Assembly (NCBI GenBank): GCA_945906815.1
Contig: CAMDRT010000015.1
Location: 1,584-65,583 of the forward strand
DNA from: Bordetella parapertussis
GTDB lineage: Bacteria; Pseudomonadota; Gammaproteobacteria; Burkholderiales; SG8-41
Reading direction: 5' to 3'
Length of the DNA: 64,000 nucleotides
Shown: piece after piece, positions 1 through 64,000 of the stretch
How positions within the stretch are numbered: position 1 is the stretch's first letter
How the letters are laid out: the number at the start of each line of letters is the position of its first letter
The notes under the pieces: generated by a model
The model's database searches: none
What the model saw: the letters and a program-made list of their open reading frames with translations, nothing else
What the model was told of the DNA's origin: nothing
Made by a program: the position numbers and the translations under genes

Positions 1-1075
1 GTTGCCACAAGCGCCGCCACGAAAACACACTGAGGCGGCGGTAGAACAACGCAATTAACAGCAAAGCGACCGTCGCATGCACCAGCAGCAGGCCCGGCAC
101 CAGCGCGATACGCGATTGCGCTATATACGCCTGCACCACCGACAACAGATTAACGTAGACCATGTAAACCAATACCGCGATAATCAGGTTCATCGAACGC
201 CCGGCACGGGGATTAACGAAAGCCAGCGGTATCGCCAGCAGCGCCAGCAGGAGCGCGCTCACCGGCAGCCCGATGCGCCACGACAATTCACCCAGGTGGC
301 GCGGCCCGCCCTGCTCCAGCAACGCCAGCGTGTGCGTATTTTTGGTGCCCGGCGCGCGCAGCGCTTCACGCGCCTCAATGCGCATGGCGTGGCGCTCGAA
401 TTCATAAATCCTGAAATCTGCGCGGCCCGGCTCACCCTCGTAACGGTGCCCATTCAGCAACACCAGAAAGCGATCACCATTGGGCGCGGTTTCCTGAAAC
501 CCTTGCCGCGCCACCATGACGCCGACTTTGCCGTGCTGCGTGGAACTCACAAATACGTTGGCGACGTGATTGTCGCTGCCGGCTACCGCTTCTACAAAAT
601 AAACGCGGTCGGCCTGCCGCGATTCGCGAAACACACCCGGCAACAGGGAAGATGCATCGTCGCGGCTGTCGAGCATTTTGCGGTAGTCCTCGGCCTTGCC
701 CGCAGCCCACGGCGACAGGCCTAGCCCCAGCAGCGCAATAGTAAACACCAGAGGCAGCGCGAACATCAGCACCGGCTTGATCCAGCGCGCAAGACTCAAG
801 CCGCCGGAAAACCACACCACCATTTCCGAATCGCGGTAGGCACGGCTGAGAGTCATCAGCACGGCTATGAACAGCGTCAACGACAGCAGCGACGGCAGCA
901 ATCCGATCGAGGTAAAGCCCAGCAATGTGAGCACACTGGTCGAAGTAATCGAGCCGCCGGCCGCCTGCGCCAGCAAGCGCACCAGTTGCGTGGTGAGCAC
1001 TATGCCCAGCAACACCAGAAAAGTGGCTAGCGCAGTACTGCTTAACTCGCGCAGCAGGGTCTTGTGAAATAGCAT
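1..1075 (-). CDS. lptF: LPS export ABC permease LptF (YjgP/YjgQ family); C-terminal few codons run off the window
   Basis: My own minus-strand translation from ATG 1075 reads MLFHKTLLRELSSTALATFLVLLGIVLTTQLVRLLAQAAGG... through ...ALFYRRLSVFSWRRLWQ with no stop. It is missing from the ORF track because it reaches the window edge. It is divergent from pepA, as in the classical lptF/pepA-holC-valS arrangement. Confidence 0.75.
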   Translation of the reverse strand, partial: MLFHKTLLRELSSTALATFLVLLGIVLTTQLVRLLAQAAGGSITSTSVLTLLGFTSIGLLPSLLSLTLFIAVLMTLSRAYRDSEMVVWFSGGLSLARWIKPVLMFALPLVFTIALLGLGLSPWAAGKAEDYRKMLDSRDDASSLLPGVFRESRQADRVYFVEAVAGSDNHVANVFVSSTQHGKVGVMVARQGFQETAPNGDRFLVLLNGHRYEGEPGRADFRIYEFERHAMRIEAREALRAPGTKNTHTLALLEQGGPRHLGELSWRIGLPVSALLLALLAIPLAFVNPRAGRSMNLIIAVLVYMVYVNLLSVVQAYIAQSRIALVPGLLLVHATVALLLIALFYRRLSVFSWRRLWQ

Positions 1076-1183
1076 GCGGGCGTTTTGCTTTTCGTGGAAA
1101 AACCGCCGATAATCAGAGCCCTATCGCCGCTAATTTTCGATGCGTTGCGCTGAGTTTCAATGTGTTTCGAGGAGGAGTCTGCC

Positions 1184-2677
1184 GTGGAATTTAGCACAAA
1201 AAGTATGGCGCCGGGATTGTCAAAAAGCGGCTGCGTGGTGGTCGGTGTATTCGAATCACGCAAGCTTTCGGCACCTGCTGCCGCACTCGATCGCGTGGCA
1301 AAGGGTTATCTCACGCAAGTCGTGAAAAGCGGCGACATGGACGGGCGCGCCGGTAGCGTGTTGTTACTGCGCCAGGTACCCCACACCGCCTGCGAACGCG
1401 TGTTGTTGGCCGGACTGGGGCCGGAAGCATCGTTCAACGAAAAAGCATTTCGCAGCGCGCTGGGTAGCGCGCTGCGCGCTGTCAGCGCCACCGGAGCGGT
1501 GGATGCGCAATTTCATCTTACCGCGCTGGACGCGGGCGCGTCAGACATCACCTGGCGCGTCACACAGGCGGCCACGCTGGCCATCGACACGGCCTATCGC
1601 TTTGAACAAATGAAAAGCAAGCGCGAGCATCCGCCCGCGGCTTTGCGCCAACTCACTTTTGCCTACGCCCAGGCCAGCGAACACCAAGGTGCGCTGCGCG
1701 GGCTCGCGCAAGGCGTCGCCTTGGGTCACGGCGTGAGCCTCGCCAAGGATCTGGGCAATCTGCCGGGCAATGTGTGTACGCCCGCTTACCTCGCGCGTGA
1801 AGCGCGCGCACTCGGCAAGCGCTACAAAATGAAAGTCAAAGTGCTGGAACGCGCCGACATGCAAAAACTCGGCATGGGCTCACTATTGTCCGTGGCGCGC
1901 GGCAGCGCAGAACCCCCCAAGCTGATTGTGCTTGAATATAACGGCGGAGCACGGCATCAAAAGCCGGTGGTGCTGGTCGGCAAAGGCGTTACCTTCGACA
2001 CCGGCGGCACCTCGCTCAAGCCCGCGGCGGAAATGGACGAAATGAAATTCGACATGAGCGGCGCGGGCAGCGTGTTGGGCACCTTGCGCGCCATTGGCGA
2101 AATGCGCCTGCCGCTCAACGTGGTCGGCATTATTCCCGCCACCGAAAACATGCCCGGCAGCCGTGCCACCAAACCCGGCGATATCGTCACCAGCATGTCG
2201 GGGCAGACGGTGGAGATTTTGAATACCGATGCCGAAGGGCGTTTGATCCTGTGCGATGCGCTCACCTATGCCGAACGTTATGCGCCGGCGGCAGTGATCG
2301 ACATCGCCACGCTCACCGGCGCGTGCGTCATCGCGCTCGGCCATGTGGTCAGCGGTCTGTTCGCCAACGACGAACCCCTGGCGCATGAAATTCTTGCGGC
2401 AGGAGACACCGTACACGACCGCGCGTGGCGCCTGCCGCTGCACGATGAATACCAGGATCAACTGAAAAGCAATTTCGCCGATTTCGCCAACATCGGCGGG
2501 CGTCCGGCGGGCGCAGTGACCGCGGCCTGCTACCTGTCGCGTTTCGCCAAGAAATTCAAATGGGCGCATCTGGATGTCGCGGGCACCGCGTGGAAATCGG
2601 GCAAGGAGAAAGGCTCCAGTGGCCGGCCAGTGCCGTTACTGACCCAGTTCCTGATCGGCCGCGCAGCACAGAAATGA
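1184..2677 (+). CDS. pepA: leucyl aminopeptidase PepA (M17)
   Basis: The ORF aligns along its length with M17 aminopeptidases (VGKGVTFDTGG, NTDAEGRL, ATLTGA). The likely start is GTG 1184 (MEFSTKS, matching the canonical PepA N-terminus), preceded by GGAGGA at 1171. The track ORF starts at 1160. Confidence 0.9.
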   Translation: MEFSTKSMAPGLSKSGCVVVGVFESRKLSAPAAALDRVAKGYLTQVVKSGDMDGRAGSVLLLRQVPHTACERVLLAGLGPEASFNEKAFRSALGSALRAVSATGAVDAQFHLTALDAGASDITWRVTQAATLAIDTAYRFEQMKSKREHPPAALRQLTFAYAQASEHQGALRGLAQGVALGHGVSLAKDLGNLPGNVCTPAYLAREARALGKRYKMKVKVLERADMQKLGMGSLLSVARGSAEPPKLIVLEYNGGARHQKPVVLVGKGVTFDTGGTSLKPAAEMDEMKFDMSGAGSVLGTLRAIGEMRLPLNVVGIIPATENMPGSRATKPGDIVTSMSGQTVEILNTDAEGRLILCDALTYAERYAPAAVIDIATLTGACVIALGHVVSGLFANDEPLAHEILAAGDTVHDRAWRLPLHDEYQDQLKSNFADFANIGGRPAGAVTAACYLSRFAKKFKWAHLDVAGTAWKSGKEKGSSGRPVPLLTQFLIGRAAQK

Positions 2678-2688
2678 TAACCGTTATA

Positions 2689-2722
2689 ATATAAATTATT
2701 GTTATTAATCAATAATTTATAT
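2689..2722 (+). terminator. pure A/T hairpin after pepA (13-bp stem, 8-nt loop)
   Basis: TATAAATTATTG (2690-2701) pairs with CAATAATTTATA (2710-2721) as a perfect inverted repeat in a ~45-nt AT island. Its function as a terminator is uncertain because the stem is A/U only. Confidence 0.3.
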
Positions 2723-2766
2723 AGATACCACGAGCGTGCGTCGCCCCCCGCCCAGCCCCCAAACGC

Positions 2767-3201
2767 ATGACCCAGATCGATTTCTATACCCACGCCGGCA
2801 GCAAGCTGGATGTCGCATGCCGGCTCGCCGCCAAAGCGTACACGCAGGGTCTGCGTGTCGCTGTGCTGTGCCCCGACGCCGTAACCGCGCAATCTTTTGA
2901 CCGCATGCTGTGGAGCGCACCGCCGTTGGCGTTTGTGCCGCATTGCAGTGCTGCTCACCCGCTCGCCGCGCGCACGCCCATCGTCGTCGATCACGAAGGC
3001 ATCGAGCCCGCGCATGACCAGGTACTGTTGAATCTGCGTGCTGAATGGCCGCCGCGGTTCAGCCGTTTTCAGCGCTTGATTGAAATCGTCAGCGCGGACG
3101 CCGCCGAGAGCGAGCGCGCCAGCGCACGGGCGCGCTTCAAGTTTTATCGCGATCGCGGTTACCCGATCCGCACCCACGATCTTTCCGGCCTGAAGTCGTA
3201 A
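2767..3201 (+). CDS. holC: DNA polymerase III chi subunit
   Basis: A 144-aa ORF (MTQIDFYTH...FDRMLWS..FVPH) resembles HolC and occupies the conserved position between pepA and valS. Confidence 0.8.
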
Positions 3202-3205
3202 TCCC

Positions 3206-6200
3206 ATGGCCCAGGACCAGGACAAAGGTGACGAAATTCTCGCGCGCGCCGACGCGCTGATCGAGCGTCACAAGCGGCCACCGCCACCAGCGCGCACCAC
3301 CGCTGCGCCGCCCGCCGCTGAGTTGACGCTGTCAGACGACGATGGCATCCCCTTGTTGACCGACGTGGCGCTACCCGTTTCTGCACCCGGGCGCGACGCC
3401 ATCGCGCCTGCTGCTGGGGTGATATCGCGGGTGCAAAACCAGAACATGGAGCACACCGCTTATTTACGCGTGATGTCGCAAGTCGATGATCGCATCACCA
3501 ACGTGGTACGGCAGCGCGTGCTGCCCGAAATCGGTTCCGCGTTGGATCACGCACTGACGCGCATTGCCGATGATCTGAAAGCCGGCATCGGTGACATGGT
3601 ACGCAGTTCAGTGGAGGACGCCCTGCGCACGCACCTCGCCACGCAACTGAGCACCCAACTGGGCACGCAACTGAACGCACCAGGGCATGCATTGCCCAAA
3701 CCCGAAGGCGCCGCACACGACACTGCAATGGCGCCTCCTCCCCTATCACCTACCCCCGGTAAACCCATGGAACTCGCCAAGAGCTTTGAACCAGCCGCGA
3801 TCGAAGCGCACTGGTATCCCGAATGGGAGAAAAGCGGTTATTTCAACGCCGGCGCGGACACCGCAAAGCACGACAACTATTGCATATTGCTGCCGCCGCC
3901 CAACGTCACCGGCACACTGCACATGGGCCACGCATTCCAGCACACACTGATGGATGCGTTAACGCGTTATCAGCGCATGCGCGGCAACAACACGCTGTGG
4001 CAGCCCGGCACTGACCATGCCGGCATCGCCACGCAAATCGTGGTGGAACGCCAGCTGGAAGCGCAGAACATATCGCGCCACGATCTTGGCCGTGACCCGT
4101 TCGTCGAGCGCGTGCGGCAATGGAAAGAGACGTCCGGCTCCACCATCACGCGCCAGATGCGCCGGCTCGGCAGTTCCTGCGACTGGACGCGCGAGCGCTT
4201 CACCATGGACGAAGGGCTGTCGCGCACCGTCACTGAAACCTTCGTGCGCTTGCACGAACAAGGCTTGATCTACCGCGGTAAACGGCTGGTCAACTGGGAT
4301 CCGGTGCTACAAAGCGCGGTGTCAGACCTGGAAGTGGAGTCGATTGAAGAAGACGGCAAGCTATGGCACATCCGCTACCCGTTTGCTGCGGGCAGGGAGG
4401 GCTATCTGGTGGTCGCCACCACCCGTCCTGAAACGATGCTGGGCGATGTCGCCGTGGCGGTGAATCCTGCCGATGAGCGCTACAGCGCACTGATCGGTTG
4501 CAAAGTCGTGCTGCCGCTGTGCGGGCGCGAAATTCCTGTGATTGCCGATGACTTTGTGGATGCCGCCTTCGGCACCGGCTGTGTGAAAATTACCCCGGCG
4601 CACGATTTCAACGACTATCAGACCGGCCTGCGTCACCAGCTTGAAGCAATCAGCATTCTGACGCTCGACGCAAAAATCAACGACAACGCGCCGCAGGCGT
4701 ATCGTGGTCTCGACCGCTTTGCAGCGCGCGAGCGCGTGCTTGCCGACCTGGAAGCGCAGGGTTTGCTGGATAAAACCATGCCGCATAAGCTGATGGTGCC
4801 GCGCTGCGGACGCACCGATGCGATTGTCGAGCCCATGCTCACCGATCAGTGGTTCATCAAAATGGAATCGCTGGCGCAACGCGGACTGGATGCCGTCGCG
4901 CTCGGGCAGATCAAATTCGTACCCGAAAACTGGGCCACTACCTACAATCAGTGGCTCACCCACATTCAGGATTGGTGTATTTCGCGCCAGTTGTGGTGGG
5001 GTCATCGCATCCCTGCCTGGTACGACGCCGAAGGTAACATCTACGTCGCGCGCAGCCAGGCAGAAGCCCTCGCGCAGTATGACGAAAAATTGCCCGGGCG
5101 GCTCGATGCCGGCGAAAAAGTAGCGGCCGCGGCGCTGCGTCAAGATGAAGACGTGCTCGATACCTGGTACTCCTCGGCGTTATGGCCGTTCTCCACGCTC
5201 GACTGGACGCCGGATTACCCGGCAAAATCCAATCCCGCACTGGATCGTTATCTGCCCTCGTCGGTGCTGGTGACCGGCTTTGACATCATTTTTTTCTGGG
5301 TAGCACGCATGGTGATGATGACACTGCACTTCACCGACAAAGTGCCCTTCCACGAGGTGTATGTACATGGCCTGATCCGCGATGCGGAAGGCCAGAAAAT
5401 GTCAAAATCCAAAGGCAATGTGCTCGACCCGCTGGACATAGTGGATGGCATCACGCTGGATGCACTGCTCGCCAAACGCACGGCAAACCTGCTGGACCCG
5501 CGTCAGGCGGAAAAAATCGCCGCCGCCACCCGCAAACACTTCCCCGATGGCATCAGCGCATTCGGCACCGATGCGTTGCGCTTTACCTTCGCCAGCCTCG
5601 CCGCCCCCGGCCGTGACATCAAATTCGATCTCCAGCGCTGCGACGGCTACCGCAATTTCTGCAATAAATTATGGAATGCGACGCGCTTTGTGTTGATGAA
5701 CTGCGATGGCAAGGATGTGGGCCTGGATGACACCTCGACGCTGGCGTATTCCAGCGCCGATCAATGGATGATCAGCCGCCTGCAGCGCGCAGAAGCCGAG
5801 GTGACCAGGGCCTACAGCGAATACCGTTTTGACAATCTCGCGCGCGCCATCTACACGCTGGTGTGGGACGAATACTGCGACTGGTACGTGGAATTCGCCA
5901 AAGTGCAGCTCAACACAGGCACCGACGACCAGCAGCGCGCCACACGCCGCACGCTGGTGCGCGTACTGGAAGCTATGCTGCGGCTGGCGCATCCAGTGAT
6001 GCCGTTTATCACGGAAGAACTGTGGCAAATCGTCGCGCCCCTGGCGAATAAATCCGGGCCGTCGATCATGCTGCAGGCGTATCCGGATGCCGATGCCACG
6101 CGTATCGACGAGGCCGCGGAGCGCGATATCGACAGCCTCAAGCAACTGATCAACGCCTGCCGCACCTTGCGCAGCGCAATGAATTTGCAGCCGGGGCAGA

Positions 6201-6583
6201 AAGTACCGCTGATTGCTCAAGGTGATGCCGCGCCACTCGCGACTTACGCGCCGTACCTGGCCGCGATCGCCCGTCTCAGCGAGGTGCAGATCGTGGATAC
6301 ATTGCCGGCCACCGACGCACCGGTGTCGATCGTCGGCGCATTCAAGTTGATGCTAAAAATAGACATCGATAAGGCGGCAGAAAAGCAGCGTTACAGCAAA
6401 GAACATGCGCGGATTTCAAGCGAGATCGGAAAGTCCAGGGCTAAACTGGCCAATTCAAACTTCGTCGAACGGGCGTCGCCCGCCGTGGTGCTGCAGGAGC
6501 GTGAACGCCTCGGCAAATTCGAGGCGACGCTGGTGGAAATAGACGCACAGCTGGCCAAGCTTGCGTCAGGTGCAGCGCTGTAA
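3206..6583 (+). CDS. valS: valine--tRNA ligase with an in-frame ~187-codon N-terminal extension
   Basis: Class I signatures are present ([15 protein letters not shown] and KMSKSKGN). The canonical ValRS N-terminus [26 protein letters not shown] starts at ATG 3767. The frame is open back to ATG 3206, 4 nt after the holC stop. Confidence 0.9.
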
Positions 6584-6586
6584 GCT

Positions 6587-6602
6587 ATTGTTTTAAAACA
6601 AT
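6587..6602. terminator. perfect 16-bp palindrome ATTGTTTTAAAACAAT between convergent valS and the GST-like gene
   Basis: Seen directly in the sequence. It may act as a bidirectional terminator, but the stem is A/U-rich, so this is weak. Confidence 0.3.
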
Positions 6603-6619
6603 GTGCGCGCTGGCGTGAC

Positions 6620-7321
6620 TCAGCCTGAAAAATAACGTGCCTTCATGCGCTGACAGTAGGCCTCAAGCTGCGGCTGTTTCTGCGCGTGCGCGCGTATCGG
6701 CAAATCAATCGGCACCCACAACAGATTGGCGAGAAACGCGTATGCCGTGGCATCAATGGATGTAGGCTGTTCACCCAAAAAATAGCTTTGGCCGCCGAGC
6801 AATTCCGCCACCGCGCTTACGTCACGGCAGCCGATGGCGTAAATCTCGTCACGGCTGTGGCGCCCGGTGCCCTGCCCCTGCAACTGGCGGCGCAGGCCGC
6901 GCCGCACGAAAACCGGTAGCAGTTGCCGCAGCGGAAATTTAAGCCCCGAGAATGCCGCGTCATTGACCTTGGTAAACCCCGCATCGTCGATCCAGCGCGA
7001 GTACAACACCGGCCAGTACAGGCTTTCCTCAAACGTGCGCTGGATCAGCACACCGAGGGCGCGCTGGCGCGGTGTAAGCATGGCGTCGAGCGGGTCGCCG
7101 TAGCTTGCCTTGAGATAATCGATGATGAAGGTCGAGTCGGCAACGATCTTGCTGTTGTCTTCTATGTAAGGCAACTTGCCCTTGGGCGATTTGAACAGGT
7201 CTGCGCCGCGCGGGCAGGCATAGGGCAGTCCCGTCATGCGCAGGTAAGTTTCCACCTTCATGCAAAACGGGCTCATATTGGGCAAGCCAAAAGCGGGCGC
7301 AAATTGATACAGTTTTATCAT
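6620..7321 (-). CDS. glutathione S-transferase family protein (GST N-terminal and metaxin-like C-terminal type)
   Basis: MIKLYQFAPAFGLPNMSPFCMKVETYLRMTGLPY is a typical thioredoxin-like GST N-domain. ATG 7321 is preferred over GTG 7333. Confidence 0.6.
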   Translation of the reverse strand: MIKLYQFAPAFGLPNMSPFCMKVETYLRMTGLPYACPRGADLFKSPKGKLPYIEDNSKIVADSTFIIDYLKASYGDPLDAMLTPRQRALGVLIQRTFEESLYWPVLYSRWIDDAGFTKVNDAAFSGLKFPLRQLLPVFVRRGLRRQLQGQGTGRHSRDEIYAIGCRDVSAVAELLGGQSYFLGEQPTSIDATAYAFLANLLWVPIDLPIRAHAQKQPQLEAYCQRMKARYFSG

Positions 7322-7484
7322 GGTAGTTTCCACATAACTATTTGTTTCAATTATAATTTTTTAAAAAAATCAGCATAATCACGCGCCAGGAACAAGTATC
7401 ATACGCGTTGCGCTGAGGTCAGGCGTGGCGCTTAGGTGTCGACCACGCTAGACTAGGCGCGCTGACACATCGCAGGAGAATTTA

Positions 7485-8096
7485 ATGGAAGCCCTAGCCT
7501 CATTAGCAACTGCTGCCGGACTCGGCTGGGCCAGCGGCGTGCGCCTCTACGCTGTGGTGTTTTTTCTGGGCCTGCTGCAATTTTTCGGCATCTACACCTT
7601 GCCCGCCGATTTACAAACCCTGGGTAATCCGTGGGTAATGGGCGCATCGGGCTTCATGTTTTTAGTGGAGTTCCTCGCCGATAAAATTCCCGGCTTTGAT
7701 TCGGTGTGGGACGCCGCGCACACCTTCGTGCGCATTCCCGCAGGCGCGCTGCTCGCTGCGGCAGCGGTGGCGGGAGGCGACGCCGACTTGGGCGTGGCTG
7801 CGGCGCTATTGGGCGGCGCGGTTGCCGCCGGCAGTCACGTCACCAAAGCCAGCACGCGCGCGCTGATCAACACCTCGCCCGAACCCCTGAGCAACTGGAC
7901 AGCATCGTTCAGCGAAGACGCACTCTCCCTCGGCGCGGTGTGGATGGCGCTGGTTTATCCGCTGCTATTGCTTGCGTTGCTGGTGGTATTTTTCATACTC
8001 GCGATCTGGCTGCTGCCAAAAATATGGCGCGGCTTGAAACGCGTGTTGGCGTCGATCCGGCTGTTAATGGGCAAACCGGTATCGCAACATCATTAG
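7485..8096 (+). CDS. DUF4126-family inner membrane protein
   Basis: A 203-aa multi-TM ORF (GLGWASGVRLYAVVFFLGLL..., FLVEFLADKIPGFDSVWD) matches my memory of DUF4126. No function is known. Confidence 0.5.
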   Translation: MEALASLATAAGLGWASGVRLYAVVFFLGLLQFFGIYTLPADLQTLGNPWVMGASGFMFLVEFLADKIPGFDSVWDAAHTFVRIPAGALLAAAAVAGGDADLGVAAALLGGAVAAGSHVTKASTRALINTSPEPLSNWTASFSEDALSLGAVWMALVYPLLLLALLVVFFILAIWLLPKIWRGLKRVLASIRLLMGKPVSQHH

Positions 8097-8099
8097 CGT

Positions 8100-8774
8100 T
8101 TAGTAGCGTCCGCCGGTGAACGGCACTTTACGTCCCACCAGACTTTCCAGCATGATCAGCTCCGCGTCCCGGTGGTTCACCACGGGTGCCGGTTCTATCA
8201 ACGGGCCTTTGATGGATTTGTCCGCCGCCGCAAAAATATAGCGCGGCGCATCGTGATACGTAGTGGTCACCGTCACCCCCTGTCGCGGATCCGCCAGCGG
8301 CGTCAGTTGCGCCGAGCCGTAGCAAGTGCAAGCGTAGGTGCAATCGGGAATCAGCTCAATGTAAAGGCCAGTGCCGCGTATACCTATGGTTGCGGTGCGG
8401 GTGACGACCTGCATGCGGTTGCCAGGCACAAACACCGATAACACCTTGCCCGCCAGCACGCGCAGCGTGCCTTTGGCCACCGCGCTGCCCTCTGCGCCAA
8501 ACTCAACGGTAGTGCCGGCACGCACCAGAAACGCATCCCGATCCACCACCACCACGGTATCACCACGCCGGGTCTCCACCACATCGCCGGGTTTGACCAT
8601 CGCGCCGACTTGCGTGGGCTTGCCGTTGACACGCACATCGCCGTTGACGCGGCTTACCCCTGATTTTATTTCGCCTTGCGCCAACGCTTCACGCAGATAG
8701 CCCATGCCGGCAGCCAACGCCGTGCTGCTGCCTGCGATGCGGGCCAGCCATGCGCGTCTGGATAGCAGTAGCAT
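8100..8774 (-). CDS. secreted FecR-domain-like protein
   Basis: It has a Tat-like N-terminus (SRRAWLARIAGSSTALAAG) followed by a beta-rich segment, GDVRVNGKPTQVGAMVKPGDVVETRRGDTVVVVDRDAFLVRAGTTVEF, typical of FecR domains. Confidence 0.4.
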   Translation of the reverse strand: MLLLSRRAWLARIAGSSTALAAGMGYLREALAQGEIKSGVSRVNGDVRVNGKPTQVGAMVKPGDVVETRRGDTVVVVDRDAFLVRAGTTVEFGAEGSAVAKGTLRVLAGKVLSVFVPGNRMQVVTRTATIGIRGTGLYIELIPDCTYACTCYGSAQLTPLADPRQGVTVTTTYHDAPRYIFAAADKSIKGPLIEPAPVVNHRDAELIMLESLVGRKVPFTGGRY

Positions 8775-8911
8775 TTTTAGTGCTCCTTGCCTGCGTGAAT
8801 GATTGCCATCACGATCATCAAGCGCTGCTTCAACACCAGCTTACCGCCAGGCACCAGCATGCCCTATGCGGTCACACCTCGCGCGATGCCCACCCGCGAT
8901 TAACGCTCATG

Positions 8912-9148
8912 TTATTTCTTCCGCATAAAGAAAGTAAACACCTTGCCGGATTCGTCCGCCGCCAGCAAGGTATTGCCGGTTTGCTTGGCAAATGCCTGAA
9001 AATCCCGAGTGGCGCCAGGATCGGTGGCGATAATTTTCAGCACCTGCCCCGAAGTCATGTCAGTCAACGACTTTTTGGTGCGCAATATCGGCAGTGGGCA
9101 GTTCAGCCCGCTAGCGTCGAGCTCCTTGTCAAACGTGGTAGACATCAT
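8912..9148 (-). CDS. tusA: TusA/SirA-family sulfurtransferase
   Basis: MMSTTFDKELDASGLNCPLPILRTKK carries the CPxP active-site motif. GGAGAA lies upstream of ATG 9148. The longer track ORF start at 9232 is unlikely. Confidence 0.7.
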   Translation of the reverse strand: MMSTTFDKELDASGLNCPLPILRTKKSLTDMTSGQVLKIIATDPGATRDFQAFAKQTGNTLLAADESGKVFTFFMRKK

Positions 9149-9386
9149 TTCTCCGTCTGTCGATTCATGAACGCTGAGTGATTTGAGGTGCGCCCTTAGC
9201 ACCCTTAGCACCCGCAGCGCTGCGCAAATCACCGTAACTGCGGATTATAAGCGAGCGCGCGGCGGGTCTTTTACGGGCACCAAAATTTTATTGTAACTAT
9301 TTGATTTAAATTGATATTTTTGAAAATATCCGGATTACTTCTATCTGTTACACTCAACGCTCTTCCCCCCACGAGCTACCGCTACC

Positions 9387-10751
9387 ATGTCTGAGCAACC
9401 CGCCGCCACTAGCGCGCCCCCGCCGGTAAGTTTTTCCGAGGCATTCTGGTACTGGCTCAAACTAGGATTCATCAGCTTTGGCGGCCCGACCGGGCAGATC
9501 GCCATCATGCACCAGGATCTGGTCGAACGTAAACGCTGGATTTCCGAGCAGCGTTTTTTGCACGCGCTCAATTACTGCATGGTGCTGCCGGGCCCGGAAG
9601 CACAGCAACTGGCGATCTACATAGGCTGGCTGATGCACCGCACCTGGGGCGGCATCGTCGCCGGTGGATTATTTGTGCTGCCGTCGCTGTTTATTCTGAT
9701 TGCGCTGTCGTGGATTTATATCGCATACGGCAACGTGCCGGTGGTGGCGGGTCTGCTGTATGGCATCAAACCGGCGGTGACGGCGGTGGTGGTTTTCGCG
9801 GCGTATCGCATCGGCTCGCGCGCGTTGAAAAACGGTGCGCTGATTGCCATCGCGGCAGCGGCGTTTGTGGCTATCTTCGCGCTGCAACTGCCGTTTCCGT
9901 TAATCATCATCGCGGCGGGACTCATCGGTTACATCGGCGGGCGCGTGGCGCCGGATAAATTCGCCCTCGGCGGCGGACACGGCGCGGCAGGCAAATCCTA
10001 CGGCGCTGCATTGATCGACGACAACACACCCACACCCGAACACGCGCGCTTCACCTGGGGCCGTTTCATGCGTGTGCTCATGGTAGGGGTGCTGATCTGG
10101 GCCGCCGCGATGGGCCTGCTGATTTACACCAGCGGCAGCAACAGCGTGTTGACGCAGATGGGCGGGTTCTTTACCAAAGCCGCGCTACTCACCTTCGGCG
10201 GCGCGTACGCGGTGCTGCCGTATGTCTATCAGGCGACTGTGGGCGAGTTTCAGTGGCTTACCGCCGCGCAAATGATAGACGGTCTGGCGCTGGGCGAAAC
10301 CACGCCCGGCCCGCTGATCATGATCGTTGCCTTTGTCGGATTTGTCGGCGGCTGGGTCAAACAATTGTTCGGACCCGACGCGCTGTTTCTGGCGGGTGCG
10401 GCAGCAGCAATGGTCGCCACTTTTTTCACGTTTTTACCGAGCTTTGTGTTCATATTGCTTGGCGGCCCGCTCGTCGAAACCACCCACGGCCAACTTAAAT
10501 TCACCGCACCTTTGACCGGCATTACCGCCGCCGTGGTGGGTGTGATACTGAACCTCGCGGTGTTTTTCGCCTGGCATGTGTTGTGGCCGGCCGCAACGCA
10601 GGCAGCGCCTTTTTCAGGACCATTCGACTGGCCGTCATTGGTCCTGGGCGCAGCAGCAATGATCGCCCTGTTCCGCTACAAGATGGGCATCATTGCGGTG
10701 ATCGCGGCGTGCGCCGCAGCAGGGCTGGTACTGAAGTTATTGTCAGTGTAG
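9387..10751 (+). CDS. chrA: chromate transporter, fused two-domain CHR family
   Basis: A 454-aa polytopic ORF with GFISFGGPTGQIAIMH and a second-half TFGGAYAVLPYV repeat characteristic of ChrA. Confidence 0.85.
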   Translation: MSEQPAATSAPPPVSFSEAFWYWLKLGFISFGGPTGQIAIMHQDLVERKRWISEQRFLHALNYCMVLPGPEAQQLAIYIGWLMHRTWGGIVAGGLFVLPSLFILIALSWIYIAYGNVPVVAGLLYGIKPAVTAVVVFAAYRIGSRALKNGALIAIAAAAFVAIFALQLPFPLIIIAAGLIGYIGGRVAPDKFALGGGHGAAGKSYGAALIDDNTPTPEHARFTWGRFMRVLMVGVLIWAAAMGLLIYTSGSNSVLTQMGGFFTKAALLTFGGAYAVLPYVYQATVGEFQWLTAAQMIDGLALGETTPGPLIMIVAFVGFVGGWVKQLFGPDALFLAGAAAAMVATFFTFLPSFVFILLGGPLVETTHGQLKFTAPLTGITAAVVGVILNLAVFFAWHVLWPAATQAAPFSGPFDWPSLVLGAAAMIALFRYKMGIIAVIAACAAAGLVLKLLSV

Positions 10752-10772
10752 CCGAATGAGGCTGCCGCTCGC

Positions 10773-13748
10773 ATGAGGCAAGCCACGCGGTTTTTGTGTG
10801 CTGCAGTTGTGCTATTTGCGGCATCGGGATGTGCGGGTCTCATTTACGAATCCATCTGGGCCCGATACCTTAAGTTATTCCTCGGCCACGCCGCCTATGC
10901 ACAGACCATGGTGCTGTGCCTATTCATGGGCGGGCTGGCGCTGGGCGCTGCCGTCGCGGCCAAGTATGCGGAAAAAATCCGCAATCCGCTGCTGCTGTAC
11001 GCTGCGGTTGAACTCGCCATCGGCCTGTCAGGACTGATTTTCCATGACATTTTTACCTGGGCCATGGCATTTCACTACACCCATTTGCTGCCACTTTCCA
11101 CTGACCCGCTGATCGTCAATGTGATCCAGTTCGCACTGGCGCTGCTGTTGATGGGTCCGCCAACGATCCTATTGGGCACCACCTTCCCGTTAATGACTTC
11201 TGCTGTACTGCGCACCTTACCTGCCGCATCGGGCGACAAGATCGCATTACTCTATTTTTCAAACAGTATAGGCGCAGCCGCCGGCGTGCTGGCAAGCGCG
11301 TTCCTGCTGATAGCGTGGAGCGGATTGCCCGGCACCCTGTTCACGGCAGCACTCATCAATATCGGGGTAGCCCTTTTTGCCTGGCTGTTGGCGAGATCCA
11401 CCCCGGCCACGAATACGCCTGCGCAGGGGCACAAAACCAGCCCTGCCGGTGGAGGGTCCGCGGCCTCTGTGTTACTGCTCGCGACAGCGCTGTTTACCGG
11501 ACTTGCCTCGTTGGTGTACGAGGTGACCTGGGTGCGGATGCTCAGTCTGGTGCTGGGTGCATCCACCCATTCGTTTGAACTGATGCTCAGCGCCTTTATC
11601 ACGGGATTAGCCCTCGGCAGTTTAGCGATTCGGCGATGGATTTCGCGTATCGATGCTCCCTATCGATTTCTGGGCTACGTGCAAGTCCTCATGGGTGTGT
11701 TTGCACTGGGCTCATTATGGGTGTACGGCGAGTCGTTTGAGTGGATGGGCAGCTTGATGCAAGGTATTGCCCGCACCGATCAGGGCTATACGATCTACCT
11801 GATAGCGAGCCACCTGTTGTGCTTCGTGGTGATGCTGCCCACCACCTTCATGGCGGGCATGACACTGCCGCTGCTTACCCATGGCTTGCTACGCGAAGGC
11901 TATGGCGAGCGTTCTATAGGCGCGGTGTACGCCTGGAACACGCTGGGTAGCATCGGCGGCGTGCTGCTGGCGATACATGTACTGATACCCGAGCTGGGTC
12001 TAAAAGCAGCGCTGATAGTGGGGGCGGGCGTGGATATGTTGACTGGCATCGCCCTGCTGTGCGTGGCCGCGGGCACGCTGTTCGAGCCGCTCATAGCAAC
12101 CGCAGCGGCCTTGCTGATAGTGAGCGTATCAGCCTGGGGCATCGTGCTGGATCCGCGCAAGTTGAGTTCCGGCGTTTACCGCTACGCACGCGCGCAGGTG
12201 CTCAGCAATACTGAAGTCATTTCCCATCGCGACGGCAAAACAGCGAGCATTTCGTTGCTGCGCGTGGGCGACCAGCGCTCGCTATTGACCAATGGCAAAC
12301 CGGATGCCTCGATCAAACCCTACTCCGGGCGCCCGGCCCCCGATGAAGTGACCGGGGTGCTGCTTGCGGGTTTGGGTATGCTGCATCACCCGCAGGCCCG
12401 CAGCGCTGCCAATATCGGTCTGGGTTCAGGCGTGACCACACGCATGCTACTCAAGAATCCGCGCTTGCAGTCGGTAGACACCATTGAAATTGAGGCACAG
12501 ATGGTGTCGACAGTGCGCCAATTAAGCGATCAGGTCGGTGAAATTTTTTCCGACCCGCGCAGCCGGATAATCATTGACGACGCGAAGAGTTACTTCGCTG
12601 CTAACCGTTCACGTTACGACCTGATTATTGCGGAACCTTCAAATCCGTGGGTGAGTGGCGTGGCGTCACTCTTTACCGCCGAATTTTATCGCGGCATGCT
12701 AAAGCACATGACGGATGACGGCGTATTCGTGCAGTGGATGCAGACGTATGAGACGGACTACCCGTCGATTTCTTCCGTGATGCGCGCTTTGGGGAGCGCA
12801 TTTCCAAACTACACCGTGTATTCGCCTATAGACGGCGATATCCTGATTGTCGCCTGGAAAAACACACGTCCGCGTGAGCCGGATACCGCATTGTTAGTCT
12901 GGCCCGGTCTCAAGGCAGAATTCACTCGCGTTGGCGTTGAGACCCTGCCGGACCTCGAAGCGTTACGCATAGGCGGTCGGGCGCTGCTGGCGCCCTTAAT
13001 GGCGTCCATTCCAGCAGCGGAGAATTCAGACTATTACCCGTTTCTGGACAGTCGCGCAGCACGCGCCCGTGTTGCGCCTGGCAAGGGCGCCACGCTCGAT
13101 GTTACGCGGTTGGGCGCCTTGCCCTTGGCATCCCTGCTGGAAAGGCGTGCCCCCCCTTACACAGAGACCCGCATGTCAAAATACGCCTACACCACCAAGG
13201 GCATCGCAATGCAAAATGCGCAGGCGCTGCTCCAAGGGCTGATGCCTGTAAAAAGCGCGACGCAACCCCACACCATCAACCGGCTGCAGCTGACTATCCT
13301 GAACGCGTTCTGCAGCGCATCCACTGCGGTTCATCGGGACGATGCGCTGAATGCGTTGCTGGATCTCATCGAAGCCACTGTGCCGTACCTCACGACGACG
13401 GAAGCGCAGCAGATTCTCACGCAACTGCAGCGGGGAAATTGTTTGGCGCGCATCGGCGCCAACGTCGAAACCTACGTAGCGCTACTGGCGCATGCGCTAA
13501 ATCGTAACGGCACAGACATGCGGCAAACAGGTGAGCGCTTACTGAGCCTGAACCCCGCTAACGACGCTAAGGCCGACCGCATGTCCGTGCTGGCGCTGGA
13601 TGCTGCGATGGTGGGCGCAATCCTCGAGGGCAAGCCGCGCGTTGCCACTGCGTTATGGCAAACACATGGCAGCAAAACGGCAGGGGTGCGCCCAGTACCG
13701 CTGGGCATAGAACTGACGCTCGCGCTGGCTGTGCCGCAACGGCAATAA
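10773..13748 (+). CDS. fused polytopic membrane / spermidine-synthase-like (aminopropyltransferase fold) protein with a long C-terminal extension
   Basis: A 991-aa ORF with about 12 N-terminal TM helices, then NIGLGSGVT...YDLIIAEPSNPWVSGVASLFTAEFY, the spermidine synthase family signature. The C-terminal ~300 aa are unassigned. Confidence 0.7.
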   Translation: MRQATRFLCAAVVLFAASGCAGLIYESIWARYLKLFLGHAAYAQTMVLCLFMGGLALGAAVAAKYAEKIRNPLLLYAAVELAIGLSGLIFHDIFTWAMAFHYTHLLPLSTDPLIVNVIQFALALLLMGPPTILLGTTFPLMTSAVLRTLPAASGDKIALLYFSNSIGAAAGVLASAFLLIAWSGLPGTLFTAALINIGVALFAWLLARSTPATNTPAQGHKTSPAGGGSAASVLLLATALFTGLASLVYEVTWVRMLSLVLGASTHSFELMLSAFITGLALGSLAIRRWISRIDAPYRFLGYVQVLMGVFALGSLWVYGESFEWMGSLMQGIARTDQGYTIYLIASHLLCFVVMLPTTFMAGMTLPLLTHGLLREGYGERSIGAVYAWNTLGSIGGVLLAIHVLIPELGLKAALIVGAGVDMLTGIALLCVAAGTLFEPLIATAAALLIVSVSAWGIVLDPRKLSSGVYRYARAQVLSNTEVISHRDGKTASISLLRVGDQRSLLTNGKPDASIKPYSGRPAPDEVTGVLLAGLGMLHHPQARSAANIGLGSGVTTRMLLKNPRLQSVDTIEIEAQMVSTVRQLSDQVGEIFSDPRSRIIIDDAKSYFAANRSRYDLIIAEPSNPWVSGVASLFTAEFYRGMLKHMTDDGVFVQWMQTYETDYPSISSVMRALGSAFPNYTVYSPIDGDILIVAWKNTRPREPDTALLVWPGLKAEFTRVGVETLPDLEALRIGGRALLAPLMASIPAAENSDYYPFLDSRAARARVAPGKGATLDVTRLGALPLASLLERRAPPYTETRMSKYAYTTKGIAMQNAQALLQGLMPVKSATQPHTINRLQLTILNAFCSASTAVHRDDALNALLDLIEATVPYLTTTEAQQILTQLQRGNCLARIGANVETYVALLAHALNRNGTDMRQTGERLLSLNPANDAKADRMSVLALDAAMVGAILEGKPRVATALWQTHGSKTAGVRPVPLGIELTLALAVPQRQ

Positions 13749-13768
13749 AGCCTGTGCGTGCTCGCGCG

Positions 13769-15220
13769 CTAAGGCTTTTCCTTGCGCCTGCTGTCCTTGC
13801 GTTCTTCCGCGTCTAGTCGCCGTAACTCGCGCATGCGTGCTTCGGCAGCCGACAACTGGTAGTAATCACCGTCCCCCGCTTTAAGGCCCAACTGCAATTG
13901 TTCGACTGCGGCGGTGAGGCTGCCCAGATGCACATAAGCCTCAGCCTGCGCGCGGTGATGCGCGAGACGTCTGTCAAGCATGGCGTAGGCGCGGGACTGA
14001 AACTGATAAAGGCGATAGTCGCCCACATGGGTGGCGAGGCGCGACTCCACCACTTTCAGCGCCTCATGTGGATTGCGCTGTTGCAGCAGCGCTTCGGCAA
14101 ACGCGTAGGCGAGCGCACGATGGCCAGGATGCACTTGCAGCGCATCGCGAAGACAGATCAAGGCATCTGCCTCGCCGCCGGCAAGCTTGATGCGGCAGCC
14201 AAGCAAATCCACCGTCGGGTGCTGCTTCAACAAAGCCTTCAGTGCGGCGAATTCCTTGCGCGCACCGCCGACATCGCTAAAGCGCAGCAACGCTGCGCTC
14301 AATCCGTAACGCGCCCCGGCCTCGGAAAGATGGCGCTTTTCGGCGAGCAGTTCGCGGAAATAGGCGATGCTTACGCTTGGCGGCTCCAGTTCGGCTTTGA
14401 GCTTGGCGCGCATCAAGTGAAACTCTATCGGATCGGCCACCTGACGGTATGGCAGGTTGGCCGAACGGCCCTGCATATCGGCCAAGCGTTCGTAGGTGAG
14501 CGGATGCGTGCGCAGAAAAGACGGTGCGCCACCCTCGTACAAGCGCGTGGCGCGCTGCAGGCGCTCAAAGAAAAGACTCATGCCATGGGGGTCGAAGCCC
14601 GATTTTTCGAGCATGTGCAGACCCACACGGTCGGCTTCACGCTCGAAATCCCGTGAGAAATTAAGTTGTTGCTGAATCGCCAGCGCGGGACCTGCGGCAG
14701 CGGCAGCTTCCGCCAATTGAGAATTGGAACGCGCGGCGAGTATGGCGACGGCCATAGCGGCCAGCGATATCCATTGATTCGACTGTTGCGTGGAAATCAT
14801 GCGCGCAATGTGACGCTGCGTCACGTGCGCGATTTCGTGGGCCATCACGCTCGCCATTTCAGATTCGCTTTGTGCGGCAACGATCAATCCCGTGTGCAGG
14901 CCGATGTGTCCGCCCGGCAGCGCAAAAGCGTTGATCTGCGGATCGCGTAGCAGGAAAAATTCAAATGCCTGCCGCGTATCGCCGCCGTGCGATGCAAGCC
15001 GGTTGCCCACGCGTGTGATGTAGTCAGTGACTTCCGCGTCGTCATAATAGCCGGGATCGCGGCGCACCTCTTTCATGATGCTTAGCCCCAACTGGCGTTC
15101 CTGCAACGGCGTCAGCGCCGATTGCGACGGCTCACCCAGTTCGGGCAGGCTCTGCGCCGGCACGGCAGGCCATGTGGATAGTGCGAACAACAAAGCAGCC
15201 GGAATGTGACGCGCGCGCAT
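13769..15220 (-). CDS. bepA: M48 metalloprotease with TPR C-terminus (BepA/YfgC-like)
   Basis: It has the HEIAHVTQRH zinc motif, a signal peptide MRARHIPAALLFALSTWPAVPAQS from ATG 15220, and a TPR-like C-terminal half. Confidence 0.75.
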   Translation of the reverse strand: MRARHIPAALLFALSTWPAVPAQSLPELGEPSQSALTPLQERQLGLSIMKEVRRDPGYYDDAEVTDYITRVGNRLASHGGDTRQAFEFFLLRDPQINAFALPGGHIGLHTGLIVAAQSESEMASVMAHEIAHVTQRHIARMISTQQSNQWISLAAMAVAILAARSNSQLAEAAAAAGPALAIQQQLNFSRDFEREADRVGLHMLEKSGFDPHGMSLFFERLQRATRLYEGGAPSFLRTHPLTYERLADMQGRSANLPYRQVADPIEFHLMRAKLKAELEPPSVSIAYFRELLAEKRHLSEAGARYGLSAALLRFSDVGGARKEFAALKALLKQHPTVDLLGCRIKLAGGEADALICLRDALQVHPGHRALAYAFAEALLQQRNPHEALKVVESRLATHVGDYRLYQFQSRAYAMLDRRLAHHRAQAEAYVHLGSLTAAVEQLQLGLKAGDGDYYQLSAAEARMRELRRLDAEERKDSRRKEKP

Positions 15221-15288
15221 AATGCTATGATAAGCGTTCTTTGCAACGAGCACAGTTGCTGTGTTGCGGGCACCAGGGCAAGATTCCC

Positions 15289-15819
15289 ATGAACAAACTC
15301 ACACACTTTGGCGCACACGGCCAGGCGCATATGGTGGATGTCGCCGCCAAGCAGGAAACGCATCGCGTGGCGCGCGCGGCGGGACGCATACGGATGTTAC
15401 CGGCGACGCTGGCGCTGATTGCGGCGGGCGACGCGAAAAAAGGGGATGTAATCGGCATTGCGCGTATTGCGGCGATACAGGCGGCTAAGCGTACGGCGGA
15501 TTGGATTCCATTGTGTCATCCGCTGGCCCTGACACATGTAGATGTGGCATTCAAACTTGACCGGCTAGCGGTCGCCGTTGACTGCATCGCCACGGTGGAA
15601 ACACGCGGGCGCACGGGTGTTGAAATGGAAGCGCTGACGGCGGTCACTGCCGCGCTGCTGACCATTTACGATATGTGCAAAGCGGTGGATCGTGGCATGG
15701 GCCTGGAAAGCATTGTGCTGCTTGAAAAAAGTGGTGGGAAATCCGGCACCTGGACAAGACCTCTGACGCCGGGCCGCGCGCCCAGAAAATCTGCTGCAGT
15801 GAGGCGCACCGGGCGCTAG
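15289..15819 (+). CDS. moaC: cyclic pyranopterin monophosphate synthase
   Basis: [28 protein letters not shown]...IPLCHPL...GVEMEALTA...IYDMCKA is collinear with MoaC. ATG 15289 is preferred. Confidence 0.9.
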
Positions 15820-15821
15820 CC

Positions 15822-16580
15822 TCAGTGCGCTTGCTTCGCCTTGATCGGCGTACCGCTCTTGAAGGGCGCGATGCCAACAACGGCTGCAGTTTTTGCATCG
15901 ATGATGACAACGAATTCCGCTGCATGGATGCGGATGGGTTGAAATTTCGCGGACGACTCCCGGTAGCCGCGCTGCGCGAGCCAGGCGTCTATCTCCGCGG
16001 TCTGCGTCGCGTTGGTTTTCTTAAGCTCTGCGATGGACTGCGCACGCTCCAGCAATTCTTTCGCCATCGTTTCGTAAGCGACGTGTACCTGTGGTAAATG
16101 CCCACGCCCAAAGCCTAACTCTTCGAGGTAGTTGGCGGCATAGGTATCTGCGCTAGCCGTGGGCGCCTGGGTGCCCACCCAACGCGGCCCCCACCAGGGC
16201 AGTGTCGTGTTTGCTTTTTCCAGATTGGCATCAGTGACTTCGGTGGCCTGGATGACCTGAAACTTGTCGCCCAGAGCCGCGACGTACACCGGACGAGCTT
16301 CGAGCAGCGTGCTGACGCCATATTCCAGAGCCAGTATCTGTAGCAGCGCGATCATCGCAAGATCGAATTTTAAGTTTTTCTTGCCCGTTTTAAAGACCAC
16401 CAGGGTCAACAGCGGGCCGATAACGACATCGATGCCCACAATCAACAGAAAAATTTCATGCCCGCCTATGGCCAGCAGCATCGGCGCGGGGTACCACACG
16501 AACCAGCAAACAGCCAACAGTAGCAGCCCGACGATCAGGCTGATTACAAAATGAATGCCACTGGCGCGAATTCTGGACAT
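15822..16580 (-). CDS. type IV pilin accessory protein (TfpZ/FimB-like)
   Basis: A 252-aa ORF immediately downstream of the pilins. The N-terminus MSRIRASGIHFVISLIVGLLLLAVCWFVWYPAP...GPLLTLVVFKTGKKNLKFD resembles TfpZ/FimB accessory proteins as I recall them; this is unverified. Confidence 0.5.
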   Translation of the reverse strand: MSRIRASGIHFVISLIVGLLLLAVCWFVWYPAPMLLAIGGHEIFLLIVGIDVVIGPLLTLVVFKTGKKNLKFDLAMIALLQILALEYGVSTLLEARPVYVAALGDKFQVIQATEVTDANLEKANTTLPWWGPRWVGTQAPTASADTYAANYLEELGFGRGHLPQVHVAYETMAKELLERAQSIAELKKTNATQTAEIDAWLAQRGYRESSAKFQPIRIHAAEFVVIIDAKTAAVVGIAPFKSGTPIKAKQAH

Positions 16581-16612
16581 GACAACTACAGGGTTAAGGC
16601 AGGCGTCTGAAT

Positions 16613-16646
16613 AAAAAACCCTCTCCCGCCTTGCGGCGGGAGAGGG
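16613..16646 (-). terminator. rho-independent terminator or attenuator after pilin gene 1
   Basis: A 12-bp GC stem (CCCTCTCCCGCC-TTGC-GGCGGGAGAGGG, 16619-16646) is followed on the minus strand by UUUUUU (A-run 16613-18). It lies between the pilin stop (16761) and the tfpZ-like start (16580). Confidence 0.7.
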
Positions 16647-16760
16647 CGGAGTGTAGATAGAGAAACCCTGTCACGGCCCTGCGCTGACCCCGCTAGCGGG
16701 ATGAGGGCAAGGTGTTAGTGGTTAACTATAGATGCACCCTATTGCATTAGACACCCGTGG

Positions 16761-17201
16761 TTACGGGCAATCACCCGCGCCTGACTTAAAGCCTCGCGTC
16801 GCATTACAAACCGTACCCGTGTTCGTCCACAGCATATTGGCACCACCAGCAGGGATCGTCGGTGTGTTTATGGTTGTAAGTTTCGTGCCGTCAGTTAGCG
16901 TTGCGCCGGTCGTGATAGTAATAACGCCGTTAGTCACCGAGGTTACAGTCGTAATATTTTTAGTGGCGGTTATAGTGGGAATGGCGTTACTGGCGGCATT
17001 ACAACCGGTAAGCGTGCCGATATCGCTGGCACAAACACCGATGGCTTGCCGGGTAGATGCAATTTCCGCAGCAGAGCCGGCGGCGCGGGTGCGGGAAGTG
17101 TAGTCACCGTATTGGGGAATTGCGATGGCCGCCAGAATACCAATAATTGCCACCACGATCATCAGCTCGATCAGGGTAAAACCTTTTTGCATACGTGTCA
17201 T
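16761..17201 (-). CDS. pilA: type IVa major pilin (copy 1)
   Basis: [31 protein letters not shown] is a class III signal peptide with a G/F cleavage site and Glu5. There are four Cys, including the C-terminal C...C loop ([14 protein letters not shown]). Confidence 0.9.
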
Positions 17202-17259
17202 AAAAATTCTCCGTTATGGTTAGACAACAATACCAACTCTCGTTTACGTGCAACACTAA

Positions 17260-17275
17260 AGCAATTGCAATGCCA
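17260..17275 (-). promoter_or_regulatory. sigma-54 (-24/-12) promoter candidate for pilin copy 1
   Basis: The minus strand reads TGGCATTGCAATTGCT, which fits GG-N10-GC and closely matches TGGCAC-N5-TTGCW. It lies ~60 nt upstream of ATG 17201 and 9 nt after the stop of copy 2. Confidence 0.5.
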
Positions 17276-17283
17276 ACCCTAGG

Positions 17284-17721
17284 TTACGGGCAATCACCAG
17301 CACCTGCTTTAAAGCCTCGCGTCGCATTGCACGCTGTGCCCGTGTTCGTCCACAGCAAATTGGCGCCAGCAGCAGGCAGTGTCGGTGTATCAATAGTGGT
17401 AAGGTTTGCCCCTGCGTTGGTGGCGCCCGTAGTAATCCGAATCACGCCGTTAGTCACAGAGGTTACCACCGTAATATTTTTAGTGACGGATATTGTGGGA
17501 ATGGCGTTGGTACCGGCATTGCAACCGGTAAGCGTGGCAAGATCGCCGGCACAAACACCGATTGCACTCCGGGTAGACGCCAGTTCCGCTGCCGACGCAG
17601 CCGCCCGGGCGCGCGAAGAGTAATCACCATATTGAGGGATCGCAATCGCCGCCAGAATGCCAATAATCGCGACCACGATCATCAGTTCAATCAGGGTAAA
17701 ACCTTGTTGCATGCGGTTCAT
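17284..17721 (-). CDS. pilA: type IVa major pilin (copy 2, tandem paralog)
   Basis: [31 protein letters not shown] from ATG 17721, with GGGGGA upstream. It is about four-fifths identical to copy 1 by hand alignment, with one indel. Confidence 0.9.
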
Positions 17722-17773
17722 TAATAATCCCCCATTAATTTTTGATAGCCATACCCACTCGCGTTTAGGAACG

Positions 17774-17789
17774 TGCAATGCTAATGCCG
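17774..17789 (-). promoter_or_regulatory. sigma-54 (-24/-12) promoter candidate for pilin copy 2
   Basis: The minus strand reads CGGCATTAGCATTGCA, which fits GG-N10-GC with a TTGCA -12 element. It lies ~55 nt upstream of ATG 17721. Confidence 0.45.
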
Positions 17790-18041
17790 AGTCGTACACA
17801 ACATATGCATATACAAATAGATCCCATAATGCCAGAACAAATCTATTTTTCAGAACTATTTTTCTCCGGGCTTTTCCTCTGAATTACTGTTTTTAGGCCC
17901 AGCGTATGCGTAATAACGTAGCACCAAAACCACCTTGTGGACTTACGCGGCAGCTGTTAGCCAACTACGCCGCCTAGCCTGTAAATTCCAGCGCCCATTC
18001 AGGGCGTACCGTGACAATTTTTGTCACATCGAGGCATAACC

Positions 18042-19661
18042 TCAAGCCACAGGTGGTGGCACGTAACCCGGCACCTTGCTCAAATCCACATGATCAATTT
18101 GCTCCGGCGACATATATTGCAGCGCGTAGGCTTCGTACACCCTCTCCCACATGAAAATATCGAATAAATCCGGGTCTATATGCTGCCCCAGCTTCATTTT
18201 TCCCAGGATACTGAGCGATTCGGTGAGCGTTTTACCCTTTTTGTAGGGCCGGTCTTTGGCGGTCAGCGCCTCGAAAATGTCGGCGATGCCCATGCAACGC
18301 GCCTGCACCGACATTTGCGCGCGGGTCAGGCCGCGCGGGTAACCCTTGCCGTCCATGCGCTCGTGGTGGCCGCCTGCGTATTCGGGCACGTTGGCAAGGT
18401 GCTTGGGCCAGGGCAGCGCTTCCAGCATCTTGATGGTGACCTCAATATGGTGGTTGATGACGGTGCGCTCTTCCATCGTTAGGGTGCCCGCGCGTATGGT
18501 CATATTTTTGACTTCGTCATCGGACAAAAAACTGCATTCGTTCCCCGCCGGATCCATCCAGCGGTATGCGCTTGCAATGTGCTTGACGCGTTCCACGTCC
18601 TCGTCGCGCATGAACTCGCCGCCGATGTTGGTGTGGCGCAAGAAAGCGCGATCGTCGTCTATCGACTGGTATGTTGCTTCGAGTTGCGCCGCGCTTAACT
18701 GCCCGCTCAAGACGCCTATCCGCAGGTCGCGCTTGACGACCTCGAAGCGGGTATCCAGCAAGTTGATCCGGTCGTAAATCGTTTCCAGCTTGGTCGCTTT
18801 GTCCACCACATGCACCGGTGTGGTGATCTTGCCGCAATCGTGCAACAGACCCGCGATGCGCAATTCATAGCGGTCGCGTTCGGTCATCGTAAAACTCTTG
18901 AGCGGGCCGACGTTGGATTTGGTCACTGCGTCGGCCAGCATCATGGTGAGCTCGGGAACGCGATTGCAGTGCCCGCCGGTATACGGTGATTTATCATCAA
19001 TCGCGGTATTGATCAGGCTGATGAACGATTCAAACAGCTCTTCCAGATGATTAATCAGCAGGCGCTGGGTTAGCGCAATCGCTGCCTGCGAGGCCAGCGA
19101 TTCCGCCAGCCGTTGGTCCACCGCAGAGAACGGCTGCACTTTCCCGTTGTCTCTGTCTTTGGCATTGATCAGCTGCAGCACACCGATGATTTCGTTTTCA
19201 TGGTTCTTCATCGGCACCGTCAGAAAAGACTGCGAGCGGTAACCGGTCTTGGTGTCGAATGCTTTCATGCCGCTGAAATCGAACCCCATCTCGGTGTAGG
19301 CGTCGGCGATATTGACCGAGCAGTCTTTGTGGACGGCATACGTCGCCACCATGTGCAGATTGGGCTTGCCCTCGTCCGTAAACAAGTGGATCGGGTAAAA
19401 CGGAATCTCGACGCCGGTAGTCCCGCCCATCGCGATGCCCAGCGTATCGTTGCGCACAATATCGAACTTGAGCATATGGTCGTCGGCCATATGGTAGAGC
19501 GTGCCGCCATCCGCGTGGGTGACGTCTTTCGCCGCCAGCAAGATGGCCTCCAGCAGCTTGTTGATATCACGCTCGCGCGACAGCGCAACACCAATGCCCA
19601 GCAGTTGTTCGAAGCGGCCGGAAAGATCCGTGTGATCCGGCGCGGGCAGGCTTGGGTTCAT
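18042..19661 (-). CDS. GAF-domain HD-GYP phosphohydrolase (c-di-GMP phosphodiesterase type)
   Basis: An N-terminal GAF domain (..DTKTGYRSQSFLTVPMKNHENEIIGVLQLINAKD) is followed by an HD domain (LLHDCGK) and GGHHERMDGKGYPRGL. ATG 19661 (MNPSLPAP) avoids overlap with the upstream gene; GTG 19697 is an alternative start. Confidence 0.85.
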   Translation of the reverse strand: MNPSLPAPDHTDLSGRFEQLLGIGVALSRERDINKLLEAILLAAKDVTHADGGTLYHMADDHMLKFDIVRNDTLGIAMGGTTGVEIPFYPIHLFTDEGKPNLHMVATYAVHKDCSVNIADAYTEMGFDFSGMKAFDTKTGYRSQSFLTVPMKNHENEIIGVLQLINAKDRDNGKVQPFSAVDQRLAESLASQAAIALTQRLLINHLEELFESFISLINTAIDDKSPYTGGHCNRVPELTMMLADAVTKSNVGPLKSFTMTERDRYELRIAGLLHDCGKITTPVHVVDKATKLETIYDRINLLDTRFEVVKRDLRIGVLSGQLSAAQLEATYQSIDDDRAFLRHTNIGGEFMRDEDVERVKHIASAYRWMDPAGNECSFLSDDEVKNMTIRAGTLTMEERTVINHHIEVTIKMLEALPWPKHLANVPEYAGGHHERMDGKGYPRGLTRAQMSVQARCMGIADIFEALTAKDRPYKKGKTLTESLSILGKMKLGQHIDPDLFDIFMWERVYEAYALQYMSPEQIDHVDLSKVPGYVPPPVA

Positions 19662-19677
19662 GCTGGCGTTATCTCGC

Positions 19678-22053
19678 TTACTTGATACACACAGCACGCA
19701 CCTGCTGTATATCGGTGATGCCCTGCAACACTTTTTCTATGCCGTCCTGCTTCAGCGTGCGCATGCCTTCTTCGAGCGCGGTCGCGAACATTTGCGCGAC
19801 GCGGGCATGCTCCTGAATGTCTTTTTTCACGCGGTCGGTACCGATCAACAGTTCGTGCAAACCCACACGCCCTTTGTAACCCGAGTCGCCACAGGTATCA
19901 CAGCCCTTGGCCGAATGCAGCGTGAGATGGCCGTTCTGATCGCCAAACTCCTTGACCCAGAATGCCAGCAGCTTCGCGCGCTCGCCCTGCGGATCTTTTT
20001 TCCACGACTCGGTGTTCATCAGTTCGAGGGCGTATTCTTCGAGCAGCGCTTGCACTTCTTCCTCGGTTGCCGGATGCGCCTGCTTGCACTTCACGCACAG
20101 GCGCTTGGCCAGACGCTGCGCCAGTATGCCCAACAGTGCGTCGGCAAAATTAAACGGGTCCATGCCCATATCCAGCAAACGGATAATCGATTCCGGCGCG
20201 CTATTCGTATGCAGTGTTGCAAACACCAGGTGGCCGGTGAGCGACGCCTCGATGCCGGTGGACACGGTCTCCTTGTCGCGCATCTCGCCGACCATGATGA
20301 TATCGGGATCGGCGCGCAAAAACGCCTTCATAATGATGGAAAACTCCAGTCCCGCTTTTTTGTTGATTTGAACCTGGCGCAGGCCTTTCTGGGTAATTTC
20401 AACCGGGTCTTCGGCGGTCCATATTTTAGTGTCGGGCTTATTCAGATAGCCGAGCACGGAATGCAGCGTGGTGGTTTTGCCCGAACCGGTGGGACCGCAC
20501 ACGAAAAACAGTCCGTAGGGCTTTTCAATGGCCGTCTTGCACTGCTGCAGATTGCGCTTCGAAAGACCCAGCTTTTCCAGCGGAATCGGTTCGCCTGCCG
20601 CCAGAATACGCATCACGATGTCTTCAACACCGCCTGCAGTCGGAATGGTGGCGACCCGCAATTCAATATCCAACGGCCCGAATTTTTTGAATTTGATCTT
20701 GCCATCCTGCGGCTTGCGGCGCTCCGAAATATCCAGGTCACACATGATCTTGAGCCGTGCTGCGAGCGCGTTACGGTAACTCGCGGGTATCTGTATATAG
20801 GGCGTCAGCGAGCCGTCCTTGCGAAAGCGGATTTCCGTCTTGCCTTTGCCCGGATAGGGTTCGATATGAATATCCGATGCCCCCTGCTGATAGGCGTCGA
20901 GAATGACCTTGTTCACCAGCTTGACGAGTTCGTTGTCACTGGCGGCGCTCGCGATGTCGTCGCCGCCGGGTTCCAGGCTTTCTTCGTCGTCAAGATCACC
21001 GAGCAGGTCGTCAATGTTGCCGGAATCCGCCGACATGGCGCCAAACAACTGATCCAGCGTGGCAATAAATTCACGCTGCGTCGTCACCCGATAGACAATT
21101 TTGTTCTTCGGGTACACATTGACAACCATGCGGGAGGTACGCGTGCGCTCCACATCGGGCGTCACCACCACAATGCCGTCCTTGGTGTCGTCCACAGGCA
21201 CCCACTGATTGGTCAGACAAAACTCGCGACTCATGTTGCGCAGCAGGTCGGGCGGCTTGATGCGGTCCTGCTTGAAAGGTTCGTAGGCAACGCCAAAATA
21301 CGCTGCCAGCGCGGCGCCGATCACCGGCACTTTTACCTGGAACTCGTCGATCAGCACCGTTTCCAGATCGATGTTCTTGCGCCGGGACGAGCGTTGCGCA
21401 AGTTCGAGCTCTTCCGCGGAAATCACCGCATCGGTCACCAGTGCGTCGTACTTGCCGCGCACCTGTATGCGACCGCTCGCGCCCTGGCGTTGCCGGAACG
21501 CAATCGCCATGGTTTCGCACAGGTGCAATACGCCTTCTTCCATGTACTGCGCAAAGGGCTGCCCGCTCTTGGTGTTGATAATCTGAATGATGCCAATCAG
21601 ATCGTTGGTCTTGGCTTCCGCTATCGGCGCCACCAGCATCTGCCGGGTGCGGTAGCCCGTTTTCGCGTCAACCGCCCTCAGAAAATTTAATTTCGGGCTA
21701 TGCACCTTGAGTTCAGCGGCATCGTAGACGTCGCAAATATTGAGTACACGCCTGTTGACACCTACAAACCCGGCCACCGACTGTTCGTTGATGGGAAGCT
21801 TGATGTCCTTGAAGGAATTCAGTCCGGTCTTGACCTTGGAAATAATCGAGCCCTTGTCTTCGCTGGTCAGGTAGATCGTGAGCCGGTCTGCCAGAAACAA
21901 GCCGCAAAGCTCGATCGAAACCTCGGTGAGAATCTCCTCGATATCCTTGGTGCCATGAACCTTGTTGGTCAGCGCTTGCAGACGCTGCTGGAAACCCAGC
22001 TTTTCAGCCAGAGGATCCTGCGCTGCGGGTTTGCTTTGGAGTACTGAACTCAT
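19678..22053 (-). CDS. PilB/GspE-family secretion ATPase with an N-terminal GAF domain
   Basis: A 791-aa ORF. It has a GAF domain (aa ~30-190), a T2SSE_N-like domain, Walker A GPTGSGKTTT, IIMVGEMRD, a His box TGHLVFATLHTN and a tetra-Cys motif (CVKCKQ...CDTCGDSGYKGR). Confidence 0.85.
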   Translation of the reverse strand: MSSVLQSKPAAQDPLAEKLGFQQRLQALTNKVHGTKDIEEILTEVSIELCGLFLADRLTIYLTSEDKGSIISKVKTGLNSFKDIKLPINEQSVAGFVGVNRRVLNICDVYDAAELKVHSPKLNFLRAVDAKTGYRTRQMLVAPIAEAKTNDLIGIIQIINTKSGQPFAQYMEEGVLHLCETMAIAFRQRQGASGRIQVRGKYDALVTDAVISAEELELAQRSSRRKNIDLETVLIDEFQVKVPVIGAALAAYFGVAYEPFKQDRIKPPDLLRNMSREFCLTNQWVPVDDTKDGIVVVTPDVERTRTSRMVVNVYPKNKIVYRVTTQREFIATLDQLFGAMSADSGNIDDLLGDLDDEESLEPGGDDIASAASDNELVKLVNKVILDAYQQGASDIHIEPYPGKGKTEIRFRKDGSLTPYIQIPASYRNALAARLKIMCDLDISERRKPQDGKIKFKKFGPLDIELRVATIPTAGGVEDIVMRILAAGEPIPLEKLGLSKRNLQQCKTAIEKPYGLFFVCGPTGSGKTTTLHSVLGYLNKPDTKIWTAEDPVEITQKGLRQVQINKKAGLEFSIIMKAFLRADPDIIMVGEMRDKETVSTGIEASLTGHLVFATLHTNSAPESIIRLLDMGMDPFNFADALLGILAQRLAKRLCVKCKQAHPATEEEVQALLEEYALELMNTESWKKDPQGERAKLLAFWVKEFGDQNGHLTLHSAKGCDTCGDSGYKGRVGLHELLIGTDRVKKDIQEHARVAQMFATALEEGMRTLKQDGIEKVLQGITDIQQVRAVCIK

Positions 22054-22323
22054 TTCGCCCCCACCACTATGATTTTGTTCAACACCAACCCAACCCGTCT
22101 AGAACTCGAAAACCTGCCGCTGTTGCAGCACGCTCGGATTCCAGCGGGACGCGCCGCGCGCGATCTCCTGCTCCTGCGTGGCGTCGGGAACCGCCGTTTC
22201 CACCCTGATATAGCGAAGATTACCAATAGTATTCACTACGCGCCACCAATCACCGCAACTGCAGGTATCGCCGGAAAATACCAGGCTTGCCTTGCCCGAG
22301 CGCTAGCGGCGAAAACCGCATCG

Positions 22324-24546
22324 TTATTTCGTCTCGAAAGTAAACGCACCGTCCCAATCGGGACCTGGACTCTTCTCGCGCAGCACCGGTATGCGCGCCA
22401 GAAACAACTCGTAGAGCTTGTCTCCCGGCGACGTTTCCTGCAAATGCCGCAACTGCGTCTCGGCCTTATCCCACTCCTGCCTGCGATAAGTGGCTAATGC
22501 CTCCTGATAAACTTCCAGCACCTTGATGATGTCCGCGCTGACCTCGCTGCGCAGCCCGAGCGGCTGATAAATTGTAACCGCGTTTTCCTTGCCCTTGACG
22601 CGCACCCGGTCCAGTTCACGGAAAACCATATCCGGCGCCGCCGCCATGGTGTCTTCGCCCACGATAACATTGGCGCCGTATTCCTTGGTGATACCTTCAA
22701 GACGCGACGCCAGATTTACCGCATCACCCATTACCGTGTAAGCGCGCCGGATCGTCGATCCCATGTTGCCCACGCTCACGCGACCCGTGTTCAGGCCCAC
22801 GCCGATTTTGATTTCAGGCCAGTTTTTTGCTTTGAATTTTGGCTGCAATTCATTCAGCACACGATGCATTTCGAGACCCGCAAGCACGCCCGTTTGCGCA
22901 TGCGCGGCATTGGCAACGGGTGCGCCCCAGAACGCCATAATGCAATCGCCCATGTATTTATCAATCGTGCCGTGATGCTTGAAGATCACATGGGTGAGGG
23001 GTGTCAGGAACTCGTTCATCAATTCCGACAGCGCCTTGGGATCCAGCCCTTCTGAGATAGTGGTGAATCCGCGCACGTCGGTAAACAGCACCGTACACTC
23101 ACGCGAAGTCGGTTCAAACGAAACATTACTGGGGTCCTTCGCCATCTGTGCGACGAGTTCTGGCGGTATATATTGCCCGAACAGTCCGGTAATCAGCCTC
23201 TTGCTGCGCGATTCGGTGAAATAGCCCCACACCGTATTCAGCGTATAGAGCGCGAATATCAGCAACACATTGCCCGCCAGCGGCAATACAAAATTCGCAT
23301 AATGGTACAAAGCGAGATTGACGCCGATAACCAACCCCGCAATAGCGAGGATCACCACGGTTGCCTGGACAATACTCAAGAATGGCAACAGCACCGCCAG
23401 CACCAAGCCGATCAGGACGATGACCATCAATTGTGCGCCGTTCGCATACGCCGGATCGCGCTTTAGTTTCTCGTCCAGCATGCCGGCAACGAGATTGGCG
23501 TGCGCCTCCACCCCAGGATACACGGCGTCTACCGGCGTCACCCGAGAATCGAGCAACCCCGGCGCCGAGGTAGCGACCAACGCTATCTTGCCGCGCAGCT
23601 CGGCTATATCAATCCGGTCATTCAATACATCGGCGATGGATATATATTTAAAACTGCCACGCGGGCCGCGATAAGGAATCAACGCCCGCGCATTATTGTC
23701 CACGGGAATCTTCAACCCGCCGATGGAGATTTGCTCGAGTGTCGCTTCGCCGCCGGCATAGTCCTCGAATTCCAGCTTGACCGCAGGCATGCCTAAGTAG
23801 CTACGCGTCACCGCCAGCGAAAGCGCTTCGTAGTATTTGCCCTGGAAAGGAATCACCAGAGGCACCTTGCGCAACACGCCATCGGCATCATTCGTGGGAT
23901 TAAAGTGGCCGCCGCTGGCCGCGGTGTTTTGCAGGACTGCTATGTTACCGCTATACCCTGAGCGGACCTCTTCTTGCGGGATCTTGCGCCCACGAAGATC
24001 CGCCTCGGTAAACACCGGCGAGGGCAGCAAGCCTTTGAATTCGCCTTCCTGATTAAAAGTATAGCCAAGCACCACCTTGCGATTGCGCAGCTTGTCGGCG
24101 AATATGGCATCGTAGTCCAACTGTGGACGCAACTTGGCGAGCGCGCTCTGAAACTGCGGCACGCCGCTCAACTCCCCGTTTGCCAGGCGGTCGAGCACCC
24201 TGACGCCCGACGTTTCATCACGCTCGGCAAACACCACGTCAAAACCCAGCACTTCGATCTGGTACTGGTCAAACAGCTTGTCGACCATCAGTGCGAGCCG
24301 ATCGCGCGGCCACGGCCAGCGCCCTTCGCCGCCGTGTTCTCTTTCCTTGAGACTTTTCTCATCGATATCGAGTATGACAATTTTCGGATCGACGCCGCCC
24401 GGCATGAGAAAGCGCAGGCGCGTGTCGGACGCGAGGTTCTCGAGCTTGCTGATGAACAGCAGTTCATAATCCACGCCGCGCGCATGAACAAAGAACGCCG
24501 CGACTATAGCCAGCCCCATGATAATCCGCAGCCCATGTTTTTTCAT
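22324..24546 (-). CDS. CHASE2 sensor / class III adenylate-guanylate cyclase
   Basis: An N-terminal TM plus periplasmic CHASE2 domain (GEGRWPWPRD) and three TM helices are followed by a cyclase domain (FTDVRGFTTISE, IDKYMGDCIMAFWGAP, GLNTGRVSVGNMG...MGDAVNLASRLE). The Lys in IDKYMGD hints at ATP specificity. Confidence 0.85.
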   Translation of the reverse strand: MKKHGLRIIMGLAIVAAFFVHARGVDYELLFISKLENLASDTRLRFLMPGGVDPKIVILDIDEKSLKEREHGGEGRWPWPRDRLALMVDKLFDQYQIEVLGFDVVFAERDETSGVRVLDRLANGELSGVPQFQSALAKLRPQLDYDAIFADKLRNRKVVLGYTFNQEGEFKGLLPSPVFTEADLRGRKIPQEEVRSGYSGNIAVLQNTAASGGHFNPTNDADGVLRKVPLVIPFQGKYYEALSLAVTRSYLGMPAVKLEFEDYAGGEATLEQISIGGLKIPVDNNARALIPYRGPRGSFKYISIADVLNDRIDIAELRGKIALVATSAPGLLDSRVTPVDAVYPGVEAHANLVAGMLDEKLKRDPAYANGAQLMVIVLIGLVLAVLLPFLSIVQATVVILAIAGLVIGVNLALYHYANFVLPLAGNVLLIFALYTLNTVWGYFTESRSKRLITGLFGQYIPPELVAQMAKDPSNVSFEPTSRECTVLFTDVRGFTTISEGLDPKALSELMNEFLTPLTHVIFKHHGTIDKYMGDCIMAFWGAPVANAAHAQTGVLAGLEMHRVLNELQPKFKAKNWPEIKIGVGLNTGRVSVGNMGSTIRRAYTVMGDAVNLASRLEGITKEYGANVIVGEDTMAAAPDMVFRELDRVRVKGKENAVTIYQPLGLRSEVSADIIKVLEVYQEALATYRRQEWDKAETQLRHLQETSPGDKLYELFLARIPVLREKSPGPDWDGAFTFETK

Positions 24547-24633
24547 GTGGATACTTTACTTAAAACGCAGCTCGCAGTTTGCCCTTACGATGCCTAGCGC
24601 AGCCGCGGGTGTATGCCTGTGGCACCCTTAAGA

Positions 24634-25365
24634 CTACCTGAAGAAAAATTCCATTTTTACCCCGGCGATTTCGATCACATCATGATCGCCCAGAAAATGC
24701 GCCTGCGCGTCCAGTTGCTGATGGTTTAACACCGGGTAATTCACGCCCTCCACGTGTGTAATGAAGTACCCCTGCGGGCGCCTGGCAATCACCGCCACCT
24801 GCACGCCGGGCTTGCCCAGCGTGGTGAGATTTTTGCTTAAAGGCGCCTCTTTGCCGGCACCCGGACCGCTCATGATCTGTATCCACGCTTGCGCTGCGGC
24901 AGCTGGTACAGCGGGGGCTGCGGGCTGGGGCGCCATCGTCGCTTTGGGTAGCGGCAGCGTTAACGCGTCGGCTTGCACTGCGAGGGCCGGCGCAGCGGGC
25001 GCACGCTGGGCCGCGGGCGGCGCATGCAACGCCGTGGTGCGCTCAAAGTCTTCGCTCGATGCCTGATCCTCCAACGGCGCGTCGCTCACAAAATGAAGCG
25101 TGTATTTACCGATTTCGATAACGTCGTTATGCTGAAGTATGTGTTTTTTGACCGGCTTGCCGTTGACCCTAGTGCCGTTGGCGGAACCCAAATCCTCCAG
25201 AAACGAATCGTTCAATATAGTCACGATGCGCGCGTGCTCGCTGCTGAGCGCCCTATTCTCGATCTGAATGTCATTGTGCGGCTTGCACCCGATCGTCACG
25301 CGCTCCTGATCCAGATTCACCTCCCGCATCACCGCGCCTTCAAGACTGAGTATCACCTTAGCCAT
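24634..25365 (-). CDS. FHA-domain protein (N-terminal FHA, P/A-rich linker, second FHA-like C-terminal domain)
   Basis: VTIGCKPHNDIQIENRALSSEHARIV...GSANGTRVNGKPV...NDVIEIGKYTLHF is a classical FHA domain. The start at ATG 25365 overlaps the PP2C stop by 8 nt. Confidence 0.75.
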   Translation of the reverse strand: MAKVILSLEGAVMREVNLDQERVTIGCKPHNDIQIENRALSSEHARIVTILNDSFLEDLGSANGTRVNGKPVKKHILQHNDVIEIGKYTLHFVSDAPLEDQASSEDFERTTALHAPPAAQRAPAAPALAVQADALTLPLPKATMAPQPAAPAVPAAAAQAWIQIMSGPGAGKEAPLSKNLTTLGKPGVQVAVIARRPQGYFITHVEGVNYPVLNHQQLDAQAHFLGDHDVIEIAGVKMEFFFR

Positions 25366-26197
25366 GATTATTTCCCCGCCTTTGTTTAAACCCATGTTTC
25401 AAACGCGCGCTTAAACCCGCTGACGCCTGATCCACCTTACGTACATGCACCAGGATCACTGAAATATTGTCGCGCCCGCCGTTGTCGTTGGCCTGCTGCA
25501 CCAGTTGTTGCGCCGCCAGCGTCAGGTTGGATTTCAACGACGATACGGTCAAATGTATCTCCTCGTCAGACACCGTGTCGTAGAGTCCGTCGGAACACAG
25601 CACGTAAATGTCACCCGCCGCCACTGCATGCGTGTGCACTTCGGGCACCACATTCAGATCAATGCCGCAAGCACGCGTGACCAGATTTTTTTTCTTGGAG
25701 GTGCGCGCCTGTTCATAGGTCATCAAGCCGGCGTCGATTTGGTCCTGTACCCAAGAGTGGTCTCGCGTGAGCGGGGTCACCGCGGCGCCGCGCACGCGAT
25801 AACAACGCGAATCCCCTAAATGGACCACCGTCACGCGGTCGCCATGCCAATAGGCGATGACCAACGTGGTACCCATGCCGCTATACTGCGGTTGGCTTTG
25901 CGCCGCGGTATAAATCGCGCTATTCACTGTGGAGGCCTGCGCGGCCATCAATTGTTGCACCGCTTCATCGCTCAGCCCGTGCAAGGCCTGATCAGCGGAA
26001 AGCTTGCGCATTGCTTGCGGCACCATCGCCACCGCGATGCCGCTCGCCACTTCGCCGGCATGGTGGCCGCCCATGCCATCGGCAAGCGTCGCCAATCCGA
26101 GATCCACATCTGCGGCAAGGCTGTCTTCATTGTGCGCGCGCACCCGTCCCACGTCGGTTGCACTGGCCATCTCGAATTGCTTGCTTGCCATGCTCAT
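25358..26197 (-). CDS. PP2C-family Ser/Thr phosphatase
   Basis: ATDVGRVRAHNEDS, LADGMGGHHAGEVAS, VLCSDGL and ANDNGGRDNISVILV are PPM motifs. Confidence 0.85.
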   Translation of the reverse strand: MSMASKQFEMASATDVGRVRAHNEDSLAADVDLGLATLADGMGGHHAGEVASGIAVAMVPQAMRKLSADQALHGLSDEAVQQLMAAQASTVNSAIYTAAQSQPQYSGMGTTLVIAYWHGDRVTVVHLGDSRCYRVRGAAVTPLTRDHSWVQDQIDAGLMTYEQARTSKKKNLVTRACGIDLNVVPEVHTHAVAAGDIYVLCSDGLYDTVSDEEIHLTVSSLKSNLTLAAQQLVQQANDNGGRDNISVILVHVRKVDQASAGLSARLKHGFKQRRGNNHG

Positions 26198-26203
26198 CGT
26201 TGG

Positions 26204-26537
26204 CTACCAGGCCATGCGGAACACGAGCTGCGCCGTGGCGTCCCTGGTAGCCGCCACATGGCCGCTGGCCAGGGGGTAGCGCGTCACCCCAAGCGACCAC
26301 CTATCCGCATGTCCTCCAACCATTTTGCCCTGCAGCTGTGCGGGCGTGCAGGCGCATGTACGAGGGCGTCCCCAGTAGCCTGCTGGTTTTGGTTTTTGAG
26401 CCATCGGTGATCCGCGCAGTGCCAAAATCCGTGACCTTTACGCTGTCGGACTCAGGATCATACATGACGTTGGGCGGCTGGATATCGCGATGCACCGCGT
26501 AGTGCTTGTGGGCGAGTAGAGGACTTTCACCTTCAAG
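26204..26537 (-). pseudogene. decayed Hanks-type Ser/Thr protein kinase (catalytic-loop-to-subdomain-IX fragment, frameshifted, N-lobe missing)
   Basis: One minus frame reads LLAHKHYAVHRDIQPPNVMYDPESDSVKVTDFGTARI..LLGTPSYM (HRDxxxxN, DFG, GTPxYM). The next kinase segment, PAQLQGKMVGGHADRWSLGV, appears only in a second frame (to 26204). There is an in-frame TGA at 26538-40, and only ~90 nt separate it from the preceding gene, so the Gly-loop and VAIK lobe are absent. Confidence 0.6.
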
Positions 26538-26562
26538 TCAGTGCGCCCTGCCGGGCGCACCC

Positions 26563-26591
26563 AAGAAAAAGGGCCGTGGAATCCACGGCCC
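26563..26591 (-). terminator. rho-independent terminator of the fmt-like gene
   Basis: GGGCCGTGG-AAT-CCACGGCCC (26571-26591) is followed on the minus strand by UUUUUCUU (A-run 26566-70). Confidence 0.6.
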
Positions 26592-26629
26592 CTGGCAAGG
26601 AACAACGCCACATATTGCTTGGGCGTCAC

Positions 26630-27562
26630 TCAGCTGTCGAACACTATACCGTTCGCAATATTATTCACTTTGGCAAACTCTGCGCCAGACAGTTTTTTGC
26701 CGTCTTCGCCACGAGCGCGCAGCACTTCTATCGTGCCACCCTGAGTGGTGACACGAAAGCTTTGCTCACCCACTGCGGAAATCTCGCCTATTTTGCCGGC
26801 GACATCCGCAAAACGGCGGGACGGATGCTTGCGTGCATCGAATATCTGCACTTTCTTGCCATTGAGCATGGTCCACGCGCCGGGCGCGGGGTTGCAGGCA
26901 CGAATCAGGTTGTAGACGGAATCCACGTGGCTGGCCCAATGAATACGCGACTCACTCGCGCGGCACCAGCCCTCGTAGCTCGCCTTCGATTCGTCCTGCA
27001 CCGTCTCGCTGTGTTTGCCCGCAAACACCAGATCCGCGGCTTCGAGCATGGCTTTTACGCCCAGCGGAAAAAGATGGTTGAAATAAACATCGCCCAGGGT
27101 GTCATCGGGGCCTATGGCGCATGTTTTTTGCAGCACCACCGGGCCTTCGTCCAGACCTTCATTCGGGCGAAAAATGGTTAATCCGGTTTGCGTGTCGCCG
27201 CGCATGATCGGCCAGTTGATCGACGATGGCCCGCGGTATTTTGGCAGCAGCGACGGGTGATATTGAATCGTGCCCAGACGCGGCAAATGCACAAACGTAT
27301 CCGGCGCGAATTGCAGCACATAGGCCATGATGCCGATGTCCACACTCAAGCTTTTCAGCGCCGCGTGCGCATCCGGTTCGCGCAGCGATTTAAACTGGAA
27401 CACTTTGAGATTTTTTTCCTCGGCAGCAGCGCGCACGGGGTCGGGCCGGGCGCCCGGTTTTTCCGGTGCGCAGAACACGCCGGCGACTTCATCGCCGCGC
27501 GCCAGAAAAGCATCCAGCACTGCTTTGCCAAAATCCTGCTGGCCAATAATTGCGATTTTCAT
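26630..27562 (-). CDS. formyltransferase-family protein (Fmt / 10-formyl-THF dehydrogenase N-terminal hydrolase-like)
   Basis: MKIAIIGQQDFGKAVLDAFLARGDEVAGVFCAPEKPG... resembles the N-terminal formyltransferase fold, with an Fmt_C-like C-terminal half. The start is ATG 27562. The substrate is unknown. Confidence 0.65.
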   Translation of the reverse strand: MKIAIIGQQDFGKAVLDAFLARGDEVAGVFCAPEKPGARPDPVRAAAEEKNLKVFQFKSLREPDAHAALKSLSVDIGIMAYVLQFAPDTFVHLPRLGTIQYHPSLLPKYRGPSSINWPIMRGDTQTGLTIFRPNEGLDEGPVVLQKTCAIGPDDTLGDVYFNHLFPLGVKAMLEAADLVFAGKHSETVQDESKASYEGWCRASESRIHWASHVDSVYNLIRACNPAPGAWTMLNGKKVQIFDARKHPSRRFADVAGKIGEISAVGEQSFRVTTQGGTIEVLRARGEDGKKLSGAEFAKVNNIANGIVFDS

Positions 27563-27571
27563 AGTGTTTGA

Positions 27572-27668
27572 GTGAACGAGTGAACGAGTGAACAAGTGAA
27601 CGAGTCATTTCACGGGGCGCGGTGGAAGGGTTTTACCCGTTCACGCGTTCACCCGTTCACCCGTTCAC
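27572..27668. repeat. inverted array of tandem octamers: 4x GTGAAC(G/A)A facing 4x NCGTTCAC
   Basis: Units lie at 27572-79, 80-87, 88-95 and 96-603, and at 27638-44, 46-52, 54-60 and 62-68, with a strict 8-nt period. The arms are complementary for 7 of 8 nt per unit and the spacer is ~34 nt. The array is intercistronic between frc and the fmt-like gene. Confidence 0.85.
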
Positions 27669-27689
27669 GCCCTTTGGAACTTTAGAACT

Positions 27690-28958
27690 TCAAACCTTCT
27701 TCGGTGGCAACGAGAACGCGCCTGCTGACTTCAACTGCGCAACCTTGTCGTCCGCGTAGCCCAGCACTTGCTTTAACACTTCATCGGTATGCTCGCCCAG
27801 CGTGGGCGAACGCTGGATGACTGCCGGTGACGCCGACAACTTGATCGGCATGCCGACGTTCCACCACTTGCCGCGCTGCGGATGATCGAGTTCGACGTAC
27901 ATATCGCGGCCGCGCACATGCTCGTCGGTCGCCAGGTCCGCGGTGGACATAATCGGCCCGCACGGCACATCCAGCGGATTGAGTAGCGCCATGAATTCGC
28001 GCTTGCTGTAGTTCGACGCAAACTGGGTAATCAGCGCCCACATCACCTGCTGATTTTTGCGCCGGTCGCCAATCTTGGCAAAGCGCGGGTCTGTTGCCAG
28101 ATCCGGCAAACCCAGGTCGGGCCCGATGCGTTTGGCAAGGCCGTCCCATACCGCTTCCTGCACCACCACATAAATGTAATCGTTCGGCCCGCCCGGCTTG
28201 CATTGAATGGCGTTGCCCAACTGCCCGCCGCCGGAATCATTGCCCGCGCGCGGCACATCACCCATACCCTGCGCTGTGGGCACGGAATACTCGGACAACG
28301 ACTGGTGCTGGAGCCGCTGATGATCACGCCATTTCACGCGGCACAGATTCATTACCCCGTCCATCATTGCCACTTCGACGTATTGACCTTCACCACTGCG
28401 GTTAGCTTGATGCAGCGCCGCCAACAATCCGATCGCCAGATGCAAGCCTGTGCCGGAGTCGCCTATCTGCGCGCCGGTGACAAACGGCGCGCCTTCGGGA
28501 ACGCCGGTGGTGCTCATCGCGCCACCCATCGCCTGCGCCACGTTTTCGTAGGCTTTGAAATCCGAATACGGGCCGCTGGAACCGAAACCCTTGATCGATC
28601 CCATCACGATCTTCGGGTTAAGTTGGTGGATTTTTTCCCAGGTGAACCCGAAGCGATCGAGCACCCCGGGGCCGAAGTTTTCCATGATGATGTCGCATTT
28701 CATCAGCAAATCGATGAAGACTTGTTTGCCTTCCGGGTGCTTCATGTTCACCGTGATCGAACGCTTGTTGCAATTCAACATGGTGAAATAAAGACTGTCG
28801 GCGTTCGGCACATCGCGCAACTGGCCGCGCGTGGCATCGCCCTGCGGCGGCTCGAACTTGATGACGTCCGCGCCCATCCACGCCAGCAACTGCGAGCAGG
28901 TCGGACCCGCTTGCACGTGCGTCATGTCCAGGATTCGAACACCTTTTAATGCTTCCAT
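27690..28958 (-). CDS. frc: formyl-CoA:oxalate CoA-transferase
   Basis: [36 protein letters not shown]...[12 protein letters not shown]...ENFGPG...[10 protein letters not shown] is collinear with Oxalobacter Frc as I recall it. The start is ATG 28958. Confidence 0.9.
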
Positions 28959-29157
28959 GCTGCTCTCCTGAAATACAGCGGCGGATGAACGATGGTATTG
29001 TTCGTTCCATCCCACCACGTCATTGCGGCGCTCAGCAACGCGTTGAGGCCGTCCGAATAAATAGCGCTAATTGTACAGTGCAGACACGCCGCACCATCCC
29101 CAAACCGTTACCTGCTGCGAGAGGGCGCAACTATAGGTAATGGCCGCCACCCTAGCC

Positions 29158-29173
29158 TTGACCGGAGTCAAGA
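29158..29173. promoter_or_regulatory. Crp/Fnr-type box TTGACCGGAGTCAA (perfect TTGAC-N4-GTCAA palindrome) in the frc / regulator divergent region
   Basis: Seen directly. It lies 71-86 nt upstream of the regulator ATG 29244 and is nearly identical over 16 nt to the box at 29883 (TTGACCGGRRTCAAGA). Confidence 0.55.
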
Positions 29174-29243
29174 TTCCACGCTAAAAATTTACTTAATAAA
29201 CAAATAGTTATAGAATTAAATGCCCTGATTTCAACCTCCCGCC

Positions 29244-29852
29244 ATGACCCAGCTTGCGCTGCACCCCCAGTCCAAAATCATACGCCTGCAATTGCGGCAA
29301 AACCTGGTGCTGACCAACCTGGGCGTGGCGCAATGGAACGAATTTGAACCGTTGCTGGAAATTATCGACTACACCAAGGGCGAAACACTGGAACTACAGG
29401 GCACGCACGCGATGGAGCAGTATTTCGTCATCGATGGCATTTTAAAACGGACGGTCTCCAATGCCCAGGGCAAGGAAATGATTTTGCGCTTTGCCGCGGA
29501 AAGCGACATCGACACCAGTTACGCCGCGTGGCGGCTGAAAATGCCGATGCCCTATTCGATACGCGCGGTAACCAAAGTGCGTGCGGCCAAGCTCTCGATG
29601 CTGCAGTGGGCGGCGTTTCTCGAACGGCATGCCAAAATCAAGGGCGAGTTCGAGCTCGAAGTGATGAAGCTGATGAGCGAAGTCATGGCACACACCATCA
29701 CGCTGCATCTGTTGAATGCGCCGGGACGGGTGCAACGCTTTATGCGCAAACACGCTGATCTGGTCGCACGACTACCCAAGAAAGAACTGGCCTCTTATTT
29801 GAATTTATCACCGGAAACGCTCAGCCGATTGAAGCGGCGCGGGAAGATTTAG
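29244..29852 (+). CDS. Crp/Fnr-family transcriptional regulator (cNMP-binding-like domain plus C-terminal HTH)
   Basis: A 202-aa ORF with beta-roll-like YFVIDGILKRTVSNAQGKEMILRF and a C-terminal HTH, ELASYLNLSPETLSRLKRRG. Confidence 0.75.
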   Translation: MTQLALHPQSKIIRLQLRQNLVLTNLGVAQWNEFEPLLEIIDYTKGETLELQGTHAMEQYFVIDGILKRTVSNAQGKEMILRFAAESDIDTSYAAWRLKMPMPYSIRAVTKVRAAKLSMLQWAAFLERHAKIKGEFELEVMKLMSEVMAHTITLHLLNAPGRVQRFMRKHADLVARLPKKELASYLNLSPETLSRLKRRGKI

Positions 29853-29882
29853 CGCTTTAAATAGAGGCACCCTGCTGCAAAA

Positions 29883-29896
29883 TTGACCGGGATCAA
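29883..29896. promoter_or_regulatory. Crp/Fnr-type box TTGACCGGGATCAA upstream of oxc
   Basis: It fits TTGAC-N4-ATCAA and lies 83-96 nt upstream of the oxc ATG 29979. Confidence 0.55.
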
Positions 29897-29978
29897 GAGT
29901 ACATTTAGCGGCCGCGCCCTATGATACTTCGAGTGAAAAACACGTTCAACACACGGCAAGCAGACGAGGCATCTCACC

Positions 29979-31715
29979 ATGACAACTGACGCACCCTCAC
30001 CCGCACAGACCGACGGATTCCATCTGCTCATCGATGCGCTCAAACTCAACGGCATCGACACCATCTTTGGCCTGCCCGGCATCCCCATCACCGACCTCAC
30101 CCGCATGGCGCAGGCCGAGGGCATACGCATGATTTCTTTCCGCCATGAGCAAAATGCCGGCCACGCCGCTGCCATCGCCGGCTTCCTGACGCAAAAGCCC
30201 GGCATCTGCCTGACGGTATCCGCCCCCGGCTTTCTCAACGGACTTAACGCACTGACCAATGCCACCACCAACTGCTTCCCGATGATCCTCATCAGCGGCT
30301 CCAGCGAGCGCGAGATCGTCGATCTGCAACAGGGCGATTACGAAGAGATGGACCAGTTGGCCATCGCCAAGCCCTTGTGCAAAGCGGCCTTTCGCGTGCT
30401 GCACGCAGAGGACATCGGTGTGGGCGTCGCTCGCGCCATCCGTGCCGCAGTCTCCGGTCGTCCAGGCGGCGTCTACCTCGATCTACCAGCCAAGCTGTTC
30501 GCGCAGAGCATGGATGCAGAAGCCGGCAGAAAATCGCTGATCAAGGTGGTCGATCCCGCGCCGCGCCAGATTCCGGCGCCGGACGCGGTGCAGCGCGCGC
30601 TGGATCTTTTGAAAAACGCCAAGCGTCCGCTGATTGTGCTGGGCAAGGGTGCCGCCTATGCGCAGGCCGACGCGGCGATCCGCGAACTGGTCGAAAAAAC
30701 CGGCATTCCGTACCTGCCGATGTCCATGGCCAAGGGCCTGCTGCCCGACACGCACGAGCAGTCCGCAGCCGCCGCGCGCTCCTATGTGCTGCCTGAAGCA
30801 GACGTAGTGATGCTGATCGGTGCACGCCTGAACTGGCTGCTGTCGCATGGCAAGGGCAGAACCTGGGGCGGCAAATCCCCCAAGGACTGGGGTGGTCAAA
30901 AATACGTCCAGATCGACATTTCGCCGCAGGAGGCAGACAGCAACGTGCGCATCGACGCACCGGTGGTCGGCGACATCGGTTCCTGCGTAGCGGCCATGCT
31001 TAACGGCATTAACGCCTCAGGTGGCAGTTGGCCCAAGCCCTCCGCAGACTGGCTGGGCGCCATAGACCAGCGCAAGAGCACCAACATCGCGAAAATGGCC
31101 GAGACGCTGGCCAAAAATCCCGCGCCGATGAATTACCACAGCGCGCTCAATGTCATGCGCGACATCATCAAAGCCAACCCAGATGCCCTGCTGGTCAACG
31201 AGGGCGCCAACGCACTCGACTTCACGCGCAGCATTGTCGACATGTACCAGCCGCGTAAGCGTCTGGACGTCGGCACCTGGGGCATCATGGGCATCGGTAT
31301 GGGTTTTGCCGTCGCGGCCGCCGTGGTCAGCGGCCAACCGGTGATCGCGGTGGAAGGCGACAGCGCCTTTGGCTTCTCCGGCATGGAAGTCGAGACCATC
31401 TGCCGCTACAACCTGCCGGTGTGCGTGGTGGTCTTCAATAACAACGGCGTCTACCGCGGCACCGACGTCAATCCCAGCGGCGGCACCGACGTGGCGCCCA
31501 CGGTGTTCGTCAAAAATGCGCGTTACGACAAGCTGATGGAGGCTTTCGGCGGTGTGGGTGTACATGCCACCACCCCGGCGGAGTTGCGCAAGGCCGTGGA
31601 AGAGGCTGTCCGATCGCGCAAGCCTACGCTGATCAATGCAGTCATCGATGAAACCGCTGGCACTGAGAGCGGCCGCATCACCAGCCTGAATCCGACCGCC
31701 GCGAAAAAGAAATAA
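29979..31715 (+). CDS. oxc: oxalyl-CoA decarboxylase (ThDP-dependent)
   Basis: [27 protein letters not shown]...[12 protein letters not shown]...[19 protein letters not shown]...[22 protein letters not shown] matches OXC closely. Confidence 0.92.
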
Positions 31716-31737
31716 ACATCAACACCTCACTGCAATG

Positions 31738-31773
31738 ACGCAAAGGCAAGCGTCTTTGCGGTTGCGGTGTTTT
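31738..31773 (+). terminator. weak terminator-like hairpin after oxc
   Basis: CGCAAAG-8 nt-CTTTGCG, then GTTGCGGTGTTTTT. The stem is short and the T-run is distal. Confidence 0.35.
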
Positions 31774-31790
31774 TGCTAGTGGCTTAGTGG

Positions 31791-33272
31791 TTATTTGCCC
31801 CGCAGCTTGTTCACCAGCGGCCAGAACAGCATGATCAGGCCCAGCGTCATGATGCTGCCCACCAAGCCGTTGGTGAAAAACACGCTCAGATTCCCCTGCG
31901 AAATCAGCATCGACTGACGGAAAGAATCTTCGGCGCGATCCCCCAGCACCAGCGCCAGCACCATCGGCGCCATCGGGTAATCAAGTTTCTTGAACACATA
32001 GCCGATCACGCCGAACAGCATCATGAACCAGATGTCGAGCATGGCATTGTGTACCGTGAAGGCGCCGATCGCGCAGATCACAATAATCAGCGGCGCCACT
32101 ATCGAAAACGGAATACGCAATATCGCTGCGAACAAGGGCACGCAGGTGAGCACTATAATCAGCCCCGCCAGATTCCCCAGATACATGCTGGCGATCAGTC
32201 CCCACACGAATTCTTTTTTCTCCACGAACAACAGCGGGCCCGGCTGCAACCCCCAGATCAACAGGCCGCCCAGCAACACCGCGGCCGTGGGCGAACCGGG
32301 AATACCGAGCGACAACATCGGCAGCAACGCCGAGGTGCCTGCAGCATGTGCCGCGGTTTCCGGCGCAATCACGCCTTCGATCTGACCCGTGCCGAATTTT
32401 TCGCCGTCGCGCGAGAAGCGTTTGGCGATGCCATAACTCATGAACGATGCGGGCGTAGCCCCTCCCGGTGTAATACCCATCCAGCAACCGACCAGACAAC
32501 TACGCACCGAGGTCATCCAGTATTTAGGCAGTTTTTTCCACGTTTGTATCACGATCTTGAAATCGATACGCGCTTGGTTGCCCTGGAACGATAAGCCCTC
32601 CTCCATCGACAACAAAATTTCGCCAATACCGAACAGCCCGATCACCGCGATCAGGAAGTCGAATCCGCGCATCAGCTCATGAAAGCCGAAATTGAGCCGC
32701 AGTTGGCCCGTCATGGTATCCATACCGACTGCGGCAAGCGTAAAGCCCAGCATCATTGCCGACAGCGTTTTCCACGGTGAGCCTTTGCCCATGCCAATGA
32801 AGCTGCAGAATGTCAGGAAATACACCGAGAAAAATTCCGGCGGCCCGAACCGCAATGCGAATTTCGCCACGGCCGGCGCGAGGAAGGTAATCATCACCAC
32901 CGCCACAAAAGCGCCGATGAACGACGAGGTAAACGCTGCCGTCAGCGCCTCGCCGGCCCTGCCCTGCTGCGCCATCGGATAGCCGTCGAAGGTGGTCGCC
33001 ACCGACCACGGCTCACCGGGGATGTTGAACAGAATCGAGGTGATCGCGCCGCCGAACAATGCGCCCCAGTAAATGCACGACAGCATGATGATGGCCGAGG
33101 TCGGCGGCATGGTGAACGTAAGCGGCAGCAGAATCGCGATGCCGTTGGCGCCGCCGAGTCCCGGCAACACGCCGATGATCACGCCCAAGATGACACCGAC
33201 GAACATCAGCATCAAGTTGAATGGCGACAGTGCCACCGAAAATCCATGAAACAGCGCGGTGATTTCCTCCAT
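31791..33272 (-). CDS. tctA: tripartite tricarboxylate transporter large permease
   Basis: A 493-aa polytopic ORF with a TctA-family pattern (GVLPGLGGANGIAILLPLTF, PGSPTAAVLLGGL). Confidence 0.85.
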   Translation of the reverse strand: MEEITALFHGFSVALSPFNLMLMFVGVILGVIIGVLPGLGGANGIAILLPLTFTMPPTSAIIMLSCIYWGALFGGAITSILFNIPGEPWSVATTFDGYPMAQQGRAGEALTAAFTSSFIGAFVAVVMITFLAPAVAKFALRFGPPEFFSVYFLTFCSFIGMGKGSPWKTLSAMMLGFTLAAVGMDTMTGQLRLNFGFHELMRGFDFLIAVIGLFGIGEILLSMEEGLSFQGNQARIDFKIVIQTWKKLPKYWMTSVRSCLVGCWMGITPGGATPASFMSYGIAKRFSRDGEKFGTGQIEGVIAPETAAHAAGTSALLPMLSLGIPGSPTAAVLLGGLLIWGLQPGPLLFVEKKEFVWGLIASMYLGNLAGLIIVLTCVPLFAAILRIPFSIVAPLIIVICAIGAFTVHNAMLDIWFMMLFGVIGYVFKKLDYPMAPMVLALVLGDRAEDSFRQSMLISQGNLSVFFTNGLVGSIMTLGLIMLFWPLVNKLRGK

Positions 33273-33302
33273 TTGTGTACTCTCTTGCGCGTCAGGAAAT
33301 CA

Positions 33303-33830
33303 TCAGTAACCGAGCACGCTCAACGGGTCGTAAAGCGTGCCTTTGTGCAGCGGCACCTGGAACCAAATCTCAAACATGACGAATACGCTAATGCTCACTG
33401 CAATGCCCGACAGCACAGCTTTCCACCACGCATATTTACCCAGCCACACCATGAATACTGCCACGTAGACGGCCGACGCTAAATAGATGCCAAACCACTG
33501 AATCACCAGCACGTAGACCAATGCCGGCCCCAGTACCGAGAACACCAGCTTGAGTTGTCCGCGCTCGACAAAACTTGCGCGCGCCTTCGCGGAACGGTCG
33601 CGTAGCGCCTGCCCCAGCGTCACCAGACTGGAGATCACGACTAGGAGACCGATGTAGAACGGGAAATAACCGGCTTGCGGGCCGTCGTCACCCCAGCGGG
33701 CGCCTAGGCGAGCGCTTTCGCCAGCCACCACCGCGCCAAAAACGAGTATGACCGCCGCCACGATGATTTCCATCGTGCGCATGCTCACCACAGGCCGCTG
33801 ATCAGCCTGCTTATCTTGATCTGGAGTCAT
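33303..33830 (-). CDS. tctB: tripartite tricarboxylate transporter small subunit
   Basis: A 175-aa, 4-TM ORF between tctC and tctA. The assignment rests on position and size. Confidence 0.6.
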   Translation of the reverse strand: MTPDQDKQADQRPVVSMRTMEIIVAAVILVFGAVVAGESARLGARWGDDGPQAGYFPFYIGLLVVISSLVTLGQALRDRSAKARASFVERGQLKLVFSVLGPALVYVLVIQWFGIYLASAVYVAVFMVWLGKYAWWKAVLSGIAVSISVFVMFEIWFQVPLHKGTLYDPLSVLGY

Positions 33831-33878
33831 TCAAAAAAAGCGGGGCTCATCCGCCCCGCTGATGGTGTTGGATTCACA

Positions 33879-34901
33879 TCAAGGCTTCGCGAGAAAGCCG
33901 GCATCCTTCATCAAACCGCGGTGCAGCGCTTCGTTTTTCTCCACCCACGACGCGTATTCCCGGCCCGCCATGAAAGTCTGATTGAACGCGCCGTCCTCCA
34001 TGAACCGTTTCCATTCCGCAGTTTCGCGCAAGCGCTTGAACAGACCCACATAGTATTCGACCTGCTCCGGCTTGACCCCGCCTGGCATGAAAATACCGCG
34101 CAGCATCAGGTAATCGGTGGGTACGCCTGCTTCCTTGCAAGTCGGAATGTCGTGCCACGACATTTTGTCGGTGACCTTGTTTTTGTACGGCATGCGCTGG
34201 CTGTCAAACACACACAGCGGGCGCAACCGCCCGGCGCGCCATTGCGCCACCGCCTCGATTGGATTGTTGACGGTCGAGTGGACATGGTTGCCCACGAGTT
34301 GCACCGCCACGTCGCCACCGCCCTTGAACGGCACGTAGATAAGCTTGATACCGGTCGCTTTCTCGAGGCCCACGGTCAGTATCTGGTCTTCCTGTTTAGA
34401 GCCCGTGCCGCCCATCTTGAATCGCTTCTGCGTATCCGCCGTGACCGCCTTCGCCGCCACCAGGTACTCCTGCGCGGACTTATACGGCGAATCGGCATTT
34501 ACCCACAATACAAACTGGTCGAGCGCCAGCATCGCAACCGGGGTGAGGTCCTTCCAGTTGAAAGGTACGCCGGTTGCGAGCGGCGTAGTAAACAAATTGG
34601 AGAGGGTAATGATGATCCGGTGCGGGTCGCCTTTCACTTCCTTCACCGACAGAAAGCCTTCCGCGCCAGCGCCACCTGAGCGGTTAACGACGACCACCGC
34701 ATGCTTCATCAAATTGTTTTTGGCGATGATGCCCTGGATCAGGCGCGCCATCTGGTCGGCACCGCCGCCGGTGCCAGCCGGCACCACGAACTCTACGTTC
34801 TTGGTGGGCTCCCACGCTGCCGCTTGTGTCAACGACGCCGCCCCTGCCACACTCATTGCGAGCGTCGCGGCCAGTACGGATTTGAATTTTGAACGCATCA
34901 T
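33879..34901 (-). CDS. tctC: Bug/TctC-family periplasmic substrate-binding protein
   Basis: It has the signal peptide MMRSKFKSVLAATLAMSVAGAASLTQAAA, a VPAGTGGGADQMARL motif, and GGAGGA upstream of ATG 34901. Confidence 0.8.
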   Translation of the reverse strand: MMRSKFKSVLAATLAMSVAGAASLTQAAAWEPTKNVEFVVPAGTGGGADQMARLIQGIIAKNNLMKHAVVVVNRSGGAGAEGFLSVKEVKGDPHRIIITLSNLFTTPLATGVPFNWKDLTPVAMLALDQFVLWVNADSPYKSAQEYLVAAKAVTADTQKRFKMGGTGSKQEDQILTVGLEKATGIKLIYVPFKGGGDVAVQLVGNHVHSTVNNPIEAVAQWRAGRLRPLCVFDSQRMPYKNKVTDKMSWHDIPTCKEAGVPTDYLMLRGIFMPGGVKPEQVEYYVGLFKRLRETAEWKRFMEDGAFNQTFMAGREYASWVEKNEALHRGLMKDAGFLAKP

Positions 34902-35027
34902 GATTCCTCCCCCCAAGGTTACCGCGATTGACACAAACACCCATAAACCAAACAACCCGCTCATGTGCCACAGTTCTTAGAATTTTCGCGGCGCGCGTAA
35001 TGATGCGCACTTCCCCAACCAAAAACA

Positions 35028-35041
35028 TTGACCGCCATCAA
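35028..35041. promoter_or_regulatory. Crp/Fnr-type box TTGACCGCCATCAA upstream of tctCBA
   Basis: It fits TTGAC-N4-ATCAA and lies 127-140 nt upstream of the tctC ATG 34901. Confidence 0.5.
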
Positions 35042-35322
35042 TTTTCCGGATTACGCTTGCATTCTCATTGTATCCATAATTATCTGTAAAAACAAATAGT
35101 TATGGCGAGGGCTGGAATCGTGGCGCCACACCGCCTGACACGCACCGCACACCCTGTAGATCCCTACCCTGCAGCACGCGCGATGACCGAAGCATACCTG
35201 CGTAAAAAATAGCGCTGTAACGCACAGCTTGCAAATAGCACCAGAGAAATCAGGCGACGCACCATTTAGGCGCAACAGCGCAGTCTTGCGCACTGACCTG
35301 GGGCGTTATCCGGATCAAAACT

Positions 35323-35338
35323 TGGAATGCCGATTGCA
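35323..35338 (+). promoter_or_regulatory. sigma-54 (-24/-12) promoter candidate for the urt-ure cluster
   Basis: TGGAATGCCGATTGCA fits GG-N10-GC and resembles TGGCAC-N5-TTGCA. It lies ~115 nt upstream of the urtA ATG. An NtrC-like half-palindrome, GCACCATTTAGGCGCA, sits at 35259-35274. Confidence 0.5.
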
Positions 35339-35454
35339 TTTAATCCGTAATAGCAAGCAACGCGCTGGCTTGGTGCAACTTGGTACGGATCATGCATAGA
35401 GCACTCAGTAGGCTATTTTTAAAACACCTTAAACAACCTAGAGGGGCTACCACC

Positions 35455-36756
35455 ATGTCTCACCGCAGATCATTTTTAAAACGCTTTTCAGCGTTGGCCA
35501 GCACGCTGGCGATCGCCGCCACTGTAGGCACGCACACGCCAGAGGCTTACGCGCAAGCAAAAACCGTAAAAGTCGGCGTGCTGCATTCGTTGTCAGGCAC
35601 CATGGCCATCAGCGAAACCGTGCTGAAGGATGTCGCGTTGATGGCGTTTGAGGAAATCAACGCCAAGGGCGGCGTGATGGGCATGAAAATCGAGCCGGTG
35701 GTGGTCGATCCGGCCTCCAACTGGCCTTTGTTCGCTGAAAAAGCGCGCCAGTTGATTACCCAGGATAAAGTCGCTGCCGTGTTTGGCTGCTGGACTTCGG
35801 TGTCGCGTAAATCGGTGCTGCCGGTGTTCGAGGAATTAAACAATCTGCTGTTCTACCCGGTGCAGTACGAGGGTGAAGAAATTTCCCGCAACGTGTTCTA
35901 CACCGGCGCCGCGCCCAATCAGCAGGCGATACCGGCGGTGGAATATTTGATGAGCAAGGAAGGCGGCGCCGCCAAGCGCTGGGTGCTGCTCGGTACGGAC
36001 TACGTTTACCCGCGCACTACCAACAAGATTCTGCGCGCGTTCCTCAAATCGAAAGGGGTCGCCGATAAAGATATCGATGAAAAATACACCCCGTTTGGTC
36101 ACAGCGATTACCAAACCATAGTCGCGGACGTGAAGAAATTCGCCGCTGGCGGCAAGACTGCGGTGATCTCAACCATCAATGGCGATTCCAACGTGCCGTT
36201 CTACAAAGAACTTGGCAATCAAGGGCTTAAAGCTACAGACGTGCCAGTGGTGGCGTTCTCGGTAGGGGAAGAAGAGTTGCGCGGCGTGGATACCAAACCG
36301 CTGGTAGGCCACCTTGCGGCATGGAATTACTTCATGACCATCAAATCACCGGCGAACGACGAGTTCACCAAAAAATGGGCGGCTTATGCGAAAGCGAAGA
36401 ACATCGCCGGACACAAAGACAAGCCACTGACCAACGATCCGATGGAAGCCACTTACATCGGCATCTATATGTGGAAACAGGCGGTAGAGAAAGCGAAAAC
36501 GTTTGATGTCGCCAAGGTCAGCGCCGCGATGGGCGGACAAACCTTCACCGCGCCGTCGGGCATTACCTCGAAGATGGATGAAAATAATCACCACCTGCAC
36601 AAAGCCGTGTTCATCGGTGAAATCAAGGCGGACGGTCAGTTTAATGTGGTATGGAAAACCAAGGGCCCGGTGAAGGCTCAGCCGTGGAGCCCGTACATCC
36701 CCGGCAACGACAAGAAAAAAGATGAGCCTGCATTGATGGCCGAAAAAAAGAAGTAA
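35455..36756 (+). CDS. urtA: urea ABC transporter substrate-binding protein
   Basis: A Tat/Sec-type leader MSHRRSFLKRFSALASTLAIAA precedes KVGVLHSLSGTMAISE...FGCWTSVSRK, typical of UrtA. The start is ATG 35455 after GAGGGG. Confidence 0.9.
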   Translation: MSHRRSFLKRFSALASTLAIAATVGTHTPEAYAQAKTVKVGVLHSLSGTMAISETVLKDVALMAFEEINAKGGVMGMKIEPVVVDPASNWPLFAEKARQLITQDKVAAVFGCWTSVSRKSVLPVFEELNNLLFYPVQYEGEEISRNVFYTGAAPNQQAIPAVEYLMSKEGGAAKRWVLLGTDYVYPRTTNKILRAFLKSKGVADKDIDEKYTPFGHSDYQTIVADVKKFAAGGKTAVISTINGDSNVPFYKELGNQGLKATDVPVVAFSVGEEELRGVDTKPLVGHLAAWNYFMTIKSPANDEFTKKWAAYAKAKNIAGHKDKPLTNDPMEATYIGIYMWKQAVEKAKTFDVAKVSAAMGGQTFTAPSGITSKMDENNHHLHKAVFIGEIKADGQFNVVWKTKGPVKAQPWSPYIPGNDKKKDEPALMAEKKK

Positions 36757-36886
36757 AATCAATCAGAGACTGCACGTGTACTGTGGGCGGCGGAGCGCGT
36801 TTCTCCGCCGCGCATTAAAAAGGGGCTGTGAGTCGTTACACGGCCCCCTTTTTATGCGCGGCTATTTCATCCTAAGGTCCAAGTTG

Positions 36887-38461
36887 ATGCTGACGCGCGC
36901 GCTGTGGGCGTGCCTCTTGTGCCTGTCGTTTCCCGCTGCGGCACTCGACCGCGCCGCGGTGGAAAAACTCGCCTTCGGCGATGGCGATGAGCGCATAGCG
37001 GCGATCAGCGCCTTGGTGACGGAGGGTGATCCGCGCGCAGCCGAAATTCTCGCCGCACTCGGCGCGGGCGAACTGCAAATCGCCGGCAAGCACATACTCA
37101 TCGTCAAAGGCGCTGCTGCCAGCGATGCCATCACCGGCGCAAAACTCGCAACCCTGCCCGCTGAGCGCGAAGATATCGTCGCCAACAACCGCTTGCGCGG
37201 CGCGCTGCAGGGTGCGCTCGCGGCACTGAAACTGGTTTCTCCCGAGCGCGCCACACGCCTCGCCGCGGCGAAAGATCTGGCAGGTGCGGTCGATGCAGCC
37301 GCCTTGCCGCTGGTGGAAAAAGCGCTCGCCAAAGAGGAGGATCCCGCCATCCGCGCGCTGCTCGAATCCATTGCCGCGACCCTGCAACTCAAGGGCGGTG
37401 ACGCAAAAACGCGCCTGGCCGCAGTGCGCACGCTGGGGCTATCCGGTGACGGCAATGCCAAGAGCTTGTTGTTGTCGGTGCTGGAGAGTGAGGTTGATTC
37501 CGATGTACGCAGCGAGGCGCAGAACAGCCTCAAGCAGATAGAGGGGCGGCTGGTGTGGGGGCAGCGCGCGGGACTGCTATTCGCGGGCGTGAGTCTCGGC
37601 TCCATCCTGCTACTGGCGGCGCTGGGGCTGGCGATTACGTATGGATTGATGGGCGTCATCAACATGGCGCACGGCGAGCTGATGATGATCGGCGCTTATA
37701 CAACGTTTGTGGTGCAAAACCTGTTCCGGGCGCACCTGCCTGCTGCATTTGATTGGTATCTGCTGTGCGCAGTGCCGGTGTCATTCCTGACGGCGGCACT
37801 GGTGGGCATGGCACTGGAGCGCTCGGTGATCCGCTGGTTATACGGTCGCCCCCTGGAAACGCTGCTCGCAACCTGGGGCATCAGTCTGGTGTTGATACAA
37901 ACGGTGCGCACCCTCTTCGGTGCGCAGAATGTTCAGGTGGAAAACCCTGCGTTCATGTCGGGCGGCATCGACGTGCTGGCGAACGTGGTGCTGCCGTGGA
38001 GCCGTATCGTCATCGTCTTGTTCGCTGCTGCGGTGGTCACCGGCGTGTGGTTGCTGCTGACGCGCACGCGGCTGGGCTTGTTTGTGCGTGCCGTTACCCA
38101 AAACCGCGCGATGGCCTCGTGCGTGGGCGTGCCCACCGCACGCGTGGACATGTTGGCGTTCGGCCTCGGTTCGGGCATCGCAGGGCTAGCCGGCTGCGCC
38201 TTATCGCAGATCGGCAACGTCGGCCCGGACTTGGGACAGGCCTATATCGTCGACTCGTTCATGGTGGTGGTGCTGGGCGGCGTCGGGCAACTGGCGGGCA
38301 CGGTGTACGCCGCGCTGGGGCTGGGCTTTGCTAACAAATTGCTCGAATCATGGTCGGGTGCGGTGCTGGCAAAAATCGCGGTGCTGGTGTTCATTATCAT
38401 CTTCATCCAGAAACGTCCGCAAGGCATGTTCGCGCTGAAGGGACGCTCGGTGGAAACATGA
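36887..38461 (+). CDS. urtB: urea ABC transporter permease with N-terminal periplasmic HEAT-like repeat extension
   Basis: The C-terminal ~300 aa form a LivH-type permease. The N-terminal ~230 aa carry repeated DPAIRA/DVRSEA HEAT-like motifs, as in long UrtB forms. The start at 36887 (MLTRALWACLL) is preferred; 36776 is possible. Confidence 0.8.
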   Translation: MLTRALWACLLCLSFPAAALDRAAVEKLAFGDGDERIAAISALVTEGDPRAAEILAALGAGELQIAGKHILIVKGAAASDAITGAKLATLPAEREDIVANNRLRGALQGALAALKLVSPERATRLAAAKDLAGAVDAAALPLVEKALAKEEDPAIRALLESIAATLQLKGGDAKTRLAAVRTLGLSGDGNAKSLLLSVLESEVDSDVRSEAQNSLKQIEGRLVWGQRAGLLFAGVSLGSILLLAALGLAITYGLMGVINMAHGELMMIGAYTTFVVQNLFRAHLPAAFDWYLLCAVPVSFLTAALVGMALERSVIRWLYGRPLETLLATWGISLVLIQTVRTLFGAQNVQVENPAFMSGGIDVLANVVLPWSRIVIVLFAAAVVTGVWLLLTRTRLGLFVRAVTQNRAMASCVGVPTARVDMLAFGLGSGIAGLAGCALSQIGNVGPDLGQAYIVDSFMVVVLGGVGQLAGTVYAALGLGFANKLLESWSGAVLAKIAVLVFIIIFIQKRPQGMFALKGRSVET

Positions 38462-39576
38462 GTGGTCCGCTCACCAGCACCTTCACGCGACTCTACGGCG
38501 CCACAGGCTGGGCTGTGCTGGGCGCGTGCGGGTTGGTGTTATTCGTGGTGTTTCCGCTGCTGAATCTGGCCTTGCCCGCGGACAGCATGTTCCATGTGTC
38601 GGCGTACTGGATCACACTCATCGGTAAGATCATGTGCTACGCCATCGTGGCATTAGCGATGGATTTGATCTGGGGCTATTGCGGCATTCTGTCGCTGGGC
38701 CACGGCCTGTTTTTTGCGCTGGGCGGTTACGGCATGGGCATGTATCTGATGCGCCAGATCGGCCGCGACGGCCAATATCGCGCCGAGTTGCCCGATTTCA
38801 TGGTGTTCCTCGACTGGAAGGAATTTCCATGGCAGTGGTGGAACACCGATCATTTCTTGTGGGCGCTGCTGCTGGCGGTGGCAGTGCCGGGCTTGCTGGC
38901 GTACGTATTCGGCTATTTCGCGTTTCGCTCGCGCATCAAAGGCGTGTATTTTTCGATCATCACGCAGGCGCTGACTTTTGCCGCCATGCTGCTGTTTTTC
39001 CGCAATGAAACCGGCTTCGGCGGCAACAACGGTTTCACCGATTTCAAACGCATACTCGGCTACCCCATCACCACCGCGGAAACCCGAATGGTGTTGTTCA
39101 CCTTAAGCGGTGCCGTGTTGCTCGGCACACTGTTGTTGGGACGTTACCTGGTGACCTCCAAGTTCGGGCGCGTGCTGGCGGCCATTCGCGATGCCGAGCA
39201 GCGTGTGATGTTCTGCGGCTACAACACGCTGCACTACAAACTGTTCATCTGGACCTTGTCGGCGGTGCTGTGCGGTATCGCAGGCGCGCTCTACGTCACC
39301 CAGGTAGGCATCATCAATCCCGGCGAAATGTCGCCGGCCAACTCCATTGAAATCGCCATCTGGGTGGCGGTGGGCGGACGCGGCACCCTCACCGGTGCCA
39401 TCGTCGGTGCCGGCGTGGTCAACGGCGCAAAAAGTTTTTTCACGCAGGCGTTTCCCGAATACTGGTTGTACGTGCTGGGCCTGTTGTTCATCGTGGTGAC
39501 CTTGTTCATGCCGCAGGGCATCGTCGGCTTGCTCCAAAAATTCAGCGGTTTCGTCCGCGGGCATTTCCCCAAATGA
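38458..39576 (+). CDS. urtC: urea ABC transporter permease
   Basis: A LivM-type permease. ATG 38458 overlaps the urtB stop (ATGA). Confidence 0.85.
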   Translation: MSGPLTSTFTRLYGATGWAVLGACGLVLFVVFPLLNLALPADSMFHVSAYWITLIGKIMCYAIVALAMDLIWGYCGILSLGHGLFFALGGYGMGMYLMRQIGRDGQYRAELPDFMVFLDWKEFPWQWWNTDHFLWALLLAVAVPGLLAYVFGYFAFRSRIKGVYFSIITQALTFAAMLLFFRNETGFGGNNGFTDFKRILGYPITTAETRMVLFTLSGAVLLGTLLLGRYLVTSKFGRVLAAIRDAEQRVMFCGYNTLHYKLFIWTLSAVLCGIAGALYVTQVGIINPGEMSPANSIEIAIWVAVGGRGTLTGAIVGAGVVNGAKSFFTQAFPEYWLYVLGLLFIVVTLFMPQGIVGLLQKFSGFVRGHFPK

Positions 39577-40400
39577 GCAGCGCCACACTGCCGCCGCGCG
39601 CAGACGATGAGGCGTCCACGCCCTACACGCATGCGGTGGTGCCGGGGCAACTCGATATTTCGCACGGCGTGGTGCTGTATCTCGACAGTATCAGCGTGAG
39701 TTTCGATGGCTTCAAGGCACTCAACAATCTGTCGCTGGCTATCGACGCGGGGGAACTGCGTTGCGTCATCGGCCCCAACGGCGCTGGCAAGACCACCATG
39801 ATGGACGTGATCACTGGCAAGACGCGGCCTGACGCCGGCACCGCGTTCTTCGGGCAAACCATTGATTTAAAACAATACTCCGAGGTGGAAATCGCGCAGG
39901 CGGGCATCGGCCGCAAGTTCCAGAAACCGACCATCTTTGAGCATCACACAGTGTTCGAGAATCTGGAACTGGCGATGAAAGCCGACAAGCGCGTGCTCAA
40001 AACCCTGTTCGCGCGGCTCAGCGGCGCCGAGCGTGACCGCATCGCCGAGATGCTCACCCTGATACGCCTCACCGACAGTGCGCAGCGCGTCGCCGGCCTC
40101 TTGTCGCATGGGCAAAAGCAGTGGCTCGAAATCGGCATGTTGCTAATGCAGGAACCGAAGTTGCTGTTGCTCGACGAACCGGTAGCGGGCATGAGCGATG
40201 AGGAAACCGAACGCACCGCTGAATTGATACTCACCCTGGCGGGCAAACATTCGCTGGTGGTGGTGGAGCACGATATGGCCTTCGTCGAAAAAATCGCGCG
40301 CAAGGTGACCGTGTTGCACGAAGGCAGCGTGATTGCAGAGGGTGCCATGAACGAAGTGCAAAACGATCCGCGCGTGATCGAAGTTTATCTGGGGCGCTGA
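39573..40400 (+). CDS. urtD: urea ABC transporter ATP-binding protein
   Basis: It has Walker A GPNGAGKTT, the signature LSHGQKQWLEIG and Walker B LLLLDEP. The start overlaps the urtC stop (ATGA). Confidence 0.85.
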   Translation: MSSATLPPRADDEASTPYTHAVVPGQLDISHGVVLYLDSISVSFDGFKALNNLSLAIDAGELRCVIGPNGAGKTTMMDVITGKTRPDAGTAFFGQTIDLKQYSEVEIAQAGIGRKFQKPTIFEHHTVFENLELAMKADKRVLKTLFARLSGAERDRIAEMLTLIRLTDSAQRVAGLLSHGQKQWLEIGMLLMQEPKLLLLDEPVAGMSDEETERTAELILTLAGKHSLVVVEHDMAFVEKIARKVTVLHEGSVIAEGAMNEVQNDPRVIEVYLGR

Positions 40401-40407
40401 TATGTCA

Positions 40408-40567
40408 AGAGTCCCTAACATACTGAAACCCGAAGGGCTGGCGCGAGTTTTGCCTCAGGGCTTTGTCACGCTCCTCACTAATATTCGCGATATTAGCTTC
40501 GTCGCGTTTCGCGCCCTGAGCCAAAATCGTGCCAGCGCAGCACGGGTTTCAGTATGTTAGGGACTCT
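40408..40567. repeat. 160-bp palindromic MITE/REP-like element with perfect 25-bp terminal inverted repeats
   Basis: AGAGTCCCTAACATACTGAAACCCG (40408-32) is the exact reverse complement of 40543-67. The centre is a second palindrome, CTAATAT-TCGCG-ATATTAG (40478-96). The inner arms are about three-quarters complementary by eye. No ORF or transposase is present. Confidence 0.85.
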
Positions 40568-41255
40568 AACGGTGACGGGCCTCAATCAATACTACGGCGG
40601 CAGTCACATCCTGCGGGATCTCGATTTCGAGGTGCCGGCGGGCAAGGTTACCGTGCTGCTCGGCAGAAACGGCGTCGGCAAGACCACGCTACTCAAGACC
40701 CTGATGGGTTTGGTTCCCGCGAAAAGCGGCAGCATTACTTTCGCCGGCAACGATCTTACGACAGCAGCACCCTACGAGCGCGCGCGCGCGGGCCTCGGAT
40801 ATGTACCGCAGGGCCGTGAAATTTTCCCTCGCCTGACCGTCGCCGAGAACCTGGAAATGGGCCTCGCCACGCTGCCGCGCGGCGCGCGCCTGCCGGCACG
40901 CATCCATGAAATGTTTCCGGTGTTAAAACAAATGTTACGGCGGCGCGGCGGCGATCTTTCCGGCGGCCAGCAGCAGCAGTTGGCGATCGGCCGCGCACTG
41001 GCAATGAATCCAAAACTTTTGATACTGGACGAACCGACGGAAGGCATCCAGCCGTCGATCATCAAGGACATCGAGCGGGTGATCCGCTCACTGGCGGCCA
41101 GCGGCGATATGGCGATATTACTGGTCGAACAGTACTACGAATTCGCACGTTCGCTCGCCGATCAGTATCTGGTGATGGAGCGTGGCGACATTATTGCCCA
41201 TGGCGCCGGTGCGGATATGGACCAGGACGGCGTGCGCGCGCTGCTGGCGGTATGA
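40554..41255 (+). CDS. urtE: urea ABC transporter ATP-binding protein
   Basis: LNQYYGGSHILRDLDFEVPAGKVTVLLGRNGVGKTT is typical of UrtE. ATG 40554 lies inside the right arm of the palindromic element; an in-frame GTG at 40572 lies just outside it. Confidence 0.85.
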   Translation: MLGTLTVTGLNQYYGGSHILRDLDFEVPAGKVTVLLGRNGVGKTTLLKTLMGLVPAKSGSITFAGNDLTTAAPYERARAGLGYVPQGREIFPRLTVAENLEMGLATLPRGARLPARIHEMFPVLKQMLRRRGGDLSGGQQQQLAIGRALAMNPKLLILDEPTEGIQPSIIKDIERVIRSLAASGDMAILLVEQYYEFARSLADQYLVMERGDIIAHGAGADMDQDGVRALLAV

Positions 41256-41262
41256 TATTCCT

Positions 41263-42138
41263 ATGCAACTGGCTGACCCACCGTTTACCTTACCCGCAGC
41301 GGCCTGGCGCGCGCACCTCGCGTTGGAGTACGAGCGCCGTGCAGTACACGGAAGTGAGCACGGCAGTGAGCGCACCGTGCTGGCGGCGCGCCGTCACGAC
41401 GGCCCGCTGCTGGTGCAAAAATCCCTGTACCCCGAAGGCGACAGCGTTTGCCATAGCATCATCGTGCATCCGCCGGCGGGCATCGCGGGCGGCGACAGTC
41501 TTGAAATCGACGCCCGCATCGGTGCCCAGGGTCACGCGCTGCTGACCACGCCGGGCGCGGGGAAATGGTACCGCTCAGCGGGCGCGTGGGCGCAACAACG
41601 CAACAGGTTTGTGGTTGACGAGGGCGCATGTCTGGAATGGCTGCCACAGGCGACCATCGTGTTTGACGGCGCGCTGGCGCGGCTGGATACCGAGGTGCGA
41701 CTGGCCGCCGACGCGCGCTACATCGGCTGGGAAATACTGTGTTTGGGGCGCGCAGGATCGGGTGAACGCTTTGCACGGGGACAGTGCGTTGCGCGGGTAG
41801 CGGTGTTGCGTGATGGCAAACCTTTATGGATGGAGCGCGCCGGCATCGCAGCCGGCGGGCTGCTGATGCGCTCCGCGGCGGGTTGGGGCGGCAGCACGGT
41901 GTGCGGCACGCTCAACGCGGTCGCGCAAAATGTGCAGGCGCTGGACCTAGGCCCGTGTCGCGCGGTGACGGCAAAATCGGGACACACGGCAGTAACGCGG
42001 CTGCCGGGCGTCATAGTTGCGCGTTACCTGGGCGATTCGAGCGAGGCAGCCGCACACTATTTCGCCGAGCTGTGGCGGCTGTTGCGGCCGCTGATCGCGG
42101 GGCGCGCCGCGGTAGCACCGCGTATCTGGAATACTTGA
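41263..42138 (+). CDS. ureD: urease accessory protein UreD
   Basis: It lies upstream of ureA and carries UreD/UreH-like LEYERR...LVQKSLYPEG...HSIIVHPPAGIAGGD. ATG 41263 is preferred. Confidence 0.8.
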   Translation: MQLADPPFTLPAAAWRAHLALEYERRAVHGSEHGSERTVLAARRHDGPLLVQKSLYPEGDSVCHSIIVHPPAGIAGGDSLEIDARIGAQGHALLTTPGAGKWYRSAGAWAQQRNRFVVDEGACLEWLPQATIVFDGALARLDTEVRLAADARYIGWEILCLGRAGSGERFARGQCVARVAVLRDGKPLWMERAGIAAGGLLMRSAAGWGGSTVCGTLNAVAQNVQALDLGPCRAVTAKSGHTAVTRLPGVIVARYLGDSSEAAAHYFAELWRLLRPLIAGRAAVAPRIWNT

Positions 42139-42147
42139 GGACGGGTT

Positions 42148-42450
42148 ATGGAACTGACACCGAGAGAAAAAGACAAGCTGCTGATATTTACCGCGGGGCT
42201 GCTCGCCGAGCGGCGCAAAGCGCGCGGGGTCAAACTGAATTACCCTGAAGCGGTGGCATTGATCAGTGCCGCGATCATGGAAGGCGCGCGTGACGGGCGC
42301 AGCGTGTCCGAGCTGATGGGTTGGGGTGCGACCCTGCTGACGCGCGAAGAGGTGATGGAAGGTGTGCCGGAGATGATTCCCGAAATCCAGATCGAAGCCA
42401 CCTTTCCCGACGGCACCAAGCTGGTGACGGTTCACAATCCTATCGTTTAA
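42148..42450 (+). CDS. ureA: urease gamma subunit
   Basis: [37 protein letters not shown] is the canonical UreA sequence. Confidence 0.95.
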
Positions 42451-42468
42451 CTAGAAACGGCAGCCACG

Positions 42469-42774
42469 ATGATTCCAGGGGAAATGAAAGTCGCGCCGGG
42501 CGAGATCGAGATGAATGTGGGGCGCGCGACGCTCACGCTTGAGGTCATCAACAGCGGTGACCGTCCGATTCAAGTCGGCTCGCACTACCACTTTTTCGAG
42601 GCCAACGACGCGCTCCAATTCGAGCGCAAGAAAACGCGCGGCTACCGGCTTAATATCGCAGCCGGAACTGCCATACGTTTCGAACCCGGACAATCGCGCA
42701 CCGTGGAGTTGGTGGCGCTTGCTGGTGCGCGCAAGGTCTATGGCTTTGCCGGTAAAGTGATGGGGGCATTATGA
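42469..42774 (+). CDS. ureB: urease beta subunit
   Basis: [19 protein letters not shown]...[15 protein letters not shown] is the canonical UreB sequence. Confidence 0.95.
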
Positions 42775-44468
42775 AAATCACCCGCCAGGCCTATGCCGAA
42801 ATGTTCGGCCCCACCACCGGTGATCGTGTGCGCCTCGCCGATACCGAACTGTGGATCGAGGTCGAGAAGGACTACACCCTTTACGGCGAAGAAGTGAAAT
42901 TCGGTGGCGGCAAGGTCATCCGTGACGGCATGGGGCAGAGCCAGTTGGTTTCCGCGAAAGTTGCCGACACCGTGATCACCAACGCCTTGATCGTGGATCA
43001 CTGGGGCATCGTCAAGGCCGACATCGGCATCAAGAACGGACGCCTCTGGAAAATCGGCAAAGCCGGCAATCCCGACATCCAGCCCGGCATCACCATCCCC
43101 ATCGGCGCGGGCACGGAAATCATCGCGGGTGAAGGCATGATCGTTACCGCCGGCGGCATCGACACCCACATCCATTTTATTTGCCCGCAGCAAATTGAAG
43201 AGGCCTTGATGTCGGGCGTGACCACCATGATCGGCGGCGGCACCGGGCCCGCCACGGGCACCTTCGCCACCACCTGCACGCCGGGGCCGTGGCATATGCA
43301 TGCCATGCTGGCCGCGGCGGATGCGTTTCCGATGAACCTGGGTTTTTTCGGCAAAGGCAATGCCAGCAGGCCCGCGCCGCTCAAGGAGCAAATCGAAGCC
43401 GGCGCCATTGGCCTGAAACTGCATGAAGACTGGGGCACCACGCCGGCCGCTATCGACAACTGCCTGGCGGTGGCCGACAAAATGGATGTGCAGGTGGCGA
43501 TCCACACCGATACCCTGAACGAATCGGGGTTTGTGGAAACCTCGGTGGCAGCGATGAAAGGCCGCGCAATCTGCACCTTTCATACCGAGGGTGCGGGCGG
43601 CGGCCATGCGCCTGACATCATCAAGGTGTGCGGTGAACCCAACGTGATGCCGTCGTCTACCAACCCGACCATGCCGTACACGGTCAACACCATCGCCGAA
43701 CATCTCGACATGTTGATGGTGTGCCATCACCTGGACCCGGCGATCGCCGAGGATGTGGCGTTTGCCGAATCGCGCATTCGCAAGGAAACCATCGCCGCCG
43801 AGGACATCCTGCATGATCTGGGCGCGTTTTCGATGATGTCTTCCGATTCACAGGCGATGGGGCGCGTGGGCGAAGTCATCATCCGCACCTGGCAGACCGC
43901 GCACAAAATGAAAATCCAGCGCGGCAGCTTGAAGGGCGACCCGCAAGAAAATGATAACGCGCGGGTGAAGCGCTTCATCGCAAAATACACGATTAATCCT
44001 GCGATAGCGCACGGCGTATCGCACGTCGTTGGCTCCATCGCGGAAGGAAAACTGGCTGATCTGGTGCTATGGAAACCGGCATTCTTTGGCGTAAAGCCGT
44101 CGCTGATCATCAAAGGCGGCATGATCGCGGCGGCGGCGATGGGGGATCCCAATGCCTCGATCCCGACGCCGCAGCCGGTGCATTACCGGCCGATGTTCGG
44201 CAGCTTCGGCAAAGCGCTGCGCACCTCGCTCACGTTTGTGTCGAAGGCGGCGCTGAAAAATCCGGCGATCGCAGCGCTGGGTTTATCCAAGCCGCTGGAG
44301 GCAATACGCAACGTTCGAAAAATCGGCAAGAAAGACATGGTGCTCAACGACTGGCTGCCGAAAATCGAGGTTGATGCCGAGACCTATGAGGTGCGCGCCG
44401 ACGGTGAATTGCTGGTGTGTGAGCCCGCCACAGTACTGCCGATGGCGCAACGTTATTTTCTGTTCTGA
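42771..44468 (+). CDS. ureC: urease alpha subunit
   Basis: [20 protein letters not shown] and MVCHHLD are nickel-site motifs. Confidence 0.95.
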
Positions 44469-44959
44469 TGATCGAGATCAAAAGCAAGCTGGCTGGCGGC
44501 AGTAACGCCGCGCAAGGGCAATTGAAACTACCTTTCGATTTGCGCCAGAAAAGCCGCTTGCGCACCCGGCTGGTCGATGGCGAAGAGGCGTGGTTGATAT
44601 TGCCGCGCGGAGAAATTTTGCGCGGCGGTGACTTGTTACTGGCTGCCGATGGCCGCGTGGTTGAAGTCGTTGCGGAAACAGAGGAGGTGTTGCATGTGGC
44701 CTGCATCAATGCAACGGAACTCGCGCGTGCCGCGTATCACCTGGGTAATCGCCACGTGCCGGTGCAGGTAGGCGCAGGCTTTCTACGCATCGCTGCCGAT
44801 CACGTGCTCGCTGACATGCTCAAAGGATTGGGCGCGACGCTGACACCGATGCGTGCACCCTTTGAACCGGAGGCGGGCGCCTATGCCGGCGGACATCATC
44901 ATCACAGTGACGAAGGTGGGCATAGCGGACATAGCGGGCGCATACACGAGTATAAATAA
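44468..44959 (+). CDS. ureE: urease accessory protein UreE (His-rich tail)
   Basis: A UreE-like core carries a C-terminal [17 protein letters not shown] tail. The start overlaps the ureC stop (TGATG). Confidence 0.85.
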
Positions 44960-44995
44960 TATGCGTAAAAACAAATACTTATATAAAGTTCTTGG

Positions 44996-45685
44996 ATGAG
45001 AGATCTGCGCCTGGTACGCCTGCTGCAACTGGCTAGCCCCGCGCTGCCGGTGGGCGCTTACAGCTATTCGCAGGGTCTCGAGTCCGCAGTCGAAGCCGGC
45101 ATCGTGCATGACGCCGCCAGCGCGCAACACTGGATAGCCGACGTGCTCGAACTATCGCTGGCGAACATGGAAGCGCCGCTGCTGCTGCGCTTGCAAGCCG
45201 CCTGGGCGCTTAGGGATTTTGCTGCCGTCGAATACTGGAACGCGCTGTTTCTCGCCAGCCGCGAATCCGCCGAGCTGCGCGCGGAGACGGTGCAGATGGG
45301 TTATTCGCTGACACGTTTGTTGCAAGAACTGGGGGAGCCTGGCGTGCCGGACCCCTGCTCTTTTCCGCAATTGCAGCGCATCGACGAGCCAGCATTCCCA
45401 ACGGCATACGCCTGTGCCGCTGCGCAATGGCGCATCGAACCCTCGTTGGCGCTGATGGCTTATCTTTGGAGCTGGATTGAAAATCAGGTGATGGCTGCGA
45501 TTAAACTGGTACCGTTAGGACAAACCGCCGGACAAAAAATATTACTCGCCCTGGGTGCCCGGCTGGAGGGCGTCGCGCAAGCTGCCGGCACTTGTGCCGA
45601 CCATGAACTGGGAAGTTTCGCGCCAGGATTGGCGATACTTTGCAGCCGCCACGAAACGCAATACAGCAGACTATTTCGCTCATGA
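44996..45685 (+). CDS. ureF: urease accessory protein UreF
   Basis: [21 protein letters not shown] is the UreF signature. Confidence 0.88.
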
Positions 45686-46305
45686 GCACACCTACAACAC
45701 AAGCCCTGCGCGTCGGCATCGGCGGCCCGGTCGGCTCCGGCAAGACCGCGTTGACGCTGGCGTTGTGCCGCGCGCTGCGCGACAAATACAATATCGCGGT
45801 GGTCACCAACGACATCTACACCGAGGAGGACGCGCAGTTTCTGGTGCGCAACGAGGCGCTGGCGCCAGAGCGCATCATTGGTGTGGAAACCGGCGGCTGC
45901 CCGCATACGGCGATACGCGAAGATGCGTCGATTAATCTCGAAGCTGTGGCACGGCTGAACCGCCGTTTCAGCAGCCTCGACATTATTTTCATCGAATCGG
46001 GTGGCGACAATCTGGCCGCAACGTTCAGTCCAGAATTATCCGACTTCACGCTGTATGTGATTGATGTCGCCGCCGGCGACAAGATTCCGCGCAAGGGCGG
46101 GCCGGGCATCACCAAATCCGATTTGCTGATCATCAACAAAATCGACCTCGCGCCGATGGTGGGCGCCTCGCTCGAAGTGATGGATCGCGACGCGCGCAAA
46201 ATGCGCGGCGGCAAGCCGTTTGTGTTTACCAATCTCAAAACCGGGCACGGCCTGGACACCGTCATTTCTCATATTGAAAAGGAGGGCATCCTATGTACCG
46301 GCTAG
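45682..46305 (+). CDS. ureG: urease accessory GTPase UreG
   Basis: [12 protein letters not shown]-loop, ETGGCPH and ESGGDNL are present. ATG 45682 overlaps the ureF stop. Confidence 0.92.
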
Positions 46306-46487
46306 CTACGCGTGTTTTCTGTAGTACGATTATTTGCGCCACGGCTACCACGGCAATCGCGCACCAGGGGCACAGCGCGCCCGTCGTTCACTGGCATGCG
46401 TGGGACTTCATGCTGTTGACGCTGCTCGCCGGGGCAATCGCTGGCGTAGCGTTTTATGCGGCGCAGACGTTCAATAAGAAAAAATAG
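46293..46487 (+). CDS. small signal-peptide / His-cluster / single-TM protein of unknown function
   Basis: A 64-aa ORF with a strong SD (AAGGAGGG, 6-nt spacer) overlaps the ureG end by 13 nt. It reads [23 protein letters not shown] | [15 protein letters not shown] | [21 protein letters not shown] | QTFNKKK. Confidence 0.45.
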
Positions 46488-46522
46488 CCGTAACACCGTC
46501 AACAGCTTAATCCGCGCCGCAC

Positions 46523-46552
46523 GGCGTGCGTTGAGACAAAACAACGCACGCC
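46523..46552. terminator. hairpin between convergent genes (11-bp perfect stem)
   Basis: GGCGTGCGTTG-8 nt-CAACGCACGCC lies between the small ORF (+) and the permease (-). There is no clear U-run on either side. Confidence 0.5.
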
Positions 46553-46566
46553 GCCGGTGTCATGCA

Positions 46567-47880
46567 CTACTTCATATTCGGCAGGACCCAAATCAGCATG
46601 GCGAATATGTAGCAGATGACAGAGCAGACGAGTGTAAACGGAACACTCCACGCTAAAAACTCTCGCAGCGACACCTTGCGCCCTTCTTCCTTCTCACCCA
46701 GGCTCAGCGCGACGTAGAGTGCGGGGGCACCAGCGATGGTCAGGTTGCTGCCGAGCGTGCCCGCCCACAACACCATCCACCACAGCGGCCACGGATCGAC
46801 GCCCGCTTTCGCCAGATCTTTGATGGTGTGCAGGAACGTCAATATATAGGCGTCGTGTTCAACCAACCCTACGATCGGCACGGTAATCCAGTACAGCAGG
46901 GTCGCGCCCAGTGCATAGTTTTCGAGGAAAATTGGTTTCAATGCGGCGGCCAGCTTGTCGAGTATATGGCTTTTCTCCAACCCGCCCACCAGCGCGAATA
47001 GCGCGATATAAAAGAAAATCGCGCGCCAGTCGAGTTCCTGCAGGACTTCCTCGAATTTGGTGGCTTTTACCCGGTCGCCCAGCAGCGTCAGCACCAGCAC
47101 CAGGGACAGCGCCCCCGTCATCGCGATAAAGCCCAACGACACGCCGATGTATTCGCGCGCCGACATCGCAATCACGGTGCCGAGGAACCAGCCCACGACA
47201 ACGGTCGCGAACAGCGGGTTTTCGATCTTGGCTTCAACGCCGAGCGAGGCCAAATCGGTAACGCGCTTATGGCCGCGAAAACCGTACCAATACATGAAAG
47301 CCAGAGTGATGAGGAAAGTCACCATCAGGATCGGGAACGACGACGGACGGCCCTTATGCCAGATGAAGTCGAAGAACTCCGCGCCCGCCACACTGTGCAG
47401 CATCTGCGGCGGCAGGTCGCCAATGATCAGCGCTGTGCCCATGAAGTTGGCGCCAAAGCCGATCATCAGCACCACCGGCACCGCCGGCAATTTCAGCGCG
47501 CGGCACAACGGCAGCGCCACCGGCGCCATCATCAGAATGGTGACGACGTTATCGACGAACATCGAGATGAAGCCGGCGAGGAAGGTCAGGATGATGACCA
47601 GGAAGCCCGGCCGGCCGCCGGAGAGCTTCAACGCCTGTATCGACAGCCAACTGGGCACACCGGATTTGCCGAAGTAACCGGCGATGATCCAGATGCCGAG
47701 CAGAATCGCCATCACGTTCCAGTCCACGTATTTGAAGGCATCGGTATCGGTCATCACGCCAGCCCAGCACATGATGGAAACACCGATCAGCGCGGCGAGC
47801 GTGCTGTCGATCCAGTTAGTGATAACCACCAGAATAGTGAGCGCGAACAGGATCAGGGTAAACCACTGCATAGGTTCCAT
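46567..47880 (-). CDS. ArsB/NhaD-superfamily (CitMHS-like) ion permease
   Basis: A 437-aa polytopic ORF with FISMFVDNVVTILMMAP and SNLTIAGAPA motifs of the ion transporter superfamily. The substrate is not assignable. Confidence 0.6.
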   Translation of the reverse strand: MEPMQWFTLILFALTILVVITNWIDSTLAALIGVSIMCWAGVMTDTDAFKYVDWNVMAILLGIWIIAGYFGKSGVPSWLSIQALKLSGGRPGFLVIILTFLAGFISMFVDNVVTILMMAPVALPLCRALKLPAVPVVLMIGFGANFMGTALIIGDLPPQMLHSVAGAEFFDFIWHKGRPSSFPILMVTFLITLAFMYWYGFRGHKRVTDLASLGVEAKIENPLFATVVVGWFLGTVIAMSAREYIGVSLGFIAMTGALSLVLVLTLLGDRVKATKFEEVLQELDWRAIFFYIALFALVGGLEKSHILDKLAAALKPIFLENYALGATLLYWITVPIVGLVEHDAYILTFLHTIKDLAKAGVDPWPLWWMVLWAGTLGSNLTIAGAPALYVALSLGEKEEGRKVSLREFLAWSVPFTLVCSVICYIFAMLIWVLPNMK

Positions 47881-47926
47881 AATTTTCCTTTAAAAACAAA
47901 TATTTATATAGAATTGGTCTGTACGG

Positions 47927-49261
47927 TTATTTCGCGGGCTGGGTCACCGCCGGCGCGGACGCTGCGCCCGCCTTAACTTTCGGCGTCGGATGCCAACCAC
48001 TGACTGCCAACATCACCGCGAAGCCAACGATATACGCCAGCGTCACATGCCATCCAAATCGCAGCCACAGGCCCACGGAGCGCGCTTCGGGGAACATGTT
48101 GGCTAGCGCCACGCCCGCCGATGAGCCGAACCAGATCATCGATCCGCCAAAGCCCACGCAGTAAGCCAGCATACCCCAGTCGTAACCATCCTGCTTCAAT
48201 GCCAAAGCGGTGAGCGGAATGTTGTCGAACACCGCCGACACAAAGCCCAGCCCGAACGCGGTTTGCCATGAGGCGAGGGGCAGTTTTTCCACCGGCATCA
48301 GCGACGCGCACAGTATCAGCGACAGCAGGAAAATGCTGCCTTTGAACGCTTCGGGCAGCAGGCTCCAATCGGGTTTGCGGATGGGGATGGCAAGAAAAAT
48401 CGCAATCCAAACCGCCACCCCAATAAATGGGAACTTGTCGCTCATGTGCGCGAACGTGCTGTTAGCGAGCACGTTGCCGGTGATGGCAAACGCCAGGATC
48501 AGCACCACGATGCCCACACGCGCGCCGTCGATGGTAATGATCGCTGACACATCCTTCACTATGGGCGAATGCTTGTGCTGCTGCATCGCCGCCGGAATGC
48601 CGCAGATGACCAGCGCCACACTGGCTGCAACGTAGGCGTTAATAACGGCCAGCGGACTCACGCCGTCGATCCACATCATGGTGGTGGTGGTGTCGCCCAC
48701 CACGCTGCCGGAGCCGCCCGCATTCGAGGCGGCGACAATGGCTGCGAGATAACCGATATGCACCTTGCCGCGAAACACCGTCATGGCTATGGTGCCGCCG
48801 ATCATCGCCCCCGCGATGTTGTCGAGAAAACTCGACAGCACGAAAATCATCACCAGCAGCACAAAGCCGCCCTTCCAGTCTCCGGGCAGGAACTTCGGCA
48901 GCCACGCCGGGATCTTGCTTTCTTCGAAATGCTTGGAGAGGATGGCGAAGCCCAGGAGCAAGCCCAGTAGATTGGTGAGAATCACCCACTCATGCCCCAT
49001 GTGCGCACCGAAGCCCGCGATGCCGGCACCCGTTTTGAAGCCGGTGAAAATGAGCTTATAGGAGACTATAGTCGCCAGCCCGATCAGCGCCACGCGCAGC
49101 GTGTGATGGTGGAACAGCGCGACGCCGAGCAGCGTACACGCAAAAAAAACGAACTCGAGGGGTATGCCAAATAGCGCCGGGCCTTCGCCCGCGGCGTGCG
49201 CCAGCGCCGGCAAAGCCGTCAGCGCGGCACCCGAACAAAAAGCGTGAACTGAAAATCGCAT
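47927..49261 (-). CDS. NhaD-like / ArsB-NhaD-superfamily permease with signal peptide
   Basis: A 444-aa ORF with ...HEWVILTNLLGLLLGFAILSKHFEESKIPAWLPKFLP...FLDNIAGAMIGG, which resembles NhaD-type antiporters from memory. Confidence 0.6.
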   Translation of the reverse strand: MRFSVHAFCSGAALTALPALAHAAGEGPALFGIPLEFVFFACTLLGVALFHHHTLRVALIGLATIVSYKLIFTGFKTGAGIAGFGAHMGHEWVILTNLLGLLLGFAILSKHFEESKIPAWLPKFLPGDWKGGFVLLVMIFVLSSFLDNIAGAMIGGTIAMTVFRGKVHIGYLAAIVAASNAGGSGSVVGDTTTTMMWIDGVSPLAVINAYVAASVALVICGIPAAMQQHKHSPIVKDVSAIITIDGARVGIVVLILAFAITGNVLANSTFAHMSDKFPFIGVAVWIAIFLAIPIRKPDWSLLPEAFKGSIFLLSLILCASLMPVEKLPLASWQTAFGLGFVSAVFDNIPLTALALKQDGYDWGMLAYCVGFGGSMIWFGSSAGVALANMFPEARSVGLWLRFGWHVTLAYIVGFAVMLAVSGWHPTPKVKAGAASAPAVTQPAK

Positions 49262-49372
49262 GCGTATCCCCCTGTCTAGACGAAACCTGACCGCATGCCG
49301 TACGCGCGGAATGCGCGCACATCGCCACGGCCCTTACCCCGTCCGGCATCGTGCGCACCGGTACGTATTTCA

Positions 49373-49498
49373 GGCAAAGGTCTCGCAGACAAGAACTGAG
49401 ATTGCCGACGGGGCCGGGGCAACGATAAACATCCGCAGCCCGTGTTGACGGCCCTGCCGCAGCGCCACTCCTCAATGACGCCGTAGCTACTCCCCTTT
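49373..49498 (-). ncRNA. yybP-ykoY-like (manganese) riboswitch aptamer in the 5' leader of the NhaD-like permease
   Basis: The minus strand reads AAAGGGGAGUAGCUACGGCGUCAUUGAGGAG...GCCGUCAACACGGG...UGCGAGACCUUUGCC. Compare the conserved AAAGGGGAGUAGCGUC...GUCAAUU...GUUGACAUA...CAAGACCUUUCC of the Lactococcus yybP aptamer as I recall it. P1 (AAAGG/CCUUU) closes the element. Confidence 0.65.
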
Positions 49499-49580
49499 GA
49501 AGCGCACCTCGAATTAACTAGATGCGCGGAAAGCTTTTAACACAGCAATTTCCAACGCGTCAAGGTTTATGCAAGAGATC

Positions 49581-49612
49581 AAAAACGATAATGCAACGGC
49601 GCGGCGCATTAT
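49581..49612 (-). terminator. rho-independent terminator of fhs
   Basis: CGATAATGC-9 nt-GCATTATCG is followed on the minus strand by UUUUU (A-run 49581-85). It lies 50 nt after the fhs stop. Confidence 0.65.
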
Positions 49613-49663
49613 CGTCAGGCCGGTTTATAAAATAGGTAACTTTTTCAGATAGTTATACAAAGT

Positions 49664-51337
49664 CTAAAACAGCCCCACTACCTTGCCATCGTCCGTAAGA
49701 TCGATTTTCTCCGCCGAAGGAACCTTCGGCAACCCCGGCATAGTCATGATATCGCCGCAGATCATCACCACGAATTCCGCCCCCGCCGACAGCCGCACTT
49801 CACGCACGTTGACGCTGTGACCCGCCGGCGCGCCGCGCACGTTGGCGTCGGTCGAAAACGACGACTGCGTTTTCGCCACGCACACCGGATAGTGGCCGTA
49901 GCCGCCTTCCTGCAATTCCTTGATGCGGTTGCGCACTTTGGAGTCCGCCGTGATATCGCCGGCACCATACACCTTGGTGGCGATCTTCTTCATCTTGTCC
50001 CACAAGGTGTCGCTATCTTCATACACAAACGTTGGGCTGGATTTTTGCTCGCACAGTTCAACCACGATGTGCGCCAGATTCGCCGCGCCCTTGCCACCTT
50101 CCGCCCAATGGTTGGCGACCACCACTTTCACGCCCAGTTTCTCGACGCGCTCGGTGAGCAGTTTCATCTCGGCCGCGGTATCCGCGGTAAAGCGGTTGAT
50201 CGACACCACGCACGGAATGTTGTAAACATTTTTGACGTTGTTGACGTGACGCTCGAGATTGACTATGCCTTTTTCCAGCGCGGCGACGTTTTCCACGCTC
50301 AACGCATCCTTCGCCACACCGCCGTGATGTTTGAGCGCGCGCACCGTGGCCACGATCACCGCCGCCGCTGGTTTCAACCCTGCCTTGCGGCATTTGATGT
50401 CGAGGAATTTTTCCGCGCCCAGATCAGCACCAAAGCCCGCCTCGGTCACCACGTATTCTGCAAGTTTCAACGCGGTTTGGGTCGCAATCACGGTGTTGCA
50501 GCCATGCGCGATATTGGCAAACGGACCGCCGTGAATGAACGCCGGATTGTTTTCCAGCGTTTGCACCAGATTCGGCGCGAGCTGGTCTTTGAGCAGCACG
50601 GTCATCGCGCCGTGTGCTTTGAGATCACTGGCACGCAGCGCCTTGCCTTCGCGGGTGTAACCGAACACGATATTGCCCAGACGGTTCTTCAAGTCCTTGA
50701 GTGAAGTGGCGAGACAGAAAATCGCCATCACTTCGGAGGCCACCACGATGTCGAAACCATCTTCACGCGGGAAGCCGTTGGCGGTGCCGCCCAGCGACAC
50801 CACGATGTCACGCAGCGCGCGGTCGTTCATGTCCATCACACGCTTCCAGGTGATGCGGCGCGGATCGATGCCCAGCGCGTTGCCATGCGAAATGTGATTG
50901 TCGATCATCGCCGACAGCAGGTTGTTGGCGAGGCCAATCGCGCCAAAGTCGCCGGTGAAATGCAGGTTGATGTCTTCCATCGGCACCACTTGCGCGTAAC
51001 CGCCGCCTGCCGCACCCCCTTTGACACCAAACACCGGCCCCAACGACGGTTCACGCAGGCAGATGATCGCTTTTTTGCCGATGTGGTTGAGCGCATCACC
51101 CAAGCCGACGGTGGTGGTGGTCTTGCCTTCTCCGGCGGGCGTGGGACTCATGGCAGTGACCAGAATCAGCTTGCCGTCTTTTTTGTCTTTCAGCGAAGCT
51201 ACATATTCGAGCGACACCTTGGTCTTGTAGTGGCCATACGGCACCAGATGCTCGTCGGGAATGCCCAGCTGCTCGGCGATTTTGTTGACCCGCAACATCT
51301 TGCCAGCTTGTGCAATTTCAATATCGGACAATGCCAT
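49664..51337 (-). CDS. fhs: formate--tetrahydrofolate ligase
   Basis: [15 protein letters not shown] and [18 protein letters not shown] are FTHFS signatures. Confidence 0.92.
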
Positions 51338-51370
51338 TTCTTTTTCTCCTGAAAACTAAGTTCTAAAAAT

Positions 51371-54172
51371 TCAAATCGCAGCCATCGCCTGCCCGCCGCC
51401 GTAGCTCGACACCGGCGTCAACTCGCCGCCTTTCATGACCTTAACCGCGCAATATTTGAACTCCGGTATCTTGCCCACCGGATCCAGCGCTGGGTTGGTC
51501 AGCAAATTCGCCGCCGCTTCGTAAAAACAGAACGGAATGAATACCGCGCCGCGCGGCGTGCCGTCGTCGGCGCGCGCGTACAGCGACACTATGCCGCGGC
51601 GCGAAGCGACGCTGATCACCTCGCCCGGCTGCGCACCCAGCGCGTCCAGATCGAGCGGGTGTATCAGCACGGTCGCTTCCGGTTCGATGGCGTCGAGCAC
51701 CGACGCACGCCGCGTCATCGCGCCGGTGTGCCAATGTTCGAGTTGCCGGCCGGTGATCAGCACGAACGGATATTCCGTATCCGGCCGCTCGTTGGCGGGA
51801 ATGATATCCGCCGGAACGAATCGCGCTCGCCCTGTCGGCGTAGGAAATTTATCAATAAAAACAATGGCCTGCCCAGGATCCCCTTCCTTCTCGCAAGGAT
51901 AGGTGACACTGCTTTCGCGCTCCAGCCGCTCGTAAGTAATGCCGGCGATGCTGTTCATGCCCAGGCGCATTTCGTTGAACACATCGGCCGGGCCGCTGTA
52001 ATTCCAGTCGCACCCCAGGCGACGCGCGAGTTCCTGAATAATCCACAGATCCGGCTTGGCCTCGCCCGGCGCGTCTAGCGCTTTGCGGCCGAGCTGCACC
52101 ATGCGATCGGTGTTGGTGACCGTGCCGTCTTTTTCCGGCCACGCGGTGGCGGGCAAAATCACATCGGCGTAGTAACAGGTTTCGGTGAGGAAAATTTCCT
52201 GCACCACCAGCATGTCGAGCTTGGCCAGCGCCTCGCGCGCATGGTGCGCGTCGGGGTCGGACATCGCCGGATTTTCACCCATGATGTACATGCCGTTGAT
52301 GTTGCCGTCGAGCGTGGCGTGAATGATTTCGACCACCGTCAGCCCCGGCTTCGGGTCCAGCTTGGCGCCCCACAATTTTTCAAAGCGCGCGTGCGCTTCA
52401 GGATTATCTACGCGCTGATAGTCCGGAAACACCATCGGTATCAGCCCGGAGTCGGATGCGCCCTGCACATTGTTTTGCCCGCGCAACGGATGCAGCCCGG
52501 AGCCGGGTTTACCGATCTGCCCGGTCATCAGCGTCAGCGCAATCAGACAACGTGCATTGTCGGTGCCGTGCACGTGCTGGGAAATGCCCATACCCCACAG
52601 GATCATCGAGCCTTTGGAGGTGGCGTACAGCCGGGCGACTTCCTTGATGGTCTCGGCGGGTATGCCGCACAGCGGCGCCATGGCTTCGGGGCTGTAGCCT
52701 TCGACATTCTTCCTTAAATCTTCGTAGCCTATGGTGCGCGAGGCGATGAAAGCTTCGTCAACCAGCCCTTCATGCACGATGGTGTGCATCATGGCGTTCA
52801 ACAACGCCACATCGGTGTCGGGCTTGAATTGCAGATAGTGGGTGGCGTGACGCGATAATTCCGAACGGCGCGGATCGGCATAAATGAATTTCGCGCCTTT
52901 TTTCACCGCGTTTTTAATCCACGTTGCCGCCACCGGATGGTTGGAAATCGGGTTCGCGCCGATCAGGAATATGACCTCGGCAACGCCCACATCGCTCACC
53001 TGATTCGATACCGCACCGGACGCCACGCCTTCCATCAGAGCCGCCACCGACGACGCATGGCACAGCCGCGTGCAATGATCGACGTTGTTGCTGCCAAAGC
53101 CGGTACGCACCAGCTTCTGGAACAAATACGCTTCTTCGTTGCTGCCCTTGGCCGAGCCAAAACCAGCGAGCGCCGTTTTGCCTTTGTGATCGCGGATTTC
53201 TTTCAGCTTGTCGGCCGCGAAATCCAGCGCTTCTTCCCACGTTGCCTCACGAAAGTACTCGAGCGGATGCGCCGGGTCCATGGTGAAGTCGGCGTGCTTG
53301 GGCACCCCCGGCTTACGGATCAACGGCTGGGTCAGTCTTTGTTTATGGCTGACATAATCAAATCCGTAGCGACCCTTCACGCACAGCCGATTGTGGTTGG
53401 AGGGGCCGTCGCGCCCATCCACACTGATGATTTTGTTGTCCTTGATGTTGTAGGTCAGCTGGCAGCCGACGCCGCAGTACGGGCACACCGAGTGCACCTG
53501 TTTGTCCGGTTTGATCAGACCGGCTTCGCGCGCGGGCATCAGTGCGCCGGTCGGGCACGCTTGCACACACTCGCCGCACGCCACACAGGTGGAGTCACCC
53601 ATGGCATCGTCGATATCGAACACGATTTTCGAATGTTCGCCGCGAAACGCGTAACCGATGACGTCGTTGACCTGTTCCTCACGACAAGCACGCACGCAGC
53701 GCGTGCACTGTATGCACGAATCGAGATTGACCGCGATGCCGTGATGCGACAGATCAGCCTGCGGCTGATGGCGTGCCTCGAAGCGCGGCTTGCCCACCTG
53801 CAGTTTGCCCGCCCATAGATCCAGCTCGGATTGCCGCGTGTGGCGCTTTTCCGGCATGTCAGAGAGCAGCAGTTCCAGCACCATCTTTTGTGATTTGACT
53901 GCGCGCTCACTGTCGGTGGTGACTTCCATGCCCTGGGCCGGCGCGCGGCAGCACGAGGCCGCGAGCACGCGCTCGCCTTTGACCTCGACCACACAGGCTC
54001 GGCAATTGCCGTCGGGGCGCATGCCTTCCTTGTAGCAAAGATGCGGGATCTCCACGCCATAACGCTTCGCGGTTTGAATGAGGGTTTCGTTAGCGTCGCC
54101 CACCACATCTTTGCCATTGAGCTTGAACTCGATGGGCATGGCGTTTAGTTCTTCTTTGGTGATTGCGGTCAT
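51371..54172 (-). CDS. fdsA: NAD-dependent formate dehydrogenase alpha subunit (2Fe-2S / 4Fe-4S / Mo-bisPGD)
   Basis: A 933-aa ORF. A NuoG-like N-terminus (CYKEGMRPDGNCRACVVEV, CIQCTRCVRAC, CVACGECVQACP, CPYCGVGC) is followed by a molybdopterin oxidoreductase domain. There is no in-frame stop, so this is a Cys-type rather than Sec-type enzyme. Confidence 0.88.
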   Translation of the reverse strand: MTAITKEELNAMPIEFKLNGKDVVGDANETLIQTAKRYGVEIPHLCYKEGMRPDGNCRACVVEVKGERVLAASCCRAPAQGMEVTTDSERAVKSQKMVLELLLSDMPEKRHTRQSELDLWAGKLQVGKPRFEARHQPQADLSHHGIAVNLDSCIQCTRCVRACREEQVNDVIGYAFRGEHSKIVFDIDDAMGDSTCVACGECVQACPTGALMPAREAGLIKPDKQVHSVCPYCGVGCQLTYNIKDNKIISVDGRDGPSNHNRLCVKGRYGFDYVSHKQRLTQPLIRKPGVPKHADFTMDPAHPLEYFREATWEEALDFAADKLKEIRDHKGKTALAGFGSAKGSNEEAYLFQKLVRTGFGSNNVDHCTRLCHASSVAALMEGVASGAVSNQVSDVGVAEVIFLIGANPISNHPVAATWIKNAVKKGAKFIYADPRRSELSRHATHYLQFKPDTDVALLNAMMHTIVHEGLVDEAFIASRTIGYEDLRKNVEGYSPEAMAPLCGIPAETIKEVARLYATSKGSMILWGMGISQHVHGTDNARCLIALTLMTGQIGKPGSGLHPLRGQNNVQGASDSGLIPMVFPDYQRVDNPEAHARFEKLWGAKLDPKPGLTVVEIIHATLDGNINGMYIMGENPAMSDPDAHHAREALAKLDMLVVQEIFLTETCYYADVILPATAWPEKDGTVTNTDRMVQLGRKALDAPGEAKPDLWIIQELARRLGCDWNYSGPADVFNEMRLGMNSIAGITYERLERESSVTYPCEKEGDPGQAIVFIDKFPTPTGRARFVPADIIPANERPDTEYPFVLITGRQLEHWHTGAMTRRASVLDAIEPEATVLIHPLDLDALGAQPGEVISVASRRGIVSLYARADDGTPRGAVFIPFCFYEAAANLLTNPALDPVGKIPEFKYCAVKVMKGGELTPVSSYGGGQAMAAI

Positions 54173-54184
54173 TGCGTTCCTTCA

Positions 54185-54319
54185 GTGAACGGGTGAACGA
54201 GTGAACGGGTAACCCCCTCGCGCTTTGCAACCGTTAGCGCGGACGAAAAAGGCGAAGCAAGCTACTCTCCGCAGACCAAACAATTTCTCGTTCACTCGTT
54301 CACCCGTTCACCCGTTCAC
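54185..54319. repeat. second inverted array of GTGAACG octamers: 3 (+1 degenerate) x GTGAACGR facing 4x NCGTTCAC
   Basis: Units lie at 54185-92, 93-200 and 201-208, and at 54289-95, 297-303, 305-311 and 313-319, with an 8-nt period and a ~80-nt spacer containing its own CGCGCT/AGCGCG hairpin. The stop codon of fdsGB (54316-18) lies inside the last unit. Confidence 0.85.
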
Positions 54320-56004
54320 TGCACTTCTTTGGGAAAATACTTCATTACACTGCGTATCGGATTCGGTGCCGCCTGGCCCAGGCCGCAGATCGACGCATCG
54401 GCCATGGCGCCCGAGAGTTCTTCAAGCAAGCCTTGATCCCAGCTGGATTTTGCCATCAGGTTCAATGCCTTGGTGGTTCCTACGCGGCAGGGCGTGCATT
54501 GCCCACAGGATTCTTCGGCGAAAAACTTCATGATGTTGCGCGCAGCGGCACTGGCTTTGTCGTGCTGCGACAAAATGATTACCGCCGCCGAGCCGATGAA
54601 ACAGCCGTATTGATTGAGCGTATCAAAATCCAGTGGAATATCGCCCATCGCCGCCGGCAGTATGCCGCCCGACGCACCCCCCGGCAGATAGGCGTAAAAC
54701 GCATGTCCGGGCAGCATGCCGCCGCAGTACTCGGCGATGAGTTCGTTCACGGTAATGCCCGCAGGCGCCACATGCACGCCCGGCTTTTGCACGCGGCCCG
54801 AGACCGAAAACGAACGCAGGCCCTTGCGCCCGTTGCGCCCGTGCGCGGCAAACCAGTCCGCCCCTTTTTCGACGATGTCACGCACCCAGTAGAGCGTCTC
54901 CATGTTGTGCTCCAGCGTCGGACGGCCGAATAAGCCTACCTGCGCCACATAGGGCGGACGCAGCCGCGGCATGCCGCGTTTGCCTTCGATGGATTCGATC
55001 ATCGCGGATTCTTCGCCGCAGATGTAGGCGCCCGCACCGCGCCGCAGAAATATCGACGGCAGTGGGCAGGGCGGATTTTTTTGCAGCGCCTGGATTTCTT
55101 TTTCCAGTATCCCGCGCACCCCAGCATACTCGTCGCGCAGGTAAATATAGACTTCGGAAATCTGCACCGCCCACGCGGCGATGAGCACGCCTTCGAGAAA
55201 GCGATGCGGATCGCGTTCGAGGTAATAGCGATCCTTGAAAGTGCCGGGCTCGCCCTCGTCGATATTCACCGCCATCACGCGCGGCCCTTGTTCGCCGCGC
55301 ACGATGCGCCACTTGCGCCCCGCCGGAAATCCCGCGCCGCCCAAACCGCGCAGACCGGAATGCTCCATCGCTTGGATCAAATCTTCGGCGTCGCGTGTGC
55401 CGGCCAGGCAAGCGGCGACTAGCGCATAACCGCCTTGCTTGCGATACGCCGTGTAGCCGAGGTATTTTCCCAGCGCACAGCGGGATTGGTTGGCCTCGGC
55501 CAGCGCTTTCACGCTTTCAACGGTCGCATGCGCCACCGGGTTCTGTCCCACTACCGCCACCGGCGCCTGTTCGCAACGCCCGACGCACGGCGCGGCAATC
55601 ACCCGCACGCCGTCACCGAGCGCGCGTTTGAGTTCAGTGAGCAGCGGATTCGCTCCGCCTAGTTCGCAAGACAATGAATCGCACACGCGCACCGTCAGCG
55701 CGGGCGGCGGTGTGTCACCTTCTTTGACGATGTCAAAATGGTGATAAAAACTCGCCACCTCGAATACCTCGGTCATCGCGAGCTTCATTTCGCGCGCGAG
55801 TGCTGCGATGTGCGCCGCGGAGATGTGACCGAATTTATCTTGTATCTTGTGCAGATGTTCGATCAGCAGATCGCGACGGCGCGGGGCATCACCCAACAAG
55901 GTCTGCACTTGCACCAACGCGTCTGCTTCAACCGCGCGCCCTTTCGGTCTGCCGCGACGGCTACCACCGTCCCCACGCCCTTTATTGAGCTTGCCTTGTT
56001 CCAA
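54316..56004 (-). CDS. fdsB: formate dehydrogenase diaphorase subunit, fused NuoE-like (FdsG) plus NuoF-like (FdsB)
   Basis: The N-terminal ~150 aa are NuoE-like (HLHKIQDKFGHISAAHIAALAREM..., CDSLSC...C..C). They are followed by a NuoF-like domain (GLRGLGGAGFPAGRKW, ESCGQCTPCR). Confidence 0.8.
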   Translation of the reverse strand: MEQGKLNKGRGDGGSRRGRPKGRAVEADALVQVQTLLGDAPRRRDLLIEHLHKIQDKFGHISAAHIAALAREMKLAMTEVFEVASFYHHFDIVKEGDTPPPALTVRVCDSLSCELGGANPLLTELKRALGDGVRVIAAPCVGRCEQAPVAVVGQNPVAHATVESVKALAEANQSRCALGKYLGYTAYRKQGGYALVAACLAGTRDAEDLIQAMEHSGLRGLGGAGFPAGRKWRIVRGEQGPRVMAVNIDEGEPGTFKDRYYLERDPHRFLEGVLIAAWAVQISEVYIYLRDEYAGVRGILEKEIQALQKNPPCPLPSIFLRRGAGAYICGEESAMIESIEGKRGMPRLRPPYVAQVGLFGRPTLEHNMETLYWVRDIVEKGADWFAAHGRNGRKGLRSFSVSGRVQKPGVHVAPAGITVNELIAEYCGGMLPGHAFYAYLPGGASGGILPAAMGDIPLDFDTLNQYGCFIGSAAVIILSQHDKASAAARNIMKFFAEESCGQCTPCRVGTTKALNLMAKSSWDQGLLEELSGAMADASICGLGQAAPNPIRSVMKYFPKEVQ

Positions 56005-56143
56005 CGCACACCCTCCATGCCCATCACCTACGAGCTGTCAGCGCTCCGGGTCACAACGCAGCGGGTCCATCGGGCGCGCCGTTTTGCCGTTATGCCGGGG
56101 AGGGGTGCCGCTGCTGCCAGAATAGCGCGGGTTCGTTAGCTGC

Positions 56144-57022
56144 CTATTTTAAAACCGATTTCATCAATTTACCCATATCCGCCGGGTTACTTGTGACCTT
56201 GATGCCGCACTCCTCCATCACCCGCAGTTTCTCGGCAGCGGTGCCTTTGCCACCCGAAATGATCGCACCGGCGTGACCCATGCGCTTGCCCGGCGGCGCG
56301 GTAAGGCCGGCGATAAACCCGACCACCGGCTTTTTCATATGGGCTTTGACCCAGAGCGCGCATTCTTCCTCGTCGGAACCGCCGATCTCGCCGACCATCA
56401 CTACCGCTTCTGTCAGCGGATCGTCGTTGAACATTTTCATCACGTCGATGTGCTTCAAGCCGTTCACCGGGTCACCGCCGATGCCGACGCACGACGATTG
56501 GCCCAGGCCCGCTTCCATCAACTGGCCAACGGCTTCATAGGTGAGGGTGCCGGAACGCGACAGCACGCCGATCGGGCCGTGCTTGTGGATGTGGCCGGGC
56601 ATGATGCCGATTTTGATGGCGTCGGGCGTAATCACACCGGGGCAGTTGGGCCCGATCAGCAGCGTGCGCTTGCCCTGCATTTTATATTTGGTGCGGATCA
56701 TGTCGCGCACGGGGATGCCGTCAGTGATGCAAATGACCAGATCGAGATCGGCTTCGATCGCTTCGTCGATGGCGGCGGCGGCAAAAGGGGGCGGCACATA
56801 AATCACCGACACGTTGGCGCCGGTGGCCGCCTTGGCTTCCTTCACCGTCTCGAATATCGGTATGCCTTCGTAGGATAGCCCGCCTTTTTTCGGCGTCACG
56901 CCCGCGACATAACAGGCCTTGCCGTTGGCGTACTCTTTGCCGGTTTTGGTATGAAACTGGCCAGTCTTGCCGGTAATGCCCTGGGTCAGGACGCGCGTAT
57001 TTTTATCTATCAGTATCGACAT
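56144..57022 (-). CDS. sucD: succinate--CoA ligase (ADP-forming) alpha subunit
   Basis: [26 protein letters not shown]...[18 protein letters not shown]...[13 protein letters not shown]...MGHAGAII matches betaproteobacterial SucD, including the YANGK insertion. Confidence 0.85.
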
Positions 57023-57024
57023 TT

Positions 57025-58194
57025 CTACGCCCCCTTCCTGACCGCTGCCACGGCTTTTTGCGCCGCATCCGCCATATTATTTGCGGAAAGTATCGGCAGT
57101 CCCGATTCGGCGAGTATTTTTTTGCCCAACTCGACGTTGGTGCCTTCGAGCCGCACAATCAGCGGCACCTGCAATTTGACCTGCCGCGCAGCTTCCACCA
57201 CGCCTTGGGCGATGACGTCGCATTTCATAATGCCCCCAAAAATGTTGACCAGGATCGCTTGCAGGTTCGGGTTTTTCAACATGATTTTGAACGCCTCGGT
57301 GACCTTTTCGGTGGAGGCGCCGCCGCCCACATCGAGAAAGTTCGCCGGTGTGCCGCCGTAGATTTTGCAAATGTCCATGGTGGCCATCGCCAGTCCTGCG
57401 CCATTCACCAGGCAGCCGATGTTGCCATCGAGTTGGATGTAACTGAGGTCGAATTTCGAGGCTTCTATTTCTGCAGGATTTTCTTCATCCAGGTCGCGCA
57501 ACGCCATAATCTCCGGGTGGCGAAACATGGCGTTTTCGTCAAAATTGATTTTGGCGTCGAGAGCGATCACCTGCTCGTCGTTGGTTAAAATCAACGGATT
57601 AATTTCCAGTAGGGAAGCGTCGGTTTCGTCAAACGCCTGGTACAGCGCCTTGAACATGTCGCGGGTTTGCGCAATCGCGGCGGCGGGCATGCCTATCTTG
57701 TGCGCCATGTCCTCGGCTTGCGCGTCGCTTAAACCGGACATCGGATCAATGGCGACCTTGTGAATTTTTTCCGGCGTGTGTGCGGCAACTTCCTCGATAT
57801 CCATGCCGCCTTCACTGGAGGCCATTAGCACCGCGCGCTGCGAAACGCGGTCCACCACCAGCGCCGCGTAATATTCTTTTTTGATATCCGCGCCTTCTTC
57901 GATCAGCAAACGGCGCACTTTTTGGCCTTCGGGGCCGGTCTGATGCGTCACCAACTGCATGCCGAGTATCGAGCCCGCGAGCGATTTGAGTTCAGCCGGC
58001 GACCGGGCGAGTTTGACGCCGCCGCCTTTGCCGCGTCCGCCGGCGTGGATTTGCGCCTTCACCACCCATACGCTGCCGCCCAGCGTGTTACCGGCAGCCA
58101 CGGCTTCGTCTACGGAAAAACACGGCACATTACGCAGGGTGCGCACGCCGAATTTCCTGAGAACTTCCTTCGCCTGATATTCGTGAATTTTCAT
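57025..58194 (-). CDS. sucC: succinate--CoA ligase (ADP-forming) beta subunit
   Basis: [17 protein letters not shown]...[22 protein letters not shown] starts at ATG 58194. The upstream 48 codons of the track ORF are not SucC-like. Confidence 0.85.
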
Positions 58195-58275
58195 GGTGAA
58201 CTCGAAAAAAGCGCGCTGGCAGGATACCGCGCCGGAGGGCTGGCGCGAATTTATTACAGCATTGCAGCAGGAGCC

Positions 58276-58289
58276 TTGACTGTGGTCAA
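58276..58289. promoter_or_regulatory. Crp/Fnr-type box TTGACTGTGGTCAA (perfect palindrome) upstream of sucC
   Basis: It fits TTGAC-N4-GTCAA and lies 82-95 nt upstream of the sucC ATG 58194. The spacing is the same as for the oxc box. Confidence 0.5.
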
Positions 58290-58566
58290 GTCTGGTTACG
58301 AACTTCATCCGAAGTGGCGCCCCCAACCATGATGACACTATCAGACACTACAGTCACAGTACGGTGTTGCAGGGCCGCTGCGGAGTATAACAAGCCGTGC
58401 GCGCGCCCATACTGCGCGTTGCGCATCCCGTGAGTCCGCATAGCGGCATACCAACTAACCAAGGATGCTTATGTGAAATTTATTTAGCTCTCATCAGACA
58501 GATATCTATGTTGCTAAGCAACACCACTGCTGTAGATATGCCCTATTGATAGCGGATAATCGGCGC

Positions 58567-58598
58567 AAAAAAAAAGCGCAATCCCGTAGGATTGCGCT
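58567..58598 (-). terminator. orphan rho-independent terminator (no annotated upstream gene on this strand)
   Basis: A 10-bp stem (AGCGCAATCC-CGTA-GGATTGCGCT, 58575-98) is followed on the minus strand by nine U (A-run 58567-75). Confidence 0.7.
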
Positions 58599-58976
58599 GA
58601 AGTTCCACCAAAGGAGGAGGTTTTGGGGGAATATGCCCAACCTAGACGCTGAGCATGGGCATATTATGCGCGCATAAGCATCTTCATTCAATATTTTTTG
58701 TTGCAATGCAAAATACATTTATTTAATCTTCGAATTATTAAATGTAATTCGAACAATGTAATTATATATAAAAAATCCATTAATTGGACTCATTTAATGG
58801 TTCAGGATCTTGGGCGCACTGCCCGGCGTCTGCAACAAAGTGTCGGCTATCGCCCGGGGGTTCTCTAAATTCATGCGGCGCGAAGTGCAGAACTGCGCGA
58901 AAATCACCAAAACCTCCGGCACCTTCGTTACGGTCTAGCCGGATGACATTAACCAACTGTTTTTATTGAGTATTTT

Positions 58977-60374
58977 ATGACAATAGCCACGGACATCGCA
59001 CGCCGCATCACCGCCCTGCACTACCCTGACTTGCCCGCTGACGCAGTGCATTGGGCAAAAGTCGCCGTCATCGACACGCTGGCCTGCGCGCTCGCGGGCG
59101 CCAACGAGGATGCGCCGCGCATCGCCGAAAAAGTCGCTGCCAGCTACGGCGGCGCGGGCCCGTCGCTGCTGTGGGGCACTAACCGCCGCATGTCGGCACT
59201 CGATGCGGCGGTTATCAACGGCACCGCCGGTCACGCGCTCGACTACGACGACGTCAACAACACCATCGGCGGCCATCCTTCAGTGCCTATCCTGCCGGCG
59301 GTCATCGCACTGGGCGAGATGCTCGGCGCCAGCGGCAAGGATTTACTACTCGCCTACGTTACCGGCTTTGAAGCACAAGCTGCCATTGGCAAGGCAGTCA
59401 ACGTCTACCATTACCGCAAGGGCTGGCATCCGACGGCCACCCTAGGCGTGTTTGGCGCGGCGGCGGCCTGCGCGCGGCTGCTCAATCTCAGTGTGCCACG
59501 CACCGCCACCGCGCTGGCGATTGCGGCATCCTTGTCGTCGGGCATCAAAGCCAATTTCGGCACCATGACCAAACCGCTGCACGCGGGGCACTGCAGCCGC
59601 AACGGGCTCTACGCCGCACTGATGGCAAAGGAAGGTTTCACCGCCAGCGATGATGCCTTCGAGCACGCGCACGGATTTTTCGAGCTGTTCAACGGCGCGG
59701 GCAACTACCACGTTGAAAAACTTTTGCAAACCTGGGCGGCGCCACTGGATGTGCTCGCGCCGGGCATCGGTCTTAAACAGTATCCCTGCTGCGCCAGCAC
59801 ACATTCCGCCATTGATGCCACGCTGCTGCTGCGTGAGCGCCACCATCTGACGCCGGAACGCGTGAAAAAGATCGAAACCATCACCCACGCCCCGGCACTG
59901 GCGCACACCAACCGGCCCGACCCGAAAACCGCGCTCGACGCCAAATTCAGCGTGCAGTATTGCGTGGCGCGCGCACTGATGCACGGTGCGGTGACGTTTG
60001 ATCACTTTGCCGACAGCGCGCTGCTGCAGCCCGAACTGCGTGCATTGCTCACACGCATCGAAGCGCGCACGCACGAACATCTGCCCAAAGACATGGCGGA
60101 ACACTATCAGGGCATCGTGAGCATCACCACTACCGACGGGCAGCAATACTCCGCGCGCGTGGATCAACCCCTGCGCGGCCCGCAGAACCTGGCGCCGCCC
60201 GACCGCCTAGAATCAAAGTTTAAGGATTGCGCGGCGCGGGCGTTGCGGCCAGAGGCGGTGCCGCGGCTATACGAACAACTGCGCGCGTTCGAATCGATTG
60301 CGAATGTGCGCGAGCTGACAGATTTTATGGCGGGTTCTGTCATCGACGCCAAGGCGAACCGCGCGGCGGCGTAG
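58977..60374 (+). CDS. MmgE/PrpD-family protein (2-methylcitrate dehydratase-like)
   Basis: A 465-aa ORF. GHALDYDD, GWHPTATLGVFGAAAA and KPLHAGH are MmgE/PrpD family motifs. Confidence 0.8.
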   Translation: MTIATDIARRITALHYPDLPADAVHWAKVAVIDTLACALAGANEDAPRIAEKVAASYGGAGPSLLWGTNRRMSALDAAVINGTAGHALDYDDVNNTIGGHPSVPILPAVIALGEMLGASGKDLLLAYVTGFEAQAAIGKAVNVYHYRKGWHPTATLGVFGAAAACARLLNLSVPRTATALAIAASLSSGIKANFGTMTKPLHAGHCSRNGLYAALMAKEGFTASDDAFEHAHGFFELFNGAGNYHVEKLLQTWAAPLDVLAPGIGLKQYPCCASTHSAIDATLLLRERHHLTPERVKKIETITHAPALAHTNRPDPKTALDAKFSVQYCVARALMHGAVTFDHFADSALLQPELRALLTRIEARTHEHLPKDMAEHYQGIVSITTTDGQQYSARVDQPLRGPQNLAPPDRLESKFKDCAARALRPEAVPRLYEQLRAFESIANVRELTDFMAGSVIDAKANRAAA

Positions 60375-60425
60375 GACGCCAGAGAGCACAGCCCATCAAC
60401 AACACCCATCACAAAACCGATTAAT

Positions 60426-60503
60426 CACAGATAAACACGGATAAGGTCAAAATCTCCGGGAAGAGGATTGGGTGTTATCTGTGTTCATCCGTGTTTATCT
60501 GTG
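60426..60503. repeat. 17-bp perfect inverted repeat CACAGATAAACACGGAT / ATCCGTGTTTATCTGTG with a 44-nt spacer
   Basis: Seen directly between the convergent prpD-like and Bug genes. The right arm is preceded by a partial direct copy (GTGTTATCTGTG). Confidence 0.75.
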
Positions 60504-60593
60504 GTTAAAAACCTTTTTCTATCGAACCTGCTGGATATTCGCCGCCTTCACCACCTTGAACCATTCGTCACGTCGCGCTGGATCACGTTGCGA

Positions 60594-61586
60594 CTACTCT
60601 GCCTTGATCCCCGCCTCGCGCACCTGCCTGCGCCAGCGTTCCAGATCGCCGCGCACGATGGCGGTAAACTCTACCGTGCTGTTGCCTACGGCGTCGGCAC
60701 CATCCTGCCGCAGCCGTTCGCGCAACTCCGGCATCTGCAGTACGCGCACTGCCGCGCCGTTCAGTCGTGCGACAACTTCGCGCGGCGTTTTCGCCGGCGC
60801 GCCGATGCCATACCAGTTGTCCACTGCATAACCCGTCAGTCCGCTTTCCGCCATCGCCGGCAATTCAGGCAGCAGGGTTGACCGTTTCAATGACGTTACC
60901 GCGAGCGAACGCAGCTTGCCCGCTTTGATCAACGGCAGGGTGGACACCGGCACGCCAAAGAAAAACTGCAAGCGCCCACCCAGCAGATCCACCAGCGCCA
61001 GCGCGCCGCCCTTGTACGGCACGTGGATCAATTCTGTAGCTGTCATCTGCGCCAACATCATGCCGCCAAAGTGTTGCAACGTGCCTACACCAGCGCTGCC
61101 GTAATACAGCGTGCGCGGCGCGGTGCGCGCGAGCGCAACCAGTTCCTTGACGGTATGGGCGTTAAGCGACGGATGCACCAGTAGTATGTACGGCTGTGTG
61201 GTCATCTGCGTCACCTGCACAAAATCGCGCAGCAAGTCATAGGGCAAGCGCGCGTTGAGCGCCTGATTCAACGGGTGTGATGCGGTCACGGTAATCAGCG
61301 TGTAGCCGTCCGCCGGCGCACGCGCCGCGATCTCAGTGCCGATATTGCCCGACGCGCCTATGCGATTGTCGATCACTATCGGCTGGCCGACGACCTCGGA
61401 AATGCGTTGCGCCACCAGCCGCGTGGTGAGATCCGCGCCGCCGCCGGCGGCGAAAGGCGAAATCCAGCGGATAGGCTTGTTTGGAAAGACGTGTCCCGAG
61501 ATTGTCGAAGCAGGCTGCGCGAGTGCGCCGGCGCTGAGGCACAACGCAAGGTTCAACACAGCGATTTTGATCCGCGGTATGGGCAT
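60594..61586 (-). CDS. Bug/TctC-family periplasmic substrate-binding protein (orphan)
   Basis: It has the signal peptide MPIPRIKIAVLNLALCLSAGALAQ from ATG 61586 (GGAGGAG upstream) and PFAAGGGADLTTRLVAQ. Confidence 0.8.
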   Translation of the reverse strand: MPIPRIKIAVLNLALCLSAGALAQPASTISGHVFPNKPIRWISPFAAGGGADLTTRLVAQRISEVVGQPIVIDNRIGASGNIGTEIAARAPADGYTLITVTASHPLNQALNARLPYDLLRDFVQVTQMTTQPYILLVHPSLNAHTVKELVALARTAPRTLYYGSAGVGTLQHFGGMMLAQMTATELIHVPYKGGALALVDLLGGRLQFFFGVPVSTLPLIKAGKLRSLAVTSLKRSTLLPELPAMAESGLTGYAVDNWYGIGAPAKTPREVVARLNGAAVRVLQMPELRERLRQDGADAVGNSTVEFTAIVRGDLERWRRQVREAGIKAE

Positions 61587-61669
61587 GCCGGCTCCTCCCA
61601 AGCAAGCGCCCATCTTACGTGAATGCAGGATAATATAAATATCCGCCCTCAATTATTACCGGAGCAGCC

Positions 61670-63679
61670 GTGACACCTCGCCGCCTTAACCCCCTTGCCT
61701 GCCTGCTGTTGAGCCTGACATTCGCGACGTCCGCTGACGCGCGCATCACCCGCATCGACATTGAAAAAATAGAATCGCCTACCTTCGACGGCATTGCGTT
61801 CGGCCACAGCGGCCGCTACGAAAAAATCACCGGCAAAGCGTACGGCGAACTCGATCCCGCTCATGAACTCAACCGCGGCGTGGCACTGCTCGACAAAGCG
61901 CCGCGTAACGCCGCCGGGCGCGTCGAATACAGCGTGGATGTCCTGATCCTCAAACCCGTCGATATGAGCCGCGGCAATCGCACGCTGATCTACGACACGG
62001 TCAATCGCGGCAATCTGCGGGCGATCCAGGTGTTCAATCACGAAGGCCCGGCAACCAACAATCCGACCACCGCGATAGACGCCGGCGACGGCTTTTTGTT
62101 CAAGCAAGGCTACAGCATCGTGTCGAGTGGCTGGCCCGGCGACGCGCTCCCCGGCGGCAACCGGCTCACTGCACGCTTTCCTGTAGCAAAAGAGCCCGAC
62201 GGAAAGTCAATGACGCAGACCCTCACTGTCGAATTTGTGTTCACCAAGCCCGCCCACTCCGTGAGCATAGGCTACGATGGCGGCAATTCGCGCCCGTACC
62301 CGGCTGTGATTGAACGCGCTTCTGAAGCACAACTCTACCGCCGCGCCGGCGCATCGGCGCCGCGTGAAACCATTGCCAAAAACGAATGGTCGTTCGGCAA
62401 ATGCGCGGATGGCAAGAACGCGACAGCGAGTGCCGTAGACCTGTGTTATCCGGCGGGCTTCTCGGCGAACTACATTTACGATCTGGTATACGTGGCGCGC
62501 GATCCAGTGGTGATGGGCCTCGGCTTCGCCTCCACGCGTGATCTGGTTTCGTTCCTGCGCCACGAGCACTCGGATGCCAATCCGATGATGCGGGGTGGCG
62601 CCGCGGATGCATTGCGGCAGGCCATCGGCTTTGGCCGCTCGCAAAGTGGGCGTTACATCAAGGACTTTGTCTATCAGGGCTTCAACCTCGACGAAAACAA
62701 GCGCGTGGTGTTTGAAGGACTGATGCCGCTGATCTCCGGCTCACGTCTGATGAGCATCAATGCGCCGTTCGGCATGCCGAGCCGTTCGCCGGACCACTAC
62801 GGCGGCGACCAGTTCCCACATACCTACGCCACACTCGAAGACCCAATCAGCAAAAAGCGTGACGGCTGGCTGGCGCGCTGCACCGCGCAACAAGCCTGCC
62901 CCAAAGTCATGCACATGGATTCCGGCACCGAAGCATGGCTCGCCCGCAACGCGTTGGTGATCACCGATGCGTCGGCTACGCAAGACCTGCCCATTCCCGA
63001 CAACGTGCGCCTCTACTATTTCGCCAGCACACAGCACAATCCCTCGGCCAAAACCGACTACGGCATTTGCAAAAACTTGAGCAACATCAATCCACGCATC
63101 GAGAACATACGCGCGCTGCTGGTGGCGATGCAGGCGTGGTTGACCGAAGGCAAGGTGCCGCCGCCGAGCCGTTTTCCGCGCGTGTCTGACGGCACATTGG
63201 CGTCGCCCACGCCTGTCGGCAAGTTTGGCTTCCCGGCGATCCCTGGAACGGTCTACAACGGCAAATACAGCGCGCTGTCGATGAAAGACTACTCGGTGCA
63301 GCCGCCGCGCAGCGTCCCCGGCACCGCATACCCCGCGCTTGCACCCAAGGTAGATGCCGACGGCAACGACATCGGCGGCATTAGGTCCGTCGCACTCGAA
63401 GTGCCGCTCGCTACCTACATGGGCTGGAACCACCGCCGCGCCGGATTCATGGAAGGCGAGCTTTGCGGTCTGCAGGGATCAACCATCCCGTTCGCGAAAA
63501 CCGCCGCCGAGCGCGGTGCCGATCCGCGCCCGTCGCTGGCGGAACGCTACGGCACACACGCGAACTACGTCGCCAAAGTCGAGGCCGCGGCCGCCAAATC
63601 GGTGAGCGAGGGTTTTCTGCTGGCGGAAGACGCAGCGCGGTTGGTCAGCGACGCACGGAAAGTGGATTTGGGATTTTGA
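61670..63679 (+). CDS. secreted protein of unknown function (possibly alpha/beta-hydrolase-fold family)
   Basis: A 669-aa ORF with the signal peptide MTPRRLNPLACLLLSLTFATSADA. The family assignment is from memory only; I identified no catalytic motif. Confidence 0.45.
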   Translation: MTPRRLNPLACLLLSLTFATSADARITRIDIEKIESPTFDGIAFGHSGRYEKITGKAYGELDPAHELNRGVALLDKAPRNAAGRVEYSVDVLILKPVDMSRGNRTLIYDTVNRGNLRAIQVFNHEGPATNNPTTAIDAGDGFLFKQGYSIVSSGWPGDALPGGNRLTARFPVAKEPDGKSMTQTLTVEFVFTKPAHSVSIGYDGGNSRPYPAVIERASEAQLYRRAGASAPRETIAKNEWSFGKCADGKNATASAVDLCYPAGFSANYIYDLVYVARDPVVMGLGFASTRDLVSFLRHEHSDANPMMRGGAADALRQAIGFGRSQSGRYIKDFVYQGFNLDENKRVVFEGLMPLISGSRLMSINAPFGMPSRSPDHYGGDQFPHTYATLEDPISKKRDGWLARCTAQQACPKVMHMDSGTEAWLARNALVITDASATQDLPIPDNVRLYYFASTQHNPSAKTDYGICKNLSNINPRIENIRALLVAMQAWLTEGKVPPPSRFPRVSDGTLASPTPVGKFGFPAIPGTVYNGKYSALSMKDYSVQPPRSVPGTAYPALAPKVDADGNDIGGIRSVALEVPLATYMGWNHRRAGFMEGELCGLQGSTIPFAKTAAERGADPRPSLAERYGTHANYVAKVEAAAAKSVSEGFLLAEDAARLVSDARKVDLGF

Positions 63680-63762
63680 CGGGCGTTTGAATTTTCCACA
63701 TGTTCGGCGCAGAATCGCGCGTCGACGATAGTTCAATCGTCACCAACCAGGGGAAGATCAAA

Positions 63763-64000
63763 ATGAAAGTTATGTCTCGAATGGTGATGTGCTTGCTGGT
63801 CCTAGGGTTTGCTCTGGCCGGTTGCGCAGTCAACCCGGACAGCGGCGGGTGGGTTACGCTACTGGACGGCGAAAAGGGCATGGAAAACTTTAACCGCATC
63901 GGCGACGCCAACTGGCGCGCGGAGGGTGGAGCCATCGTCGCTGACAAGGGCAAGGGCGGGCATCTGGTCACCAAAACAGCCTACAAAAATTTCGAAATCC
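63763..64000 (+). CDS. DUF1080 (3-keto-disaccharide hydrolase-like) lipoprotein, 5' part only
   Basis: It has the lipobox LVLGFALAGC. GWVTLLDGEKGMENFNRIGDANWRAEGGAIVADKGKGGHLVTKTAYKNFE is a typical DUF1080 opening. The ORF runs off the window. Confidence 0.55.
   Translation, partial: MKVMSRMVMCLLVLGFALAGCAVNPDSGGWVTLLDGEKGMENFNRIGDANWRAEGGAIVADKGKGGHLVTKTAYKNFEI

Follow-up and report, generated by a model that had tools for sequence, protein, structure and literature searches.

In Pseudomonas aeruginosa (CyaB-Vfr/Chp) and Synechocystis (Cya1-SYCRP1), cAMP acts on a regulator of the CRP family and in this way on gene expression and type IV pili. The T6SS of P. aeruginosa, in turn, has in PpkA-PppA-Fha1 a STPK/PP2C/FHA threonine-phosphorylation switch beside the secretion machine. 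Motility of Synechocystis is stimulated by cAMP (PMC10124867), and activation of a GAF-HD-GYP protein by cAMP has been published for Tlr0485 (10.1101/2021.11.05.467447; PMC10124867). V. cholerae MshE and M. xanthus PilB are regulated by c-di-GMP via their N-terminal MshEN domain (PMC5013675, PMC10333796). Here, we analyzed a 64-kb stretch of DNA (the window) harboring a gene cluster at positions 15822-26537 that resembles each of these systems in part. Our preferred reading, to which we give a probability of roughly 0.58, is that the window holds a degraded version of a signalling island for cyclic nucleotides, conserved in Betaproteobacteria, by which the output of type IV pili is controlled.

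All listed genes of the cluster lie on the minus strand at the positions first assigned to them, as do all relics, promoter elements and hairpins described below. Domain calls by Pfam and NCBIfam profile searches recovered every gene, domain and spacing of the preliminary description of the locus, and its 6-nt gap, 8-nt overlap and 16-nt gap were reproduced given internal ATG starts. The 5' boundary of the cluster is the terminator-like hairpin of an upstream fmt-like gene (26569-26593; a stem of 11 bp, 8 of them GC, ahead of a T run). The earlier observation that the PilB-type ATPase gene is not adjoined by pilC, pilD or pilMNOPQ extends to the window as a whole, as neither these genes nor a second T2SSE gene was found anywhere in the 64 kb.

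The neighbourhood of the ATPase gene was compared in 80 betaproteobacterial loci, and the rate for each neighbour was taken from those with enough flanking DNA. Its most conserved partner is a class-II cNMP phosphodiesterase (PDE), which is intact in 71 of 76 relatives. Also kept are the GAF-HD-GYP gene downstream (67/72), the CHASE2 cyclase (50/64), the PP2C phosphatase (49/59), the FHA protein (47/61), a CHASE2 kinase (33/52) and a pilin (39/58), with order and orientation retained across Burkholderiales, Gallionellaceae, Nitrosomonadales, Rhodocyclaceae and Chitinimonas. The neighbourhood, whose absence from relatives the preliminary description had regarded as fatal to its proposal, is thus conserved, and the recurrence of the same order in 80 loci from several betaproteobacterial orders places the arrangement far beyond chance. 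Additionally, in 31 of 81 loci the PDE and ATPase genes flank a gene for a CAP-type cNMP-binding and rhodanese protein. No second T2SSE gene lies within 10 kb on either side of the ATPase gene in 81 betaproteobacterial loci, and pilC or pilD was never found beside it, either in the window or in the relatives. Homologues of the GAF-ATPase from Desulfobacterota, Acidobacteriota and Nitrospinales (42-48% identity) are orphans: among about 74 such loci, two have a match to the cyclase domain only, and none has a PDE, kinase or pilin gene beside the ATPase gene. The GAF-ATPase therefore does not need the module.

The ATPase (19678-22053, 791 aa) is a hexameric, PilB-family paralogue with a GAF-MshEN-like-T2SSE architecture (Pfam T2SSE E 5e-115, MshEN E 8e-10, GAF), which bears out the N-terminal GAF domain noticed before; we found no published GAF-fused PilB in the literature. 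Walker A, Walker B, the His box and the four Cys of the Zn site are invariant in the family. The protein belongs to the same ATPase family as MshE and PilB and follows the same logic, in which a second messenger would be read by an N-terminal module on a pilus-extension motor. It also keeps an MshEN-like fold region, which can be aligned with M. xanthus PilB from residue 7 onwards, but the 24-residue c-di-GMP motif of MshEN is present in 0 of 80 family members, and the RLG and RIG sites read G-K-Y and I-D-L in the window protein. The analogy to c-di-GMP control via MshEN drawn in the preliminary description is hence not transferable. With an additional GAF domain of the cNMP type placed ahead of the MshEN-like region, the protein is predicted to bind cAMP or cGMP and not c-di-GMP. 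An AlphaFold model had a pLDDT of 50.7 and was unusable.

Sixteen nucleotides downstream of the ATPase gene lies the gene for the predicted GAF-HD-GYP phosphodiesterase (18042-19661, 539 aa from the ATG at 19661; Pfam GAF, HD and HD_5). Its architecture is that of Tlr0485 and PmGH, with complete HD and HHExxDGxGYP motifs (HHERMDGKGYP in the window). PmGH is the best PDB match (4mcw, E 2e-25), followed by V-cGAP3 (5z7c), a cGAMP phosphodiesterase. Unlike in the described proteins, roughly 80 residues are inserted into its HD-GYP domain, and the module of its family brings its own cyclase and PDE.

By sequence, both GAF domains fall in the cNMP-binding group of CyaB2, PDE2, PDE5 and PDE10. The GAF domain of the ATPase matches Anabaena CyaB2 best (1ykd, E 3e-23), then PDE2A, PDE5 and PDE10A, while that of the HD-GYP protein matches the GAF domains of PDE5, CyaB2 and PDE2. 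The first protein in the ATPase list outside what we take to be the cNMP binders scores only ~3e-4, which is ~19 orders of magnitude weaker than the best match. A D-KTGYR sequence is common to the two window domains, and D...TG[YF]R[TS] is shared with Anabaena CyaB1/CyaB2 and mammalian PDE2/5/10, in which the GAF domains are joined to a cyclase or a class I PDE and not, as here, to a secretion-superfamily ATPase or an HD-GYP domain. The VD-x2-TGYRT segment of the ATPase aligns to positions of PDE2A that we take to be D485/T488/T492; across 80 family members, conservation reaches 95% or more for its V, D, T, G, Y and R, and 80% or more for the second Thr. In lacking the Asp that contacts guanine (KVKTG versus KVFDG), the GAF domain of the ATPase resembles CyaB2 and differs from PDE2A. 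The NKFDE motif of cNMP-binding GAF domains is kept only approximately, as N-x-K...F...ME in the ATPase and N-A-K...F...DQ in the HD-GYP protein. This imperfect motif would fit an alternative in which the GAF domains bind another metabolite or only dimerise, so that the clustering reflects co-regulation instead of a ligand relay. GAF domains indeed bind many ligands, that of PmGH, one of the matches, has no known ligand (10.1101/2021.11.05.467447), and the distant GAF-ATPases have no neighbouring cyclase or PDE. However, the lead of the cNMP-binding GAF domains in the match list, the conservation of the residues aligned with cyclic-phosphate contacts, and the fact that the ATPase is most often accompanied by a cNMP phosphodiesterase and by another protein with this type of GAF domain, joined in 31 loci by a CAP-type cNMP-binding protein, make this alternative decidedly unlikely.

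A candidate source of the ligand is the 740-aa protein encoded at 22324-24546, in which a CHASE2 domain and a transmembrane region precede a class IIIb adenylate cyclase domain (Pfam CHASE2 E 5e-52, Guanylate_cyc E 1e-22); among PDB entries, it matches P. aeruginosa CyaB best (3r5g, E 4e-36). The motifs GTIDKYMGD and AYTVMGD provide Lys and Thr in place of the Glu and Gly found in the guanylate cyclase Cya2. The enzyme thus bears the Lys/Thr signature of class IIIb adenylate cyclases, of which the Lys specifies adenine. The 270-nt interval between the cyclase and ATPase genes (22054-22323) had been taken for a gap, but an intergenic nature was rejected, since tblastn with intact orthologues and blastn against the closest, 94%-identical relative (L081) revealed a relic of the class-II PDE gene (metallo-beta-lactamase fold) at 22172-22323. 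Over 58-60 aa, the relic is 45-48% identical to these orthologues (E 3e-16 and 6e-14); it also retains the C-terminal ...LQQRQVFEF, comprises roughly 150 nt, and has three internal deletions compared to L081. The intact PDE of relatives has the class-II HxHLDH motif and PF02112 matches, yeast PDE1 is its best solved match, and no signal peptide was found in it. According to these alignments, the cognate phosphodiesterase has been destroyed in this genome.

Decay is also evident at the other end of the cluster. The kinase is a frameshifted pseudogene relic (26210-26513; Pkinase E 1e-9, model positions 120-164 of 263), of which ~100 codons with subdomains VIb-IX only (HRD..DFG..GTPSYM) remain. 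These align, with a frame change, with residues 403-501 of the L081 kinase, which is itself already split into two ORFs. Intact orthologues are CHASE2 + Pkinase proteins of 856-887 aa; the fragment previously described as a decayed Hanks kinase is thus a degenerate kinase as proposed, although its ancestor was a CHASE2 receptor kinase. Next to it are encoded a PP2C-type Ser/Thr phosphatase of the Stp1 family (25358-26197; NCBIfam NF033484, 234.6 bits versus a cutoff of 230; motifs DGMGGH, SDGL and GGRDN) and a double-FHA adaptor protein (24634-25365; Pfam FHA E 1.5e-19), in which a Pro/Ala linker separates a canonical N-terminal FHA domain from a conserved C-terminal FHA-like domain. The Arg with which the FHA domain binds pThr is replaced by Cys (IGR to IGC) only in the window, whereas 56 of 56 orthologues have Arg, and the dN/dS of the gene relative to L081 (0.37) is the highest in the cluster. 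Taken together, the kinase relic and the Arg-to-Cys exchange indicate that this genome is losing the phospho-Thr arm, so that the phospho-threonine input from FHA/PP2C to the cyclase, as envisaged earlier, is not supported for this copy. Kinase, PP2C and FHA recall PpkA-PppA-Fha1, where the same three kinds of protein, a receptor kinase with its PP2C and FHA adaptor, are likewise encoded as a group beside an export ATPase system; here, however, the sensor is CHASE2 and the genes next door form a cyclase and pilus module.

These losses raise the possibility that the window copy is a decaying and perhaps silent remnant, the remaining genes of which no longer form a working signalling unit. About 2.3 kb are missing at the kinase relative to L081 (blastn), including the upstream intergenic region present there, and expression of the remaining genes is therefore uncertain. 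On the other hand, PP2C, cyclase, ATPase and HD-GYP are full length with all catalytic motifs and are under purifying selection compared to L081 (dN/dS of 0.20, 0.16, 0.14 and 0.16, respectively), close to the flanking housekeeping genes (0.09-0.11). Moreover, lineages without the kinase keep PP2C, FHA and the rest (e.g. L009, L030, L031, L036 and L057), and Nitrosomonadaceae have minimal versions, namely PDE-ATPase-HD-GYP in L048 and PDE-ATPase alone in L068. We thus consider a non-working remnant rather unlikely, and favor a signalling island that has degenerated in part.

Downstream of the HD-GYP gene, two type IVa prepilins are encoded in tandem: copy 1 (17284-17721, 145 aa; N_methyl E 1e-10; the ATG at 17721 was assigned from the sequence) and copy 2 (16761-17201, 146 aa; N_methyl E 2e-10; leader MTRMQKG|FTLIEL and a C-terminal Cys pair). 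The copies are 82% identical. Each ATG is preceded by a sigma54-type -24/-12 element (17774-17788 and 17260-17274), and these are the only two matches to GGCAY-N5-TTGCW in the 64-kb window. Because L081 has a single pilin, to which both copies align, the duplication includes the promoter. With sigma54-like promoters of their own, the pilins are not simply the tail of one operon. A strong intrinsic terminator-like hairpin (16618-16647; 13-bp stem with 10 GC pairs, then a T run) separates pilin 2 from a gene for a 252-aa type IV pilin accessory protein of the TfpX/TfpZ family (15822-16580; NCBIfam NF041437, 221.5 bits versus a cutoff of 200), the L081 orthologue of which is called FimB/TfpZ (dN/dS 0.13). 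The pilin genes also bear on which machine the ATPase serves. It could power a fibre other than a type IVa pilus (T2SS-like secretion, DNA uptake) or, as a paralogue with a regulatory instead of a motor role, compete for the platform with the canonical PilB. Consistent with this, the protein scores below both equivalog cutoffs of NCBIfam (PilB, 470 versus 675; GspE, 430 versus 630), pilC, pilD and pilMNOPQ are not nearby in the window or in relatives, and a pilin is missing downstream in about a third of the loci whose flank is long enough. Nevertheless, its best family and structural-sequence matches are PilB proteins (in the PDB, those of M. xanthus and Geobacter), and a T4a major-type pilin with its sigma54-like promoter and TfpZ follow in the window, as does a pilin in the majority of the loci given above. 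We therefore regard another machine as the least probable of the alternatives.

Overall, the idea of a cyclic-nucleotide-gated pilus switch put forward in the preliminary description is strengthened by the conserved neighbourhood, the cNMP-type GAF domains, the adenylate-cyclase residues and the PDE partner, but is not supported with respect to the phospho-Thr arm of this copy and the MshEN analogy. In the ancestral island, a Ser/Thr kinase and a class IIIb adenylate cyclase, both of them membrane receptors with CHASE2, would have provided the input together with PP2C and the double-FHA adaptor, with the kinase/FHA arm possibly acting on the cyclase, and a cytoplasmic class-II phosphodiesterase would reset the signal. 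The readers of cAMP would be the CyaB2/PDE2-like GAF domains of two effectors, whose activity it may alter: a PilB-family hexameric ATPase, which might serve as an extra pilus-extension motor docking on a pilus machine encoded elsewhere, and an HD-GYP phosphodiesterase, which might mediate cAMP-to-c-di-GMP crosstalk as in Tlr0485. Just downstream, one or more sigma54-driven major pilin genes and the TfpZ accessory gene would complete the pilus output. In the window, what is left would be a path from the CHASE2 cyclase via cAMP to GAF-PilB and GAF-HD-GYP, plus the duplicated pilin. The island would share with CyaB-Vfr/Chp and Cya1-SYCRP1 cAMP from a class IIIb membrane cyclase tied to pilus function, whereas its predicted receivers are fused directly to a motor ATPase and a c-di-GMP phosphodiesterase. 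As judged from its sequence, the cluster thus points to direct cyclic-nucleotide control of pilus building.

The cluster lies on the minus strand, below a terminator-like hairpin of the upstream formyltransferase-like gene (26569-26593). It begins with a frameshifted kinase fragment (26210-26513; Pkinase E 1e-9), in which only HRDIQPPN...DFG...GTPSYM is left, and continues with a PP2C phosphatase of the Stp1 family that scores above the curated cutoff (25358-26197), an FHA protein (24634-25365) and a CHASE2-transmembrane-class III cyclase (22324-24546). A stretch of 270 nt without an ORF separates the cyclase from a GAF-MshEN-T2SSE ATPase (19678-22053), which is followed by a GAF-HD-GYP protein (18042-19661), two prepilins (17284-17721 and 16761-17201), a second strong hairpin (16618-16647) and a gene of the TfpX/TfpZ family (15822-16580), whose score against NF041437 exceeds the curated cutoff (221.5 bits vs 200). 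All features listed in a preliminary description made from the sequence alone were found in place, and its spacings (6-nt gap, 8-nt overlap, 16-nt gap) were recovered with internal ATG starts. Except for the two strong hairpins, sigma70 and terminator scans of the cluster stayed at background level, and an Rfam scan of the cluster returned no riboswitch or other RNA. Elsewhere in the 64 kb, the genes belong to oxalate/formate, urea and tricarboxylate metabolism, and no further pilus gene is present. The single Rfam match in the whole window is 5_ureB_sRNA (RF02514, 105 bits; 42920-43203, minus strand), antisense to the 5' end of the urease alpha-subunit gene (42771-44468). We also noted a 991-aa ORF (10773-13748, plus strand) whose spermine/spermidine-synthase domain is confined to residues 530-682; the counterpart region in L081, the homologous locus of the closest relative, is called as several short genes.

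Membership of the ATPase in the T2SSE family was judged by the Walker A, Asp/Walker B and His boxes and the tetracysteine Zn site. The protein carries GPTGSGKTT as Walker A, DPDIIMVGEMRD and TGHLVFATLHTN (Pfam T2SSE E 5e-115), and its Zn site (C653/C656/C718/C721) and catalytic boxes are invariant in 31 aligned members. Its closest family and closest solved structures are PilB proteins. Against the NCBIfam equivalogs it remains under the cutoff for both PilB (TIGR02538, 470 bits vs 675.65) and GspE (430 vs 630), and on these scores the ATPase is a paralogue clade separate from canonical PilB. We found neither pilC/pilD nor other machine genes in the 64-kb window or among the called genes of L081, and no second T2SSE within +/-10 kb of the ATPase in 81 betaproteobacterial loci. 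We read the protein as a putative accessory PilB paralogue that would use a pilus machine encoded elsewhere. An AlphaFold2 model of the full-length ATPase, built with 31 close homologues, was discarded (pLDDT 50.7, pTM 0.29).

Between GAF and ATPase domain, the protein retains an MshEN-like region, and the preliminary description had drawn an analogy to c-di-GMP control of MshE. The 24-residue c-di-GMP motif of MshEN (PMC5013675), searched as a regular expression, occurred in none of the 80 family members. In the alignment to Myxococcus xanthus PilB, RLG is replaced by G-K-Y, RIG by I-D-L, and the conserved Gly by Val and Phe. By itself, the MshEN-like region (residues 191-341) had no phmmer match in the PDB, and the comparison to PilB required a query that included the ATPase domain. 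The analogy thus holds for the control logic, but not for the mechanism.

A different signal is suggested by the cyclase and the GAF domains. The catalytic domain of the cyclase matches Pseudomonas aeruginosa CyaB best (3r5g, E 4e-36), and in the alignment to 3r5g the features that define class IIIb (two metal Asp, substrate Lys, Thr replacing Asp, transition-state Asn/Arg) are found in FTDVRGF, GTIDKYMGD and AYTVMGDAVNLASRLE. GTIDKYMGD contains the adenine-specifying Lys and AYTVMGD the Thr typical of class IIIb, while the guanylate cyclase Cya2 (2w01) has Glu and Gly at these positions in the same alignment. The GAF domain of the ATPase has cNMP-binding GAFs as its nearest relatives, led by the cAMP-binding tandem GAFs of Anabaena CyaB2 (1ykd, E 3e-23) and PDE2A GAF-B (1.5e-10); PmGH, PDE5 (2e-8) and PDE10A (2e-7) come next. 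The first match in a protein that is not known as a cNMP binder appears only at ~3e-4. The segment VDAKTGYRT aligns to ...VDDSTGFRT of PDE2A, a segment with the Asp and both Thr residues that bind the cyclic phosphate. Among the 80 family members, V, D, T, G, Y and R of the ATPase segment are kept in at least 95%, the second Thr in 80% or more. Where PDE2A has KVFDG, with its guanine-contacting Asp, the ATPase GAF has KVKTG, and CyaB2 is likewise non-Asp at this position, so that the ATPase GAF weakly leans towards cAMP. The GAF of the HD-GYP protein matches PDE5 (1e-16), CyaB2 and the PDE2 GAFs, and shares D-KTGYR with that of the ATPase. The NKFDE motif is only partly matched in both (N-T-K...F...M-E in the ATPase, N-A-K...F...D-Q in the HD-GYP protein). 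Taken together, we infer cAMP as the best-supported ligand.

The HD-GYP protein resembles PmGH and V-cGAP3. Aligned to PmGH, it shows the HD dyad, the HHExxDGxGYP motif and the downstream Asp (LLHDCGK, GGHHERMDGKGYPRG and IADIFEALT; HD_5 E 2e-41); with all motifs present, it is a predicted c-di-GMP phosphodiesterase. A cAMP-activated GAF-HD-GYP protein, Tlr0485, has been published (10.1101/2021.11.05.467447; PMC10124867). The two pilins, 82% identical to each other, have the hallmarks of type IVa pilins, namely a short leader with a G|F cleavage site and Glu+5 (MNRMQQG|FTLIEL and MTRMQKG|FTLIEL; N_methyl E 1e-10) and a C-terminal Cys pair (C...C) for the predicted disulfide. GGCAY-N5-TTGCW occurs just upstream of each pilin and nowhere else in the 64 kb, which indicates that both are probably sigma54-driven major pilin genes with their own transcription. 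Pilin and sigma54-like promoter are tandemly duplicated in the window (16761-17788, minus strand), compared to a single copy in L081. The GC content of the pilin region is the lowest in the window (0.526, 16001-18000).

The preliminary description had named a non-conserved neighbourhood as an observation that would speak against its proposed pilus-assembly switch. More than 120 database clusters at at least 77% identity to the ATPase all have GAF, MshEN and T2SSE, and a scan of species-representative genomes yielded 595 tblastn-confirmed relatives. The best 80 of these 595, each at or near full length, belong to Burkholderiales, Gallionellaceae/Sideroxydans, Nitrosomonadales, Rhodocyclaceae, Methylophilaceae, Noviherbaspirillum and Herminiimonas, and include those of two cultured species, Chitinimonas viridis and Parachitinimonas caeni. 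We compared the window proteins with these 80 loci by tblastn, counting only loci with sufficient flanking DNA. The GAF-HD-GYP gene was present downstream in 67 of 72 loci (64 on the same strand and expected side), the CHASE2 cyclase upstream in 50 of 64 (47), PP2C in 49 of 59 (49), FHA in 47 of 61 (47) and a pilin downstream in 39 of 58 (37). The partner proteins fall to 45-70% identity, and gene order is nonetheless kept. With the order recurring and each of these partners present in the majority of loci, the objection of non-conservation fails.

The comparison also revealed members that the window has lost or never showed. The most conserved partner of the ATPase, directly upstream of it in 71 of 76 loci, encodes a cytoplasmic protein of ~255 aa with a metallo-beta-lactamase fold. 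The orthologues match the class-II cAMP phosphodiesterases (PDEase_II, PF02112, E 8e-12 to 9e-14) with yeast PDE1 as best PDB match, carry the HxHLDH motif (THSHLDHVTS) and are without a signal peptide. In the window, no intact gene of this fold is left: ~60 codons at 45-48% identity and a C-terminal peptide remain, the HxHLDH region is gone, and three internal deletions are apparent relative to L081. The 270-nt "gap" upstream of the ATPase is what remains of this gene, not plain intergenic DNA. The intact kinase of the relatives, present in 33 of 52 loci, is a CHASE2-transmembrane-Hanks kinase of 856-887 aa. A complete Hanks domain spans subdomains I-XI including the ATP-binding Lys; the window fragment covers only positions 120-164 of 263 of the Pkinase model and contains a frameshift. 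It corresponds to residues 403-501 of the kinase-domain ORF of L081, with a change of frame, and ~2.3 kb are deleted here. The deletion extends over the intergenic region that precedes the kinase in L081, and its loss may affect expression of the copy in the window. The L081 contig comes from a metagenome, and its ATPase and that of the window are 94% identical. It shares the flanking genes of the window, with frc and an fmt-like gene at one end and moaC and an M48 peptidase at the other, and keeps the phosphodiesterase, a single pilin and the kinase; the kinase is divided between two overlapping ORFs (282 and 565 aa; L081 2670-5212). This split suggests that kinase decay predates the large deletion in the window, unless the split is an assembly frameshift.

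Another candidate cAMP receiver, a gene of about 350 aa with CAP-type cNMP-binding (PF00027 E 6e-21) and rhodanese domains, lies between phosphodiesterase and ATPase in 31 of 81 betaproteobacterial loci (for example L038 8909-9985 and L026 8908-9948, as well as L028, L039 and L044); neither the window nor L081 has it. A 336-aa ORF at L026:8994-10004, considered as a new conserved gene, proved to be a wrong frame of this gene. About 3 kb away from the cluster, the window encodes a 202-aa Crp-like protein (29244-29852, plus strand; cNMP_binding E 2e-8), flanked by frc (formyl-CoA transferase) and an oxalyl-CoA decarboxylase-like TPP enzyme (29979-31715). This protein may receive cAMP as well, or may only regulate the oxalate operon.

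The remaining genes of the window differ in their state. The FHA protein keeps Ser, His and Asn, but the phosphothreonine-binding Arg of the GR motif (R27) is replaced by Cys (IGCK), while all 56 orthologues have Arg (IGR). Its dN/dS of 0.37 is the highest of the cluster; the values are 0.14-0.20 for PP2C, cyclase, ATPase and HD-GYP, and 0.09-0.11 for flanking housekeeping genes. Given the two relics, the Arg to Cys exchange and the highest dN/dS in FHA, the putative phospho-threonine arm is decaying in the window, and, judged by selection, cyclase and both GAF effectors appear to be maintained. Kinase-less lineages that keep the remaining genes also exist elsewhere, and reduced versions occur in Nitrosomonadaceae, comprising phosphodiesterase, ATPase and HD-GYP (L048) or phosphodiesterase and ATPase (L068); evidently, partial versions of the module can persist. 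Four loci from Noviherbaspirillum and other MAGs (L047, L055, L067, L078) have HD-GYP and phosphodiesterase upstream of the GAF-ATPase on the opposite strand, with the cyclase alongside in three of the four and PP2C, FHA and kinase absent. In the Chitinimonas/Parachitinimonas isolates (L041 59-2172, L070 ~1773), Hsp70-like and DnaJ-like genes lie directly upstream of the CHASE2 kinase, a pair not seen at the other loci.

In a wider search, the N-terminal GAF and MshEN region of the ATPase matched 194 cluster representatives at E < 1e-30, some with two or three GAFs. Homologues from Desulfobacterales, Acidobacteriota and Nitrospinales (42-48% identity) are orphans: phosphodiesterase, kinase and pilin were absent around these distant GAF-ATPases, a cyclase-domain-only match occurred at two loci, and the neighbours in a Desulfoluna isolate are unrelated to the module. 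The fused GAF architecture is therefore broad and the full island betaproteobacterial. A Nitrospinales MAG (L153) has two tandem ATPase genes and a third T2SSE-family gene on the same strand (~6057, ~9069 and ~12173); the ATPase domains of the tandem pair are 55-56% identical to that of the window.

Overall, we propose, at a probability of roughly 40%, that GAF-PilB is a type IV pilus extension motor directly gated by cAMP and the hub of a self-contained microcircuit in many environmental Betaproteobacteria. The circuit would comprise the CHASE2 receptor cyclase, the dedicated class-II phosphodiesterase, the cAMP-activated HD-GYP protein and, optionally, the CAP-rhodanese receiver, with the CHASE2 receptor kinase, PP2C and FHA as a further arm. 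An extracellular CHASE2 ligand would switch piliation post-translationally and simultaneously lower c-di-GMP. The family of each component is already known, as is the idea of second-messenger gating of pilus ATPases. Searches of the open-access full-text literature yielded neither a described GAF-fused PilB/GspE nor the CHASE2-kinase/PP2C/FHA/cyclase module.

Second messengers control type IV pili either by c-di-GMP binding to MshEN domains or FimX-PilZ adaptors, or by cAMP through CRP-type transcription factors. A cAMP-type GAF fused to the motor would be a third, faster route, and the adjacent GAF-HD-GYP protein would tie cAMP to c-di-GMP. The interest lies in the cyclic mononucleotide acting directly on the motor, which would be new and, if true, the first such case for a secretion-superfamily ATPase. 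The module also assigns an output to CHASE2, a sensor domain about which little is understood. It is widespread, being carried by all 80 loci examined, with carriers including iron oxidisers, nitrifiers, activated-sludge Rhodocyclaceae and cultured Chitinimonas, and natural loss variants such as the window provide material for comparative tests.

Follow-up and report, generated by a model that had tools for sequence, protein, structure and literature searches.

Inverted octamer arrays in two formate-related operons

The 64-kb stretch of DNA analyzed here (the window) contains two long inverted arrays built from a GTGAACG-type octamer. The first lies between frc, which encodes a formyl-CoA transferase, and an fmt-like formyltransferase gene, while the second, which we refer to as the sister element, separates genes for fdsB-like and fdsA-like subunits of a formate dehydrogenase. 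Flanking genes of both elements are all on the minus strand, and the parts of the elements are named below in the sense of the mRNA (Table 1).

Table 1. Coordinates of the two octamer arrays, their parts and the neighboring genes within the window
Feature	Coordinates	Strand	Description
frc, upstream cistron	27690..28958	-	Formyl-CoA transferase; CoA_transf_3, E 3e-98
Spacer, frc stop to hairpin	27669..27692	-	frc TGA at 27692-27690; AAAGGG adjoins the stem
Window element, 5' arm	27637..27668	-	GTGAACGG GTGAACGG GTGAACGC GTGAACGG
Window element, loop	27604..27636	-	33 nt; degenerate GTAAAAC/GTCAT unit remnants at both ends
Window element, 3' arm	27572..27603	-	TCGTTCAC TTGTTCAC TCGTTCAC TCGTTCAC
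Spacer, hairpin base to fmt-like ATG	27563..27571	-	9 nt; TCAAACACT, without a Shine-Dalgarno motif
fmt-like gene, downstream cistron	26630..27562	-	Formyltransferase; Formyl_trans_N + Formyl_trans_C
Intrinsic terminator after fmt-like gene	26569..26593	-	Canonical; 11-bp GC-rich stem and T tract
fdsB-like gene	54316..56004	-	NAD-formate dehydrogenase beta (NuoF-type); Complex1_51K, NADH_4Fe-4S, 2Fe-2S_thioredx
Sister element, 5' arm	54288..54319	-	4 units; TGA of the first unit (54318-54316) is the fdsB-like stop
Sister element, loop	54209..54287	-	79 nt; not alignable with the loop of the orthologous L100 copy
Sister element, 3' arm	54185..54208	-	3 units; ends 12 nt before the fdsA-like ATG
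fdsA-like gene	51371..54172	-	Molybdopterin formate dehydrogenase alpha subunit

The array at the frc-fmt junction has the layout given in the original prediction, with four GTGAAC(G/A)A units opposite four NCGTTCAC units in a strict 8-nt phase over 27572-27668. Read directly on the plus strand, 27572-27603 is GTGAACGA GTGAACGA GTGAACAA GTGAACGA and 27637-27668 is CCGTTCAC GCGTTCAC CCGTTCAC CCGTTCAC. When at most one mismatch is allowed, GTGAACGNGTGAAC matches the window 11 times, compared with a chance expectation of 0.04 matches from shuffled sequences, and every one of these matches falls within the two elements; no third array of two or more units was found in the 64 kb. The sister element, which had been proposed at 54185-54319, is indeed an array of the same kind, with 3 + 4 units around its loop and a stable predicted fold (dG -75.2, z -4.7). 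In this case an AAGGAA Shine-Dalgarno (SD) sequence is present between the 3' arm and the fdsA-like ATG (54172). A "mini version" of the element had also been placed in the frc leader at 28983-29012. A small hairpin does exist there, but it is not a member of the GTGAACGR family: its 3' half is part of an frc-leader motif, TTCATCYGCCGC(A/G)G...GGAGA, which is conserved in many orthologues without any GTGAACG repeat.

The two strands of the window element differ in how well they pair. The expected ladder of 7-bp blocks, each interrupted by a single mismatch, holds for the plus strand only, where A faces C. The corresponding positions on the minus strand are G.U pairs, so that the sense RNA, with a GUGAACGG-type 5' arm and a UCGUUCAC-type 3' arm, is predicted to form a nearly unbroken stem of ~33 bp (23 bp, one C x U mismatch, then 10 bp). 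Folding of the region with its flanks, a check that had been suggested along with the prediction, gave a dG of -62.6 kcal/mol for the sense strand, far more stable than shuffled sequences (-37.1 +/- 3.7; z -6.85). The fmt-like ATG (27562-27560) lies 9 nt from the arm and no purine-rich SD is found within TCAAACACT, both as predicted. This start is secure, since 80 of 80 orthologues align from residue 1. In the predicted fold, the spacer between the hairpin and the ATG is able to pair with the frc-stop region to give an outer 8-bp helix, in which the frc UGA can pair with the UCA immediately 5' of the fmt-like AUG. The AAAGGG beside the stem is either a remnant of an ancestral SD or a degenerate outer unit.

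The frc-fmt transcript probably ends at the terminator at 26593-26569. Because a terminator was called only 3' of the fmt-like gene and none was called at the element, where the tail after the 3' arm reads TCAAACACTATG, the window element most likely lies within the frc-fmt transcript, and co-transcription of the two genes across it is probable. Among the RNA runs checked, one soil metatranscriptome contained 5% of the frc words, and the fds locus was found in 0 runs.

A dispersed family at gene ends and operon junctions

When one genome per GTDB species was scanned for the exact pattern, with at least 3 perfect phased units required, at least 117 loci were identified. At least 27 further inverted-array copies come from at least 14 species-level Betaproteobacteria/Burkholderiales MAGs, including MERI01 RIFCSPLOWO2_12_FULL_62_58, JAQGNC01, JACQOI01, CADECM01, CAWDIV01, PLYS01, a Casimicrobiaceae MAG and several MAGs mislabelled "Bordetella parapertussis". 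The carrier clade consists of uncultured Betaproteobacteria from freshwater, soil and groundwater. The window has 2 copies, and up to 5 loci per MAG occur among the matches listed. The same octamer is also found in Longimicrobium, Bacteroidales and Verrucomicrobia, mostly as long arrays running in one direction. In the source lake metagenome, word depth summed over contigs was 621-3517 for the arms as opposed to 13-35 for the flanks, a 30-150x difference, and many contigs switch to differing flanks precisely at positions 27572 and 27668-27674. This shows that the arms occur in a great many copies and that the element is sharply bounded. Overall, the GTGAACGR element is a dispersed, multi-copy family of extragenic palindromic repeats.

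The order of parts is constant in all copies, with (GTGAACGR)n followed by a variable loop and then (YCGTTCAC)n. The arms contain 3-7 units (left 3-7, right 3-6) and are often unequal (3/4, 7/3, 5/3). Within the units GTGAACG is almost invariant, and position 8 is mostly a purine (G 60, A 36, C 6 and T 2 in the left arms). Loops are 16-85 nt long and unrelated in sequence from copy to copy. The shortest copies (L078 and one metagenome contig) share a canonical apex, GTAAC-CYCGCGCGGGG-TTAC, while longer loops are filled by unrelated sequence, in many cases with a further GC-rich hairpin of the "ccctctcccc...ggggagaggg" type.

The genes next to these copies were identified by Pfam scans of flanking ORFs, with the remaining gene contexts resting on a GC3 heuristic. 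Pfam-verified junctions are tatA-tatB/tatC (an identical site in two genomes), nuoK-nuoL, ggt-accA, gatA-gatB, yajC-secD and E2-lpdA. Other Pfam-verified neighbors are nuoCD, ribBA, hrcA, RNase G, guaB, ilvC, YicC, DedA, tgt, an FAA hydrolase, an aminotransferase, an ABC ATPase, Nfu, an SDR and MoCF, and another copy sits in the his operon. The original prediction had asked for such a count of arrays and gene contexts, and had named copies scattered through unrelated intergenic regions as the sign of a generic REP element. This is the distribution that emerged, with the 27 or more copies in 14 or more genomes lying at unrelated housekeeping junctions.

All copies are intergenic (0 are spanned by an ORF), often inside a conserved operon, and each one adjoins the 3' end of some gene, with the stop codon 0-21 nt away or within the element itself. 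At least 14 copies lie between tandem genes and ~6 between convergent genes; divergent (promoter) contexts were looked for among the copies and 0 were seen. Three GTGAACGN units supply a TGA in all three frames, and an element TGA is in fact the stop codon of six independent Pfam-verified genes, namely fdsB (window and L100), DedA (L039), YajC (L063), an ABC ATPase (L102), an SDR (L105) and MoCF (L107). Of 12 operon contexts, 11 have the downstream start at a distance of 2-17 nt from the element, and 9 of these 11 starts have no SD. These distances are 9 nt (window) and 7 nt (L024) for fmt, 14 nt for accA, 10 nt for secD, 17 nt for gatB, 14 nt for lpdA, and 2 nt and 5 nt for tatB. A "split SD" arrangement, in which an SD 5' of the hairpin is folded towards the AUG, fits the window, L012 and perhaps L078, but was rejected for the family on account of L024, L019, L063 and L086, which it does not fit.

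A very stable, GC-containing hairpin placed right after stop codons, in some cases between convergent genes (L070, L104, L117), is also what one would expect of a factor-independent transcription terminator or attenuator lacking a U tract, possibly one acting in both directions. We consider this very unlikely. A T tract is absent after either arm, whereas the host genome has canonical terminators with a stem and T tract, such as the one at 26593-26569. In addition, many copies lie inside operons upstream of gatB, secD, nuoL, tatB, fdsA and lpdA, and termination at these copies would be harmful because the downstream genes are essential or obligately co-expressed.

A family-wide comparison gave G.U pairs favored on the sense versus the antisense strand in a ratio of 14:11, and dG favored the sense strand at ~9:7 across copies, so that the G.U bias of the window copy is not shared by the family. 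Since a family-wide RNA-strand signature is absent, the hairpin may act as DNA rather than as RNA, or may be of no consequence. One form that a role at the DNA level could take is a multi-site array on double-stranded DNA, in which inverted, phased 8-bp sites would be bound cooperatively by a nucleoid-associated or global regulator protein. The lack of strand bias would agree with such a role, as would the strict retention of unit sequence and 8-bp phasing while loops vary freely and the presence of unequal arms, which a pure hairpin constraint would disfavor. Paired octamer sites in Geobacter metallireducens have likewise been interpreted as IHF/HU or global-regulator sites, although that proposal is itself a hypothesis (Aklujkar et al. 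2009, PMC2700814). On the other hand, with a period of 8 bp neighboring sites would not face the same side of the helix, the copies occupy gene 3' ends and intercistronic junctions and never divergent promoter regions, and no candidate protein was identified. Taken together, we regard a protein-binding array as unlikely.

Turnover at orthologous junctions

Orthologous sites provide a view of how the element is inherited. At the fdsB-fdsA junction, a locus that is ~90% identical to the window (L100) has a copy whose flanks and arms align with those of the sister element, but whose units number 5/3 rather than 3/4 and whose loop is unalignable. At the frc-fmt junction, a more distant locus (L024, ~75% nucleotide identity) has a copy with arms identical to those of the window at 58 of 64 positions and a loop that is only weakly alignable. 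Between orthologous copies, then, the arms stay conserved, and it is the loops and the number of units that turn over.

Metagenomes supplied another 80 frc-fmt loci (amino-acid identity 69-88%). The element is missing at nearly all of these orthologous junctions, and it is therefore dispensable for the frc-fmt operon. Most element-free junctions have a spacer of 30-45 nt with an SD, and others a stop-start gap of 0-10 nt; among hairpin-free relatives an SD is present in 56 of 72, and the remainder mostly have the 0-10 nt gap. At ~8 of the 80 junctions other tandem-unit hairpins occupy the same spot. These are built from CTCGTTN heptamers (L130, L133, L136, L145, L146, L150), GTGATTC heptamers (L142) or ~10-nt ACGCAGATT units (L118). 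The frc-fmt junction is thus repeatedly occupied by a tandem-unit hairpin architecture. Additional unit families were seen elsewhere in the fetched loci. L118, the closest relative, has no GTGAACGR element at frc-fmt, whereas the window and the more distant L024 both have one. This distribution could have arisen through old inheritance followed by loss, or equally through insertion on more than one occasion.

The original prediction offered mRNA processing or stability and translational gating among the possible roles. On a locus-specific reading of these roles, the element would be a regulatory device of C1/oxalate metabolism that had evolved at the frc-fmt and fdsB-fdsA junctions. Several observations speak for this idea: both window copies are in formate-related operons, copies are kept at the matching junctions in L024 and L100, and the window copy has G.U pairs on the sense strand only. 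They are outweighed by the copies at unrelated housekeeping junctions, the absence from nearly all orthologous frc-fmt loci, the failure of the G.U bias to extend to the family and the high copy number of the arms in the metagenome. A formate- or oxalate-specific device is by now largely refuted, and we hold it to be exceedingly improbable. Because copies occur widely in unrelated contexts, the formate/oxalate association of the two window copies is best read as coincidence.

The same comparisons raise the possibility of a purely selfish, non-autonomous mobile element (REPIN/RAYT- or MITE-like), with a transposase acting in trans on the hairpin and the position at gene ends reflecting only the insertions that were tolerated. 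Such an origin would account for the high copy number and sharply defined ends, for the patchy occurrence at frc-fmt across relatives and for the presence of different unit families at one junction. Loops that differ wholly between 90%-identical orthologous sites suggest exchange between copies, and palindromy together with TGA codons in three frames would minimize harm to the host. Against this origin, there were no target-site duplications of the kind left by MITEs, the longest direct repeat in the flanks averaging 1.79 nt versus 1.72 +/- 0.26 nt at control positions. A tblastn search with a RAYT probe in the window and 1.25 Mb of fetched loci, which is a weak test, gave nothing at E < 0.6 and no RAYT-like ORF. 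A plasmid search gave no match for the element, and viral contigs gave hardly any (7 matches, all non-canonical). Copies also appear to be stably inherited at tatA-tatB, at fdsB-fdsA and possibly at frc-fmt across species-level divergence. On this evidence a purely selfish element is possible but doubtful.

Relation to known repeats and a proposed tolerated hairpin in the mRNA

REP, BIME and REPIN sequences of Enterobacteria and Pseudomonas are extragenic, palindromic and highly repeated, and are found at 3' ends and inside operons. REP elements stabilize upstream mRNA, and they lower translation when they lie ~15 nt or less from a stop codon. Each of their arms is one imperfect palindrome headed by a conserved GTAG-type sequence, and these elements are tied to RAYT transposases. 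Judged against this general knowledge of REP elements, the GTGAACGR repeats differ in that their arms are phased octamer arrays and the GTAG-type tetranucleotide is absent. A search of Rfam 15 gave no match at gathering score, and the sub-threshold hits were chance matches to miRNA precursors of at most 22 bits.

A closer parallel is provided by paired inverted arrays of short tandem units in three other groups of bacteria. In Geobacter metallireducens, class 1 sites have four tandem GTTGCTYN octanucleotides per strand (24 pairs), class 2 sites have TCTCCGTS[Y] x3 (21 pairs) and class 3 sites have MTYCTGA x5 (8 pairs), with some pairs inside operons, for example at proB-proA (Aklujkar et al. 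2009, PMC2700814). There are tens of copies of these sites per genome. As in the GTGAACGR family, 3-5 head-to-tail units of 7-9 nt stand opposite a matching array on the other strand, with a spacer of variable length between them, and the sites are all intergenic and in part within operons. They differ in unit sequence and phylum. In addition, they have ISGme8/9 insertions at a constant distance, a feature not seen for GTGAACGR. In Xanthomonas, GGGAATC heptamers form 70-75 convergent inverted pairs per genome, 89-93% of them intergenic and on average 28 nt from the end of the upstream ORF; they are mostly between co-oriented ORFs with few in divergent positions, are transcribed, and occupy evolutionarily stable sites with no link to IS elements (Rehm et al. 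2015, PMC4692102). These are likewise dispersed, intergenic inverted arrays of short units near upstream ORF ends. Unlike GTGAACGR, the Xanthomonas units are G-rich and can form G-quadruplexes, their arrays are longer (up to 14 units) and the units contain no stop codon. Finally, a cyanobacterial STRR heptamer hairpin between hupS and hupL is proposed to act in transcript stability or translational coupling (cited in PMC2670836). STRR sequences resemble GTGAACGR in forming tandem short-unit hairpins in the intercistronic spacers of conserved operons, and differ in their 7-nt period, other units and cyanobacterial hosts, with many arrays that are long and unidirectional.

The features that define this class are all found in the GTGAACGR family. 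Its arms have at least 3 phased units (4+4 and 3+4 of 8 nt in the window), an array on one strand faces a convergent array on the other across a variable spacer (16-85 nt), many dispersed copies occur in unrelated contexts, and these are intergenic, near an upstream ORF end, with co-oriented or convergent neighbors. For this reason the family belongs to the same kind as the STRR, Xanthomonas and Geobacter repeats. The suggestion that it represents an undescribed repeat family holds for the octamer itself, as a literature search found no paper containing that sequence, but not for the architecture, which has been described (PMC4692102, PMC2700814, PMC2670836). The GTGAACGR repeats are thus an addition to a known class of paired inverted tandem arrays, with a new octamer in a known architecture.

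We consider it likely, from comparison of sequences, that the window element is a member of this dispersed, generic REP/STRR-like family which is here co-transcribed and tolerated as an mRNA hairpin, with side effects on stability and coupling. The repeat would be transcribed with frc and the fmt-like gene and would fold into an mRNA hairpin of ~33 bp, at a junction that in most relatives is a short, presumably translationally coupled stop-start. It would be tolerated because folding returns the frc stop to the vicinity of the SD-less fmt start and so keeps the two close together. Coupling could then occur by reinitiation, or the start could be unmasked as the terminating ribosome opens the base of the stem. 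As a side effect, the hairpin could serve as a barrier to 3' exonucleases or as a substrate for RNase III, thereby uncoupling the two halves of the mRNA. REP hairpins and intercistronic hairpins of phages are known to act in both of these ways, and on structural grounds it is plausible that the element influences translation as well as the stability or processing of the mRNA.

A more general proposal can be built on the same observations, in which tandem-unit hairpins would form a cross-phylum class that homes to operon stop-start junctions. GTGA-type units would supply stops in three frames, the SD would be replaced by a "bridged" junction with restart at the other stem base, and the hairpins would spread by an unrecognised hairpin-specific, possibly single-stranded DNA, mechanism. 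We view this as speculative and improbable. Three-frame stops were considered as a property of the whole class and rejected, as they are confined to GTGA-type units and fail for CTCGTTN, ACGCAGATT, GGGAATC and GTTGCTYN units.

For annotation, the consequence is that neither the frc-fmt nor the fdsB-fdsA hairpin should be taken for a regulator specific to formate or oxalate genes. The octamer family from uncultured Betaproteobacteria enlarges a little-studied class of paired inverted arrays of 7-9 nt units. Its copies lie in essential operons (gatAB, yajC-secD, nuo, tat, acc), just before starts that mostly have no SD, and thereby raise the question of how a downstream cistron is translated across a 30-bp hairpin.

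Hairpins and upstream sequence at the frc-fmt junction

Hairpins that do not belong to the GTGAACGR family, but whose arms are likewise built from tandem units of 7-10 nt, occupy the spacer between the formyl-CoA transferase gene (frc) and the fmt-like formyltransferase gene in other lineages (table). Their units include ACGCAGATT, CTCGTTN and GTGATTC, and they end 6-9 nt from the fmt-like ATG, or 30 nt from it in L118, the closest relative. A Shine-Dalgarno-like motif separates hairpin from ATG in L118 and in the L145/L146/L150 group; L130, L133, L136 and L142 have none.

In the L119 group of loci, the first ~11 fmt-like codons (ATGAAAATAGCAATCATCGGGCAGCAGGACTTT) are duplicated upstream of the fmt-like start, and next to this copy, on its 3' side, lies an insert of ~67 nt (agttccgac...aactttagtctccac...gaaatcttg) that is conserved. 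Copy and insert together form an upstream ORF of 30 codons, whose TGA overlaps the Shine-Dalgarno sequence of the real fmt-like start. Rfam gave no match. Possible readings are a leader peptide, an attenuator and a small insertion.

The frc leader and other features of the window

The small hairpin in the frc leader overlaps a motif, TTCATCYGCCGC(A/G)G...TTTTGGAGA-N6-ATG, that also lies 5' of frc in many orthologous loci lacking GTGAACG repeats. This motif is probably a conserved leader or regulatory element of frc, not related to the GTGAACGR family. The divergent regulator and TPP enzyme genes complete an oxalate-degradation cluster with frc.

Elsewhere in the window, the Rfam match to 5_ureB_sRNA (105 bits, E 1.5e-26) most likely reflects conserved ureB coding sequence of a urease operon, rather than being evidence of the Helicobacter antisense sRNA. 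A perfect 25-nt inverted repeat (AGAGTCCCTAACATACTGAAACCCG; 110 nt between arms) may be a palindromic or MITE-like element distinct from the GTGAACGR family, and a 22-nt inverted repeat (TTAATCACAGATAAACACGGAT) has arms that are 95% complementary and 44 nt apart.

Positions of features in the window and in loci fetched from other genomes or metagenomes (L-numbers)
Feature	Location	Strand	Context
GTGAACGR element	L012 3094-3206; L017 1209-1314		immediately 5' of tatB
Junction hairpins	L118 2390-2470; L130, L133, L136, L142, L145, L146, L150		just 5' of fmt-like start
Partial fmt-like copy	L119 2402-2500; also in L121, L123, L148, L153, L162, L166		upstream of fmt-like start
Small hairpin GGATGGAACGA-N9-TCGTTCATCC	window 28983-29012	-	frc 5' leader
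cNMP-binding (CRP/FNR-type) regulator and TPP enzyme (oxalyl-CoA decarboxylase-like) genes	window 29244-31715	+	divergent from frc
25-nt inverted repeat	window 40408-40432 / 40543-40567
5_ureB_sRNA match	window 42920-43203	-
22-nt inverted repeat	window 60421-60442 / 60487-60508
One-directional GTGAACGN arrays	L023, L030, L058, L081, L094, L115		Longimicrobium, Bacteroidales MAGs
Further inverted arrays	L016 1976-2106, 2535-2640; L020 2400-2464; L039 2398-2486; L063 88-155; L091 4319-4394, 6424-6490; L113 7857-7929
Further inverted arrays, nested one within another	L010 642-829

Tandem-unit arrays in other genomes and the tat operon

Many more families of inverted tandem-unit arrays were present among the fetched loci, in the same phylum and in others, with units including CGCAAAGGA, GTTCAAA, AATGGGY, AAGGMGA, GTGAAGG, AGTGCGTG and TCRAGGA. 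The octamer of the GTGAACGR family (GTGAACGN) also forms long one-directional arrays, of up to ~31 units, at many Gemmatimonadota and Bacteroidota loci, which may be due either to shared descent or to convergence.

Copies of the GTGAACGR element itself directly precede tatB in the genomes of two different species, ending 2 nt (L012) and 5 nt (L017) from its ATG, and the two copies have loop end sequences (..tgccttac) in common. This shared site and these shared loop ends indicate that the copies before tatB have long been retained by vertical descent within the tat operon.

Follow-up and report, generated by a model that had tools for sequence, protein, structure and literature searches.

A conserved palindromic box precedes oxalate and formate operons and points to a dedicated Crp/Fnr-family activator

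A TTGAC-N4-RTCAA box lies at a conserved position and spacing in front of frc, oxc, tctCBA, and an operon headed by sucC, and it co-occurs across species with a regulator of Crp/Fnr fold. We believe, with a probability of roughly 0.75, that a dimer of this 202-aa protein binds the four boxes as the dedicated class II activator of an oxalate and formate regulon. Each box, centred approximately 41.5 to 42.5 nt upstream of the predicted transcription start, would stand in for the -35 element, with the -10 element at a fixed distance. The units activated would be frc with an Fmt-like formyltransferase gene, oxc, tctCBA, and sucCD-formate dehydrogenase-fhs. A preliminary description of this DNA had proposed a local, oxalate-responsive or redox-responsive regulon with autoregulation; its oxalate side remained likely, now as an oxalate and formate regulon, while autoregulation was not supported and redox sensing of the FNR kind became unlikely.

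The boxes and the operons downstream

The window (the whole stretch of DNA analyzed, 64 kb) was re-read, and the box sequences and positions in the preliminary description (29158, 29883, 35028 and 58276) were all correct. The near-identity of boxes 1 and 2 also held, the 16 nt common to both being TTGACCGGRRTCAAGA, as did the distances from box 2 to the oxc ATG at 29979 (83-96 nt) and from box 3 to the tctC ATG at 34901 (127-140 nt), the latter ATG being preceded by a GGAGG ribosome-binding site. Profile matches confirmed the identities given to frc, oxc, the regulator with its cNMP-binding domain, and TctC, TctB and TctA.

26630..27562, minus strand: Fmt-like formyltransferase gene, downstream of frc (Pfam Formyl_trans_N and Formyl_trans_C)
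27690..28961, minus strand: frc, formyl-CoA transferase (NCBIfam TIGR03253/NF003809, 560-575 bits, above cut-off)
29158..29171, no strand assigned: box 1, TTGACCGGAGTCAA, in the frc/regulator divergent region; centred at -41.5 relative to the predicted start of frc transcription
29244..29852, plus strand: regulator, 202 aa, Crp/Fnr fold, no cysteine, helix-only C-terminal DNA-binding end (closing with SPETLSRLKRRGKI)
29883..29896, no strand assigned: box 2, TTGACCGGGATCAA; centred at about -42.5 relative to the predicted start of oxc transcription
29979..31715, plus strand: oxc, oxalyl-CoA decarboxylase (NCBIfam NF006721, 1010 bits)
31791..34901, minus strand: tctC-tctB-tctA, tripartite tricarboxylate-type transporter operon (Pfam TctC, TctB, TctA)
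35028..35041, no strand assigned: box 3, TTGACCGCCATCAA, reading TTGATGGCGGTCAA towards tctC; centred at -41.5 relative to the predicted start of tctC transcription
49664..58194, minus strand: operon of sucC, sucD, a NuoE/F-like formate dehydrogenase subunit gene, the formate dehydrogenase alpha gene and fhs (NCBIfam and Pfam)
58276..58289, no strand assigned: box 4, TTGACTGTGGTCAA; centred at -41.5 relative to the predicted start of sucC transcription

There were six strand-matches to TTGAC-N4-RTCAA in the 64 kb, at four places, versus 0.18 expected from shuffled sequence (0 of 100 shuffles reached six), and five matches to TTGA-N6-TCAA versus 0.75 expected. All four strict sites were intergenic, though only ~10% of the window is non-coding. 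With up to two mismatches allowed, the other matches to TTGAC-N4-GTCAA in the window were in coding DNA and without an intact TCAA or TTGA half-site; the sole exception, at 867, was intergenic and had two mismatches. The consensus, TTGACCGCGGTCAA, is a palindrome of 14 bp; proteins of the Crp/Fnr superfamily bind palindromes of roughly 14-22 bp as dimers. Related loci conserve C5, G10 and the GC richness of the centre, and the promoter-proximal half-site hardly departs from GGTCAA.

Both frc and oxc are present, with NCBIfam equivalog scores above cut-off, and each is preceded by a box; together they are the type II CoA-dependent oxalate catabolic set. The Fmt-like gene probably shares a transcription unit with frc, downstream of which it is found in nearly all related loci that have a close frc ortholog. 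The tctCBA operon, linked to the regulator in most related loci, is a probable candidate for the uptake system of the substrate, oxalate. We rejected a plain TCA operon as the target of box 4. The operon that sucC opens is sucCD-formate dehydrogenase-fhs, ending with fhs (formate-tetrahydrofolate ligase), and its gene content fits an oxalate and formate regulon. This gene order is repeated in four related loci (L208-L211).

Promoter architecture

The arrangement of the promoters was that of class II activator sites, which lie near -41.5 and overlap or replace the -35 element, with the -10 element about 29.5-30.5 nt from the site centre. All four window promoters had a -10-like hexamer 23 or 24 nt after the box, that of tctC being the weakest promoter. 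The transcription starts and promoter positions given here are predictions from the -10 hexamers.

29130..29135, minus strand: TATAGT, predicted -10 for frc at offset 23 from box 1, with no -35 element
29188..29216, plus strand: candidate sigma70 promoter of the regulator gene, TTTACT-17 nt-TAGAAT, beginning 17 nt after box 1
29920..29925, plus strand: TATGAT, predicted -10 for oxc at offset 24 from box 2
35000..35005, minus strand: CATCAT, predicted, weak -10 for tctC at offset 23 from box 3
58248..58253, minus strand: TAAATT, predicted -10 for the sucC operon at offset 23 from box 4

On the side of box 1 equivalents that faces frc or oxc, TAnnnT was found at an offset of 23 or 24 in all 77 distinct loci (consensus CCTAtAGTT). 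The same hexamer pattern at the same offsets was found after box 2 equivalents in 18/18 oxc promoters (consensus CCCCCTATGAT) and after the box in 7/7 fhs promoters, and the orthologous sucC promoters (CTGTAATAGATTCG) had TAGATT at 23 or 24 in four of four. For tctC, the consensus at this offset was nAnGAT, with the key A and T positions kept across 42 loci. A promoter search predicted no sigma70-type promoter with a -35 element for frc or oxc, and a -35 consensus was absent from the conserved promoter DNA of related loci. The -10 element at 23-24 nt and the lack of a -35 element place the box at -41.5 or -42.5, the position of a class II activator. The boxes had originally been called an operator, which is the wrong picture since they look like activator sites, and we infer that binding to them activates transcription.

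Autoregulation was not supported. The conserved -10 element beside box 1 faces frc (or oxc), away from the regulator, and no fixed-spacing element on the regulator side of box 1 equivalents was conserved across related loci. The candidate promoter of the regulator gene is off the class II spacing relative to box 1, and its TAGAAT hexamer recurs only in 13 close relatives.

The regulator and its relatives

The proposal that a Crp/Fnr-family regulator is encoded between frc and oxc was borne out by a Pfam domain, the predicted structure, and Foldseek. The cNMP-binding domain (PF00027) scored 34.5 bits against a cut-off of 27.5. The structure, predicted with a pLDDT of 94.4, has a beta-roll at residues 39-118, and Foldseek matched it to GlxR, Mycobacterium tuberculosis CRP and FNR with TM 0.78-0.83. 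A long helix at residues 130-156 of this single-chain model aligns with the dimer-interface C-helix of Crp/Fnr structures. In the model, helices 179-185 and 190-199 form a helix-turn-helix, no beta strand follows residue 118 so that the 'wing' is missing, and the chain ends 7 residues after the recognition motif. Pfam HTH_Crp_2 gave a partial match (profile positions 18-42 of 70, 19.4 bits versus a cut-off of 27). The recognition helix, E191-T-L-S194-R195, was invariant in 18 aligned orthologs. By eye, we take E-T-L-S-R to be the E--SR pattern by which FNR reads TTGA, with E191, S194 and R195 presumably equivalent to Glu209, Ser212 and Arg213 of FNR.

Neither cAMP nor oxygen, sensed by way of an FNR-type iron-sulfur cluster, is a likely signal. 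There is no cysteine in the 202 residues or in the 18 aligned orthologs, making iron-sulfur sensing, and with it the suggested redox response of the FNR kind, unlikely; for the same reason the regulator does not match FNR proper, an oxygen sensor whose [4Fe-4S] cluster is ligated by three N-terminal cysteines and one central cysteine. In a HMMER alignment to E. coli CRP, the cAMP-contact residues Glu72, Arg82 and Ser83 (E. coli numbering) align to Ser, Ile and Pro, the Ile being Met in the window regulator. Because all three are replaced, cAMP sensing is unlikely. We think that the ligand of the beta-roll domain may instead be oxalate itself or one of the pathway intermediates oxalyl-CoA, formyl-CoA and formate.

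The system resembles that of E. coli FNR, whose class II promoters have TTGAT-N4-ATCAA centred at -41.5, in its palindromic TTGA-N6-TCAA core, its location near -41.5 without a -35 element, its E--SR-type helix (by eye), and the fold of the regulator (TM ~0.78 to Aliivibrio fischeri FNR). It differs from FNR in that the regulator is without any cysteine and hence has no [4Fe-4S] oxygen sensor, is only 202 aa long with a helix-only DNA-binding end in the model, has boxes with C5/G10 and a GC-rich centre, and would control a small local catabolic regulon rather than a global one.

Another analogy is CprK of Desulfitobacterium, a substrate-sensing Crp/Fnr-family activator of the cpr halorespiration operons that acts via 'dehaloboxes'. 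As proposed for the regulator here, CprK is a pathway-dedicated Crp/Fnr protein encoded inside a catabolic cluster, activating several promoters nearby by way of a palindrome of the family type in the class II position, and triggering by the pathway substrate is presumably another likeness. In contrast, the CprK box is TTAAT-N4-ACTAA, its ligand is chlorophenol, and it belongs to another phylum and pathway; its DNA-binding domain is also winged in the usual way, and it has cysteines that respond to redox state. We saw no sequence relationship between the two proteins closer than family level.

By sequence, the best match among solved structures was PDB 3dn7 (E 1.7e-11, residues 33-199), a 194-aa 'cyclic nucleotide binding regulatory protein' whose molecule name gives no function. 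For the DNA-binding end it was the sole match by sequence, with none to FNR or CRP. The regulator shares with 3dn7 and other short Crp/Fnr-like proteins of Bacteroidota and Clostridia the short length and a C-terminal ...LASYLG.TPE.LS..RK ending, and with 3dn7 the same short form of the DNA-binding end. Identity to 3dn7 is only ~25-30%, and its recognition helix reads E-Y-L-S-E in place of E-T-L-S-R.

Functional counterparts from unrelated protein families are the GntR-family regulators next to oxc in the Alphaproteobacteria Azospirillum and Paracoccus and, in E. coli, EvgA, which controls yfdXWUVE. The Azospirillum and Paracoccus oxc-frc loci also hold sucCD-like or formate dehydrogenase genes, and no TTGA-N6-TCAA box was found at these GntR-associated oxc loci. 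The E. coli EvgA-yfdXWUVE system is an acid-resistance circuit (PMC13409138).

Conservation across species and alternative explanations

We compared 80 species-level loci (805 kb, two gene orders) with a regulator ortholog of 65-98% identity. A box was just upstream of the regulator in 79 of these 80 loci; the loci had been gathered via the regulator, which biases this and the other counts of co-occurrence. Boxes were also found before oxc in 18 loci (every locus that shares the gene order of the window and extends as far as oxc), before tctC in 42, whatever gene was on the far side, and before fhs in 7; those before oxc, tctC and fhs persisted despite rearranged gene order. These four classes accounted for 146 of the 170 occurrences of TTGA-N6-TCAA in the 805 kb. 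A single box 82-109 nt before sucC, with its -10 element, was present in 4/4 orthologous sucCD-fdh-fhs operons. Apart from the box and the -10 element, the surrounding intergenic DNA was unconserved. In nearly all 80 loci, and in both gene orders, frc, oxc, tctCBA and fhs were neighbours of the regulator.

Seven oxc loci without the regulator had no box. In 110 kb around oxc from seven genomes of Cupriavidus, Caballeronia, Paraburkholderia, Azospirillum, Methylobacterium and Paracoccus that lacked the regulator in the stretches examined, we found none. A motif-only metagenome scan, with a pattern derived from these same promoters, gave 123 matches, 12 of them at contig ends. Among the 111 that were assessable, 93 were directly upstream of and pointing at oxc (64), frc (16) or fhs (13), and for 64 the regulator was encoded in the same locus. 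A few matches preceded uspA, hemA or cytochrome c genes. The co-occurrence, the regulator-less oxc loci, and the scan support the original proposal of a link, through the box, between the regulator and frc, oxc and tctCBA, a link that also takes in the 'sucC' operon. The comparative sequence data support reading the box as a real, selected element and strongly support the core interpretation.

These data effectively refute the view that the boxes arose by chance or are leftovers without a part in regulation. In favour of that view, the motifs, which are short, had been found by eye in intergenic DNA only; against it stand the excess of matches over expectation in the window, the retention of the boxes in otherwise unconserved DNA across species 65-98% related and across both gene orders, the fixed spacing to the -10 element, and the enrichment of the reverse scan for oxc, frc and fhs. 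It is improbable, though somewhat less so than the other alternatives, that the regulator is a repressor on a true operator, occluding the promoter until an effector frees it. A site over the -35 region could also block RNA polymerase, repression is established for some Crp/Fnr proteins, and the word operator itself implies it. However, promoters with no recognizable -35 element should be weak without an activator, and the strict 23-24 nt spacing, conserved in ~100 independent promoters, is unnecessary for simple occlusion but necessary for face-of-helix contacts with RNA polymerase.

We also consider it unlikely, a little more so than repression, that the boxes are ordinary FNR/Anr sites through which low oxygen turns on the oxalate and formate genes by way of a global, oxygen-sensing FNR, with the local protein modulating this or doing something else. 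FNR class II promoters have exactly this core and this -41.5 placement, the core is common to global FNR, FixK and Dnr so that paralogs could cross-recognize it, and some of the motif-only matches precede uspA, hemA and cytochrome c genes, which are typical FNR targets. Against this, the sites have C5, G10 and a conserved GC-rich centre rather than TTGAT-N4-ATCAA, the box accompanies the local regulator in nearly every locus encoding it and is absent from the regulator-less oxc loci of the six genera, and the promoters of related loci contain no second conserved motif that could serve as an alternative operator for the regulator. The protein acting at the boxes would probably be this regulator rather than another Crp/Fnr paralog.

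In this freshwater betaproteobacterium, a small and unusual regulator of Crp/Fnr type is encoded among the genes for oxalate degradation, and a box stands ahead of every operon for oxalate uptake, oxalate breakdown and formate handling. This suggests that bacterial oxalate use can have a switch of its own, one not described so far.

Boxes and operons in the window

The TTGAC-N4-RTCAA boxes lie at exactly the positions reported in the preliminary description, with TTGACCGGAGTCAA at 29158, TTGACCGGGATCAA at 29883 and TTGACCGCCATCAA at 35028, upstream of frc, oxc and tctC, respectively. Boxes 1 and 2 have 16 nt in common. Box 4, TTGACTGTGGTCAA, is at 58276, upstream of sucC.

Genes around the boxes
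26630-27562, minus strand: Fmt-like formyltransferase (Formyl_trans_N and Formyl_trans_C)
27690-28961, minus strand: frc
29244-29852, plus strand: cNMP-binding-domain regulator, 202 amino acids
29979-31715, plus strand: oxc
31791-34901, minus strand: tctA-tctB-tctC
35380 onwards, plus strand: urea transporter gene urtA
start at 58194, minus strand: sucC, preceded by box 4

The box upstream of sucC heads a formate-handling operon, since behind sucC come sucD, genes for a NuoE/F-like subunit and the alpha subunit of formate dehydrogenase, and the formate-tetrahydrofolate ligase gene fhs. Membership in an oxalate regulon fits this box better than a role in the TCA cycle. In four orthologous sucCD-fdh-fhs operons (SucC 80-88% identical) there was exactly one box per 17 kb, located 82-109 nt before sucC and with TAGATT at an offset of 23 or 24. 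The sucCD pair itself (56144-58194, minus strand) has the NCBIfam name succinate-CoA ligase, with a close score for malate-CoA ligase. Because sucCD-like genes also adjoin oxc and frc in replicons of Paracoccus (L087) and Cupriavidus (L081) that lack the regulator, we suggest that their role in oxalate metabolism is conserved and may be to supply a CoA donor. Priming by succinyl-CoA was reportedly described in Quayle-era work.

Several other features lie within or next to these operons. The Fmt-like gene is directly 3' of frc in almost every related locus with a close frc ortholog, and its presence in the regulon together with fhs hints at an undescribed link from formyl-CoA or formate to the tetrahydrofolate pool. 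On the same strand and 3' of fhs (46567-49261, minus strand) are genes for a 444-aa protein without a Pfam family and a CitMHS-family transporter, which may be further members of the fhs transcription unit or of the regulon. Two long inverted repeats are inside the box-controlled operons, one in the gap between frc and the Fmt-like gene (27572-27668) and one between the two formate dehydrogenase genes (54185-54319). Each arm has about four tandem 8-nt units of GTGAACNN (nine matches versus zero expected), and the first repeat folded into a stem of approximately 33 bp (-58 kcal/mol, z = -7.6). A similar element was present at the frc/fmt junction of two related loci (L001 and L045) and a distant one (L036), and in none of the other loci retrieved. 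These repeats may be REP-like, mRNA-stabilising or processing hairpins. An Rfam scan of all box-containing intergenic regions found no known RNA family. Elsewhere in the window, a match to the 5' ureB small RNA (RF02514, 105 bits, Rfam gathering level) at 42920-43203 (minus strand) is antisense within the urease gene cluster.

Conservation and promoter architecture

The regulator stays with the oxalate genes despite rearrangement. Its homologs number in the thousands, and those nearest to it all have a length of about 202 aa. The close family itself comprises just 42 clusters (50% clustering, E <= 1e-30) among 1.84 billion representatives. We scanned one genome per GTDB species with the regulator and obtained 80 loci (65-98% identity), mostly from metagenome-assembled Burkholderiales, with isolates that include Pelomicrobium, Noviherbaspirillum, Duganella and Massilia. 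There were two gene orders, that of the window (fmt-frc / regulator-oxc / tctABC) and a second one (fmt-frc-oxc / regulator / tctABC-fhs), and the regulator keeps the company of frc, oxc, tct and fhs genes in spite of the rearrangement between them. No encoding contig was found in a metagenome scan that used the distant homolog P0124 alone. A plasmid collection had no close homolog, only short Crp-like genes (25-33% identical) in Bacteroidota and Clostridia.

The boxes were conserved along with the regulator. TTGA-N6-TCAA was found no more than 300 nt upstream of the regulator gene in 79 of the 80 loci. It precedes oxc in each of the 18 window-type loci that extend as far as oxc, tctC in 42 loci and fhs in seven. 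These four classes account for 146 of the 170 boxes in 805 kb. The consensus is a perfect palindrome, TTGACCGCGGTCAA. When boxes were oriented to their targets, the promoter-proximal half, GGTCAA, was near-invariant, with G at position 10 in 95%, and the distal half was TTGAC (79%) or TTGAT (21%). In three Duganella and Massilia loci (L072, L075 and L076, about 6617-8259), a second perfect box, TTGACCGCGGTCAA, is 17-51 nt after the regulator gene. In L072, two ORFs without a Pfam family (166 and 339 aa) come next and are candidate additional regulon members.

The boxes are at a fixed distance from a -10-like element. With flanks aligned on the box, the sole other conserved element was a hexamer, CCTATAGT, CCTATGAT or TATAGT, and the rest of the intergenic DNA had almost no information. 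TAnnnT starts 23 or 24 nt past the box in all 77 distinct frc/oxc-side promoters, in 18/18 window-type oxc promoters and in 7/7 fhs promoters; at that offset the tctC promoters have nAnGAT, a weaker element. Nothing was at a fixed spacing on the far side of the boxes across the loci.

Predicted -10 elements in the window
29135..29130: TATAGT, frc
29920-29925: TATGAT, oxc
35005..35000: CATCAT, tctC
58253..58248: TAAATT, sucC

If the -10 element is taken as -12 to -7, then the box centres are predicted to be at -41.5 or -42.5. The box promoters have no -35 hexamer, and scanning for consensus promoters gave no complete sigma70 promoter at frc or oxc. The TTGACC half-site of the box was ruled out as a -35 element, as a spacer of 30 nt would separate it from the conserved -10.

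The autoregulation proposed in the preliminary description was not supported, because the conserved -10 beside box 1 points to frc, away from the regulator, and the regulator has a separate predicted promoter, a complete promoter-like site:
29188-29216: TTTACT-17-TAGAAT, candidate regulator promoter
Box 1 would be centred near -58.5 of this predicted promoter and no spacing was kept across loci, so autoregulation was rejected for both class II and class I spacing. The window also contains a second intergenic motif, AAACAAATAGTTAT, at 29198-29211 (plus), 35090-35103 (plus) and 7334-7347 (minus), with near-copies at 9293 (minus), 44969 (plus) and 47894 (plus), preceded by an AT-rich ATAATT..TAA stretch. 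There were six matches with up to two mismatches, all intergenic, versus 0.08 expected in the window. One copy, 40-42 nt past the start of box 1, is within the spacer of the candidate regulator promoter. The motif near box 1 is kept in the closest, window-type loci and absent from rearranged ones, and the copies showed no consistent orientation towards the nearest gene start.

The regulator and alternative explanations

The regulator is a Crp/Fnr superfamily member by the fold of its structure model. Pfam cNMP_binding was above the cut-off and HTH_Crp_2 was a partial match below it. A first model from 18 close orthologs (pLDDT 70.7, poor Foldseek matches) was replaced by one from a 35-sequence alignment (pLDDT 94.4, pTM 0.89), which superposes on GlxR, DNA-bound M. 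tuberculosis CRP and FNR (TM 0.78-0.83). In this model there is no beta strand past residue 118, and the protein ends seven residues beyond E-T-L-S-R; the DNA-binding end therefore appears to be helix-only, with the usual wing missing. This would be atypical, as the usual Crp/Fnr proteins are winged. Among solved structures the closest by sequence, 3dn7 (194 aa), is also of the short form, and the name of its PDB entry states no function. Because the regulator has zero cysteines, an FNR-type iron-sulfur sensor was ruled out, and sensing of this kind is unlikely as judged from the sequence. The CRP contacts to cAMP, Glu72, Arg82 and Ser83, align to Ser, Ile/Met and Pro. By these residues the regulator is neither FNR (no cysteines) nor CRP (no cAMP contacts). 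The sequence of its DNA-binding end does not match that of FNR; by eye it contains E--SR, which may be the FNR-type motif for recognition of TTGA.

We considered whether the boxes could have arisen by chance. TTGAC-N4-RTCAA occurs at only four places in the 64-kb window, giving six strand-matches versus 0.18 expected (0 of 100 shuffles reached six), and all four are intergenic although, by a crude gene map, approximately 90% of the window is coding. TTGA-N6-TCAA has one extra match, in coding sequence at 63077, and looser matches (up to two mismatches, with a damaged half-site) are all within genes, except for one weak intergenic match at 867. In a reverse test, we scanned metagenome contigs by DNA alone for TTGACYGNGGTCAA-N23/24-TATRRT, a pattern derived from the same promoters, and found at least 123 matches in at least 120 loci. 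Among the matches listed, 93 were directly upstream of and pointing to oxc (64), frc or a frc paralog (16), or fhs (13); 18 preceded other genes, among them uspA, hemA and a cytochrome c gene; 12 were at contig ends and not assessable; and for 64 of the matches the locus also encodes the regulator. With the caveat of its derivation from the same promoters, the pattern was not equally frequent before unrelated genes, in agreement with the local regulon of the preliminary description. Chance is a negligible explanation for the boxes.

The boxes might instead be bound by the global FNR, or the local protein might bind them as a repressor. Seven oxc loci on chromids or plasmids (two from Cupriavidus and one each from Caballeronia, Paraburkholderia, Azospirillum, Methylobacterium and Paracoccus; 110 kb total) had neither the regulator (0/7) nor any match to TTGA-N6-TCAA. 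A canonical FNR box, sought as a contrast in the carrier genomes, was found in L042 (TTGATAGACATCAA at 11750), upstream of TerC-/UspA-like ORFs in an unclear context. Binding by the global FNR is unlikely. Repression by the local protein is improbable to a similar, marginally smaller degree; a site near -41.5 with no -35 element is the class II activator-dependent arrangement known from CRP and FNR. At two of the seven loci, from Azospirillum (L085) and Paracoccus (L087), a GntR-family gene is directly before oxc without a TTGA-N6-TCAA box, and formate dehydrogenase or sucCD-like genes are present there. In these alphaproteobacteria the GntR-family gene seems to have taken the place of the oxalate regulator, as a non-orthologous replacement.

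The proposed regulon and its significance

Based on these computational results, a Crp/Fnr-superfamily oxalate regulator acting with the boxes is well supported. We infer that a dimer of the regulator, with oxalate or an intermediate of the pathway bound, would occupy TTGACCGCGGTCAA-type sites at -41.5 and recruit RNA polymerase to the four promoters, none of which has a -35 element, with class II activation working as it does for FNR. The activated genes would provide uptake (tctCBA), formation and decarboxylation of oxalyl-CoA (frc and oxc), a CoA donor (the sucCD paralog), formate oxidation (formate dehydrogenase), and entry of formate into tetrahydrofolate metabolism (fhs). In its logic this would be closest to CprK and other pathway-dedicated Crp/Fnr activators.

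We give even odds (about 0.5) to a more specific reading, in which the protein is the first dedicated master regulator of oxalotrophy, a minimal, wing-less Crp/Fnr protein with beta-roll sensing that switches on functions from uptake through oxalyl-CoA decarboxylation and formate oxidation to fhs and gives a function to the 3dn7 class. The beta-roll pocket would directly sense oxalate, a CoA-thioester or a formate intermediate, the TTT-family transporter would be an oxalate importer, the sucCD paralog would recycle CoA, and fhs, possibly aided by the Fmt-like enzyme, would bring formate into tetrahydrofolate metabolism.

By turning over oxalate, bacteria of soil and fresh water drive the oxalate-carbonate pathway, for which frc and oxc are marker genes. 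In the full-text literature, we found no oxalate-responsive bacterial regulator, FNR box at frc or oxc, or TTT oxalate transporter. A 2024 review (PMC13409138) describes frc and oxc regulation as understudied and known for a few models only, and in another paper (PMC3759415) oxalate appears only as a carbon source on which anoxic growth was tested.

A defined regulator, box and regulon would make the regulation of oxalotrophy testable in cultured Duganella, Massilia, Noviherbaspirillum and Pelomicrobium. Membership in the regulon could then guide the annotation of the TTT transporter, the Fmt-like enzyme, the sucCD paralog and the 444-aa protein without a Pfam family. The regulator could also serve as the protein part of an oxalate biosensor. 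It would be the first functional handle on short, wing-less Crp-like proteins and, if the master-regulator reading is true, would provide a function for the large uncharacterised class to which PDB 3dn7 belongs.
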